From positions 1,736,001 to 1,800,000 of the forward strand of contig CM102283.1 in the NCBI GenBank assembly GCA_046563655.1: a stretch of DNA of 64,000 nucleotides. Direction: 5' to 3'. The DNA is from Yuukianura sp. NJ FZ-2021 (taxonomy: Eukaryota). A program made the translations under genes and the position numbers. Of the stretch, positions 1-64,000 are shown one piece after another. Every line of letters starts with the position of its first letter. Positions within the stretch are counted from its first letter, which is position 1. Below the pieces are notes generated by a model. It saw only the letters and a program-made list of their open reading frames with translations. It was not told the DNA's origin and did not search any database.

Positions 1-480
1 GTGGTGGCGTATGGTCTGTTCCTGGTGTAGTATGGCCTGTCCATGGAGTAGGGCCTGTTGGTGGTGGGGTAGGGCCTGTTCCTCGTGTTGTAGGGCCTGT
101 CCATGGTGGAGTAGTGTCTGTTGGTGGTGGCGTATGGTCTGTTCCTGGTGTAGTAGGGCCTGTCCATGGAGTAGGGCCTGTTGGTGGTGTTGTAGGGCCT
201 GTTCCTCGTGTGGTAGGGCCTGTCCATGGTGGAGTAGGGCCTGTTGGTGGTGGCGTATGGTCTGTTCCTGGTGTAGTATGGCCTGTCCATGGAGTAGGGC
301 CTGTTGGTGGTGGGGTAGGGCCTGTTCCTCGTGTTGTAGGGCCTGTCCATGGTGGAGTAGTGTCTGTTGGGGGTGGCGTATGGTCTGTTCCTGGTGTAGT
401 AGGGCCTGCCCAAGGTGTGGGAGGGCCTGTCCATGGTGGGGTAGGGTCTGTAGGCGGAGTTGGAGTGGGATCAGGCGGTG
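1..480 (-). repeat. Coding Pro/Thr/Gly-rich tandem repeat (units such as PPPTGPTPWTGPTTPGTDHT / PPWTGPTTRGTGPT)
   Basis: Recurrent gtagggcctgt / ccatgg / ggtggtggcgtatggtctgttcctgg blocks; the minus-strand frame is continuous with exon 3 of A1. Confidence 0.9.
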
Positions 481-1736
481 GTGGAATCCCACATACGTTT
501 GGCAAGTCTATTAGGAAATCCACCAGATGTTCAACGAATTCGACAATACTTCTGTGACAGGACGTGCATTCGTCTTCCGTAGGCGTAGGGCATGCGTCAT
601 CGACTGGATCTTGTTGCTTGGGTTCCGGATAAGTTGCGATGTTTCGATTTTTTCGGATATCCTGGAGTTTCGGTACCTCTAGAGTTTTGTCTACTTTAAA
701 TACCCACACTCCGTTTTGACCCACGTTGCTGGATCCTGCCAATTCTCTAACTCGATGGGTACATGAGGCGGGACTAATTAGTTGTATTTCCCCTTTGTGA
801 ATTTTGTCTCCAGCGTAGAACCCAGCAGTTGCTGAGCCAAAAGCTGGCTGGCTGCAGTTGCCATCGAAATCCATTCCAGAAATCCAGTCGAGCGTTTCTG
901 TAACACAAAAGACTCAAAGTTGTCTTTTTGTTTGTTTATTAGTGCTTATTTAATTTTTTTTGAAATAATTCTAACCATAGTAAATGATGACATATGAGCC
1001 AGTGTCGTCTCTAGTTAGGATCGTCTGGAACGTGTTCCTGCAGTACGTGTCATATGCATTGTGTCCCCTTGCAGGTACATCCAGCCACGTTGCCACAAAT
1101 ACCCAACGCACGTTGTGGGGCGTAGACCGCGGAAACGCTGCTTGAAGTTGTCTGTTGGCTTTTCCCAGATTCTTGACATCGGCATTGACGGAGTGTGAAA
1201 TTAGCCCACCCATTTGTGGGTTAACTTCTGACCAAAAGGGCGCGATGAACATTGACCCATCAACACGTCCTTGAAGATCGTTGCAACCAAAAATGAAGTA
1301 ATCGATTCCTGTACACAGAAAAAACAAGCGTTATCAACATTTCTGTATAAAGTAAATAGCAGTATCTGTAATGTATAATATACAATGTGTGTAAACATAT
1401 TTATGTATTAATGTAAGAAGTATGTATAATGTATAATATACAATGCGTGTAAACAAATTTATGTTTAATGTAATAGCTTCATGTATAATTTAAGAACAAC
1501 TTAAGTTCAGAATTAGCATAAGAATTACCTTCGAGGAATGAAAGAATGCCATTGTCGCCGACAAAGATGCGGTTGAACGTGTTTCCAAAAAACTTGAAGT
1601 TTGGTAGGCGCGTGCCGACATATGCCTCATCTTTGCTCAAAACTTTGTCCGTCCCAATCTCAAAGAAATGGGACCGATCAATTCCAAGCGTACTTTTAGT
1701 AAAGAGCAGAATTGGCAACAATGTTAAGAAATACAT
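1..1736 (-). CDS. Secreted NIDO-domain / Pro-Thr-repeat protein, paralog A1 (runs off the left edge; a C-terminal vWA is expected by homology to the gene at 21058-23886)
   Basis: Exons 1736-1529, 1308-976, 897-<1 with GT-AG ends. Signal-peptide-like MYFLTLLPILLFTKSTLG; NIDO-like motifs FKFFGNTFNRIFVGDNGILSF, FIAPFWSEV, VFVATWLDV, NTFQTIL, SNVGQNGVWVFKVD; then a Cys-rich linker and Pro/Thr repeat. Confidence 0.85.
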
Positions 1737-2659
1737 TGTAGCCACCTGGAGTTGTTCTCAAGAAGAAGTGCAAAAATGTACTAACAGCAACAGAGCTACT
1801 ATACTACGATTTCGAAAATTCCGAAAGTAGGTTTTATTTAATTTCCTGGTTATTGTTGATTCCGGATCATAGTTGCTGTGCGAAGAGAAACGGATCCAGC
1901 CGATCCAACTGGTTGTGATCAGAATGGCCGATTCCAGCATAGACTGTGAGCAGAAAGGCCAAACCTTATTACAAGCAAAATGAAAAAAGCAATAGTTTAA
2001 TGCAAATTCAATTAATAATTATTTTAAATCAAATTCCAGCTGAAAACCGCAAGCTAAAACACGTCGATGTAACCGAAAATAAACTAACGCAAATTTAAAA
2101 TAATCTAATCCAAACTGATGTAAAACGATGAAACCCATGTTACGATTAAAAATAAACATGTTTTCGGCATAGTTCCGATCGGTCCAACGGATCGGCTGTA
2201 TCCTTCCGAACTATGTTTTATTTTTTAATTGTTGCTTCAGCCTCATTCTATTTAGGCTATGACCCAGCTTCCTGGTATTATACGACAATTTCTCCATTGT
2301 AAACACTTTGAATAGGCCATAAAAATATTAGAAACTCAAAAAACTTCCAAATTTACAATGGGGAAATTTCTGGACAAATCATAAAAAATTATTAGAAAGT
2401 TAGCATTTATTAGACGATAACACGTCATGCAGAGCTAGAAAATGTATGGTTTCCGAAAAATTTTGTCATGCGGTTGAAATATGAACTAGCAGTATGATCA
2501 TGGATGTTCGTTTCTCACTTCCCAAAAAAAAAATCAAACTTTCTCTCCGCAACCTCCTTTTCCTTTCACTCAGAGTAGACGCTAACCTTGTTAAAAAAAC
2601 TTTCAATTACAATCATTGCAAATTTGTTTCTCCAAGATTTCTTGGCGCCTCGTGAGTAA

Positions 2660-3700
2660 CGCGAAAATGTTGCCACGAATGTTAGGATTACTTTTTGGTG
2701 GGATTCATTGGGGCATTCATGTGAAATTGAAAACTAGAACCAGTTGAAGTTGAGATTACATGAATTTTTCACTTTTTCAAGAATTTCAAGAAACACGAAT
2801 TTTTCACTTTTTCAAGAATTTCAAACAACTCTGAAATTTTTTTTTCCCAGAGCTACTGCCGCCTGGGCCTTCCACCAAAATGTTGCCACGAATAGTGGGA
2901 TCACGTTTTGGTGGGATTCATTGGGGCATTCATGTGAAATTCAAAACTAGAACCAGTTGAAGTTGAGATTACATGAATTTTTCACTTTTTCAAGAATTTC
3001 AAGAAACACGAATTTTTCACTTTTTCAAGAATTTCAAGAAACACGAATTTTTCACTTTTTCAAGAATTTCAAACAACTCTGAAATTTTTTTTCCCCAGAG
3101 CTACTGCCGCCTGGGCCTTCCACCAAAATGTTGCCACGAATGGTGGGATCACGTTTTGGTGGGTTTCATTGGGGCGTTCATGTGAAATTCAAAACTAGAA
3201 CCAGTTGAAGTTGAGATTACATGAATTTTTCACTTTTTCAAGAATTTCAAGAAACACGAATTTTTCACTTTTTCAAGAATTTCAAGAAACACGAATGTTT
3301 CAGTTTTTCTAGAATTTCAAACAACTCTGAAAATTTTTTTTCCCAGAGCTACTGCCTCCTGTGCCTTCCACCAAAATGTTGCCACGAATGGTGGGATGAC
3401 GTTTTGGTGGGTTTCATTGGGGCGTTCATGTGAAATTCAAAACTAGAACCGGTTGAAGTTGAGATTATATGAACTTTTCATTCTTCAAGAATTTCAAGAA
3501 ACACGAATTTTTCACTTTTTCAAGAATTTCAAACAACTCTGAAATTTTTTTTTCCAAAGCTACTGCCACCTGGGCCTTCCACCAAAATGTTGCCACGAAT
3601 GGTGGGATCACGTTTGGGTGGGTTTCATTGGGGCGTTCATGAGAAATTCAAAAATAGAACCACTTGAAGTTGAGAAAAACGAATTTTCTCACATTTGAAA
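2660..3700. repeat. Tandem satellite of about 210-250 bp units (about 4.5 copies) with internal 33-bp subrepeats
   Basis: gaaatt(c/g)aaaa(c/a)tagaacc recurs at about 2724, 2936, 3184, 3433 and 3643; internal ttcaagaaacacgaatttttcactttttcaagaat repeats. Confidence 0.9.
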
Positions 3701-4268
3701 TCCAACTTTGGAAATACTTTTTTTTTTCGAAACCATCCATTTTATTACTCTGATTTTTGGTTTATCGTTTTTAATAGTAAAGGGTTAACTTTCTAAAATT
3801 CAAATATTTTATGATTTGGTTCAAAAATTTCTCCATTGTGTATTTTTAAAATTTTTTGTTGAGTTTCTAATATCCTTATGGCCTATTCAAATTGTTTACG
3901 ACTATTCTCGAAAGTTACCATAGTTCGATCCGAATACCCCGATCCGAAGTATGCCGATCCTAGGGTATTTTTAGAGTAACAAGGGTTTAATTGTTTTACA
4001 TTAGTATATTATAGTTAGATTATTTAAAACTTGCTTAGCTTATGTTCGGTTAGATACGTGTTTTACTTAGGAATTTTAGCTGGAATTTGATTAAAAATAA
4101 TTATTAATTGAATTTGCATGGAACTACCAGGTCACTTGTTTGGCATAAAATTTGGTCATATTTGTAAGCGGCCACAGTTCGAATGTCTGCCATTTTGATT
4201 TGCTCGAGTTGGATCGGTTTTTACATGCAGCGACTCTGACTTGGAATAGACAACAACCCTAGTGAGTG

Positions 4269-4424
4269 CTCCACTCACATTCGAACCAAAACGAGCACAA
4301 GACGCAGGAATTCAAGTATTTGCGGTGGGAATCGGCAAAGACATTAACGAGCGCAATCTTGTACAAATGACGTTGCGAAAAGACCGCGTAATGTCGGTCC
4401 AACGTTATGATCAGCTAAAGCAAA
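4269..4424 (+). pseudogene. 3' remnant of the NIDO-less vWA gene (copy of about 28980-29134)
   Basis: ctccactcacattcgaaccaaaacgagcacaagacgcagg...gatcagctaaagcaaa matches 28981-29134; the upstream ~2.5 kb present in block B (about 26466-28979) is missing here. Confidence 0.85.
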
Positions 4425-5500
4425 CAAGGTAGGGCGATGCTCAAGGGTTGAGCATAGGTCTTCTGGAGGGAGTTGGCAATTGATACGACATTGAGACCGG
4501 CCTACCGCAAAACTGTAGACGAACTGAAAAACCGTTTTCATGGAATTGATGCTCTGAAACGTAGCTAAAATTTTCAGTGTGAATGTGAGATCTTATTTTG
4601 TGCATGAGTTACACTAAAATTGTCTTGGCAATTTTACAGTTTAATTGCACCAAAGTCATGTTTCAGTTTTGAGGGCCACAATATCTGCACTGAATTGAGG
4701 CTGTTAATTTGTTGAGCAAGATACACACAATGTGTTATCGATGTTGTCATGGCAATACATTATAATTAACAGCGTTAACTTAACTCATAATGTTGTTCAA
4801 ATTGGGCTCAGATTTGACTCTGTTCAAAATTATTTTGATGCACAATAATTGTTCTCAACCATGCACAAAACTTTCAGTTGTGTGCATCGTGCACAAAATT
4901 GAACGTTAGGGGGGAAGTGTCGAATGTCGTTTCCTAAAAATCAAAATTGGTTTATGTAAATGCACAATTCAACGTTTATGTATCCCTATTGGTCATAAGT
5001 GTGCAACGTGCACAAAAATAAACGCTGGAGTGAGGGGTCGAATATCGCCTGTTAAAATCAAAATTATAAAAATTTCTAGTAAATGCAAAGACCCCTGTTA
5101 TGCACTATTCGCATATTAAACATTTAAGCAGGATTTTCTACCCTCTGATCAGTCTTAATTTAACAACGTAATTAAACATACTGCCAGAAAATGACCAGAT
5201 CAAAAATCCGTTGTTTATAAATACTTTGAGTGCAATCGAAACCAAAACAGTTTTGCGGAGCCACGATACTGCGGGTACGTAAAGTAGCCGCCAATTTCTG
5301 CATTGTTAATATAGCAGTTTGAGTGCAATGTAGAGGTAGAGAAAACACTTGAGCGATACAGGACACCCCGTCAATAATGGAGGTAATGTTTCAGTGCAAA
5401 GGGTACTAAAAAACGTTACGGACGGACGGACGGACGGACAGACAAAGTCGTATCAATAGTCTTCTTCAGCACGTCGTAGACGTGCGTCTCCAGAAGACTA
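4422..5500 (-). mobile_element. Non-autonomous Helentron / DINE-1-like (HINE) element
   Basis: Subterminal inverted repeats gtcttctggag (4458-4468) and ctccagaagac (5488-5498); terminal stem-loop atgctcaa-ggg-ttgagcat (4437-4455) next to aaacaag; (GGAC)n microsatellite at about 5418-5443; absent from block B. Confidence 0.75.
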
Positions 5501-6832
5501 AAAGCTGGAAAGTCAGAAGGTGTGATGGCGTTTGAAAAAAAAAACACAATATTTTGGAATTTCTTAAATTCTGCATAAGTTTTGAAAATACACTTTTTCA
5601 AAAAAAGTAAAGAGCTAGTAAGTTAGAAGGTGATGGCATTTGAAAAAAAAAACAATATTTTGGAATTTTTCAACTTTCTATAAAAAAGGAAAATGCACTT
5701 TAGTGAATTTGTTAGCCTAATCCTGACTTTCTTCAAAAGTCCTACTGTAGAAACTTAGAAGGTGTGATGCGGTTTTCAAAAAACAATATTAAAAAAACAC
5801 CGAACTTTTGTTCTAGTAAATACCTTAAAGCCACGATGGACATGGACATGGACATAGACTTTGACGAAACCAATCTCTATCTTAACACTTTTGTTTGGTT
5901 AAGCGTCAAAACTAATCTTTAATCTATGACTTTTGTTCAGTTTCGTAGTGGGTGAAGTAGGAATTTTGCTTTAAAAACTCTTTTTTTCAGTCTTTCAGAA
6001 ATTTTGCTAGTTTTGCTAAATTGAAAACTACCATTGAATCTTACGCGTTTCTTACGTTTCTTACGTAGTTTTCCGAAAACTACGTAGTTTTGCCAACCCT
6101 GATTTAGAGCTTTTCTGGCCATCTTATGTAAAGAGCATGCGCAGTTTTTAGAAAGTGTTAACTTTCTAATTTTCGCATTTTTTATGATTTTGTCCAGAAG
6201 TTTCTCCATTGTGAATTTGGAAATTTTTTTGTTCAATTTCTAATATTCTTATGACCTATTCAAAATGTTCCAATTGTGAAAGTTGTCGAAAAATACGAGA
6301 AAGCTGGGTCATAACCTAAATAGAATGAGGCTGAAGTAACAATTAAAAAAAACATAGTTCGGGAGTAAGCGGGCGATCATTGGCCCGATCCGAAATATGC
6401 CGATCCCAGGGTATTTTTAGCTTAACATGCGTTACATGATTTTGCATTAGATGTACATTAGTTTGGGTTAGATTATTTCCAATTTCCTTAATTTACGTTC
6501 GGTTACAGCATACAACGTGTTCTAGCTTAAGAAGTTTAGCTGAAATTTGATATAAAATAATTATTAATTAAATTGCATGGAACTATTGCGCCTTTTGTTT
6601 TACATAACAGGCCGATCTTGGCACGCGCCACGTTGGAATCGGCGATTCCCATTGGCACAAGTTAGATCGGCTGGATCGGTTTTTTCGTACATGAACTATG
6701 ACTTGGAATAGACAATAACCACGAAATTCAATAAAACCATTTTCGGTATTTACTATAATGTAGTACAATAGCTGTCTGTTGCTGTCAGTACATTTTTGCA
6801 CTTCTTCTTGAGCACAACTCCAAGTGGCTACG

Positions 6833-8761
6833 ATGTGTTTCTTAACATTGTTGCCAATTCTGATCTTTACTAAAAGTACATTTGGAATTGATCGGTCCCA
6901 TTTCTTTGAGGGTGGGACAGACACGGTTTTGAGCAAAGATGAGGCGTATGTCGGCACTCACCTTCCAAACTTCAAGTTTTTCGGAAACACGTTCAACCGC
7001 ATCTTTGTCGGCGATAATGGCATTCTTTCATTCCTTGAAGGTAATTCTTATGCTACTTGTAAACACAGATTCTTACATTATATCTACATAAATCTATTTT
7101 CATTATACATAATTATATTTACAGTAGACATTGTACATGAATGTTGCTGACACTCCTTTCTTTTTTACAGGAATCGATTACTTCATTTCTAGTTGCTACG
7201 ATATCCAGGGAAGTGTTGATGGGTCAATGCTTATCGCCCCATTTTGGTCCGAAGTTAACCCAGAAATGGGTGGGCTAATTTCTTACTCCGTCAATTCTGA
7301 TGTCAAGAGTCTGGAAAAAGTCAACAAACAACTCCAAGCAGGGTTTCCGAGATCTAAGCCCCACAACATGCATTGGGTATTTGTTGCAACATGGCTGGAT
7401 GTGCATCCCAGGGGACACAATTCAAGTAACACACAGTGCAGAAACACATTTCAGACAATCCTAACCAGCGACGGAACGCGCTCTTATGTCATCTTCTACT
7501 ACGGTTAGAATTATTTCACAAAAAATTAAATAATTTTTTTAAAGGTAAATAAATTTAAACAAATATTAAATATTTTTAATATTAATATTAATATTAATAA
7601 TTTTTAATAATTAATAATATTTAATATTAATATTAATATTTTTAAATAAATACTAATAGATAAATGTAAAGATAACTTGAATTTCGTGTTTTAGAAACTC
7701 TCAACTGGATTTCCGGGAAGAACTTCGATGGAAACTGCAGCGAGGAGGCTCATGGCTCAGCAACTGCTGGATTCTACGCTGGACACAAAATTCACCAAGG
7801 CGAAATTCAACTAATTAGTCCTGCCTCATGTACCCGCGAAGTTAGAGAATTGGCAACATCCAGCAACGTGGGTCAAAACGGGGTTTGGGTATTTAAGGTA
7901 GACAAAACTCTAGAGGTACCGAAACTCAAGGATATTCGAAAACCTCGACAAATCGAATACGCTGATCCGCAATTTCCCGCTGATGGTACATGCCCTAAGC
8001 CTAAGAATGATCTATGTGGGTCAACTACTCCCTGTCGCAAAAATATTGTCGACCTGGTAGAGTATTTTGTCAATTTCCTAAAAGACTTCCCAACGAAATG
8101 TTTGGGTAAAAAGCCCGGTACTGGAAACCCACGTCCTGAACCCACCGACCCACCTCCAGAACGCACCTCTTCCCCCAGATACCCGGACGATCCTGATCCA
8201 ATCACTCAACCGCCAAACGTCCCCACGAAATGTGATCAAGTCAATGATATCGGGATTCTGTTAGACTCTTCTGGTAGTATCGGTGACGAATCGTATAAGT
8301 TGGCACTGACATTTGTTGACAAATTGGCATCAGCTTTTGTTGAAAAGAGCAGAATCATGATGATTTACTACGGAACTGCTGTGAGATTTCAACTGGAACT
8401 TGATAACGCATGGACACCAGCTGAGATTTCTGAAGTCATCACAACAACTCCTTACCTGAGCGAGGACACGTACACTGGAAAAGCAATTGAAGTGGCAACA
8501 GAGCACATGAAGAAGAGGAAACGAGATGGAGTTTCGCAAAACCTGATCATTTTAACTGACGGGGATCCGACTGTTCCACTTGCCTATGCACCAATTGATG
8601 CAAAAGACGCGGGAATTTCAATATTTGCAGTGGGAATAGGGAAACAGATCAAAATGCAAAACCTCATGAGTATGACATTGCAAGCAGACAGAGTAACTAC
8701 GGTCCAAAGTTATGAAGAATTGGATCAAAAGTTAAGAGATGTCAGCCAAATGATGTGTTAA
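6833..8761 (+). CDS. Secreted NIDO + Cys/Pro-rich linker + vWA protein, paralog A2 (about 535 aa)
   Basis: Exons 6833-7040, 7171-7503, 7695-8761 join in frame (1608 nt). Signal peptide, NIDO motifs, vWA with MIDAS DSSGS, T and LTDG, and IFAVGIG. Confidence 0.88.
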
Positions 8762-9388
8762 TGTGTGAACCAAGGTTCCTAGAGCAACGAAATAGTTTTC
8801 CTTTAACAGGTTTGGCAATAAAGGCTGTTTACGAAAAAATCCCGCTCCGAACAAGTTTTTCCGCCAAACCCATTTGATTACATATAAATAGAGATTTTTA
8901 TATAAAAATTTTACTAACAAAAAAACTTCTAGATATTGCCTAACCTATTGAAGAATAAACTATTTTGTTGTTTACGAACCTTGGTGTGAACTGTTTTGTC
9001 GAAATCTGCTGATTTTCTCATATTTTTAGAAACCAATTGAAAAAATTCGAATAAATAAAATTATGAAAACATTTGGATTCTTTTATTAACTTTTTAAAGT
9101 CAAAAATTTGAGTAATTAACAATAGAATATATCGTAATAAATTTATAAACTTATTTAACGGCATACATTTGAAATTCCGTGGGTTAAAATTGGAAGATTT
9201 TTGAAATTTCAACTTCAAAAATAAATGTAAAGTTTGCGACGTATTTATTAGAAGAAAAGTAATTACGATTGATACAGACGAAAAAAAGAAACAGAGGAAA
9301 TTTTGATTTTTTTTAGTTTGATACAATTCTGTTTTGGATTTCCGAAACAGAAATTTTGGGTTTCACGGTTCGGTTTTGAGTTAGTACC

Positions 9389-10675
<1,287 letters not shown>

Positions 10676-10676
<1 letters not shown>

Positions 10677-10853
10677 AAACATCTTCGGGCCATTTCCGAA
10701 AGTGGGCGTGACTCGAATGAAATTGAAGACAAGACGAATAATTCACTTCTGCTAGATGATCCCACTACAACTGATGACCTCGACCGTCACAAAGTCACTC
10801 TGCTTCCTTCATCTCGTTCTCCTTCCGTGTCTTCGCGCATGACCGATGTCTAA
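10676..10853 (+). pseudogene. Orphan C-terminal tail of a second para-type sodium channel paralog
   Basis: KHLRAISESGRDSNEIEDKT...HKVTLLPSSRSPSVSSRMTDV* is homologous but not identical to the end of the Nav at 49508-49666 (KHLRAISECGGDSNEIEDKT...SSITSHMTDA*). Confidence 0.8.
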
Positions 10854-11597
10854 ATTTTCAAAATCTCTAAAAATTCAAATAATGAAAGTGTTTTAAACAG
10901 TGCTAAAAAAGCAGGACCAATTTTGACAATGAAGACCAGAAGGTATACTGTCCATATTGTCCAAAAAAAAAAGCGCTTCAAAATTGTTGTTCAAAAAAAA
11001 TTCAGCTTCGAATTCGACTTTCAAATTGGAACAATTTTGCTAAAAAGTTTTAGTGTTTAACACTGTGATCAACGAATTAAGCCATTTGTGACCTTGCCAT
11101 TTCAACTTTCAATTTACAAAACTTTACAAAATTTTTGCGCCTCTCAATGTGAAATAAATGTGATATTGTCCGTGTGTTGCAGCTTCAAATTACGAAAAAG
11201 ACATTACAGCTCGATTTCATTGTTGTTTCTGCGCAGTGCAAATGTTTTAGGCTGCGCAGAAGACAAAATCAATATAATGAAAGGATTTTGCACTTTACAA
11301 GAAATCTTTTGTGCTCCAAAGACGCAATGCGCAAAACGAGCAAACTTTTTTCATCTTTCTTTTTTCTGCCAAAGAAAAGTGAAATTCCAGGAAAATCGAT
11401 CCTGCTGCCCCATTTTCCACTTTCACTTGACTTTCTCCTGAAGTGCTAAACATTCACACACGGCTTTTAGCACTCCGTTTTTGCTAAAAATAGGAATTCT
11501 AGGGGTCAAGTAAGGTTAAGGTTAGGTTATCTAACTTAAAACATGGAAATTTTTGAGGTTGACCTTTGACCTTTCCTAAGTTTGAGTAAAGCTCATC

Positions 11598-13830
11598 ATG
11601 TCGTCTGCTTCTGGAAGTATTGTGCATGACACGAGACCGCCATTTCGACCATTCACGAGAGATTCGCTAGTGCAAATTCAAAGCAGAATTGCGGAAGAAA
11701 ATGCAAAAAAGAGGGAACTGGAAAAGAAGCGGGCCGAAGGAGAAGTAAGTTTTTGTTTACTTAATTGTTTGCACTAATTAATAATATAATAAGTTAACTT
11801 CATTTGAAACTTTTTCTGCAATTTGAAACTTTTTCCTGTATGATTTCAAATGTTAAATTTAAAAGATATCAACGAATTTTCAAAAAGTTAACGTTTGCAG
11901 AATCAATTTCTGAAAAGCTGAAGTGCTGCTGCACTTTTGTGCTGCCGCAGTTTCCAAATATTAAAAGTAGTAATAATATATATATTAACTTATAAAATTA
12001 TATTATAAATTATAAATAAATTGAAATAATTATAACATAATTTTAAAAAATTTCCTTATCCCACTTCCTTTCAAAAAAAAGCTTTCAGTGTTTTCACGCT
12101 GTCGTCAGCTCACGTTTTTGCCCTGCCTCCATTTTTCAAAAAAAAAAAGTTAAGTCCACCGTCCTTTCCTTGCTTTCCAATTCATGTCACAACATTGTTG
12201 GTAAAAAATATTCAAAAAATTTGTTTTTGATATATACAAATACATAAACAAAAAATTTTCATTTTTTGGAAAACATTTTACAAAATTTTTCAAAATACTA
12301 AAAATTATTTGGAAAAAATTGGAAGAGTGAGGGTGTGTTTGTTGTATTGTTTCTCAGGAGGGAGACATTTATCGTAAAATCAAGAAAAGCAAAAAGGAAG
12401 TAAGAAAAACATTTAGACACCACACTGGTCAATGGGAATGAAATTTACACTATCATTTCAAATCATTTTTACTTAATTAGTTCAGTTCCTTAGTTTCTAG
12501 TTGGATGTCAGAGGTCGAACTTACAATTCATAGTCAATTAGTCCAATCAGTCAATTAGTTCAGAAATACAGTCAAGGAATAGTCTATAGTTTTCTAGTAC
12601 TAAATAGTGGAGGATTGTTGACATCCTCCAACAAAATTCAGCACGCTTAAAACGCCTGAAAACTTGCTTTCCGAATGAAAACAGCTTTCGTTTAGCATAG
12701 AAATCGTCTTGGCCTTTCAGTTTAACCATTTCAAATTCAACGTGACCTTTGACCTTCTGCAATTTTTTAAGGCTCGGTATGAAGAAGAGGATGAAGACGA
12801 AGGGCCACGTCCGAATGCTAACTTGGAACAGGGAATGCCACTGCCGATTCGACTGGCAGCAGCATTTGTGCCAGAACTGGCTTGTACGCCACTCGAGGAC
12901 ATTGACCCCTTCTATGCAAATCAGGCCGTAAGGTCACTTCCAGCCATTTTACTTTTGAGTTGACCTTCCATTCGGTTCATGGATTTCATTGGCTGCCATT
13001 CAAAGTAGACCCTGTAGTCGTAGGTATCGTTTCATTCCTTACATAGTATTGCATGGAAAAAGCTCAAATTTTTACCTCGTTTTCAGTTGCCAACTTCGGA
13101 GTTTTTGATTTTGAATATATGAAATTTTCGAAATTTTGAAACTGGTTAGACGTTCGTGATCGTGAGTAAGAAGAAGGACATTTTCCGGTTCAGTGCGACG
13201 GATGCTGTGTGGCTCCTGAGTCCCTTCAACCCCATTCGCCGTGTTGCCATCGCCATCTTGACGCATGGTCTCTTCACTCTCGTCATCATCACGACCATCC
13301 TCACGAACTGCATGGTCATGATCATGCAGTCACCAGTCACAGAGTCAACGGAGTAAGTGGCAACATTGCATGGCAACAGCATAACTTCCGTAGTCAACAT
13401 GTGTTAGACCTTTGTGTTGATCAAGTGGTTGTTGATCTAATTGTGTTGAACTAATTGTTGTTTGGTTGCAGAGTGATCTTCACTGCCATCTACACCGTAG
13501 AGAGTTGTGTGAAAGTGATGGCACGCTGATTCATCTTAGAAAAGTTCACATACCTTAGAGACCCTTGGATAGAAGAAGTTGAAGGAGGCGAAGAAGAGGA
13601 AGAAGAGGTCAAACCAGTGCATCATCATGGTCCACCGAAGGAAGAGGAAGAAGAGTACCCGCATGATTGTTGTCCACCAAGATTCTACGAAAGATTTCCG
13701 ATTTTCATGGTGGACGAAACGCCTTTCGGAGTGGGTTGGGCCAACTTGAGACTCAAAACGTTTCAGCTCATTGAAAACAAATACTTTGAAACGGCCCATC
13801 ATCATGATTCTACTGTCGTCTATGGCTTTG
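11598..13830 (+). pseudogene. para: Truncated, internally deleted duplicate of the para-type Nav gene
   Basis: Exons 1-5 are near-identical to 38806-41030, then the sequence jumps at TTGGA (13565-13569) to the homolog of 45792-46059. In-frame TGA at 13527-13529 (GGA in B) and a 2-nt deletion near 13795. Confidence 0.88.
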
Positions 13831-13986
13831 GTAAGCTCATGTTTGCAGGGTTTGCAAAAAAAAACGCCTTTAGAACGTTGGCAAAACATTGTCGTCAAAG
13901 TTCTAAAAACGTTTTTTAAACGATTGTAACTCGATTGTAAAAAGTGGCCAAAAGTAGCATGTGTCGTTTTCTTTCAAAATTTTATG

Positions 13987-14176
13987 AGTACTGTCCAGAA
14001 GTGTCCAGTACTGTCCAGAAGTGTCCAGTACTGTCCAGAAGTGCCCAGTACTGTCCAGAAGTGCCCAGTACTGTCCAGAAGTTTTCAGAACTGTCCAGAA
14101 GTGTCCAGTACTGTCCAGAAGTGTCCAGTACTGTCCAGAAGTATCCAGTACTGTCCATAGGTGTCCAGTACTGTCC
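13987..14176. repeat. Minisatellite (agtactgtcc-agaagtgtcc)n, about 9.5 x 20 bp, built from two related 10-mers
   Basis: Directly visible; it sits at the junction between Nav-derived intron sequence and a vWA fragment. Confidence 0.95.
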
Positions 14177-14460
14177 TTAGGTGTTGCTCTGATGACTGCA
14201 GAAACCTCAGCGGGGGTTAAGTAGGTATCGAGTACTATGCCTATCATGACGTCGCCGCTGTAGTAGAGGTACACTATTCTGCTGTTTAGAAAGGCTGACG
14301 CCAACTTGTCAACAAAGTCCAGTGCGAGAGGAAAGTCGTATTTGCTGATGCTCTCAGAAACATCCAACAGAATTTCGAGATCACTAACGTTGTAACATTT
14401 CTTTGGAAGTGGTGGAGGTGTGGTGGGCTGTTCGGTGGTCGGGTCGTTGTTCTTGGGGCC
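14177..14460 (-). pseudogene. Isolated fragment of a vWA exon of the NIDO-vWA family
   Basis: PPPLPKKCYNVSDLEILLDVSESIS..LDFVDKLASAF..TPAEVSAVIRAT resembles about 21400-21670; no start and no C-terminus. Confidence 0.8.
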
Positions 14461-14686
14461 TAGTATTCTATTTACCGTGCTTAAACTACTTTGTTTTAAA
14501 TAAAAAAAACCGAACTCTTCCAAAATTTATGTTACTCTTCTAAAGTTCTAAACATTTTGAAATTCCATGAAAAATATTTCTGAATGTGGGTGCCAATTGC
14601 CAAAACATTTGCGACAATTTTTGAATTGGCGAAGGAGTTTATTAAGTATTTTATTTACCTTGGATTTTACTAAAGTAGTTTTTACC

Positions 14687-14906
14687 TGAAATTGATTTTC
14701 GCCAATTGGTGGCTCAGCGTATGGAATTCCCTCGAAGGCTTCAATAGCTGCCCCACCGGAACTGATCATGTAGTAACCCTCCACGGCCCCACCGTGGAAA
14801 GTACTGCTTCTGGTGGTGGCTCCTCTTCCAAAATTTGCCCCACCAAATCCACATCTCGGAGTATTTCTGGCTGTGGGTACTTCGGCCAACACCAATACTT
14901 ATACAT
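14687..14906 (-). pseudogene. Orphan first exon of a carboxyl/cholinesterase-family gene
   Basis: GAVEGYYMISSGGAAIEAFEGIPYAEPPIGENQFQ followed by a GT donor matches the carboxylesterase N-terminal FxGIPYAxPP.G motif. An apparent frameshift lies upstream (EEEPPPEAVLST is in another frame) and no downstream exons were found. Confidence 0.65.
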
Positions 14907-15170
14907 ATAATTTTACGCATAATTTTTTCAAAACGCCTTTTTCTTGCCATGGGAACGTGGATTCCAAATTCAGTTTGTTTTTGTGCTCTTTTTCTTTGTT
15001 TGTTGAGTCACCTGACAAAAACCTTTCCAGTTTCACACACAAGCACATTTTGCGAATCCCTTGCGGATTTACAATTAGTTGGTTTTCATAATTTTGACTT
15101 CGATTAATTGAAACCACTACTACTACTATCAATCAATCAGTCCGCAATCAATTGAAAAGCCAATTGAAGG

Positions 15171-16601
15171 ATGGGTTTTGGCGGGGCAGTTTTGTTGGTT
15201 GGAGTTTGTGTCTTTCGTCAAACACTGGATTCAGCTGCATTCGAAGCTCCACCATGCATAAAGGCAAACGAAACAGTTGTGGTCAGTTTCTCAATAATGA
15301 AAAGTTTTTTGAACATTTGTTGAAAAGTTATTTTTTTAAATTTTGCTTTTAAAAAAGGCAGGGTTAAGCATTTTGCAATCTGAAATCTATGCGATTTTGT
15401 GATGTAGAGCGGGCGGGAGTTCAAATATACATTGCAATTCTCCTTTTCCTAAAACTCGTCTCGGTTTTTGAATCTGAATCTAGAGTTCGGAGTTTTGCAA
15501 AAGAGAAGTGAGAAACTCTCGCGCGGCAAACCTCTAGATTCAAATTTACTCCTACATTTAAGAAAATTTTGCTTACCCTCACTGCTCTACATTACAATTT
15601 CTGGTTTTCAATGTACCTAGATTTCAGATTGAAAAACATGCTTACCCTGCCTAATTGATGTTTTTTTTTTAAATTTTGCTCAATCAGTGTTAACATTTTG
15701 AACAGGAGGTGAGTTATACTATTCCTGCTGAAATGCTCAAGTGGGCCGAAGAAGGGGTCGACGCTCACAACAAATTTCGCAAGAAACATGGTTCCAAATA
15801 TTCTCAAAAATAAGAAAATAATAAAAAACGATTGTGTTTGAAAATGTTTGTGTTAAATTTTAGGCGTTCCTCCCTTGGTGCTCAACCCTAAAGTGAGTTT
15901 CCTTCGAAATAAGTCTGAACAAAGCGTCACATTCTAAATTATTCCGAAGTTAGTAATTATTTTGATTAGGAAGCAATTACTTTCAGATGTGCAAGAGTAC
16001 TCAGTGGACAGCCAATCTGAGTGCGGTAACCGATACAGTCATGTATGCTGCAATAATCTATGGAGATGGGACGACATGCAGTGAGACTTCGGGCAAGTCC
16101 GTTGGACGTATTCTAAAACCAGCGAGTCAGTTTGTACAAGATTGGTACGACGACATCAAATACTACGACTTTGATAAACACAAAGCGAAGCCTGGCAAAG
16201 TAGCTCTTCGCTTCCAACAAATCGTCTGGAAAGGTCCAGTTATTAAAAAATTGACACAAAAAGTTCAAAAAAGTTGGTTAAAAAGTTGAAATTATTTTTC
16301 CTGTCCGTTTGTTTAGCGACCAAGGAAATGTGTATGACCCACGCACAAGCAGTAGGTGGGCAACACTACATTGCAGCTCACTACTATCCACCAGGTCGGT
16401 GATCAAACGTTTTTTTGAAGATTTTGAATCTCTTTAAAATTGGAATTTCCTTTTTGAACAGGAGCTTGGGGTTGGGATGGTGGCGATGCAGTTAACGTAT
16501 TGAATTCAGCTAACCACGATCACTTCAAAACTGGAATCATTTTGATTTTGATTCTTTGTGTAACACCTTTTCTAAAAACCGTTTTTTCAACATTTGTCTA
16601 A
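15171..16601 (+). CDS. CAP/SCP (GAPR-1/allergen V5-like) protein, paralog 1, with signal peptide and hydrophobic C-terminus
   Basis: Exons about 15171-15281, 15706-15790, 15864-15892, 15987-16233, 16317-16393, 16462-16601. DAHNKFRKKHGVPPLVL, WYDDIKYYDF, RFQQIVWK, AHYYPPG. Confidence 0.8.
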
Positions 16602-17097
16602 AAACTCAATTTCAATTATCATTACCAAAAAGTATTCCAGTATTTTTCATGCAATAAAAGGCAAAGCACGTCTCACTCAAAACGATGATTTACATTCAGC
16701 CGTAAAATGTTGGCGTTTAATTCAACGCTTTTTCTTCAGAATACAAATCTCATCTCATCAAAAAAAAAATCAAATCTCAAATCTCATAAAAAAATCAATG
16801 AGGAAAAAACTAAACTTTTGGTTTTTGGGTGTAAACAAGGCACAATTAAAGAAGAGATCATACTCTAATTGACGACGCGACCGACCGACCGACCGACCGG
16901 CCAATGCTAATAGCATGGCCATGCAAACTATATGTGCAAAAAACTCTGTGTGTGGAAGAGTGGAACGATCCTGGGGTGTCCCTTTTACATTACTTCTCCA
17001 AGCAGAGACTTCCAAAAATTCCATCTCAACTCAAATTCAGGGGGGGGGGGTCTGGGGGGGCTTGCCCCCCCAGCCTCAACAATGTGTTTTTGATTCA

Positions 17098-17278
17098 ACT
17101 AGACGGAACCCGTGATGTTTACACATCACGAAATTTACTTGAAGCACTAGGTCATCGTTGGGTCAAACGAAAGAGCTAGGAGATTTTTGACAAAATATTA
17201 AAAATCCTCTTATTGCTCCATGTCAAAAATCGTTCAAGTAAATTTCGTGATGTGTAAACATCACGGGTTCCGTCTAGT
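17098..17278. mobile_element. MITE with 46-bp terminal inverted repeats
   Basis: actagacggaacccgtgatgtttacacatcacgaaatttacttgaa (17098-17143) is the reverse complement of 17233-17278. Confidence 0.8.
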
Positions 17279-18230
17279 CTCTTTAAATGGAATTGTGGTG
17301 AGCCAAAGTGAAAAAGTTAAAATGCTGGGGCTCATTGTAAATTCAAATTTAAAATGGGATGAACAAGTGAATAGCGTTGTTCAAAAATGTTATGCAGTTA
17401 TGAACTGCATCTATAAATATAAAGATTACTTGCCAATAAAGTCAAGAAGAATTGTGTTAGAATCTTTGGTGCTCTCTGTAATTCAATATATGATTGTAGT
17501 ATGGGGAGAAACCACAAAGAAAAATATTAAGAAAGTAGAAAAAGTTGTGAGAACAATGGCTAGAATGGCACTTAATAAAAGAAAATTCGACCAAGTTTCT
17601 GCAGATATGACTCAGGAATTAGGGTGGCTATATCCTGAGGCATTATTTAAATACAAAGTACTGATATTTATGTATAAGTTAATAAGTGAAAGTAGTGTAG
17701 CGGTTTTTAGTGATTATTATAGAAAAGCTAAAGAAGTTCATCGATATCCTACCTCAAACGCATGTAATAATTCTAGAATTAGTTTAGGAAATTTAAATAC
17801 AAAAGGAAAATATGGTAGTCAAACCTTTCAAGCAAGATCAATACAGTTATGGAATGAGTTAGATCAAGAAATATGTAATGCTAGGAGTGTAGTACAGTTT
17901 AAGCGTCTCTTAAAAGGTGAGCTAATTAGGAATCAACTTGAGAAACTTAGTTAATTAATTAGTTTTTATGGCCCAACTAAATTATTTACTGGATTGCTAA
18001 TTTTAATTACATTAATTATAGTAGTACGTATTTCCAATTAGTTAGTATATTATTAGGTACCTAGGTATAAAAAAAAATCATCAACAACCAACAAATTTAG
18101 ATTCTAAATTGCGTAAAGCCACATGTGTGGGGGCATTTAGAATACTGTACAAGAAAGCAAATATTATTATTGAAAATAAATAAACTTGAATTCAAAAAAA
18201 AAAAAAAAAAAAAATTAAAAAAAAAAAAAA
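17279..18230 (+). mobile_element. 5'-truncated non-LTR retrotransposon (CR1/L2-like ORF2 C-terminus) with 3' UTR and poly(A)
   Basis: VKMLGLIVNSNLKWDEQVNSV..LVLSVIQYMIVVWG..LGWL..TFQARSIQLWNEL..FKRLLK resembles the LINE RT thumb/C-terminus; aataaa and a long A tract at about 18194-18230. Confidence 0.8.
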
Positions 18231-18469
18231 TATCTCATCTTACTCCAAAAGACAATCCAAAATTGAGACCAATAGTTACTTACAATAATGCAAACCTGTT
18301 ATAATAAAACTTTAACACAAAAACTTTAATATGTAAATTATTCATGATCGTTGCTTATCGAAAATTAAAATCGTATTAAAAAATTGAGTCTACTTCCTAA
18401 TTCATACACAATTTGATTGAACGTGTCTGGACTTTCGCACAGCAAAGTTTGTTATGAATTAGTAATTAG

Positions 18470-18666
18470 TAGACATGCTAAAAATATTTAGTTCCCATGC
18501 CTGTAATGTTAACAAAATCAATATTTTGGGCTTTTTTATTACTAAATATTTATTGATTTTCCCATGCCCTTAATGTTAATTAAGTAAATATTTTGAGGTT
18601 TTTGATGAAAAATATTTAATATTTAAATATTTCGCGGGTTTTTAGTAAATATTTTTAGCATGTCTA
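18470..18666. mobile_element. hAT-type MITE, 21-bp TIR, 8-bp TSD
   Basis: TIR tagacatgctaaaaatattta / taaatatttttagcatgtcta; gtaattag is duplicated at 18462-18469 and 18667-18674. Confidence 0.85.
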
Positions 18667-19171
18667 GTAATTAGATTTTATTTAGTAATTGGTAACTCAC
18701 CCTCAATTCTTGGTACCCTACCTCCAGGAAAAAATCTGGACGATATATTCTATTTTTAATTGCTCTAATTTATGTCTTCAACCTGCCATCGGCAGGTGCA
18801 TGTTTTAAGTAAATAAAAATAATTGGATAATAAAAAAAAACATGAAAAAAAATTAGATTTACTTTATTTAGTAATAATTACTAAATAAAGTAAATCTAAT
18901 TACTAATTATTCGTAATTATTAGTGATTAGTAATTAGATGTTCTATATGTTTTGTTGTTCCAAATAGCTTTGAGTGCAATTTGGGACAACTTGAAACTAG
19001 TTTTCTGTTCCCGTGGGAGCTTCAATTCCAATTCAGTTTGCTTTGTGCTCTTTTTCTTTGTTTGTTGAGTCACCTGACCAAAACTTTTCCAGTTTCACAC
19101 AATCACAATTTCCGCAATCCCTGCGGAATCTCTTTATTGGTTTTCATAATATTGGGTTCGAACATTGAACA

Positions 19172-20536
19172 ATGGGTATTGGCGTGGCAGTTTTGTTAGT
19201 TGGAGTCTGGGTTTTTGGTCAACCGCTGGGTTTTGCTTCAGCAGAATTCGACGCTCTTGACTGCATAATTGTAAACGGATCAATTCTGGTGGGTTTTTTT
19301 AAAAAATGTCAAAGTTGTTTGAACATTTTTTGAAAAGTTTTGTTTGAAAAATCTGTTTTAACATTCTTGTTTTTGAACAGGATGTGAAGGATATTTCTCC
19401 TGATATGCTCAATTGGGCTAAGGAAGGGGTCGACGCTCACAACAAATATCGCAAGAAACATGGTGCCAAATATTCTCAAGAATTAAAAAATAATAATAAA
19501 AACGATTGTCAAATTTGAAAACATTTGTGGTGAATTTCAGGCGTTCCTCCTTTGGTGTTGAACCCCGATGTGAGTCACCGTTGAAATCGAAATCAGTCTT
19601 TAGAAAGCGTCCTCACATTCCAAATTTTTCTGAAGTCATTGGATTACTATGACTAAATTCGATTACTTTGATTAAGAATCGATTACTTTCAGATGTGCAA
19701 GAGTACTCAGTGGACAGCCGAGTGGAACGGAAAAGCCGGAGGAATGACGCATACTGGACCAATCATCACAAAGTTAGCAACCGAAGCAGGTAAATTGGCT
19801 AAAACAAAAAAAAAGTGAAAAGGTCGAAATGTAAAAACGCCAAAAAGGAAATGGCAAAAAAAGTAAAATAACGAAAAAGCGAAATGACGGAAAAGTGAAA
19901 AGGCCAAATTTCACTGTTTGGCCCTTTCCTTTTTGGCGTTTTTACATTTTTTTTGGCCTTTTCACCACTGACCATTTCACTTTTGGCCAAATTACATGGA
20001 ATCTTTAGGAACCGCTAAGATGAAGTGTGGTGAAAATTTGCACTGGAGCTCTGGAACCAAAGTGGAACCAGCGAGTTACTATGTAAATGGTTTTTACGAA
20101 GAAATCAAAAACTACGACTTTGCTAAACACAAAGGAAAGACTGAAGAAGCGATGGTTGGTCACTTCACACAAGTCGTCTGGAAAGGTCAAGTTATTAACA
20201 ATTTTGAAAAGAAAGTTCGGACAGGTTTAAGTTATTTGGAAAATTTCCTATCCACTTGTTTAGCTTCCAAGGAAATGTGCATGAGCTATGCAAAAATAAC
20301 ATCAACAAGTGACCCCAAGCACCCACCACCAGGATTTTTTGTTGTAGCTCACTACTTTCCATGGGGTCCGTGATCAAACGTTATCTTTGAATTGCTTTAA
20401 AGTTTTAATTTCGTTTTGAACAGGGAACTATGCTGATCAACACGCAGAAAACGTCTTGAACGTGAATTCAGCTAACCACGACCACTTCAAAACTGAAATC
20501 ATTTTGATTTTGATTTTTTGTGTACATCTTTTCTAA
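19172..20536 (+). CDS. CAP/SCP (GAPR-1-like) protein, paralog 2, with signal peptide and possible GPI-anchor tail
   Basis: Exons about 19172-19288, 19381-19462, 19541-19569, 19693-19789, 20009-20185, 20264-20364, 20424-20536. HNKYRKKHGVPPL, CGENL, YEEIKNYDF, GHFTQVVWK, VVAHYFPWGN; hydrophobic IILILIFCVHLF end. Confidence 0.85.
19787..19998. mobile_element. Fold-back MITE-like element forming most of intron 4 of CAP paralog 2
   Basis: caggtaaattggctaaaa matches the reverse complement of ttttggccaaattacatg; internal arms atgtaaaaacgccaaaaaggaaa / tttcctttttggcgtttttacat. Confidence 0.7.
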
Positions 20537-21057
20537 AAACAGCTTTTTCAACGTTTTTCTAAAAACGTAATTTCCGTTATCATTACCACAAAGTATTCCA
20601 ATGTTCCATGCAATAAAAGCCAAAACACGCTTCATATCGATATTCTACGTTTCTTTTGAAAAAAAAATGGAACAGTTACGTCAAAATGAAACATGGAGTG
20701 AGTAAAATCTTAGATGATAGTCAGTGTAATTAAAAAGTTGCGGTTAGTTTTTGTGGTGAGTGAAAGTAAAGTTTGTGGCGAGAAAGTTTGAGTTTGGTGG
20801 GAAGTGTGAAAGTAGGTGTTAATTGAAAAGGGAACTTCAATGATCCACTCCCGCAGAGTTAATTGAATTACTTTCACTTCCCAAAGACATCAACAAGCAC
20901 TTTCCATCTTGTAAAAAAAAGTTCGCTTTAAATTCTAACTTGGAAGTTCTAAGGTATCCAATTGACTATGTTTCTAAAATGAGTTTGTAAAATAATATAA
21001 ATGTTTTCATGATTTTATTAATTTCGATTGTTTACAATGGTTTCTGCATAGGAGAAA

Positions 21058-23886
21058 TCAGAAAGACATTTGTGGTGAATCGGGACAAAGCTCTATGCTC
21101 AACTTACGCAACTCTTCCTCCAAATTCTTATAATTCTTCACTTGAATTACCCGGTCTTGTCTTCCTAAAGTCATTTCTAAAAGGTTTTCCTCTTTAATAA
21201 GATCGCCAATTCCCACGGCAAAGACTTCGATTCCCTGGTCACGTGCCTCTTGTGGTTCATTTTCCAACGGATCCGAGGGATCGCCATCCGTTAAAATGAC
21301 CATGATTTGTGGAACCCCCTCTCGTCTCTTGCTGGCCATTTCATAGATGGCAGCACTCATTGCCTTACCTGTTTGTGTGTCGTGGTGCAGATGACGCGTT
21401 GCTCTGATGACTGCAGAAACCTCAGCGGGTGTTAAGTAGGTATCGAGTTCTATGCCAATCATGACGTCACCGCTGTAGTAGATGTACATTATTCTGCTGT
21501 TGTCAACAAAGGCTGACGCCAACTTGTCAACAAAGTCCAGTGCCAGAAGAAAGTCTTTATCTCTGATGCTCTCAGAAGCGTCCAACAGAATTCCGAGGTC
21601 ACTAACGTTGTAGCATTTCTTTGGGGGTGGTGGAGTTGTGGTGGGCTCTTCGGTGGTCGTTGTTTTGGGCGGAGGAGTGGAAGGGTTTTCGGTGGGGATC
21701 CCTGGGGTCGTACTTGAGGAAGGATATCTTGTGGGCGGAGTGGTATGTCCGGGGGGCCAAGTGGTCTTGTCTGTGGGCGGAGTTGTATGTCCGGGGGGCC
21801 AAGTGGTCTTGTCTGTGGGCGGAGTGGTATGTCCGGGGGGCCAAGTGGTCTTGTCTGTGGGCGGAGTTGTATGTCCGGGGGGCCAAGTGGTCTTGTCTGT
21901 AGGCGGAGTTGTATGTCCGGGGGGCCAAGTGGTCTTTTCTGTGGGCGGAGTGGTATGTCCGGGGGGCCAAGTGGTCTTGTCTGTGGGCGGAGTTGTATGT
22001 CCGGGGGGCCAAGTGGTCTTGTCTGTGGGCGGAGTGGTATGTCCGGGGGGCCAAGTGGTCTTGTCGGTGGGCGGAGTTGTATGACCGGAGGGCCAAGTGG
22101 TCTTGTCTGTGGGCGGAGTTGTACGACCGGGGGGCCAAGTCGTCTTGTCCGTGGGCGGAGTTGTATATCCCGGAGGCCAAGTGGTCTTGTCTGTGGGCGG
22201 AGTTGTATGACCGGGGGGCCAAGTCGTCTTGTCCGTGGGCGGAGTTGTATATCCCGGAGGCCAAGTGGTCTTGTCTGTGGGCGGAGTTGTATGACCGGGG
22301 GGCCAAGTCGTCTTGTCCGTGGGCGGAGTTGTATATCCCGGAGGCCAAGTGGTCTTGTCTGTGGGCGGAGTTGTATGACCGGGGGGCCAAGTCGTCTTGT
22401 CCGTGGGCGGAGTTGTATATCCCGGAGGCCAAGTGGTCTTGTCTGTGGGCGGAGTTGTATGACCGGGGGGCCAAGTCGTCTTGTCTGTGGGCGGAGTTGT
22501 ATATCCGGGGGGCCAAGTAGTCTTGTCTGTGGGCGGAGTTGTATGACCGGGGGGCCAAGTGGTCTTATCTGTGGGCGGAGTTGTATATCCGGGGGGCCAA
22601 GTGGTCTTGTCTGTGGGCGGAGTTGTATATCCGGGGGGCCCTGTGGTCCGGTCTGTTTCGGGGGGCGGAGTTGTAGTGAAATTATCGGTCGGAGGAGGCA
22701 CACATACTTTTGGCAGCTCTATCAGGAAATCCACAAGATGCTCTACGAATTCGACAATACTTCTGCGACAGGACGTGCAATCGTCTTCCGTAGGCGTAGG
22801 GCATGTGTCATCGAGTGGATCTTGTTGCCTGGGTTCCGGATAAGTTGCGATGTTTCGATGTTTTCGGATATCCTGGAGTTTCGGTACCTCTAGAGTTTTG
22901 TCTACCTTAAATACCCACACTCCGTTCTGACCCACGTTGCTGGATCCTGCCAATTCTCTAGCCCGATTGGTACATGAGGCGGGACTAACAAGTTGAATTT
23001 CCCCTTTGTGAATTTTGTCTCCAGCGTAGAATCCAGCAGTTGCTGAACCAAAAGCTGGCTGGCTGCAGTTGCCTTCGAAGTCTATTCCAGAAATCCAGTC
23101 GAGCGTTTCTAGAACACAAAGATTCAAAGTTGTCTTTTTGTTTGTCTATTAGTGCTTATTTAATTTTTTTTTGAAATAATTCTAACCATAGTAAATGATG
23201 GCATATGAGCCAGTGTCGTCTCTAGTTAGGATCGTCTGGAACGTGTTCCTGCAGTACGTGTCAAAGGCATTGTGTCCCCTTGCAGGTACATCCAGCCACG
23301 TTGCCACAAATACCCAACGCACGTTGTGGGGCTTAGACCTCGGAAACGCTACTTGGAGTTGTCTGTTGGCTTTTTCCAGATTCTTGACATCGGCATTGAC
23401 GGAGTGTGAAATTAGCCCACCCATTTGTGGGTTAACTTCAGACCAAAATGGAGCGATAAACATTGACCCATCAACACGTCCTTGAAGATCGGAGCAACCA
23501 AAAATGAAGTAATCGATTCCTGTACAAAAAAACAAGTGTTATCAACTTTTCTGTATAAAGTAAATAGCTGTATGTATAATGTATAACATACAATGTGTGT
23601 AAACAAATTTATGTTTAATGTAATAGCTTCATGTATAATTTAAGAACAACTTAAGTTCAGACTTAGCATATGAATTACCTTCGAGGAATGAAAGAATGCC
23701 ATTGTCGCCGACAAAGATGCGGTTGAACGTGTTTCCGAAAAACTTGAAGTTTGGTAGGCGCGTGCCGACATATGCCTCATCTTTGCTCAAAACTTTGTCC
23801 GTCCCAATCTCAAAGAAATGGGACCGATCAATTCCAAGCGTACTTTTAGTAAAGATCAACATTGGCAACAATGTAAAGAAATTCAT
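21058..23886 (-). CDS. Secreted NIDO + mucin-like 14-aa repeat + vWA protein, paralog B1
   Basis: Exons 23886-23679, 23519-23187, 23108-21058. Signal peptide, NIDO motifs, 21 x TTPPTDKTTWPPG[H/Y], vWA with DASES..T..LTDG and VFAVGIG. Confidence 0.9.
21730..22680 (-). repeat. Coding 42-bp tandem repeat (about 21-22 units) with 84-bp higher-order alternation
   Basis: Unit gtgggcggagt(t/g)gtat(g/a)..ccgg(g/a)gggccaagt(g/c)gtcttgtc; Y/H alternation in the protein. Confidence 0.95.
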
Positions 23887-24829
23887 TGTAGCCACTTGGA
23901 GTTGTTCTCAAGAAGAAGTGCAGCAATGTACTAACAGCAACAGAGCTACTGTACTACAATTTCGAAAATTCCGAAAGTAGGTTTTATTTGATTTCCTGGT
24001 CATTGTTGATTCCGGGTCATTGTTGATTCCGGGTCATAGTTGCTGTACCAAGAGAAACCGATCCAGCCGATCCAACTGGTTGTGATCAGAATGGCCGATT
24101 CGAGCATAGACTGTGAGCAGAAAGGCCAAACCTTATTACAAGCAAAATAAAAAAAGCAATAGTTAATGCAAATTCAATTAATAATTATTTTAAATCAAAT
24201 TCCAGCTGAAAATCGCAAGCTAAAACGCGTTGATGTAACCGAAAATAAACTAACGCAAATTTAAAATAATCTAATCCAAACTGATGTAAAACGATGAAAC
24301 CCATGTGACGACTAAAAAAAAAACCTGTTTTCGGCATATTTCGGATCGGTCCCACGGATCGGCCGCATCCTTGCGAACTATGTTTTTTTAATTGTTGCTT
24401 CAGCCTCATTCTATTTAGGCTATGACCCAGCTTCCTGGTATTATACGACAATTTCTCCATTGTAAACACTTTGAATAGGCCATAAAAATATTAGAAACTC
24501 AAAAAACTTCCAAATTCACAATGGGGAAATTTCTGGAAAAAATCATAAAAAATTATTAGAAAGTTAGCATTTATTAGACGATGACACGTCATGCACAGCT
24601 AGAAAATGTATGGTTTCCGAAAAATTTTGTCATGCGGTTGAAATATGAAATAGCGGTATAATCGATCATGGATGTTCGTTTCTCACTTCCAAAAAAAATC
24701 AAACTTTCTCTCCGCAAACTCCTTTGCCTTCACTCAGAGCAGACGCTAACCTTGTTAAAAAACTTTCAATTACAATTATTGCAAATTTGTTTCTCAAACA
24801 TTTCTTGGCGCCTCGTGAGTAACACGAAA

Positions 24830-25900
24830 ATGTTGCCACGAATGTTAGGATTATGTTTTGGTGGATTTCCGTTTCATTGGGGCGTTCATGTGAAATTCAA
24901 AAATAGAATCACTTGAAGTTGAGATTAGTACATGATTTTTTCACTTTTTCAAGAATTTCAAGAAACACGAATGTTTCAATTTTCAAGAATTTCAAACAAC
25001 TCTAAAATTTTTTGTTCCCAGAGCTACTGCCGCCTGGGCCTTCCACCAAAATGTTGCCACGAATAGTGGGATCACGTTTTGGTGGGATTCATTGGGGCGT
25101 TCATGTGAAATTCAAAACTAGAACCAGTTGAAGTTGAGATTACATGAATTTTTAACTTTTTCAAGAATTTCAAGAAACACGAATTTTTCACTTTTTCAAG
25201 AATTTCAAGAAACACGAATTTTTCACTTTTTCAAGAATTTCAAGAAACACGAATTTTTCACTTTTTCAAGAATTTCAAACAACTCTGAAATTTTTTTTTC
25301 CCAGAGCTACTGCCGCCTGGGCCTTCCACCAAAATGTTGCCACGAATGGTGGGATCACGTTTTGGTGGGATTCATTGGGGCGTTCATGTGAAATTCAAAA
25401 CTAGAACCAGTTGAAGTTGAGATTACATGAATTTTTCACTTTTTCAAGAATTTCAAGAAACACGAATTTTTCACTTTTTCAAGAATTTCAAGAAACACGA
25501 ATGTTTCAGTTTTTCTAGAATTTCAAACAACTCTGAAAATTTTTTTTCCAGAGCTACTGCCTCCTGTGCCTTCCACCAAAATGTTGCCACGAATGGTGGG
25601 ATGACGTTTTGGTGGGTTTCATTGGGGCGTTCATGTGAAATTCAAAACTAGAACCAGTTGAACTTGAGATTGTATGAACTTTTCATTTTTCCAGAATTTC
25701 AAGAAACACGAATTTTTCACTTTTTCAAGAATTTCAAACAACTCTGAAATTTTTTTCCAAAGCTACTGCCACCTGGGCCTTCCACCAAAATGTTGCCACG
25801 AATGGTGGGATCACGTTTGGGTGGGTTTCATTGGGGCGTTCATGAGAAATTCAAAAATAGAACCACTTGAAGTTGAGAAAAACGAATTTTCTCACATTTG
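24830..25900. repeat. Block-B copy of the about 210-280 bp satellite with 33-bp subrepeats
   Basis: Same unit as 2660-3700 with a different subrepeat count. Confidence 0.9.
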
Positions 25901-26557
25901 AAATCCAACTTTGGAAATACTTTTTTTTTTCGAAACCATCCATTTTATTACTCTGATTTTTGGTTTATCGTTTTTAATAGTAAAGGGTTAACTTTCTAAA
26001 ATTCAAATATTTTATGATTTGGTTCAAAAATTTCTCCATTGTGTATTTTTAAAATTTTTTGTTGAGTTTCTAATATCCTTATGGCCTATTCAAATTGTTT
26101 ACGACTATTCTCGAAAGTTACCATAGTTCGATCCGAATACCCCGATCCGAAGTATGCCGATCCTAGGGTATTTTTAGAGTAACAAGGGTTTAATTGTTTT
26201 ACATTAGTATATTATAGTTAGATTATTTAAAACTTGCTTAGCTTATGTTCGGTTAGATACGTGTTTTACCTTAGGAATTTTAGCAGGAATTTGATTAAAA
26301 ATAATTATTAATTGAATTTGCACAGGAACTACCAGGTCACTTGTTTGGCATAAAATTTGGTCATATTTGTAAGCGGCCACAGTTCGAATGTCTGCCATTT
26401 TGATTTGCTCGAGTTGGATCGGTTTTTACATGCAGCGACTCTGACTTGGAATAGACAACAACCCTGAAATCCAATAAATCTTCTGGCGGGATTTACTACA
26501 ACTTTCTTTTGTTATTAGTACATTGCTACATCTCTTCTTGCGTACCAAGTGGCTACA

Positions 26558-27378
26558 ATGTATTTCTTAACATTGTTGCCTCTTAACAATGTTCTTAACA
26601 ATGTTAAGAAATACATTGTTGCCAATTCTGATCTTCACTAAAAGTACATTAGGAATTGACCGGTCACATTTCTTTGAGGGTGGGCCGGACACAATTTTGA
26701 GCAAAGATGAAGCGTATGTCGACACGCACCTGCCAAACTTCAAATTCTTCGGAAAAACGTTCAACCGCATCTTTGTCGGCGATAATGGCATTCTTTCATT
26801 CCTCGAAGGTAATTCTTATCCTAATTATGAACCTAGGTTGTTCTTACATTATTTCTATTTAAACCGATTGCATTATACATTAATAGATTTATGGATAATA
26901 ATATACGTATTTTAATATAATATGATATTGTATTTACATTATAAATGATACATAAATGTGTTTGCATACATTGTAATGCTATTATACATTATACATAACT
27001 TCTATTTACATTATACATAAATGTTGAAACACTTCTTTTTTACAGGAATCGATTACTCAGTTCTAGTTGCTTCGATATCCAGGGAAGTGTTGATGGGTCA
27101 ATGTTCATCACTCCATTTTGGTCTGAAGTTAACCCACAAATGGGTGGGATAATTTGACACTCCGTCAATTCTGATGTCAAGAGTCTGGAAAAAGTCAACA
27201 AACAACTCCAAGCATCGTTTCCGAGCTCTACTCCCCACAATATGCATTGGATATTTGTGGCAGCATGGCTGGGTGTGCATCCCAGAGGACACAATTCAAG
27301 TAACAAACAGTGCAGAAACACATTTCAGACAATCCTAACCAGCGACGGAACGCACTCTTATGTCATCTTCTACTACGG
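26558..27378 (+). pseudogene. NIDO-vWA family pseudogene (exons 1-2 only)
   Basis: Scrambled start region, a 1-nt deletion near 27056 and a TGA near 27154 relative to paralogs; exon 3 is replaced by unrelated sequence after about 27450. Confidence 0.8.
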
Positions 27379-28223
27379 TTAGAATTATTTCACAAAAAAA
27401 AATAAATAAATGCTAAAGACAAATATAAAGACAACTTGAATTTTTTGATTTTTGAATGGAATTATAACATTATAAACACCCGATATCTATTTTTTTGTAT
27501 CAACAACGGAAGTTACAGGGAATTAACAGGTATTCCCAAAAAATTCCAAACTTCCCTCCCTCCCGGTTGAGAAAATTTCAGATTCCCTCCCGTTCCTTCC
27601 CTACTAGTTTTCACCCCCTCCCTCTCATTTCCCTGCAGGGAACAGGCAGAGAACAGCGAATCCCTGTTAAACCGGGTCCCGGTTCCACCTCTGATACAGC
27701 AACCAATTGAAACAATCGAAATAAATAAAATTCTGGAAAAGTTTGGGTTATATTTTACAAACGTATTTTCCAACACACTTCATGAAATACTTTTGAAATT
27801 CCTAATTTAAAGTTAGAAGATTTCAAAAGTTTCAGCTACCTAAGAAATAAAGTGAATAAAATGGAAACAGCGAAACTACGATTGGTAAAGACACAAAAAC
27901 AGCTACAAATTTTGATTTTTGAAAGCATTGTGTTTGTACAATTCGGTTTTTTAGTTTTTTTTTTTTTTCAGAACTTATCATCAAATTTTCAAAAAATCAT
28001 CCATCTGGTTTGCTTTTCATCGTGTTTAGAAAGTGCTAATTTTTTAATGTTCGGATTTTATATTAGTTTGGTCCGGCAATTTCTCCATTGTTTTGGAATT
28101 TTTGTTGGATCGCCTGAAATCCAATAAACTGATTGCTTGCAGTAGTTTTATTCGTAAAATAGCTGTTTGTTACTGTTGGTCCATTACTACACTTCTTGTT
28201 GCCCAAAACTCCAAGTGGCTACA

Positions 28224-29171
28224 ATGTATTTCATCACGTTGTTGCCAATTCTAGTCCTCACGAAAAGTACATTTGGAATTGACACCTATCCAGATTTACC
28301 GAAACTCGCGGATATTCGAAAACTTAGACAGATCGAAGTCCCATATACCGATCCAGAATTTCCCGCCGATGGGCAATGTCCTTTGCCTAAAGATGACCAC
28401 TGCGGGTCAACAACACTCTGTCGCAAAAATATTGTCGACCTGGTAGAACATCTTGTCAATTTCATAAGAGACTTCCCCACGAAATGTTTGAAAAAACCCC
28501 CTGGAGATTCATCCCCACCCACCGAACCCCCAGCGGACCCTGAAAACCCTGAACCAACAAAACCCCCAACATGGACTCAAGAACCCCCTATTTCTGCGCT
28601 CCCCTCAACCACTCATGCGCCAGACGTCGCAGTGCCATGTCCTGAAGTCAGTGATTTCGGAATTATGCTGGATTCATCTGGGAGTATCGGCAAGAAAAAT
28701 TATAATTTAGCACTGGAATTTGTTGACAAACTGGTGGCAGCATTTGTTGGAAGGAGCAGAATAATGATGATTTACTATTCCAGTCGAGTCGTAATATACA
28801 TTCCACTTGCCAATACTTACACTCCAGCTGAGATTTCTGGACTCATCAAACGAACTCCCTACATCAGCCGAGGAACTTACACGAGAATTGCATTACTCAG
28901 TGCAATTGAGGAAATGAAGGCTAACAAACGAGCGGGGATTACACAGCGTTTGGTCATTTTAACAGACGGAGTGCCCTCTGCTCCACTCACATTCGAACCA
29001 AAACGAGCACAAGACGCAGGAATTCAAGTATTTGCGGTGGGAATCGGCAAAGACATTAACGAGCGCAATCTTGTACAAATGACGTTGCGAAAAGACCGCG
29101 TAATGTCGGTCCAACGTTATGATCAGCTAAAGCAAAAATTAAACGAGATCAGCAAAATGATGTGTCTTTGA
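28224..29171 (+). CDS. Single-exon secreted vWA protein lacking the NIDO domain (315 aa)
   Basis: MYFITLLPILVLTKSTFGID is fused directly to ..PKLADIRKLRQIE..CPLPKDDHCGSTTLCRKNIVDLV.., a Pro-rich linker and a vWA with DSSGS/T/LTDG; open frame to TGA with aataaa downstream. Confidence 0.85.
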   Translation: MYFITLLPILVLTKSTFGIDTYPDLPKLADIRKLRQIEVPYTDPEFPADGQCPLPKDDHCGSTTLCRKNIVDLVEHLVNFIRDFPTKCLKKPPGDSSPPTEPPADPENPEPTKPPTWTQEPPISALPSTTHAPDVAVPCPEVSDFGIMLDSSGSIGKKNYNLALEFVDKLVAAFVGRSRIMMIYYSSRVVIYIPLANTYTPAEISGLIKRTPYISRGTYTRIALLSAIEEMKANKRAGITQRLVILTDGVPSAPLTFEPKRAQDAGIQVFAVGIGKDINERNLVQMTLRKDRVMSVQRYDQLKQKLNEISKMMCL

Positions 29172-30428
29172 ATTGCTCTATTTCTTATTTTGTTTGTGAA
29201 ATCTTAATTCCTCGTAAGTAGAGGCCAGTTGAATCGGAAGGAATAAATAAAATTATAAAAACATTTGAGTTATTTTATAAACTTATTTTACAACTAATAC
29301 TTTAAAAATTACTTTCAAATTGCGTTGGAAATTGCCCCGTTGGAAATTGCAACTCACTTTATTGAGTTTATAGAATATGAATATGGAATACAGAATATGA
29401 TTTGAGAAAAATACACTTTTTTCCAAAAAGTAAAAAGCTGGAAAGTCAGAAGGTGTGATGGCGTTTGAAAAAAAAAACAATATTCAGGAACGCTTCCTCC
29501 CGGAAGAGAACTATACGAAATCTTCTATCTTTAGTATTTAAGTTTCATCCAAGTGTTTTTGAAATAATAAAAAAAGAAAGTAAGTAAAAAAAAAAATATT
29601 CTGGAATTTTTCAACTTTCTATAAAAAAGGAAAATGCACTTTAGTGAATTTGTTAGCCTAATCCTGACTTTCTTCAAAAGTCCTACTGTAGAAAGTTAGA
29701 AGGTGTGATGCGGTTTTCAAAAAACAATATTTTGGAATTTTTAAAATTCCCATAAATTAGGAAAATACATTGAAGTGAGGTTCTCAGCCAAATCGTCACT
29801 TTTCCAGAAGTCCTACTGTAGTAATAAGTTAGACGAGAAAGAAAAAGACGAGAAACAGAATTCAGAATTTTTAGGTATTTCTGAGATTTAGCTAGATTCC
29901 ATCAAGACGAATAGATATTTCCAAGGTTCCTTGACAACCTAACCTTTCGTTGTCAAGGAACCTTGGATATTTCTGACTAGGGGGTGGGGGGATAGTACTC
30001 GTAGTCCCCCAAATTTTCATCAATTGTTTTTTGATTTTAACACGACTCATGAATCTGATATTCATAAAACTCATATTTGTAATTTTGTTCGTGTAAATTG
30101 TGTAGTAAGTGTGGCGCTGCCTTTCTTCCAAAATATAGAATATAAATATAGAATCTATATTTATATTCTATATCTTAATCTATATTTCGATTTGCAATTT
30201 ACTCTCTATTGCCAATTAAATTTCGAAGAGTTTCAGTTTAAGCTTAAAAAATAAGTTACATGAAATTTAAACTTCATGGCGTTTGTTTTTATGAATCATC
30301 GAAGCATTTTTTTTTACAAGTTGTCTGTCATCTCAAATAAGCAACAACATTTTCCAAAAGCAATTAATTTTGGTGCCAGGATTTACGCGGGGAGTTGTGG
30401 ATATACACAAATTCCCGGGTATTTAGAG

Positions 30429-30881
30429 CAGGGTTGGCAGCTATGTTTCTTACACCGTTTCGTACACGTAAGAAACGACGTAAGAAACGTCACTGAAAAC
30501 TACAAGCGTAAGATTCGTAAGATTCGATTTGCAAATTTTTGGAAAATTTAATGTTAAAATTAAGGAAATCTGTTTTCACCGAACTTTTGTTCTAGTAAAT
30601 ACCTTAAAGCCACGATGGACATGGACATGGACATAGACTTTGACGAAACCAATCTCTATCTTAACACTTTTGTTTGGTTAAGCGTCAAAACTAATCTTTA
30701 ATCTATGACTTTTGTTCAGTTTCGTAGTGGGTGAAGTAGGAATTTTGCTTTAAAAACTCTTTTTTTTCAGTCTTTCAGAAATTTTGCTAGTTTTGCTAAA
30801 TTGAAAACTACGATTGAATCTTACGCGTTTCTTACGTTTCTTACGTAGTTTTCCGAAAACTACGTAGTTTTGCCAACCCTG
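30429..30881. mobile_element. hAT-type MITE, 11-bp TIR, 8-bp TSD
   Basis: TIR cagggttggca / tgccaaccctg; atttagag is duplicated at 30421-30428 and 30882-30889. Only the right part survives in block A (about 5798-6101). Confidence 0.85.
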
Positions 30882-31602
30882 ATTTAGAGCTTTTCTGGCA
30901 ATCTTATGTAAAGAGCATGCGCAGTTTTTAGAAAGTGTTAACTTTCTAATTTTCGCATTTTTTATGATTTTGTCCAGAAGTTTCTCCATTGTGAATTTGG
31001 AAATTTTTTTGTTCAATTTCTAATATTCTTATGACCTATTCAAAATGTTTCAATTGTGAAAGTTGTCGAAAAATACGAGAAAGCTGGGTCATAACCTAAA
31101 TAGAATGAGGCTGAAGTAACAATTAAAAAAACATAGTTCAGGAGTATGCGGGCGATCATTGGCCCGATCCGAAATATGCCGATCCCAGGGTATTTTTAGC
31201 TTAACATGCGTTACATGATTTTGCATTAGATGTACATTAGTTTGGGTTAGATTATTTCCAATTTCCTTAATTTACGTTCGGTTACAGCATACAACGTGTT
31301 CTAGCTTAAGAAGTTTAGGTGAAATTTGATATAAAATAATTATTAATTAAATTGCATGGAACTTTTGTTTTACATAACAGGCCGATCTTGGCACGCGCCA
31401 CGTTGGAATCGGCGATTCCCATTGGCACAAGTTAGATCGGCTGGATCGGTTTTTTCGTACATGAACTATGACTTGGAATAGACAATAACCACGAAATGCA
31501 ATAAAACTATTTTCGGTATTTACTATAATGTAGTACAATAGCTGTCTGTTGCTGTCAGTACATTTTTGCACTTCTTCTTGAGCACAACTCCAAGTGGCTA
31601 CG

Positions 31603-33574
31603 ATGTGTTTCTTAACATTGTTGCCAATTCTGATCTTTACTAAAAGTACATTTGGAATTGATCGGTCCCATTTCTTTGAGGGTGGGACAGACACGGTTTT
31701 GAGCAAAGATGAGGCGTATGTCGGCACTCACCTTCCAAACTTCAAGCTTTTCGGAAACACGTTCAACCGCATATTTGTCGGCGATAATGGCATTCTTTCA
31801 TTCCTTGAAGGTAATTCTTATGCTACTTGTAAACCCAGATTCTTACATTATATCTATATAAATCTATTTTCATTATACATAATTAATAATTATAATTATT
31901 AATTATACATAATTATATTTACAGTAGACATTGTACATGAATGTTGCTGACACTCCTTTCTTTTTTACAGGAATCGATTACTTCATTTCGAGTTGCTACG
32001 ATATCCAGGGAAGTGTTGATGGGTCAATGCTTATCGCTCCATTTTGGTCCGAAGTTAACCCAGAAATGGGTGGGCTAATTTCTTACTCCGTCAATTCTGA
32101 TGTCAAGAGTCTGGAAAAAGTCAACAAACAACTCCAAGCAGGGTTTCCGAGATCTAAGCCCCACAACATGCATTGGGTATTTGTTGCAACATGGCTGGAT
32201 GTGCATCCCAGGGGACACAATTCAAGTAACACACAGTGCAGAAACACATTTCAGACAATCCTAACCAGCGACGGAACGCGCTCTTATGTCATCTTCTACT
32301 ACGGTTAGAATTATTTCACAAAAAATTAAATAATTTTTTTTAAAGGTAAATAAATTTAAACAAATATTAAATATTTTTAATATTAATATTAATATTAATA
32401 ATTTTTAATAATTAATAATATTTAATATTAATATTAATATTTTTAAATAAATACTAATAGATAAATGTAAAGATAACTTGAATTTCGTGTTTTAGAAACT
32501 CTCAACTGGATTTCCGGGAAGAACTTCGATGGAAACTGCAGCGAGGAGGCTCATGGCTCAGCAACTGCTGGATTCTACGCTGGACACAAAATTCATCGAG
32601 GCGAAATTCAACGAATTAGTCCTGCGTCATGTACCCGCGAAGTTAGAGAATTGGCAACATCCAGCAACGTGGGTCAAAACGGGGTTTGGGTATTTAAGGT
32701 AGATAAAACTCTAGAGGTACCGAAACTCAAGGATATTCGAAAACCTCGACAAATCGAATACGCTGATCCGCAATTTCCCGCTGATGGTACATGCCCTAAG
32801 CCTAAAAATGATCTATGTGGGTCAACTACTCCCTGTCGCAAAAATATTGTCGACCTGGTAGAGTATTTTGTCAATTTCCTAAAAGACTTTCCAACGAAAT
32901 GTTTGGGTAAAAATCCCGGTACCGGAAACCCACGTCCTGAACCCACCGACCCACCTGGGTACCCACCTCCAGATCGCACCTCTTCCCCCAGGTACCCGGA
33001 CGATCCTGATCCAATCACTGAACCGCCAAACATTCCCACGAAATGTGATCAAGTCAATGATATCGGCATTCTGTTAGACTCTTCTGGTAGTATCGGTGAC
33101 GAATCGTATAAGTTGGCACTGGCATTTGTTGACAAATTGGCATCAGCTTTTGTTGAAAAGAGCAGAATCATGATGATTTACTACGGAACTGCTGTGAGAT
33201 TTCAATTGGAACTGGATAACAAGTGGACACCAGCTGAGATTTCTGAAGTCATCCAAACAACTCCTTACCTGAGCGAAGACACGTACACTGGAAAAGCAAT
33301 TGAAGTTGCAACAGAGCACATGAAGAAGAGGAAACGAGATGGAGTTTCACAAAACCTTGTGATTTTAACTGACGGGGATCCGACTGTTCCACTTGCCTAT
33401 GCGCCAATTGATGCAAAAGACGCGGGAATTTCAATATTTGCAGTGGGAATAGGTAAACAGATCAAAATGCAAAACCTCATGAGTATGACATTGCAAGCAG
33501 ACAGAGTAACTACGGTCCAAAGTTATGAAGAATTGGATCAAAAGTTAAGAGATGTCAGCCAAATGATGTGTTAA
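31603..33574 (+). CDS. Secreted NIDO + linker + vWA protein, paralog B2 (near-identical to A2)
   Basis: Exons 31603-31810, 31971-32303, 32496-33574; same motifs as 6833-8761 plus a 4-aa PGYP insertion. Confidence 0.88.
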
Positions 33575-34216
33575 TGTGTGAACCAAGGTTCCTAGAGCAA
33601 CGAAATAGTTTTCCTTTAACAGGTTTGGCAATAAAGGCTGTTTACGAAAAAATCCCGCTCCGAACAACTTTTTCCGCCAATCCCATTTGAGTACATATAA
33701 ACAGAGATTTTTAAATAAAAATTTTTACTAACAAAAAAACTTCTAGTTATTGCCTAACCTATTGAAGAATAAACTATTTTCTTGTTTACGAACCTTGGTG
33801 TGAACTGTTTTGTCGAAATCGGCTGATTTTCTCAAATTTTTAGAAACCAGTTGAAAAAATTCGAATAAATAAAATTATGAAAACATTTGGATTCTTTTAT
33901 AAACTTTTTTTAGAGAAGTTAAAAAGTCAAAAATTTGAGTAATTAACAATAGAATATATCGTAATAAATTTATAAACTTATTTAACGGCATACATTTGAA
34001 ATTCCGTGGGTTAAAATTGGAAGATTTTTGAAATTTCAACTTCAAAAATAAATGTAATGTTTGCGACGTATTTATTAGAAGAAAAGTAATTACGATTGAT
34101 ACAGACGAAAAAAAGAAACAGAGGAAATTTTGATTTTTTTAGAGTTTGATACAATTCTGTTTTGGATTTCCGAAACAGAAATTTTGGGTTTCACGGTTCG
34201 GTTTTGAGTTAGTACC

Positions 34217-35536
34217 TCAGAAGAGGATTTTGTTTTTCGGGAGTGTTTCGGCAAAGGAACGACGCACAAGCTTCGTGGAGTTACGTTTCGCTTTGATTGC
34301 TTTTCCCACGACAATGAGGGGCGGAGCCTCGGGTGCTGCTAGCACCGGGAGTGGTGGAATTCCACCACTCCCGGTACTAGCAGCACCAAGCCGATGGGCA
34401 GCTGTGATTGGTCGAGCGGAGACGGCGGAAGGCTGTGATTGGACGACGGGAGGAACAAATACCGGTGGAACCATTGACGGCATGCGGAATCTGTCGTCTA
34501 AGGCGCCCTGCCGAGCTGAGTTCAAATGGTACCGAGTTGTGTGAGCGTGAGCCGGTACTGTTTCGACGAAACACTTGTTGGTACACTTGTGAGGACCTTT
34601 GCGTAGAAACTGTGCATTTGCGAAAATTGAGCAGAGTTGTGTGTTTCGGTCGTTGAGGCAACCGAGAAACGAATTCAGTTTCGGTCCGCCATCGAGCAAG
34701 CAGTCGCCCGGTACAGGACACTGTGAGTATACCGGACCATCGTCCCAGATGAGATCGAACCCACCAACACGTTTCTCATAACCAGTCAACCTGTAATTAC
34801 ACAAATTCAAATGAATTACTTTGTAATTACTTAGTAATTACCCTCTAATTACTTTGTAATTACTTTTCTTCCAGATCAAGGACGTTAATTGTATCGTCAA
34901 TTAAAGCGGATTTGAGCCAATAGTCTTCTTCGTTTGAAGGAGTAAAAGCCGGTGAACAATTGACCTGAAATTGAATTACTTTAGAAAGTAATTCGTAATT
35001 AAGTAATTAATAATTGCAATTACTTCGAGAAGCCAAGGTTGTAGTTCATCATCAATCAAAACATCGAAACCATAGATTTCAAGGCAATGTGAATCCTGAA
35101 TGATGAGTTGATGAACACTCTAGAGTGTGCGCACTACAATGTTGTCAATCTGGTTCATCAGTTCTTGAATAGCAACTTCGCCATGACGAGTTCTACGCAT
35201 GAGCAGAAAATTCATTTGTACATGTAATTACATTTGAATTTGTTCAATTTTTAAGTAATTTCATGAATTACGTCATGTATTCCCGCAATTTACCCAAGGA
35301 CCACTTTGACCCCTGAAAATTCAAACGCTAATTACTCGATTACTTTGATTACTAGAATTTCGATTACTCGATTTTTTCTTACGATTGCTGGATTGTAGTC
35401 TTCTGCTGTACGTTGAATGGCGACATTTGTCAAGTGAATGTAAACGTCTTGGAGCGTGTCGATTGAAAATTGACGTTGTGAAAACCGTGCAAATCCTTCC
35501 CGGTATATCCAAGCTTTGAGCGGGTTAAATGACGTT
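34217..35536 (-). pseudogene. TTLL9: 3' half of a TTLL9-like gene, block-B copy (5'-truncated; remaining exons appear open)
   Basis: [60 protein letters not shown]; breaks at the same junction as copy A. Confidence 0.8.
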
Positions 35537-35584
35537 AAACATCTTCGGGTCATTTCCGAAAGTGGGCGTGACTCGAATGAAATT

Positions 35585-37917
35585 GTGCAGTTGGGACGTA
35601 GAAGGGCGAGTTTCGTGTTTACATCTTTTTTTCGATTTTCCGTGGCGATTTTCGACAAAATTTCAAAATATTAAGGGTGGTGCACACAGTGAACTCATGA
35701 GCGCAATTCAGCGCTAATAATATTCACCGCAGATGGCGCACGCGAATTGGTTTATAATAATATATTTCATAATAATAAATTAATAATAATGATAATGATT
35801 TTATGTACAAATAATTATTTAAACTATTATTGGCTTAATGTTATCATCTCTATCGAATAATGTAGAAAAGTAACTACTCGTTGAATTCTAGAAATGTTGA
35901 AATAACAATAAGTCAAAAATTTCAATTTCTGTCGACTTTCGCTGCGAGAGCAAAATTGTATCGGTTTGTCCCACGAATTACAATGGTAGTACAACGTGGT
36001 ACAGTTTAATCGTTGCTGAAATCGCACATAGACGTCACAACTGTACTATTCAGATCAAATAAGAAACCGCAAAAACACATGCACGATGTCATGTGCTTTT
36101 TCCCATAAGAAAAAAAAAGGTACTCACTCCTTCCTTCCTTCCCTCCCTGAGAGAAGAGGGAAGATTCTTTTTTGACAGCGAAAAAGAAGAGAATATGAAG
36201 TTGCGCGGCTTGCCGGTGTTACCGCCAACAAATAATTTTTTTTACAAAGGAGGAACTCACAAGAAAAATAGTTTTTGGAGATAACACCTGCATGCCGCGC
36301 AATTGCAAATTCTCCACTTCTTCGCTGTCAAAAAAGAATCTTCCCTCTTTTCTCAGGGAAGGAAGGAAGGAGTGAGTAGCTTCTTTTTTCTTATGGGAAA
36401 AAAGCACATGACATCGTGCATGTGTTTTTGCGGTTTCTTATTTGATCTGAATAGTAATCACAAGTAAAAATTGAAGCTGAAATCGCACGTGAATATCGCA
36501 GCTGAAATCACATATCAAAATTGTAGACTAAATCGCACGTCAAAATCGCTACTAAGCCTCACAGCTGAAATGGGACCTAAACAGCGCACGTCAAAATTGA
36601 AACTAATAACCGCTTATCAAAATCGCAGCTAAAACCGCATGTAAATATCGCAGCTGAAAACTCAATGAAACAGCACGAGATCCCCGTCTGACTTGCAGAA
36701 GAAATTCAACATGAAAAATATGTAGCGCCAAATATTACAATCGTTGGCGGAAAGTGTCAACTGTGGGCTTGCGTGCACGTAATGTGCGATTTTATATTGC
36801 CATTTTGTTCTCACTCAGCAAGGCGGCAACGGCGCATGAGAATTTTATACTCGGATACTCGCCTCTATGGCCAACTTTTTTGCGTGCAACTGCTATGCTC
36901 TCTGATGGGAGTTTTTTTTCACGTACTCTAGTTGCGGCTGCGTTTTTTCTCTTGTGCATTACCAACTGCGAGATTCGCGTGTGATTCATGTCGTAATTTT
37001 TACATGTAAATCACATCTGCGATTTCTGTCGTGCGGTGGTTTCGGGAAGGAGATTTTCAAGTATTATTACTCTATTCGCACTGGAGGTAGGTTTTCACGT
37101 GTTATTAGGTATCTGTTAGATAGTCCACGACAAATCCAACTGAAAGGTCAAGTCCTCTACCCGAAGAAAAGTCCCTTTCTATTTCCGTTCCCACGCCTAG
37201 AACTGACGATGTATCCTGATTTGAAAATGACTACTAACTCGTTCTCGTCGATCAATGAACACAGAGTACTCAACTCCCAATTAGCCAATTGATTACTTTT
37301 AATGAAAACTTAATTTAAATCCAAATTTACACAATTGCCAATTCTTATCTTAAGGAGAGAGTCTTACTCTGTCAACGGTCAAAATCTTACTTCTTGCTTA
37401 TGCTTATGCGTCTTATTCTGTCATTAAAGGAAAAAGAGAGAAAAAAGAAGAGACGCTACAAAAGGCCCAAGGCCAGACGCTATCAGGGCTCCCAATCTTC
37501 ACCCACAACTTACAGAGAAACTATACTTGTGACAAAGATGAAAATTATAGAGAACACACCATATACTATAAACATCAAGTCCCCCGAGTTTCATCAAAAT
37601 CTGAACTATCGTTTTGGCGGGAGACGCGATCAAAAAATAATACTAAAATTAGAAAACTTAAAAATAATAAAGAAAGAGCCTTAACTATTCAACAGTATCC
37701 GCATATCTATCCGCGAAATTTTGTCTATATCGCGCGTGTTAAAATTCAGTACGCATATTAAAGGAAAGAATATAAACAACTCGGCGACGAAACATCGGAG
37801 TACAGAAAGGCAAAGTGTGAACAGACCTTAAAGTGATGAATTTTTCTAAAAATTGCCAAGGCGACGAGAAAATATTGGAGTAAACACGAAAGTCGCCTTT
37901 CTACGTCCCAGCCGCAT
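35585..37917. mobile_element. 2.3-kb non-autonomous DNA transposon with AATT 4-bp TSD (Sola1-like)
   Basis: Imperfect TIRs gtgcagttgggacgtagaagggcgagtttcgtgtttac / gtaaacacgaaagtcgcctttctacgtcccagccgcat; aatt at 35581-35584 and 37918-37921; empty site gaatgaaattgaagac at 10715-10730. Confidence 0.85.
36046..36454. mobile_element. Nested fold-back MITE with TA TSD (Tc1/mariner-type)
   Basis: TA|ctattcagatcaaataagaaaccgc...gcggtttcttatttgatctgaatag|TA; arms pair over about 190 bp. Confidence 0.88.
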
Positions 37918-38050
37918 AATTGAAGACAAGACGAACAATTCACTTCTGCTAGATGATCCCACTACAACTGATGACCTCGACAGTCACAAAGTCACTCTGC
38001 TTCCTTCATCTCGTTCTCCTTCCGTGTCTTCACGCATGACCGATGTCTAA
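37918..38050 (+). pseudogene. Block-B copy of the orphan Nav C-terminal tail (interrupted by the AATT-TSD element)
   Basis: IEDKTNNSLLLDDPTTTDDLDSHKVTLLPSSRSPSVSSRMTDV*; its 5' part is at 35536-35584. Confidence 0.8.
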
Positions 38051-38805
38051 ATTTTCAAAATCTCTAAAAATTCAAATAATGAAAGTGTTTTAAACAGTGC
38101 TAAAAAAGCAGGACCAATTTTGACAATGAAGACCAGAAGGTATACTGTCCATGTTGTCCAAAAACACCAATTACGCGCTTCAAAATTGTTGTTCAAAAAA
38201 ATTTCGCTAAAATTCGACTTTCAAATTGGAAAATTGGAACAATTTTGCTAAAAAGTTTTAGTGTTTAACACTGTGATCAACGAATTAAGCCATTTGTGAC
38301 CTTGCCATTTCAACTTTCAATTTACAAAACTTTACAAAATTTTTGCGCCTCTCAATGTGAAATAAATGTGATATTGTCCGTGTGTTGCAGCTTCAAATTA
38401 CGAAAAAGACATTACAGCTCGATTTCATTGTTGTTTCTGCGCAGTGCAAATGTTTTAGGCTGCGCAGAAGACAAAATCAATATAATGAAAGGATTTTGCA
38501 CTTTACAAGAAATCTTTTGTGCTCCAAAGACGCAATGCGCAAAACGAGCAAACTTTTTTCATCTTTCTTTTTTCTGCGAAAGAAAAGTGAAATTCCAGGA
38601 AAATCAATCCTGCTGCCCCATTTTCCACTTTCACTTGACTTTCTCCTGAAGTGCTAAACATTCACACACGGCTTTTAGCACTCCGTTTTTGCTAAAAATA
38701 GGAATTCTAGGGGTCAAGTAAGGTTAAGGTTAGGTTATCTAACTTAAAACATGGAAATTTTTGAGGTTGACCTTTGACCTTTGCTAAGTTTGAGTAAAGG
38801 TCATC

Positions 38806-49666
<10,861 letters not shown>

Positions 49667-51038
49667 AGTACCTTTTAAACGCACTGAATTGACATTAACG
49701 ATAGATTCTAGTCAACGATTGACCTACCTTAATCCCATGCTACGCACCGCCACTTTTCAAAATATTTGAAAGTTTCAAAAAACGTGATTTGACAATCACG
49801 TTCTCATTTTTGTTCCTAGTCAAACTCATTCTGGAACTACCACTCTTCCAACGAATAATACTCGTTGTAATACTTTTCTTCTGTTTAAAAATTCCAAGTC
49901 GTGCTGATTACTCTGTGAAAACACAAGAGATCAATTAAAAGACAGCAAATGTTGAAAAGTTATTCTTAGAACTTAATTGATTACACAAAGGTCAATCAAG
50001 GTCGCCTTTCGTCATTGTCGGCTGCAGCGATTGTTATGAGTTCTGCACATCAGGCAGGAATGATTTCTGAGCCGGATATACCGGAATAACAGAACACATC
50101 TGTGTTACACAGTTGTGAATATGGACTCGTGATTTAGTTAATTTATACAGATTTAATCGACGTTAGCACTTAACTTGGAACTTGACCTTCAATTGACCTT
50201 TACCTTGAAAAAGCAATCATATGTATAACAGGTTACGTCAAGAATTCATTTCCATTTTCATTCATTGAAGTTTGTTCTGCTCAGCTAAGCATGTTCCAAG
50301 TCCAAGTATACTCGCTTCCCATCTGTAGATTTTAGTATGAGAGCCACATTTTAAGTATAACAACAATTACGGACAGCGTTTTTTGATGTTTATAGTTTCA
50401 AAATCAGTTCTTTGATAGGAAATAAAATCGTTTTAAAAGTAGTACGTTAATTTAGTTAAGAAGCTAATGGATTTTCATACTCGTAAGGGCAACATAGCGC
50501 CTCGTTTAGAAAAAAAATCAGCTGTAAATTGGAGGGAAAACCTCATTTAAAATTTTTTTCACTTTTTCATCATCCATCTCTTTCTTTTTCCAATTTTTTC
50601 ACAACGTGTTCTTTCTTTGAATCTCTTATTTAATCCAGACACAATCGGTCGGTGGATCTGTCGTCAAAGTTTGGCTGTGTGCGTGAGATGAGTTTCTGGA
50701 AGGAGAACTGCTGACCTTTGACCTTGGACTCAATTTCGTTATCGTCTTATTAACTTTGTATGAGATGTTCTTTCTGTTCCGTCCTTTTGATTGAGCTCAG
50801 GAAATTCACTGATGGTATTGGAATGTTTTGAGGAAAGATTTATAAAGGTAAACTGAAAAAAAAACTTCATTCTTTATTCATTTCTTCAAGTTTCGTTTAT
50901 GAATTCAAGGTTTTAATAAGTCGTATCAAAAACGAATTAAGGTAAAATCAGATTGTTCTGTTCGATTTTAGTCAGATCCTGTTCCCGTCTCTGAAGGGCC
51001 GTACAACACTACTTGACTCACATCTACCTGCCCCGACT

Positions 51039-53203
51039 ATGAGTGTTGTCACAAAGATGTCTACAGGAGCAGAACCACCGATGTCATCATCTCAGCCCAC
51101 TGGAGGAAATTCTAGTCAGAAGGTTTCGTCATCCTATACTCGTAATCTTCCCAAAGAAGCGATCAACCTCTTCGCATCACTTCGGATGGAACATTTAGTT
51201 GCCGGAGTTTCTGGAGGTGTCGCTTCGACGTTAGTGCTTCATCCGCTGGATTTAATCAAAACACGATTCGCAGTTAGCGATGGTCTCACTTCTCGTCCTC
51301 AGTACAAAGGACTCTTACATGCTTTTACATCAATCTTGAGGGACGAGGGTGTACCGGGGCTTTACAGGTATGAAAGTATCGCAGTATCCTTTAATTAGGA
51401 GACTGTAGTAGGGTCATACTGTATTTTTGAATGTGTCATTTCAAGATTTATTTGGTTTTCAGGGGCGTAACACCAAATGTTTGGGGTGCTGGAGCCGCTT
51501 GGGGTCTCTACTTTTTATTTTATAATTCTCTGAAGACTTGGCTCCAAGGTGGAGACACCAAGACGCATCTAGGAGCTTTAACACATATAACGATTGCCGC
51601 TGAAGCAGGACTTTTGACACTGGCAATGACTAATCCACTCTTCGTAGTCAAAACACGTCTCTGTCTACAATATGGTGCTGCGCCGGTCGCCGTGCCCGTT
51701 TCTACCGTTGTGGGTTAGTTGAACAAAAAAACTTCAGTTTCAATTAGTTCAATATCAATGTTGAGTGGTTGTAAATACTCTAGCCATCTATATTTTCGGT
51801 ATCCCAAAGTATCAGTAGGTTAATGTAACTTTTAATGTTTCCAGGCGGAACCGAAGCTGGACTGGTGCAGTACAATGGAATGACTGATGCTCTCAGGAAA
51901 GTTTGGAAACTTGAAGGATTTCGGGGTCTTTACAGAGGTTTTGTTCCTGGCATGTTCGGTGTATCACACGGTGCTATACAGTTCATGACTTACGAAGAAA
52001 TGAAAACAGTTTATAATCGATACAGACAACTTCCGATTGATGCCAAGTTGGTAAGTTTCTAAAGTTAAGATTCGCGTTCTGCTAAGTTAAGGTTTTGCTT
52101 CTTTCTGAAGAGTTTGTGTTCCTACGACTGTTTTCAATCGTGTTTTTATTTTCCAGACCACTGTTGAATACTTATCGTTTGCCGCCGTTTCGAAACTGAT
52201 TGCTGCTGCCTCGACATATCCTTACCAAGTTCTTAGATTTCGACTCCAGGACCAACATCGTTCTTACAACGGAGTGTGGGACGTCGTCCGCCAAACGTGG
52301 AGGTATGAAGGTGTTGCTGGATTTTACAAAGGGCTGTATCCATACCTCCTCCATGTTACTCCAAATGTGTGTCTAGTTTTTCTCATCTACGAAACGTTTA
52401 CACAAGACAGCTGAATCCTAGTCTGCCAACCTCTGACCTCAATCCTTTAAATTTTCTGTTTCAAAGGCATTTCCCTATGTGAAGTTTCCCGTTTTACTTT
52501 GTATCTAGCCGTATCCATTCCATCCTTCCTCAGGATGTTTTTGATCAAAAACACAACTTTTTTTTAAATCCCTACTCAAAATCTGATTCCGTCTTCCAGT
52601 ACATATGTATACCGTAACTGCCCAATTTTTAGTAAGTAGACCAATAGGATTTAAAACTTCTGTTGTTGTTTCGATAGAAATTTGGATAAACTTGTCTGGT
52701 AGCCCTTCTCTCCTTTTTAGTTCAATTCTACTGTAGTTCCTTCCAATTTTGCTAGACTCATGAATTAATTTAAGAACCGCAGGTTCAATCGCATTGTAAT
52801 TTTTAAAAAGTCGAAATAAATTGTAAACCAAGTACGCAAAATTTAAAAACGAAATCTTTTACTTCGAGTTGGCTATCGGTTGTTCAGAAGAGAAAGACAC
52901 GGACAAGTTTAGCTGAATTTCTGCAGAAATTTTGGTAAACTTTCGAATTTTCGGAGATGACTAGGTTAGGTTATGCTGTTACAGCTTTCGCAAAAGTTTT
53001 GCTTTCGTTTTCGAAGAAAAAGTTGTCGGTTGATAAAAATTTTGATTTTGGTTTCGTTTTGCAGGGGCGAAGGATTCACTGGATTTTACAAAGGAATTGT
53101 TCCTAACTTACTCCGCGTTGTACCAGCTACAGCAATTACGTTTGTGGTTTACGAAGAAACGTCGGCGTATTTGACTTCACTGAGGAAACCAAGCAAGCCT
53201 TAA
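51039..53203 (+). CDS. SLC25A32: Mitochondrial folate/FAD carrier (SLC25 family) with two alternative C-termini
   Basis: Exons 51039-51367, 51463-51713, 51845-52050, 52157-52302, then either read-through to TGA 52414 or splicing to 53065-53203. Motifs [69 protein letters not shown]. Confidence 0.9.
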
Positions 53204-53390
53204 GTACTTCACTGGACGCACGAACTAATTCAGTAGTTAATTAATTGTCAGTGGAAAGCGTTAAATACAGACTTGGCAAATTGAGAATCACAACTAAATC
53301 TTAAATTCTAAGATTCTATTATGAAATGCTGTCCGTTATTGATCACATCCGCAACCATCCACATTAGCAACCAACGCAATTTTTTGTTTG

Positions 53391-53531
53391 TGACGTCACC
53401 AGCTGAAAAAATACCGTAATCGTGATATTTTAACCCGCTGGCATCTATGTAAACAAGATGCGGTTTGCGGGTTTCTATAGGACACCATCATTAATACGCA
53501 GAATTCCGGTATTTTTCAGCGGGTGACGTCA
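53391..53531. repeat. About 140-bp inverted-repeat element bounded by TGACGTCA palindromes
   Basis: tgacgtcaccagctgaaaaaataccg ... cggtatttttcagcgggtgacgtca. Confidence 0.7.
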
Positions 53532-53883
53532 TTTTTTTTTCCACATGGCAACCAAACAAACTTTCTATCCGCACTACCTAGTAGTATTCTATTTACCTTG
53601 GGTCAATACTGGATAATTGGAATTTCAGAAACCAACAGCCAGCCATTGAAATGCGGAGCGCCATTTAAGTAAAATCGGAATCTTTTGTGACCGTTGCCCT
53701 GGTAACGGTTTCCAGCGAAAGTTTGTTAGTTTTCGCGCTTTCGGCTTCCTGCTCGTCAAGCTCGTTTCTGCGACAAAATCGTTCATTTCAAAATTGGAAG
53801 TCGCAGAGGTCACACGCTTTTTTGCTGCTCGTCTCCATTGTCATTCGGATTTCAAAAAAATATTTCCGGTCTTACGGTTGAAG

Positions 53884-55580
53884 ATGGCCGGTGAAGGGCG
53901 ACATCCGCGACTGGGCTACAACTTGTACTCCTTCTCCACTGCCTTCTCTCGGAACGACGCCAGTCGCAATGTCATGAGCTGGACACCACTTCGTCCAGGC
54001 ACCGTTCAATCCCCGGACACTCAGAGTTCGTCACCCAACACACTTTTTGGCGGGGGAGAAAATGAAACGGTACGGCCAAGCACCGCACGCAGCTTCCATG
54101 ATCATTTCACGACTCCGGCGACTCTGCAAGCACATCATCGTGGCCTGGGCGATAGACAGAGTACCATGAAAAGTCCAATGAGTCCGCTGGACAACACTTA
54201 TCCCCCTGTCGGACGATACTTGATGTCATCTTCTCCTGGGCCACTGGGGTCGTCAGTTCGGAACAAGTTTGAGCCGCGATTCCGCGTCATGCGCGCGTGT
54301 TGCCAAATTGAGCCGATTCCGATCAACATTTTCTGCTGGGGGTTGGACGGTATTGCGAAGCTGAACGAAGGAGTCTTTGGGGAAGTCTATGTTGGACAGT
54401 TCAATCACAGTCCAGTCGAGAGCGTTTACAAAGTGGTGCCAATTGAGGGGTCAATCACGGTCAACGGCGAAGTGCAAAAACGATTTGACCAAATTGAGAC
54501 GGAACTTCGCGTGTCCCAGCGTCTCAACAGTCTCAAGGAGGGCGGGCAAAACAAATGTGATGGATTCTGTCAGCTGTTTCGTGCTCGCGTTCTTTCTGGC
54601 GCTTACCCTGAAGTGCTTGTCCGAGCTTGGAAGAAGTGGCATCGTCAACATCGTATGGCTAACTAAAAGTTAAACTTATGTTAAACTTCCTTCAAGTTAA
54701 CTTACTAAGTTAATTGAATAATTAACTCCTAACTTTTGTATTTTTTGTCCAGAATCGGAGAACGACGTGCCGAACTTCGGAGAAAATCAGCTGTATGTTG
54801 TTTTTGAGTACGAACACTGCGGAACTGACATGGAGAGTTTCTGTTTCCGGAATGCCGAACAAGCATACATGACTTTACTGCAGGTATCGTTTTTCACAAA
54901 AAAACGTTTTCAAATTGTTGTTTTTCGTAACTAATTTGAATTTTTGAAACAAGGTGGCCTTCTCACTCGCCGTTGCAGAAGCGGAAGTGGACTTTGAACA
55001 CCGTGACTTACACTGGGGAAATATCCTGGTCAAGCCAACGGACAAGGTCAAGCTGGACTTTCGTCTGGAAGGAGTCAACTACGCCGTTCCTTCTGGAGGA
55101 CTCAAGATGACCATCATTGACTTTACGATGTCACGGTGCAGTGACGAGGACGGCCAACCAGTCTTTGATGATCTCCAGAACGACGAAACGCAGTTTGCCT
55201 ATTCTGGGTCCGAGTACCAGTTTGAGATTTACCGCAAAATGCGAGCCATCAACAAGTAATACTTCCGGCAGCACAAATACAGTATTCCAGCATGGAAACA
55301 TTTTTTTTTCATTTTTTTAAGCAACAACTGGAGTGACTTTCACCCACGGACGAACACTTTCTGGCTCCACTACGTCGCTGACAAGTTGCTCCAAAAGGCC
55401 AGCTACTCCGAGAAAGTGTCTCGACGACACAAAGTCTATCACAAGATGATCAAGGATGTCATGGATCAGATTCAGAACTTTGCCTCCTGCACTGACTATG
55501 TCAAGACGCTCACTCGCTATGTCACCCCCGGACAAACCGTAACCACTTCGGGACACCCACCTTCCGCTCCACGCAACTGA
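53884..55580 (+). CDS. Haspin: Haspin-family Ser/Thr kinase
   Basis: Exons 53884-54652, 54753-54883, 54954-55255, 55322-55580. KLNEGVFGEVY, KVVPIEG, SENDVP, FEHRDLHWGNILV, IIDFTMSR, YQFEIYRKM, FHPRTNTFWLHY. Confidence 0.92.
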
Positions 55581-56277
55581 AAATCTTACCAAACTCAAGC
55601 CAATTTACACAATAACGTTACATACTTCCAGACCAACGGTCGTTCGTGCCTTGAAATCTGCTGCAACATATGACAATTGTACAGATTAACGTTAATGAGT
55701 GATGACAAATTCCGAAGGACTTTTTCCTCACTCATCAGTCATGCATGACAAATTAAAAAAATTAACAAAATCGTCTAATAAGTAGCGAATGTAGTTCGAC
55801 ACTTTATGTTTTTGGCAGTATATGTCTGTCTCTCTACTAAGTTGCAATTGCAATAACTCTATAGAGTTATTGCAGTTATAACTGCTGGACGGATTTTCAA
55901 TCTCTCTTCACGAATTATCTGCAGTTGAAGTTCTTTTCCAGTGTAATCGGGGGTGGGCAACTTCCGGGTCAAAGGTCAAGTTTTGTGTAGCTGACCTTAG
56001 ACCTACTGTTTTGAACGTGTATACGTTACCCTCATAATCCTTGTGTTCATTTCGCTACTTTACATACAGGCTAAGAATCATACGAATTAGCCCCATGTCT
56101 GATTTATTTTGACAGCTATACCAGGCCAGGAGTGTTAGAAACTTCTTAAGCATTCAGCATTCAAGCAAGCAAACTTTGCTTTAGTTCCGGAATCCTCATT
56201 GGATTAGTAGTTTTAGATGTGTGAAGGCTGGAATCGGAAATGATTAGGAGATCCAGAATCAGTTGAACGAAGGTAAG

Positions 56278-57222
56278 CTATTCCTCATCATTTTCTAGAT
56301 TGATGTTGTCTCCAAATTGACTGTAGAGGTCAGTCCTTAGCTCCGCCATTTCTGTCTTGATGACATCAATTTTCGATTTGATGACTTCCACGTCTTTCTT
56401 TGCCTTCTCCACGAGTCCACCGATTACGGTCTACACAAGAAAGTAATTCAAGAAATATCAAGGGACATTCAGACATGGAATGACTATTTATATACTTTAA
56501 ATTGGGATTCACTTACTGTAGCATTGTCTTGGGTGTAATGAACATAACAGTCACCGACAAGAATGGGCACGGGAATAGCATCATCGTCGAACATCAATAT
56601 GTCACCTTCCGCATCCTCCAAGTTCTTGATTTCATTCTAAAAAGAATCGCAAATGCTAGTTCAGTCACCTTACATTTTCCATTACTGCGTAAAACGGTAA
56701 ACCCTTAACTAACGTTACTAACCAATTTTTGTTTCATCTCCAGGGTCAATTCTTCGAGCCAAGCATTCCGAATGGCAAAAGTATTAATTTTCTTCTGATT
56801 CTCTCTGCTAATTTGTACATCTGAATCCTGTTAAACATAACAAATCAGGTTAACCAACGTAACTTTGCTGCTTTAAATTAGTAATTATAATTTGCCCCAA
56901 TCTTTAATGGAACTCCTTTCGGAAACTCGCGAAGCTCATTTAATTGAGATAAAAATCTCAATTAACTCAGTTTTTTACGCTGATTACGAATCTGTAATTA
57001 GTTTTGGCCGCTCATTACCCTAACTTAACCTAACCTAACTTTAACTAAAATGTGCCCCCATGTATGAGATAGGGAGAAGTGAGATGCCCAGAGCTGTTAC
57101 TCTGAGAGAAAGTGAAATTCCCTATCTCTCCCATAGAACCTTCGCGAGTTTGCAGAAGATATACCTCTTTAATTCCTTACGTTTCCAACTGACGTGGACA
57201 GTTTACTCTTTGACCCACTCAT
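56278..57222 (-). CDS. PFDN4: Prefoldin subunit 4 (139 aa); not in the ORF track
   Basis: Exons 57222-57181, 56827-56723, 56636-56517, 56430-56278 total 420 nt: DVQISRENQKKINTFA..IKNLEDAEGDILM..VPILVGDCY..MAELRTDLYSQFGDNINLE. The first exon is the least certain. Confidence 0.85.
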
Positions 57223-57616
57223 TTTCAAGGTTATCCACCAGAAATGTCAACTGAGCGAAGAATCGCAAAACAAGTGATGATTAATAATTGAAACCCAACA
57301 CCCAAACCCAACGATGAACGTGACAAGGATAAAAGAAAAGAAAGAAACAATTCAGAAATGAATTTTGAAAAACCACGTGTGGGGCAACGCGCCTCGCAAA
57401 ATTCCGACTGTCTGACGTTATCTGTGGATTAGTGGGCAGTGCAGGAAATACATATGTAATTGTGTTTTGACAAAAAAAAAAACGAAAAACAGAATAGAAA
57501 AAACAACAACAAAAAAGAGTGCCGGATCGGACACAAACATAAACAATTCAATTGATTGAATTAAACGATAATTTAAGTTACTAAGATCTCCGCTCTCAAT
57601 ACGTTTAGCAAGCATC

Positions 57617-60137
57617 ATGGCTCGTGGTGGAGCTATCGCGAAAAGGGTAAGGTTAATTAATAACATGAACTGCAAAAGATGAATACTATATAAGCAGTAC
57701 ATTTAAATGTACTGCTTATATAAACCGACCACTTTTAAAAACCGACCACTGTGGCATTTGTGTCTTACCTTAACAGGACTTATGCGTATACATGGTGGAG
57801 TCCAGCGACGGAGGAGTCAGTGAGGACGTTATCCAGCTCATCATCAGGTGCCTTCAGGACAAGGTAATTTGAGTCATGAAAAATAAAGTTGTAGAACAAT
57901 ATGTGATTAATGTATTTTTCTACCACTGTAGATGTTTTCCGGCAATATTGACACCGTCTGCGTTGCTAGAGACGATGATCCGGAAGGCTTGGTTTTTGAG
58001 CAACTTGGTTGGAACTTATTGCGCAAGGTCGAGAAGAATTTTAGATCGCCTAGACGTGAAGACACGAAGGCTGACATGAATGCATCCATTTCTGCCATCT
58101 TGGAAGCCGTTTCCATCCAAGCCGAGTATGTGAAACTTGATACTGAGTTGACAAGGTCATGGTTATAACTTTGTTTAAATCTTTTCAGGGAAGATTCGTA
58201 TGATAATCAGAAGATTCTGTACTTCACTAACCTGTTGACGGAGGTGCCCGGAGAAAAACTGAAGTCCTTGGTCACAAAGGTCGGTGCCTCAGAGGCATTC
58301 GTCAGTATTATGTAAGCCGTTGACCACTTGCTTTAATAACAAAAACATAACCAGTGAATTCGCTGGACTTATTAATGTTGGATATTTTTGGTAGCGTTCC
58401 AGACAAAAACACTTTGAACTTTAACCAAATCGAGCAAGTAGAACTGTTCCAGCATGTTTTTCTGCACTTGGTTCGTTAACATAACATCAATCTCTGCATG
58501 GCTTTTATCATTTCTAACTTTTTTTTTGTCTTACTTTGCCCCCAGAAAACTGTCTACATTGCGTCGTTGCCTGAAATCCGAAAGTTGCTAACAAACACTC
58601 TGTCCAAGAAGGCGAAACGTTCTACAGCCTGGAACGTTGATTTGGAAATTGGACCGGATTTGACCATTGGAGTCCAAGCGTACATCAAATGTCGATACAA
58701 CAAAAGTGCTGAACTCAAGAGTGCTTTACGAAAAGACGTATCCAGTTTCCAGAGTTTGTCACAAGGATCACAGAGTGCAGGCAGTGCTGGCAGTGGACAA
58801 CTACTAGTATCGTCAGGTTTGTTTGGAGATGATGACGACGAAACAGCAAATCCGTCCACTTCTACCACTTCAACTGAATTAGTACTGGCTAAGGAAGCTG
58901 TTGAGAAGGAAACAATTTGGACTGAAGAAAACGGAACGATAATTGACAGCACTAATGTCATTCCTGCCTACTACTACGGGGATAGATTAGTTCCTTTCGA
59001 TAGTAAGTGAAACTTTACAAGTTAAGATGTTTGTCATGTTCCTTGCTTAACTTTTTATTCTGATTGTTTTTGTAGATGCTGAACAAGAACACGAGTACAA
59101 ATCTGGTGACAAATGTTTGAAAGTCTTGCTGTTCACTGGAAGAGAAAATATTTGGCCCAGTTTCATGCTCGGAGATGGTTCGGACATTATCGTAGCAAAT
59201 CCAAAGAGCCCGGTAATTTGAATACTGTTAAAAAAATTTTAAAAAACAGCGTGATTAATAGCCGACATGAATTTTCATAAAGCTTGTGTCCGATTTTTTT
59301 TAGGGTGCCGATTTAAAACTGTCTGCTCTCGTCAAGGCTATGCACAATACCAAACGCGTTGCCATCGTTCGCAAAGTGCGGTTGCATAATGCTAAATTGG
59401 CCATCGGTGTTTTGGCCCCTGATATTTCCAAAGGCGTAAGTAACGAGAACTAAACGAACATTTTTTTTTTGGAAAGTTGAAATTTTATGTCTGGAAACAC
59501 TCAATAGCTTTGTTTTGTTCTCAGTGCTTGGTCTATTCTCAACTGTGTTTCGCCGATGACATTTCCATACCCCACTTGGTTCCGTTGATAAAAGAGGAGG
59601 AACCGACTGATTCCGTTGGAGAAGGATTGAGCGAAAAGGAAGCGCTGATGGACGAACTTATTCTGGCTATGTCACTGGAGGATTACAACTTGGAAGCAGG
59701 GCCAGTTGACCCCGGAGTTCAAGCTGCTCGTGACTCAATCACTTGCAAAGCCCTTGGCAAGAAGTTGGATGCCCTCCAGTCCAAAGCCTTGGACAACATT
59801 GATGTTTTCTTCGAAGGAATTGTTTGGCGGGAAGACACAGTCCAGAGAATCGAGAAGGCATTTCCCCTGAAAGAACTGAGGGTCAAGAGCATGGAGAGAC
59901 CCTCAGGAGCTCAGATTTTCCTGAAGAGAGAAGCACTGGAGGCTATCGAACCTGCCGATGGGCACGGGGAGGATAAGAAGATAAAACTGGAAGAAAACAA
60001 AGAAGATGGACCATTACTTGCAATGTCATACGATGATATGGTAAAGACGATGCTGCCAAAAGTTAACTGTTCTTTTGGAAATTGACAACCGATTGATGAT
60101 TGATTTCTCCTTTTTATTTTAGATGGATGACCTCTGA
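57617..60137 (+). CDS. Ku80: Ku80-like DNA end-binding protein (divergent, short C-terminus)
   Basis: Multi-exon. STAWNVDLEIGPDLTIGVQAY, YYYGDRLVPFD, YKSGDKCLKVL, LSALVKAM..VAIVR, GVLAP, CLVYSQLCFADD resemble the Ku80 beta-barrel; ends ..DDM-MDDL*. Confidence 0.8.
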
Positions 60138-60597
60138 GCTCTTCTGATGAATTTTTGGCTTACTGTTCCAGCTTCGTATCGAAATAGCGCCGTCTACGTT
60201 TCTAATCTAATTTTCAATAATCCTAGTTTTTAAATTCGAAAAAGTAATTTTCACACGAAACTCGATTAGTAATGGAAATCTAGAATTCCATGAATCTAAC
60301 GTCAATCGGAAAGTACAATTTAATTTAGTTAAATGATCGTAGTAAAAGTAATAAACTTTTTTTTTCTGCAAAAACTTTTTCGTAATAACGGAGTTTAAAA
60401 TTTTTGAGTGGCGGGTTCCCATTTTTTGACTAAAAAAAGTTTATGAAATCGAATATTTTGTGTTGTGTTAGCTTTTATGCTTTTGGTTTGTGTGATGTGA
60501 AAACAACTGTTCGGTAACGGTATTATCATCGTTTTCTGTTGCTCAAAGAATTCCAAACTAATTCGGTAATTAGACAATTAGAAAATCAAGCGAATAC

Positions 60598-61893
60598 ATG
60601 GATTCAGCATCTGGTGTGCAAAATGGTCCTCAACAGGCAGCCGGAAGTGCTGGTGCCGCTCCACCACATCCGCATCAGCATCAGCATACGAAAATGGACA
60701 TTTCTAATGCCAACAGAGGAATTTGGCTTGTCAAAGTAAGAAACTTTTGATTACTCAGCGGTCATCATCGATTACCTCTTTATCAATCCATATTGATCGA
60801 TGATGTTAGCTGAAGTGTTTAACACTTAACAGGTCAAACAGCATTTCACACTTATAAATGTACTTGTTGTTTCTAAAGGTACCAAAGTATTTATCCACAA
60901 GATGGGAGAAACTTCCTGGAGATGTCGACGCAGCTAAACTTCGAGTAGTGAAGGTATCGATTACTCCAAGATATTAATATCAAGAGCCCCTCTATTACTA
61001 AAAAAGACATTATTAATGAATGACTTTGTGCTTGGTAGATACCCGGAGTAGCCAAACCCAGAGTGACACTGTCTCTTACGGAAGCGACGTTGTGCTTGAA
61101 CGAACCTGGAGAAAAGGACATTCCAAAGGAGCATGAGCTGATTGTCGCTTCAGTGAGCAAACAGGCACTTGGAGTATTTTCAGTTGAAACAGACGAAGTC
61201 ACAGACACTGAAAAAGTACGGATGGAAGGCAAAATTCAACAACGTCTTGAATGTCGTCCTTATGCTGACAAGAGTTACCTCCAACTCAAGGTTGAAGAAA
61301 TGAAGAAAGTGTCACAACCGGTGCGACAAGTTATCCAGTTAGAACGTGCCGTTCAAAACTACAAGCCTATTGCAGACCATAAGCACAATGTAAGACTTTC
61401 TTTCTAAAAAGCTCATTTTAAGTCCTAATTCATGAAGGTTAACTCAATTACTACGATTTGTTATGATGTTAGATCGAGTATGAACAGAAGAAGAAAGCAG
61501 AAGGCAAGAAGTCGAGAGACGATCGGGACAAGGTTATGGAGATGCTGTTCAATGCTTTTGAAAAGCACCAGTACTACAGTCTAAAGGACCTCATTCGTAT
61601 AACGAATCAACCTGTGGTAAGAATCCATGAATCTTTTCAAGCTTAACAGCTGACTTGTTCCATGGTTAATTGGCTGAAGTTTTATGAGTACTTGACTTAA
61701 ATTGTTGTAGACTTATCTAAAAGATATACTGAAGGACGTTTGCATCTACTGCGTAAAAAATCCTCATCGAAACATGTTTGAACTCAAACCGGAGTATAGA
61801 CATTACAAGAACACTGAACCTGAAGCAGGCGCAGAGGGAAATGATAACGATGAAGAAATGGAAGAAGATGATGATGATAACGACGAAGTTTGA
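60598..61893 (+). CDS. GTF2F2: General transcription factor IIF subunit 2 (RAP30 / TFIIF-beta)
   Basis: GIWLVK-VPKYLS, IPKEH, EGKIQQRLECRP, NYKPIADHKHN-IEYE, LFNAFEKHQYY..KDL..T.QPV-TYLKDILK, ELKPEYRHY. Confidence 0.93.
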
Positions 61894-62165
61894 TTTCTAA
61901 GTTCGCTCCTAATTTCTAATTCATTGGTGGTATTTTTAGAAAACATAAGGTACACAATATTACAAACATTTCGCAATTATTATTAAAAATTACTAACTTT
62001 TTTTTTCGTAACTACTAGCAACATCTGCCTCTGTTTTGTTCAAACTTCATAGTTTTAACAAAACCGAAATTGTAGGTTTCCAAATTTCCATATTTTGGTT
62101 GTCTAAATTTTGATTTAAAACACGAATCTGCATGGGCGTCCATCATTTTTAAAACGCGAGTCCTC

Positions 62166-63212
62166 ATGGGCTGTCTCAAGGCTCTCTTTGGGAAGGTAAA
62201 GAATTTCTCTTACGTACTATTTTTTTTAAATGAAAACAAACTTTAGTAAATTTTGAAATTGTTTTTAGAAAACGTTTTTTTGTTGTAAGAAAACGCAGCA
62301 AAACCCAGCGGCCCGTCCTGGAGCCAACTACTTGTATGCTCTGGACTTTGACCAGACGATTCTCCAAGAAGATTCAGAAGCTGTCATTTCTGCTGCTCTC
62401 GATTCGGAAATCCCGCCAAGCGTCCTTAGTCTCTACGACGGAGACAATTGGGCCGAATTCTGTGGAATTCTAATTGACTATGTTGTGCAAAACGGTGGCT
62501 CACTGGAGAAAATAGAACAATGTATCGGGCAACTAGAGCCACTTTCAGGTAAAACTCAAACAACTCCAAACATTTTATGAAAAAAAAAATTGTTGAAAAG
62601 TTACTTCCGACAACCATGATTTTTAAAATTTTTGTTCCAGGAATGAAAGCGCTGCTGCTCAAAATCAGCGATGCAGTTACTACCAACACTAAATCCAGAT
62701 TCATTGTTGTATCCGGCTCAAATGACTTCTTCATTCGAACGTTTCTGGAAAGTGTCCATCCACCGCTAGCTGCTCAAGTACATATCATCTCCAATCATGC
62801 TGAACCGACTGACACTGAGCCGAGAACACTCAAGTTTACGCCCCACGAACACCAAAGAGAATGTCCACTCTGTCCCAAGTTCCTCTGCAAAGGAACGGCG
62901 CTCGAAGAGTACATTGCTACAAACGGACCGTTTACACAAGTCTACTACGTCGGAGATGGTTGTAACGATGTCGTAAGAAAACTAAACTTTTAGTCTTAAA
63001 AAAAACTTTTTGTAATAACTTTTGAAAAGTTCCATTTTTGGAAGTGTCCCGCCCAGAAGTTGACGAGCGGCGACATTCTGTTTGTTCGTGCCAATTACGA
63101 CTTGGAACGTTGTTTACGATTTGGGTTCTACGCTGGGCGGCCGGTCCATGTCAAGGCTCGTGTAATTTACTTTCGTAATGCCAAACAGATACAAAAATAC
63201 ATGAAATTTTGA
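62166..63212 (+). CDS. HAD-family phosphatase of the PHOSPHO1/PHOSPHO2 type
   Basis: LDFDQTI (DxDxT), GMKALL, VVSGSNDFFI, ISNHA, CPLCPKFLCKG, YVGDGCNDV-CP. Confidence 0.85.
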
Positions 63213-63502
63213 CAGTAAATTTGACACATTATTATTCCAAGACATCCAGGAGTAGTGTAATCAATTACAACCAGATTACAGATTATTAATCTGTAATCTA
63301 TTTAAGAAACAGAAAATTTACATGACTGCGCCGATCCGATAAATAAACCGATAACCGATAAATAAATTTCATTAAATAAATTTCAATTCTAATCCAAACA
63401 CTATGATTAAGTAATTGAGATGCTCTGTTACCATGCAGAGAAAAAGCATCCACTTCTACCTGTCCTGGCAGGCCCATATCTCTTCTGTGGTTACCATGTA
63501 GA

Positions 63503-64000
63503 CTATTTCTTGTGATTCATTTTGACGAATAGACGCTGAGCTCTGTATATCTCGTCTTCTCCAAGTGCCGAATTCAGTGCGTCAAGTAGACGTTGTTCTT
63601 CGGGTGAAAGGTCAGCCCGTGGTGATGGCTGTGGCGGCGGAGGATGGACGGGCGATGGCGGAGGACGGACGAGTGATGGTGGAGGATGGATGAGTGATGG
63701 CGGAGGACGGTTGGCTTTGACCTCGGAGTGTGGCAGTGCTGGTGGTGGAGCGTCGACCGGTGGATTAGCTAAAACACTAAGATCCGCTGTTCGTTTGTTT
63801 TTGCTCGGTGCGCCCGGCTCTAAATTCGCAGTCACACGGGGTGGACAGGTAGAAGAGACAACTACCTGTAAAGTAGAAAAGCAGATTATGAACGCCCACA
63901 TGCCAAACTCAACTAACAAATATTGGTGTTCCTTTGACGGTGTCACTTACCTCAGCAGGCCTACCGTAACCACGATAACGTCGGACGCAGCCGCCTAATG
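63503..64000 (-). CDS. 3' end of a proline-rich protein of unknown function (partial)
   Basis: Exon >64000-63951 with a GTAAGT donor joins in frame to exon 63865-63503 (PPPSLIHPPPSLVRPPPSPVHPPPP..LSPEEQRLLDAL). Confidence 0.55.

Follow-up and report, generated by a model that had tools for sequence, protein, structure and literature searches.

An intron present in only one of two tandem CAP-domain genes of Yuukianura sp. consists largely of a fold-back repeat and is missing from the spliced message

The DNA analyzed here, called the window throughout, is the whole stretch of 64,000 nucleotides from Yuukianura sp. NJ FZ-2021, and all positions refer to its first letter. Two genes encoding CAP-domain proteins, P1 and P2, were found head to tail in this window:

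15171-16601, plus strand: CAP-domain gene P1, with exons 15171-15281, 15706-15790, 15864-15892, 15987-16233, 16317-16394 and 16462-16601
19172-20536, plus strand: CAP-domain gene P2, with exons 19172-19288, 19381-19462, 19541-19569, 19693-19789, 20009-20185, 20264-20365 and 20424-20536

The six exons of P1 encode 229 amino acids in an intact frame, and the seven exons of P2 encode 238, beginning with a signal-like stretch and closing with a hydrophobic tail. The two proteins agree at 114 of 219 aligned residues (52%), and five introns are common to both genes in position and phase. The introns of P2 measure, in order, 92, 78, 123, 219, 78 and 58 nt. At the site of the fourth one, P1 has one uninterrupted exon of 247 nt (15987-16233), which runs from the MCKSTQW start to VWK. 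The first intron also differs in size, with 424 nt in P1 (15282-15705) versus 92 nt in P2; in P1 it holds a MITE-like element at about 15371-15636, with 19-nt terminal inverted repeats (15371-15389 and 15618-15636) that match at 95%. This element differs from the one found in P2, and is a case of a repeat sitting within an old, shared intron.

Sequence comparison placed the host gene in the CAP/SCP superfamily (PF00188). P2 aligned with the CAP repeats of the frog protein P0001 at 36-39% identity over 155-184 amino acids, and a HMMER scan returned 138 CAP homologues at E <= 0.001. When P2 exon 5 was searched by word index against 5.8 billion proteins, the sole match was again P0001, a 911-aa frog multi-CAP protein, at 50% identity. 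Single exons stayed below the PF00188 threshold (14.6 and 16.8 bits versus a cut-off of 21.1, at E 1) and had no Pfam match at E 0.01, and of the 145 pattern matches that a metagenome scan returned for P2 exon 5, tblastn confirmed none. Public contigs around 19685-19720 and 20095-20200 fell into at least seven joint classes, and many of these contigs matched at 80-90% likeness, so that the genome must contain a sizeable family of CAP paralogs beyond P1 and P2.

The extra intron of P2 and the parts that could be recognized within it are as follows:

19790-20008, plus strand: extra intron of P2, 219 nt, GT..AG in phase 1; the other five introns of P2 are shorter
19790-19995, no strand assigned: fold-back repeat element of 206 nt, with a left half of purine-rich units of about 16 nt and a pyrimidine-rich right half
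19790-19805, plus strand: left terminal inverted repeat, whose first six bases are the donor GTAAAT; 13 of 16 bases match the reverse complement of 19980-19995
19827-19949, no strand assigned: core inverted repeat, with arms 19827-19859 and 19917-19949 of 33 nt, 94% complementary, and 57 nt between them
19968-19972, plus strand: candidate branch site CTGAC, read from the sequence, with its A at 19971, 37 nt before the acceptor G
19980-19995, plus strand: right terminal inverted repeat, inside the stretch 19954-19993 that is common to other genomic copies
19996-20008, plus strand: segment of 13 nt between the palindrome and exon 5, the last five of which are the acceptor TTTAG

This interval separates exons 19693-19789 and 20009-20185, and its borders are CAG/GTAAAT at the donor and TTTAG/G at the acceptor, the slash marking the splice point. 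Its removal preserves the frame and yields the intact 238-aa product, while unspliced P2 reads into a TGA nine codons inside the interval (open reading frame 19672-19818). When the left half of the element was aligned with the reverse complement of the right half, the donor GT fell on bases 1 and 2 of the left terminal repeat. The acceptor stands 13 nt beyond the right one, so the right end of the element and the splice site do not coincide exactly. The candidate branch site fits CTRAY, the branch-site consensus. No target-site duplication was found next to the arms (19790/19995) when the flanks were compared at 2, 3, 8 and 13 nt, and transposition proper is therefore no more than a candidate route. 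A weak direct repeat, AACCG followed by AAG, is present at 19779 and 20010, either side of the intron; we put at roughly 6% the probability that chance alone places a 5-nt repeat no farther than about 12 nt from each border.

Most of this structure had been anticipated in a preliminary description of the DNA. The gene models upheld its continuous MCKSTQW-to-VWK exon in P1, its 219-nt interruption of the P2 exon, the restoration of the frame by splicing and the TGA met on read-through. Its donor within the left terminal repeat proved correct and could be placed at the very first base of that repeat, and its failure to find a clear target-site duplication was repeated here. The acceptor had been put about 10 nt past the right repeat; it does lie outside the repeat, but at a distance of 13 nt. 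The same text had called the interval almost wholly fold-back, and the folding analysis agreed.

As DNA, 19790-20008 folded at -49 kcal/mol, versus -25.3 ± 3.4 for 200 shuffled sequences (z -6.88), and none of the 200 shuffles folded as well. The RNA fold of the interval with its exon flanks gave a z of -5.34. The left half of the element is 76% purine and has a period of 16 nt, its units starting with GTGAAA or GTAAAA, and the right half is 69% pyrimidine; about 50 nt of additional units in the left arm have no mirror partner. Both the DNA and the RNA fold predict a paired donor within the stem, a position that alone would hinder rather than help its recognition. By raw folding energy the interval ranked 68 among 1595 windows of 220 nt across the 64 kb, which also hold about ten other, independent inverted-repeat elements, indicating that hairpins as such are common in this DNA. 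The distinctive point is that the P2 intron is itself the hairpin, not that a hairpin is present. A scan of Rfam 15 gave eight hits, all below the gathering threshold, the best being MIR2118 with 39.4 bits against 85. We took these to be sub-threshold hairpin look-alikes, and rejected a reading of the hairpin as a known miRNA or snoRNA. In exon 5, 10 nt of the codons for the conserved CAP motif G-E-N (20027-20036) are perfectly complementary to 19959-19968, a unit of the right arm; the exon already resembled the unit, and this may have offered microhomology for an insertion.

The fate of the interval in the message was read from four public runs, X1 to X4, which share a single sample and study and each carry the label 'DNA?'; their contigs were placed on 19500-20300 at 80% likeness. 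Three of them, X1, X2 and X3, behaved like genomic DNA, and the interval was contiguous in contigs of X1 and X3: record 2 of X1 spanned 19690-20284 without a break (3 differences), and record 19 of X3 was contiguous over 19688-20003. The fourth run had zero depth in the bins wholly within intron 3 (19581-19661) and intron 5 (20202-20255). Intron 3 was skipped by three X4 contigs, overhangs of X4 contigs ran into the next exons, and introns were skipped in contigs of several CAP paralogs. This pattern of depth and joints suggests that X4 is cDNA. Its record 26 (314 nt, depth 19.2) had letters 21-115 on 19693-19787 with 0 differences and letters 116-292 on 20007-20183 with 1 difference, 20 and 22 letters at its ends being left without placement. 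The join of exons 4 and 5 in this contig omits exactly 219 nt, and since AG stands on both sides, the 19787/20007 join is the same as the predicted junction 19789/20009, the one at which the preliminary description had asked for spliced reads. A spliced form of P2 therefore exists in the message, and evidence at contig level goes as far as its existence, minor isoforms, intron retention and the spliced share not being readable from contigs. With the spliced frame intact and the spliced form present in X4, P2 as a disrupted pseudogene was rejected.

Contigs of the same runs also showed that parts of the element occur elsewhere in this organism. Two parts, 19810-19861 and 19954-19993, matched many other contigs: matches beginning at 19810 were found in 6, 12 and 12 contigs of X1, X2 and X3, those beginning at 19954 in 7, 12 and 9, and those ending at 19993 in 3, 13 and 13. 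The overhangs of these contigs carried on with the same unit of about 16 nt, with agreement up to 0.98. A hairpin core matched by many contigs built of this unit indicates that the element belongs to a dispersed repeat family, and three joints of the type 'opposite strands' among the contigs show that other family copies are also fold-backs. Summed over the element bins, depth exceeded that in the exon bins on either side by a factor of 10 to 1000, a figure that is not a copy number, and the matching contigs are short, so that sizes, ends and gene context of the other copies are not readable from them. The outermost parts of the intron, 19790-19809 (20 nt) and 19994-20008 (15 nt), had no match to other contigs at 80% likeness. 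Family copies were also carried by records 27 and 28 of X4, suggesting from two cDNA-like contigs that some copies are transcribed and kept, not spliced out. Within the window, BLAST found no second copy of the element, and the unit motif had 5 matches versus 1.35 expected, all of them within 19815-19965; a second metagenome scan, made with this motif, gave 0 matches.

The comparison of P2 with its relatives showed that the intron is not the only additional sequence at this site. Short in-frame segments on both sides of the junction are found in P2 only:

19759-19789, plus strand: about 10 P2-only codons before the intron, a gap in P1 and in CAP homologues
20009-20019, plus strand: about 4 P2-only codons after the intron, with a boundary uncertain by a few residues

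This coding insertion amounts to about 14 codons (about 42 nt) and falls in the loop that links two conserved CAP motifs. Over the bins 19743-19796, X1 and X3 each had the depth of a single contig and X2 had none, which indicates that the additional coding bases are single-copy in the genome. Against the frog CAP repeats, P2 showed a gap of about 14 residues right around the junction, whereas P1 aligned gap-free. We then compared lengths at the site in 139 homologues (the 138 plus the frog protein), using only alignments that span it; these are non-independent, and many come from multi-domain proteins. For P2, at least 8 net additional residues were counted in 153 of 205 spanning alignments from 101 proteins, with a mode of 13-14 (75/205) and 8 alignments at 0 or fewer. 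For P1, with 198 spanning alignments from 98 proteins, only 8 had at least 8 net additional residues and 98 were within -1 to +1. The contrast is nevertheless clear: P1 has the usual length of the CAP family at this site, and P2 has gained about 42 coding bases together with the 219 spliced ones. Moreover, at least two further paralogs are without the intron, as short DNA contigs span the site with no room for 219 nt (196 nt for the joint from 19719 to 20026, and 286-401 nt for that from 19729 to 20101). Because P1 and these paralogs are without the intron, and because it lies within codons found only in P2, the intron is the derived state in P2, as judged from the paralogs and the CAP homologues.

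On this basis we favor, with a probability of about 0.55, the explanation that a real, P2-only intron arose when a fold-back repeat of about 206 nt came to lie inside a single exon. One insertion of about 260 nt, with the fold-back repeat at its core, would have entered the loop-coding part of the exon. About 42 nt arriving with or around the repeat would have remained in frame as the approximately 14 additional codons, and the remainder would be removed as an ordinary GT-AG intron. Most of the splice signals would come from the element. The donor is formed by the first bases of the left repeat, the units themselves beginning with GTGAAA or GTAAAA; the pyrimidine-rich right arm may provide a polypyrimidine tract and the branch-like CTGAC, and the acceptor TTTAG lies 13 nt past that arm. 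Folding of the palindrome would place donor and acceptor close together at the base of a single stem, and an element of this shape would offer the same splice signals in either orientation. That the intron is a gain, and that it is built of an element with inverted ends, had both been put forward earlier; the first now rests on the paralogs and on the P2-only codons around the intron, and the second on the repeat-family contigs and the 13/16 match of the termini. The gain had further been called recent, a term that the sequences do not support, as the arms are imperfect and the P1 and P2 proteins are only 52% identical.

Transposons that behave as introns are known from other organisms. In maize, Ds and dSpm elements inserted in exons are spliced through sites in their termini, with a few codons extra or missing, as described in the literature of the late 1980s and the 1990s. 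The P2 intron resembles them in that a putative transposon interrupts an exon, uses splice sites at or close to its termini and leaves additional in-frame residues; the maize cases, though, are known recent insertions of characterized transposons with target-site duplications, whereas here the family is uncharacterized and its arms have diverged with age. As to architecture, the element can be likened to the Foldback (FB) elements of Drosophila, which have long inverted arms of short tandem repeats. Both have arms of short tandem units and belong to a dispersed family, but the P2 copy, with 206 nt, is far smaller.

Introners have been described in Micromonas, Aureococcus, dinoflagellates and fungi, and a survey reports them from 175 of 3,325 genomes; among 835 genomes of animals and land plants they appear in only two animal groups, of which copepods are named, and they are 6.5 times more frequent in aquatic organisms (Gozashti et al. 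2022, PMC9860276). According to the same source, a target-site duplication accompanies 49 of 130 introner families and so is not universal (PMC9860276). With introners as described there, the P2 intron has in common a short, non-autonomous repeat with inverted ends at the start of the intron, its splicing, its absence from paralogs and a multi-copy family. It is unlike them in that one intron copy is known, no target-site duplication is present, the acceptor lies 13 nt outside and the arms are made of 16-nt units, and also in its host, probably a terrestrial hexapod, as opposed to the aquatic bias of the survey. Judged by titles and abstracts, no report of introners in Collembola was found among the papers listed in the literature searches. 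Among animals, a MITE-like origin has been proposed for introns of the tunicate Fritillaria borealis, which have non-canonical ends according to a review (PMC11282704); those introns are likewise thought to derive from MITEs, but the one in P2 is GT-AG. SOS splicing removes DNA transposons from transcripts in C. elegans and human cells, depends on AKAP17A, CAAP1 and RTCB, and starts when inverted terminal repeats pair (Zhao et al. 2025, PMC12779559). Excision there takes place in or near the repeats, at sites that are imprecise and rarely at GU-AG, and the short indels that result are in some cases in frame (PMC12779559). The likeness to P2 lies in paired inverted repeats that leave the mRNA from within an exon while indels remain, and the difference in the one canonical GT-AG pair found here. 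By analogy, then, the P2 intron may work like an introner or like a maize Ds-type transposon acting as an intron.

The same observations can be ordered differently. The intron might predate the repeat, as a short intron of the P2 lineage into which a copy landed, or in which an array grew and was mirror-copied in place, with hardly any of the original intron surviving. The two ends of the intron that are unshared with other copies are what this account would lead one to expect, the unmirrored units of the left arm indicate that such arrays do change in place, and inverted-repeat elements are frequent in this DNA, with about ten in 64 kb, one of them inside the old intron 1 of P1. Even so, the unshared ends sum to 35 nt, whereas the shortest of the 11 introns in the two genes has 58 nt, 13 of 16 bases of the left end are mirrored in the right end that the family shares, so that the donor itself looks element-derived, and P2-only codons bracket the intron, for which one insertion event is a better fit than two; we consider this order of events possible but unlikely. 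An intron ancestral to the CAP cluster and lost from P1 and the other paralogs appears very improbable to us: the length of P1 does differ exactly at the site, as an imprecise loss could give, but outgroup CAP domains match P1 and not P2 in length there, and with two or more further paralogs also without the intron, several independent losses would have to stand in for one gain.

Capture of filler DNA during double-strand-break repair is a route proposed for new introns in Daphnia, and an abundant or nearby fold-back repeat could have served as the template in P2 with no transposition involved. The missing target-site duplication, the approximately 42 nt of unique, non-repeat DNA that entered beside the repeat, the direct repeat AACCG/AAG and the possible microhomology between exon 5 and the right arm would all suit this route; the direct repeat is nevertheless expected by chance at the roughly 6% estimated above, and nothing separates capture from transposition followed by decay. 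We regard repair capture as quite improbable. Turning from origin to removal, the trigger of SOS splicing is present in the form of long paired inverted repeats within a former exon, and the P2-only codons would fit an imprecise start, but the junction has the textbook form CAG/GTAAAT to TTTAG/G and comes with a pyrimidine tract and a branch-like site, so that excision of the interval by this hairpin-triggered pathway instead of the spliceosome can be given very little credence.

The preferred reading, a fold-back repeat that came to lie in an exon and is probably removed by the spliceosome, can be carried further, to a fold-back family that acts as an introner in a hexapod. Its 16-nt-unit palindrome, donor-like unit starts and stem that may draw the splice sites together would then be the working parts, with a donor at the 5' end and a pyrimidine tract at the 3' end whichever way the element lies, and the 14 codons could be the scar of an imprecise, possibly SOS-type, first phase that preceded takeover by the spliceosome. 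We hold this extension to be doubtful. Were it true, springtails, which live on land, would join the two animal groups already reported to have introners. To our knowledge, well-documented intron gains in animals are few, and P2 brings together at one locus a repeat with inverted ends in a former exon, a donor in its first bases, cDNA-like evidence of its removal, sister genes without it and a codon scar. The P2 intron would thereby offer a natural substrate for asking if hairpin-triggered excision hands over to the spliceosome during the birth of an intron.

Other features were recorded in the rest of the window. Between P1 and P2, the segments 17098-17143 and 17233-17278 form a perfect inverted repeat of 46 nt. 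It extends into the beginning of an open frame of 250 aa at 17202-17954 that had no Pfam hit and resembles the tail of a retroelement protein. The largest fold-back of the window is located at 36044-36456, with arms of 132 nt (82% complementary) and of 73 nt (92%) and a CTT/AAG-rich core, and its sequence is unrelated to the intron element. Nested segmental duplications pair 453-4260 with 22664-26465 (93%), 5798-10725 with 30577-35585 (96%) and 10721-13365 with 37918-40586 (92%). These duplicated regions (1-13365, 21058-35585 and 37918-40586) carry a family of genes with NIDO and VWA domains and long threonine/proline-rich repeats, exemplified by a frame of 695 amino acids on the minus strand at 21058-23145. 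Finally, 42750-49700 contains exons of a para-type voltage-gated sodium channel, which mark the window as animal DNA and place its source probably among springtails or other early-branching hexapods. Its exon at 48283-48684 was 85-90% identical to proteins of insects, springtails and crustaceans, and the linker encoded at 45403-46122 was closest to Collembola, with 46-48% identity to Orchesella and 39-42% to Folsomia; seven of the best eight matches to this linker (E 4e-40 to 3e-27) were named Collembola, and the best insects were at about 1e-25.

What the first reader, a model, noticed from the sequence alone, without database searches (positions are those of the whole stretch)
52290..53203. 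Mitochondrial carrier with two swappable versions of transmembrane helix 6
Seen: at TGG AG|GTATG (52302/52303) the transcript can read through to [36 protein letters not shown] or splice to 53065 giving [31 protein letters not shown]. Both are complete, homologous ends of carrier repeat 3. Knowledge: the residue in H6 (Arg in LLRVVP, His in LLHVTP) corresponds to substrate contact point III of SLC25 carriers. I recall similar twin ends in the Drosophila ortholog, so this may be old and conserved. Inference: alternative 3' processing switches substrate specificity (for example folate versus FAD) within one gene.
Basis: partly seen in the sequence, partly recalled or inferred. Interest (0 to 1): 0.75.

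Follow-up and report, generated by a model that had tools for sequence, protein, structure and literature searches.

The report
Carrier gene with two last helices
An invertebrate mitochondrial folate/FAD carrier gene can end in either of two related versions of its last membrane helix, an arrangement shared by arthropods, tardigrades, molluscs and annelids, which probably gives two transporters with different binding sites from one gene.

Summary
The + strand gene at 51039-53203 is an SLC25A32 (folate/FAD carrier) ortholog. After the shared codons ending at 52302 it has two possible ends. Read-through gives end 'a' (stop at 52412-52414, His in helix 6). Splicing 52302|53065 gives end 'b' (stop at 53201-53203, Arg in helix 6).

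Both ends are Mito_carr repeat-3 halves. Both are under purifying selection against a relative (L001). Three other genomic loci have the same layout.

The twin ends are old. RefSeq lists a/b isoform pairs of one gene in 8 species: a mite, two wasps, two scorpions, a tardigrade, an oyster and a chiton. All diverge at the same codon. In a tree, the a ends form one group (support 100/98), apart from b ends that include vertebrates and fungi.

The class-specific residues (-3, 0, +4, +8) lie on the helix face that carries contact point III. A change in transport properties is therefore likely, but 'folate versus FAD' is untested.

New here: a conserved long-range RNA stem encloses the only AATAAA between the two ends. 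It may set the choice between polyadenylation and splicing.

No RNA data were available for this organism. Nine literature searches found no description of these twin ends.

The parts
51039..51367 (+). Exon 1 coding part (ATG 51039; 5' splice site CAG|GTATGA, phase 2); repeat 1, helix 1 with PLDLIKTR signature
   Evidence: Pfam Mito_carr E 3e-13
51463..51713 (+). Exon 2; helix 2 and helix 3 (NPLFVVKTR, Phe where relatives have Trp)
51845..52050 (+). Exon 3; end of repeat 2 (helix 4)
52157..52302 (+). Exon 4, the part common to both isoforms (helix 5, matrix helix, ...VVRQTW + AG of the split Arg codon)
   Evidence: 87% identical to L001
52303..52308 (+). Alternative 5' splice site GTATGA inside codons Arg-Tyr-Glu; same hexamer as the exon 1 donor
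   Evidence: GTATGA/GTACGA kept in L001, L002, L003
52303..52414 (+). End a (read-through): [36 protein letters not shown] + TGA; helix 6 version with His (codon 52352-52354)
   Evidence: pN 0.08 against pS 0.70 versus L001; a motif in 82 distinct tails
52415..53064 (+). 3' UTR of the a mRNA, and intron of the b mRNA
52668..52698 (+). Box 1, 5' arm of a conserved long-range RNA stem
52815..52820 (+). AATAAA, the only AATAAA/ATTAAA between stop a and exon b; lies in the loop of the stem
   Evidence: same situation in L001, AATAAA at 3135
52900..52930 (+). Box 2, 3' arm of the stem (23 Watson-Crick + 5 G-U of 31 positions with box 1)
52924..52942 (+). Box 3, a box-1-like copy that can pair with box 2 as a local hairpin (17 of 19); seen in the window only
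53040..53064 (+). Pyrimidine-rich tract and CAG acceptor of exon b
   Evidence: weakly conserved with L001
53065..53203 (+). End b (spliced): G of the Arg codon + [45 protein letters not shown] + TAA; helix 6 version with Arg (codon 53114-53116)
   Evidence: pN 0.14 against pS 0.64 versus L001; 79-80% identical to springtail and unnamed b ends

Best explanation
One SLC25A32-type mitochondrial carrier gene makes two proteins, 347 and 356 aa, that share 310 residues and differ only in helix 6 and the C-terminal tail. If the donor at 52302|52303 is not used, translation runs on into end a and stops at 52412. The mRNA then ends at the AATAAA at 52815, or keeps the intron. If the donor is used, exon 4 joins exon b at 53065. 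The two ends come from one ancient duplication, made at the latest in the common ancestor of arthropods, tardigrades, molluscs and annelids. End b is the ancestral form, shared with vertebrates, echinoderms and fungi. End a is the derived form. The scaffold residues of helix 6 are kept in both ends: Val +1, Pro +3, Tyr-Glu +12/+13. One helical face is replaced: -3 Tyr for Asn, 0 His for Arg, +4 Asn for Ala, +8 Val/Ile for Thr. This is the face that carries the binding-site arginine. I therefore infer that the two isoforms differ in transport properties (substrate selectivity or transport mode), not merely in expression. In this lineage, a conserved RNA stem (52668-52698 with 52900-52930) that loops out the proximal poly(A) signal probably favours splicing to b when it forms. 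Shown: the anatomy, the homology, the selection, the conservation, and the existence of both isoforms in annotations of other species. Inferred: use of both ends in this organism, the functional difference, and the role of the stem.
For: Anatomy and Pfam matches. Orthology: the listed named hits are called SLC25A32, mitochondrial folate transporter or FAD carrier. The isoforms are 73-77% identical to springtail proteins. Same layout (exon 4 contiguous with a, stop, 280-500 nt, acceptor, b) in 3 of 3 related genomic loci found. Purifying selection on both ends at near-saturated synonymous divergence, window versus L001: a pN 0.080/pS 0.697; b pN 0.139/pS 0.638; common exon 4 pN 0.073/pS 0.629. 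Of 237 stored proteins, 102 carry a only, 121 carry b only, 4 gene models carry a followed by b, and 10 were unclassified by the pattern. RefSeq isoform pairs of one gene, identical for 256-309 residues and diverging at the ...TW(R) codon, occur in 8 species from 7 of the 10 clusters looked up. Near-species pairs break at the same point. In a tree of 33 helix-6 segments, 14 a against 19 b form one split with support 100/98; fungal, fish, lizard and starfish rows lie among b. Class-specific positions come from 82 distinct a and 123 distinct b tails. The His/Arg position aligns with binding-site arginines of solved carriers. AlphaFold2 models of the scorpion a and b isoforms are equally confident: pLDDT 88.4 and 87.9, with helix 6 at 288-309 and 288-314. 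Stem: it is the best ungapped stem of the intron in both the window (1 of 200 shuffles reach it) and L001 (0 of 200). It is made by the two best-conserved intron blocks. AATAAA lies in the loop in both, and the stem is present in both the MFE and centroid folds.
Against: No RNA evidence exists for this organism. RefSeq isoforms are computed models whose support I could not inspect. No transport assay exists for either form in any species, so a difference in substrate is inference from residue positions and helix periodicity; no coordinates were examined. AATAAA is only a motif, and no AATAAA/ATTAAA follows stop b within 700 nt. The stem rests on two sequences, with only one-sided pair changes and no double compensatory change. 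L002 and L003 have neither a stem above chance (95 and 179 of 200 shuffles reach theirs) nor an AATAAA. The whole-region fold z-score for the window is only -0.26. Daphnia annotations show only b.
Confidence: 0.65

Rival explanations
1. Both isoforms are made but transport the same substrates. The duplication serves regulation instead: different 3' UTRs, tissue or stage expression, protein stability, import or partner binding through the different C-terminal tails.
For: The two mRNAs would have wholly different 3' UTRs. The tails differ in length: median 6 residues after Tyr-Glu in a and 13 in b. Models of both isoforms are equally confident.
Against: A purely regulatory role does not explain why end a keeps invariant Tyr -3, Asn +4 and near-invariant His 0 and Cys +6 in 82 distinct tails from several phyla, all different from b, on the face of the binding-site residue. 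The a branch is long and well supported.
Confidence: 0.2
2. In this organism only one end is used. The other is an unused leftover, either a decaying duplicate or an incidental read-through.
For: No expression data could be obtained. Some lineages appear in annotations with one type only: Daphnia with b, and many beetles, moths and flies with a.
Against: Both ends are intact and have canonical signals. Both show pN far below pS against L001 at pS 0.64-0.70, the same as the constitutive exon 4. The layout is kept in L001-L003.
Confidence: 0.08
3. The complementary boxes are terminal inverted repeats of an old mobile element (MITE) in the intron and have no role in RNA processing. The choice of end is set by splice-site and poly(A)-site strength and by trans factors alone.
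For: The arms are 23-31 nt and enclose 130-200 nt of A+T-rich sequence, as in MITEs. L002 and L003 manage without them. There are no double compensatory changes.
Against: No further copies exist in the 64-kb window: 3 matches at up to 3 mismatches are the two arms plus one match, against 2.5 expected by chance. Only the arms are conserved with L001, not the interior, although synonymous sites are near saturation. Changes in the arms keep pairing. This rival concerns only the stem, not the two isoforms.
Confidence: 0.3

Closest known systems
SLC25A32 / mitochondrial folate transporter (MFT) / yeast Flx1 FAD carrier
   Same: Ortholog by best hits and names. Three Mito_carr repeats. End b has the same helix 6 type as vertebrate, echinoderm and fungal members.
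   Different: According to a 2020 review, human SLC25A32 has three RefSeq transcript variants of which only one encodes a protein, of 315 aa (passages). The protostome gene has a second helix 6 (end a), with His at the binding-site position.
Mitochondrial phosphate carrier SLC25A3, isoforms A and B from alternative homologous exons 3A/3B
   Same: A mitochondrial carrier in which a duplicated homologous coding segment is swapped, giving isoforms with different properties. The reference title for isoforms A and B was seen; the exon 3A/3B detail is recalled.
   Different: That case is an internal mutually exclusive exon pair near the N-terminus, in vertebrates. This one is a terminal pair, chosen by read-through/polyadenylation versus splicing. 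It replaces helix 6 and a binding-site residue, and it is seen in protostome phyla.
Tandem exon duplication substitution events conserved across protostomes (e.g. Ca-alpha1T)
   Same: Ancient homologous alternative exons kept in arthropods, nematodes and molluscs and absent from chordates, dated to more than 610 My in that paper (PMC9741552, passages).
   Different: 'SLC25' does not occur in the main text of that paper, and its supplementary lists could not be seen. Here the proximal copy is fused to the upstream exon.
Drosophila Nmnat intron 4: conserved complementary boxes that decide between a proximal terminal exon with a poly(A) site and a distal acceptor
   Same: A long-range stem around the proximal 3'-end option gives two C-termini. 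It was shown there by disrupting and compensatory mutations (PMC2724269, passages; cited as a splicing/polyadenylation switch in PMC8052449).
   Different: In Nmnat the boxes surround a proximal acceptor. Here they surround the poly(A) signal of a composite terminal exon. Here the function is untested and conservation is seen in two sequences only.
Composite terminal exon versus downstream exon (immunoglobulin mu secreted/membrane type)
   Same: A donor site inside a terminal exon competes with an intronic poly(A) site (recalled textbook case).
   Different: There the two ends are unrelated in sequence. Here they are homologous copies of one transmembrane helix.

Membership tests
Mitochondrial carrier family (SLC25, Pfam PF00153) | Three tandem repeats of about 100 residues, each matching the Mito_carr profile | tested here: met
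   All five pieces scanned (exon 1, exon 2, exon 3, exon 4 plus end a, end b) match PF00153 above the 22.3-bit cut-off. AlphaFold2 models of a scorpion ortholog pair show six long helices plus matrix helices.
Mitochondrial carrier family (SLC25, Pfam PF00153) | Signature P-x-[DE]-x-x-[KR] on odd helices | tested here: inconclusive
   Helix 1 PLDLIK fits. Helix 3 is PLFVVK (Phe; Trp in 241 of 249 relatives) and helix 5 is PYQVLR (Gln). These are departures shared with the relatives, except for the Phe.
SLC25A32 / MFT / Flx1 subfamily | Closest relatives are SLC25A32 orthologs over the full length | tested here: met
   The listed named hits are SLC25A32, mitochondrial folate transporter or FAD carrier. 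73-77% identity over about 300 residues to springtail proteins.
SLC25A32 / MFT / Flx1 subfamily | Transport of, or complementation for, folate and/or FAD | not testable with these tools
The review says direct transport data were lacking even for the human and yeast proteins.
Homologous alternative exons from tandem duplication | Two adjacent coding segments that are homologous to each other | tested here: met
   15/29 identical, E 3e-11. Both match the same profile positions of Mito_carr.
Homologous alternative exons from tandem duplication | Exactly one copy is present in each mature mRNA | tested here: inconclusive
   The stop codon after a excludes a+b in one protein. RefSeq lists separate a and b isoforms in 8 species. 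No RNA was available for this organism.
Homologous alternative exons from tandem duplication | Both copies conserved over long times | tested here: met
Composite terminal exon / intronic polyadenylation switch | Donor site inside the proximal terminal exon and a poly(A) signal before the distal exon | tested here: met
   GTATGA at 52303 and AATAAA at 52815, as sequence motifs only. Actual usage was not testable.
Long-range RNA structure controlling 3'-end choice (Nmnat type) | Conserved complementary boxes flanking the regulated site | tested here: met
   Window 52668-52698/52900-52930 and L001 3047-3069/3202-3224, each above shuffles. Absent in L002 and L003.
Long-range RNA structure controlling 3'-end choice (Nmnat type) | Compensatory changes, or mutational proof that pairing matters | tested here: inconclusive
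   Only two sequences are available. The changes seen are one-sided and keep pairing, or fall on mismatches.

The most novel reading that the evidence does not exclude
Protostome animals split two transport jobs of the debated folate/FAD carrier between two isoforms of one gene. They do so by swapping the whole binding-site face of helix 6 (Arg, Asn, Ala, Thr against His, Tyr, Asn, Val). This arrangement predates the split of arthropods, tardigrades, molluscs and annelids. In this lineage the ratio is set by an RNA stem that hides the proximal poly(A) site. If so, the a/b pair is a natural experiment that names the residues deciding what SLC25A32 carries.
Probability: 0.3. Interest if true: 0.8.

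Novelty: new member of a known kind. Interest (0 to 1): 0.6.

Why it matters
What SLC25A32 actually transports is still argued: folate, FAD, FMN, import or export (reviews, passages). A natural variant that replaces the cavity-facing side of helix 6, including the binding-site arginine, and that has been held under selection in several phyla, points to the residues that set specificity. It also offers paired proteins, identical elsewhere, for transport assays. It adds a second mitochondrial carrier to the short list with homologous alternative segments, here at the 3' end and possibly steered by RNA structure. On the practical side, automatic gene models mishandle the locus: 4 fused a+b models are in the databases, and many species carry only one form. 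Orthology tables and residue-conservation analyses of SLC25A32 therefore mix two kinds of helix 6.

Tried and rejected
- RNA runs: none was listed for 50950-53400.
- The window's own genome is not held.
- Earlier findings of the scan: nothing by place, sequence or words.
- Drosophila: a search with the Anopheles b end returned only 4 proteins (2 Anopheles, 2 unnamed). The Drosophila recollection therefore stays untested. Of the 6 papers naming CG8026, I opened 2, and their passages say nothing on C-terminal isoforms. The other 4 were seen as listing only.
- Is end a present outside protostomes? A phmmer search of the a end against 1.84 billion representatives gave 1600 hits at E<=0.001, and 44 of the best 150 carry the a motif. 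None of the 10 divergent ones looked up has an organism name. The question is unresolved.
- RNAduplex of the intron halves was an unsuitable test, because it pairs whole halves. The result was 43 of 300 and 149 of 300 shuffles as good. It was replaced by an ungapped-stem score.
- Rfam: no family in 52300-53300 at E<=1.
- The antisense ORF 52508-52858 has no credible Pfam match (14 bits against a cut-off of 24.2).
- MITE idea: there are no extra copies of the box in the window.
- Conserved upstream ORF, as reported for fly CG8026: no tblastx or blastn match between the window upstream region and L001-L003.
- Lawrence et al. 2011 on folate recognition by MFT is not held.
- Literature on twin ends: the searches listed nothing on alternative helix 6 or C-terminal isoforms of SLC25A32. 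The intron-position study of the family has 0 occurrences of 'alternative splicing'. Supplementary tables of the exon-duplication and long-range-structure papers were closed and may list the fly gene.
Full report
**What is there.** The + strand between 51039 and 53203 holds a four-intron gene whose pieces all match the mitochondrial carrier profile.
- Coding exons are 51039-51367, 51463-51713, 51845-52050 and 52157-52302.
- At 52302|52303 the sequence reads TGG AG|GTATGA.
- Read straight on, the frame continues for 36 codons ([36 protein letters not shown]) to TGA at 52412-52414.
- A pyrimidine tract and CAG end at 53064. Joining 52302 to 53065 restores the Arg codon and gives 45 further codons ([45 protein letters not shown]) to TAA at 53201-53203.
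- The two ends are homologous: 15/29 identical, E 3e-11. Each covers the second half of the Mito_carr profile.
- The products are 347 and 356 aa, with 310 shared residues and no internal stop.

**Identity and surroundings.**
- The listed named hits are all SLC25A32, mitochondrial folate transporter or FAD carrier.
- No protein in the 5.8-billion collection is identical. The best hit is 80% identical over exon 4 plus a.
- The nearest named relatives are springtails: Orchesella dallaii at 76.6% and Allacma fusca at 74.3%, with isoform b. The organism is probably an unannotated arthropod near them; I did not try to name it.
- Upstream lies the C-terminus of a voltage-gated cation channel (GPHH, and a weak IQ match below cut-off). 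Downstream lies a haspin-type kinase. Both are on the same strand.
- The stretch between the two ends holds no Rfam family. Its longest antisense ORF has no credible Pfam match.

**The same layout in relatives.** A scan of metagenome contigs gave three genomic loci: L001 at 87% identity, and L002 and L003 at 73%. All three show the following:
- Exon 4 runs without interruption into an a-type end.
- The donor GTATGA or GTACGA sits in the codons Arg-Tyr-Glu.
- A stop follows the a end.
- After 280-500 nt there is a pyrimidine tract, CAG and a b-type exon.

Against L001, synonymous sites are near saturation while replacement sites are few in all three parts:

| Part | pN | pS |
|---|---|---|
| Common exon 4 | 0.073 | 0.629 |
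| End a | 0.080 | 0.697 |
| End b | 0.139 | 0.638 |

Both ends have therefore been kept as coding sequence in this lineage.

**How old it is.**
- Among 237 stored relatives, 102 end in the a type (consensus [11 protein letters not shown]) and 121 in the b type (P-N-L-L-R-V-x-P-A). Ten were left unclassified by my pattern; by eye they are b-like variants.
- Four automatic gene models carry a followed by b in one protein: Cotesia, Trachymyrmex, Anopheles christyi and the clam Tegillarca.
- I looked up ten clusters that contain RefSeq 'isoform' entries. Seven gave pairs from one gene that are identical for 256-309 residues and then split into an a and a b end at the ...TW(R) codon. They cover eight species: Dermatophagoides farinae, Belonocnema kinseyi, Aphidius gifuensis, Centruroides sculpturatus, C. 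vittatus, Paramacrobiotus metropolitanus, Ostrea edulis and Liolophura sinensis.
- The other three clusters did not. The Aethina isoforms differ at the N-terminus and are both a. The Daphnia isoforms are both b. The Anopheles aquasalis cluster has one member.
- Anopheles moucheti isoform X2 is b-type.
- Pairs of closely related species break at the same place. This includes two separate spider paralogs.
- Named a-type proteins also come from annelids (Dimorphilus, Paralvinella, Capitella) and a snail.
- In a maximum-likelihood tree of 33 helix-6 segments (32 columns, so inner forks are mostly unresolved), the 14 a rows and the 19 b rows fall on the two sides of one branch with support 100/98. 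Fungal, fish, lizard and starfish rows lie among the b rows.

One duplication, made at the latest in the common ancestor of arthropods, tardigrades, molluscs and annelids, with b as the ancestral type, is the simplest reading.

Whether end a exists outside protostomes stays open. Of the best 150 of 1600 hits in the representative library, 44 carry the a motif, but none of the ten divergent ones I looked up bears an organism name. Several of those fragments show the a end preceded by unrelated, intron-like residues. This suggests that in other lineages a is a separate exon and that its fusion to exon 4 is derived. That is only a hint.

**What differs between a and b.** I counted residues on 82 distinct a tails and 123 distinct b tails, numbering from the His/Arg position as 0.

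| Position | End a | End b |
|---|---|---|
| +1 | Val, shared | Val, shared |
| +3 | Pro, shared | Pro, shared |
| +12/+13 | Tyr-Glu, shared (Tyr 78/82; Glu 82/82) | Tyr-Glu, shared (123/123) |
| -3 | Tyr 82/82 | Asn 108/123 |
| 0 | His 80/82 (Ala in two tardigrades) | Arg 115/123 |
| +4 | Asn 82/82 | Ala 116/123 |
| +6 | Cys 80/82 | Ala/Cys/Met |
| +8 | Val/Ile 82/82 | Thr 120/123 |

- Positions -3, 0, +4 and +8 are spaced as one face of an alpha helix. This is inference from periodicity; I did not inspect coordinates.
- His66 of exon 4 plus a aligns with Arg294 of yeast Aac2. Arg17 of b aligns with the Arg of FLRLG in UCP1 helix 6. I recall these as the helix-6 binding-site arginines (contact point III).
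- The a tail is short: a median of 6 residues after Tyr-Glu, against 13 in b.
- The residue after the split Arg/Lys codon needs a codon starting with T if the donor GT is embedded as it is here. It is F, L, S, Y, C or W in 73 of 82 a tails against 57 of 126 b tails. This fits a widespread embedded donor but does not prove it.
- AlphaFold2 models of the scorpion a and b isoforms are equally confident: mean pLDDT 88.4 and 87.9, pTM 0.84 and 0.83, helix 6 at 288-309 and 288-314. Both ends therefore complete the six-helix bundle.

**How the choice may be made.**
- The donor hexamer GTATGA is the same as that of constitutive exon 1. Making isoform a therefore needs cleavage and polyadenylation, or intron retention, before splicing.
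- Between stop a and exon b there is exactly one AATAAA/ATTAAA, at 52815. L001 likewise has one, at 3135.
- The only intron blocks that align between the window and L001, besides the acceptor region, are two boxes that are complementary to each other.
- They form the best ungapped stem of the intron in each species. In the window, 52668-52698 pairs with 52900-52930 (23 Watson-Crick plus 5 G-U of 31), and 1 of 200 dinucleotide shuffles reaches this score. In L001, 3047-3069 pairs with 3202-3224 (19 plus 2 of 23), and 0 of 200 shuffles do.
- The stem appears in the minimum-energy and centroid folds of both. The poly(A) signal lies in the loop in both.
- The differences between the two species in the arms are one-sided changes that keep pairing, or fall on existing mismatches. 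With two sequences this is not covariation evidence.
- A third box (52924-52942, window only) could compete for box 2.
- L002 and L003 have no such stem and no AATAAA. If the stem is functional, it is a lineage-specific layer.
- The box is not repeated elsewhere in the window, which argues against a recent mobile-element family.
- An experimentally proven precedent is Drosophila Nmnat. There, conserved boxes decide between a proximal terminal exon with a poly(A) site and a distal acceptor (PMC2724269, passages). A general hypothesis that long-range structure suppresses intronic polyadenylation is set out in PMC8052449 (passages).

**What it most likely does.** I put about 0.88 on both ends being used in this organism, on the strength of selection and conservation. 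I put about 0.65 overall on the two isoforms differing in transport properties, because the replaced residues share the face of the binding-site residue and are nearly invariant across phyla. The specific 'folate versus FAD' split is a guess. Reviews say the substrate of SLC25A32 itself is unsettled, and that as of 2022 no direct transport measurement existed (PMC9311062; PMC10526428; passages only).

**Comparison with what is known.**
- Homologous alternative segments from tandem exon duplication are a known kind, and some are conserved across protostomes (PMC9741552, passages).
- Among mitochondrial carriers, the phosphate carrier isoforms A/B are the known case (reference title seen; exon detail recalled).
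- For SLC25A32 I found no description. Nine searches listed nothing on it.
- The family-wide intron study never mentions alternative splicing.
- A review reports that only one of the three human RefSeq transcript variants encodes a protein.
- Both isoforms are, however, visible in RefSeq annotations of several invertebrates. The novelty therefore lies in recognising the pattern, its age, its structural meaning and the RNA stem, not in the existence of the transcripts.
- Supplementary tables of the exon-duplication and RNA-structure papers were closed and may list the fly ortholog.

Noticed in passing
window 53391-53410 and 53512-53531: Inverted repeat with 20-nt arms, 95% complementary, 101 nt apart, each arm containing TGACGTCA. 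It lies between the carrier gene's end and the start of the haspin-like gene. It could be a small mobile element or paired CRE-like promoter sites.
   Followed up: no
window 51643-51645 (Phe codon TTC in NPLFVVKTR, exon 2): The helix 3 signature has Phe where 241 of 249 relatives with a matched motif have Trp. L001 keeps Trp. This is a rare change in what I recall as a hallmark residue of the folate carrier.
   Followed up: partly
stored proteins P0210, P0229, P0234 (marsupial 'mitochondrial folate transporter/carrier-like'): These b-type proteins have Thr instead of Arg at the helix-6 binding-site position (NL[MI]TVTPACC). The site also varies in vertebrate paralogs.
   Followed up: no
stored proteins P0049, P0084 (tardigrades): The a-type end of tardigrades has Ala instead of His at position 0 (PYLLAVTPNVC). 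In Paramacrobiotus the split codon gives Ser in b and Arg in a. L001 likewise gives Ser in b (AG|T).
   Followed up: partly
stored proteins P0249, P0262, P0258 (RefSeq isoform X3 of a gall wasp and two scorpions): A third annotated isoform ends a few unrelated residues after ...TW(R). It lacks helix 6 altogether. It may be a truncated product or an annotation of an unproductive transcript.
   Followed up: no
stored proteins P0030/P0173 and P0109/P0137 (spiders): Spiders have two SLC25A32 paralogs, and each appears with an a end in one species and a b end in a near relative. The twin ends therefore seem to have survived gene duplication.
   Followed up: partly
L001 1728-2148: L001 has an extra intron inside the helix 3 signature: exon 2 matches in two pieces, 1728-1922 and 2101-2148. 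The window lacks this intron.
   Followed up: no
window 48936-49666 and 53884-55259: Neighbours on the same strand: the C-terminal part of a voltage-gated cation channel (GPHH at 34.5 bits; IQ motif weak at 18.3 bits, below cut-off) and a haspin-like kinase (75.9 bits).
   Followed up: partly
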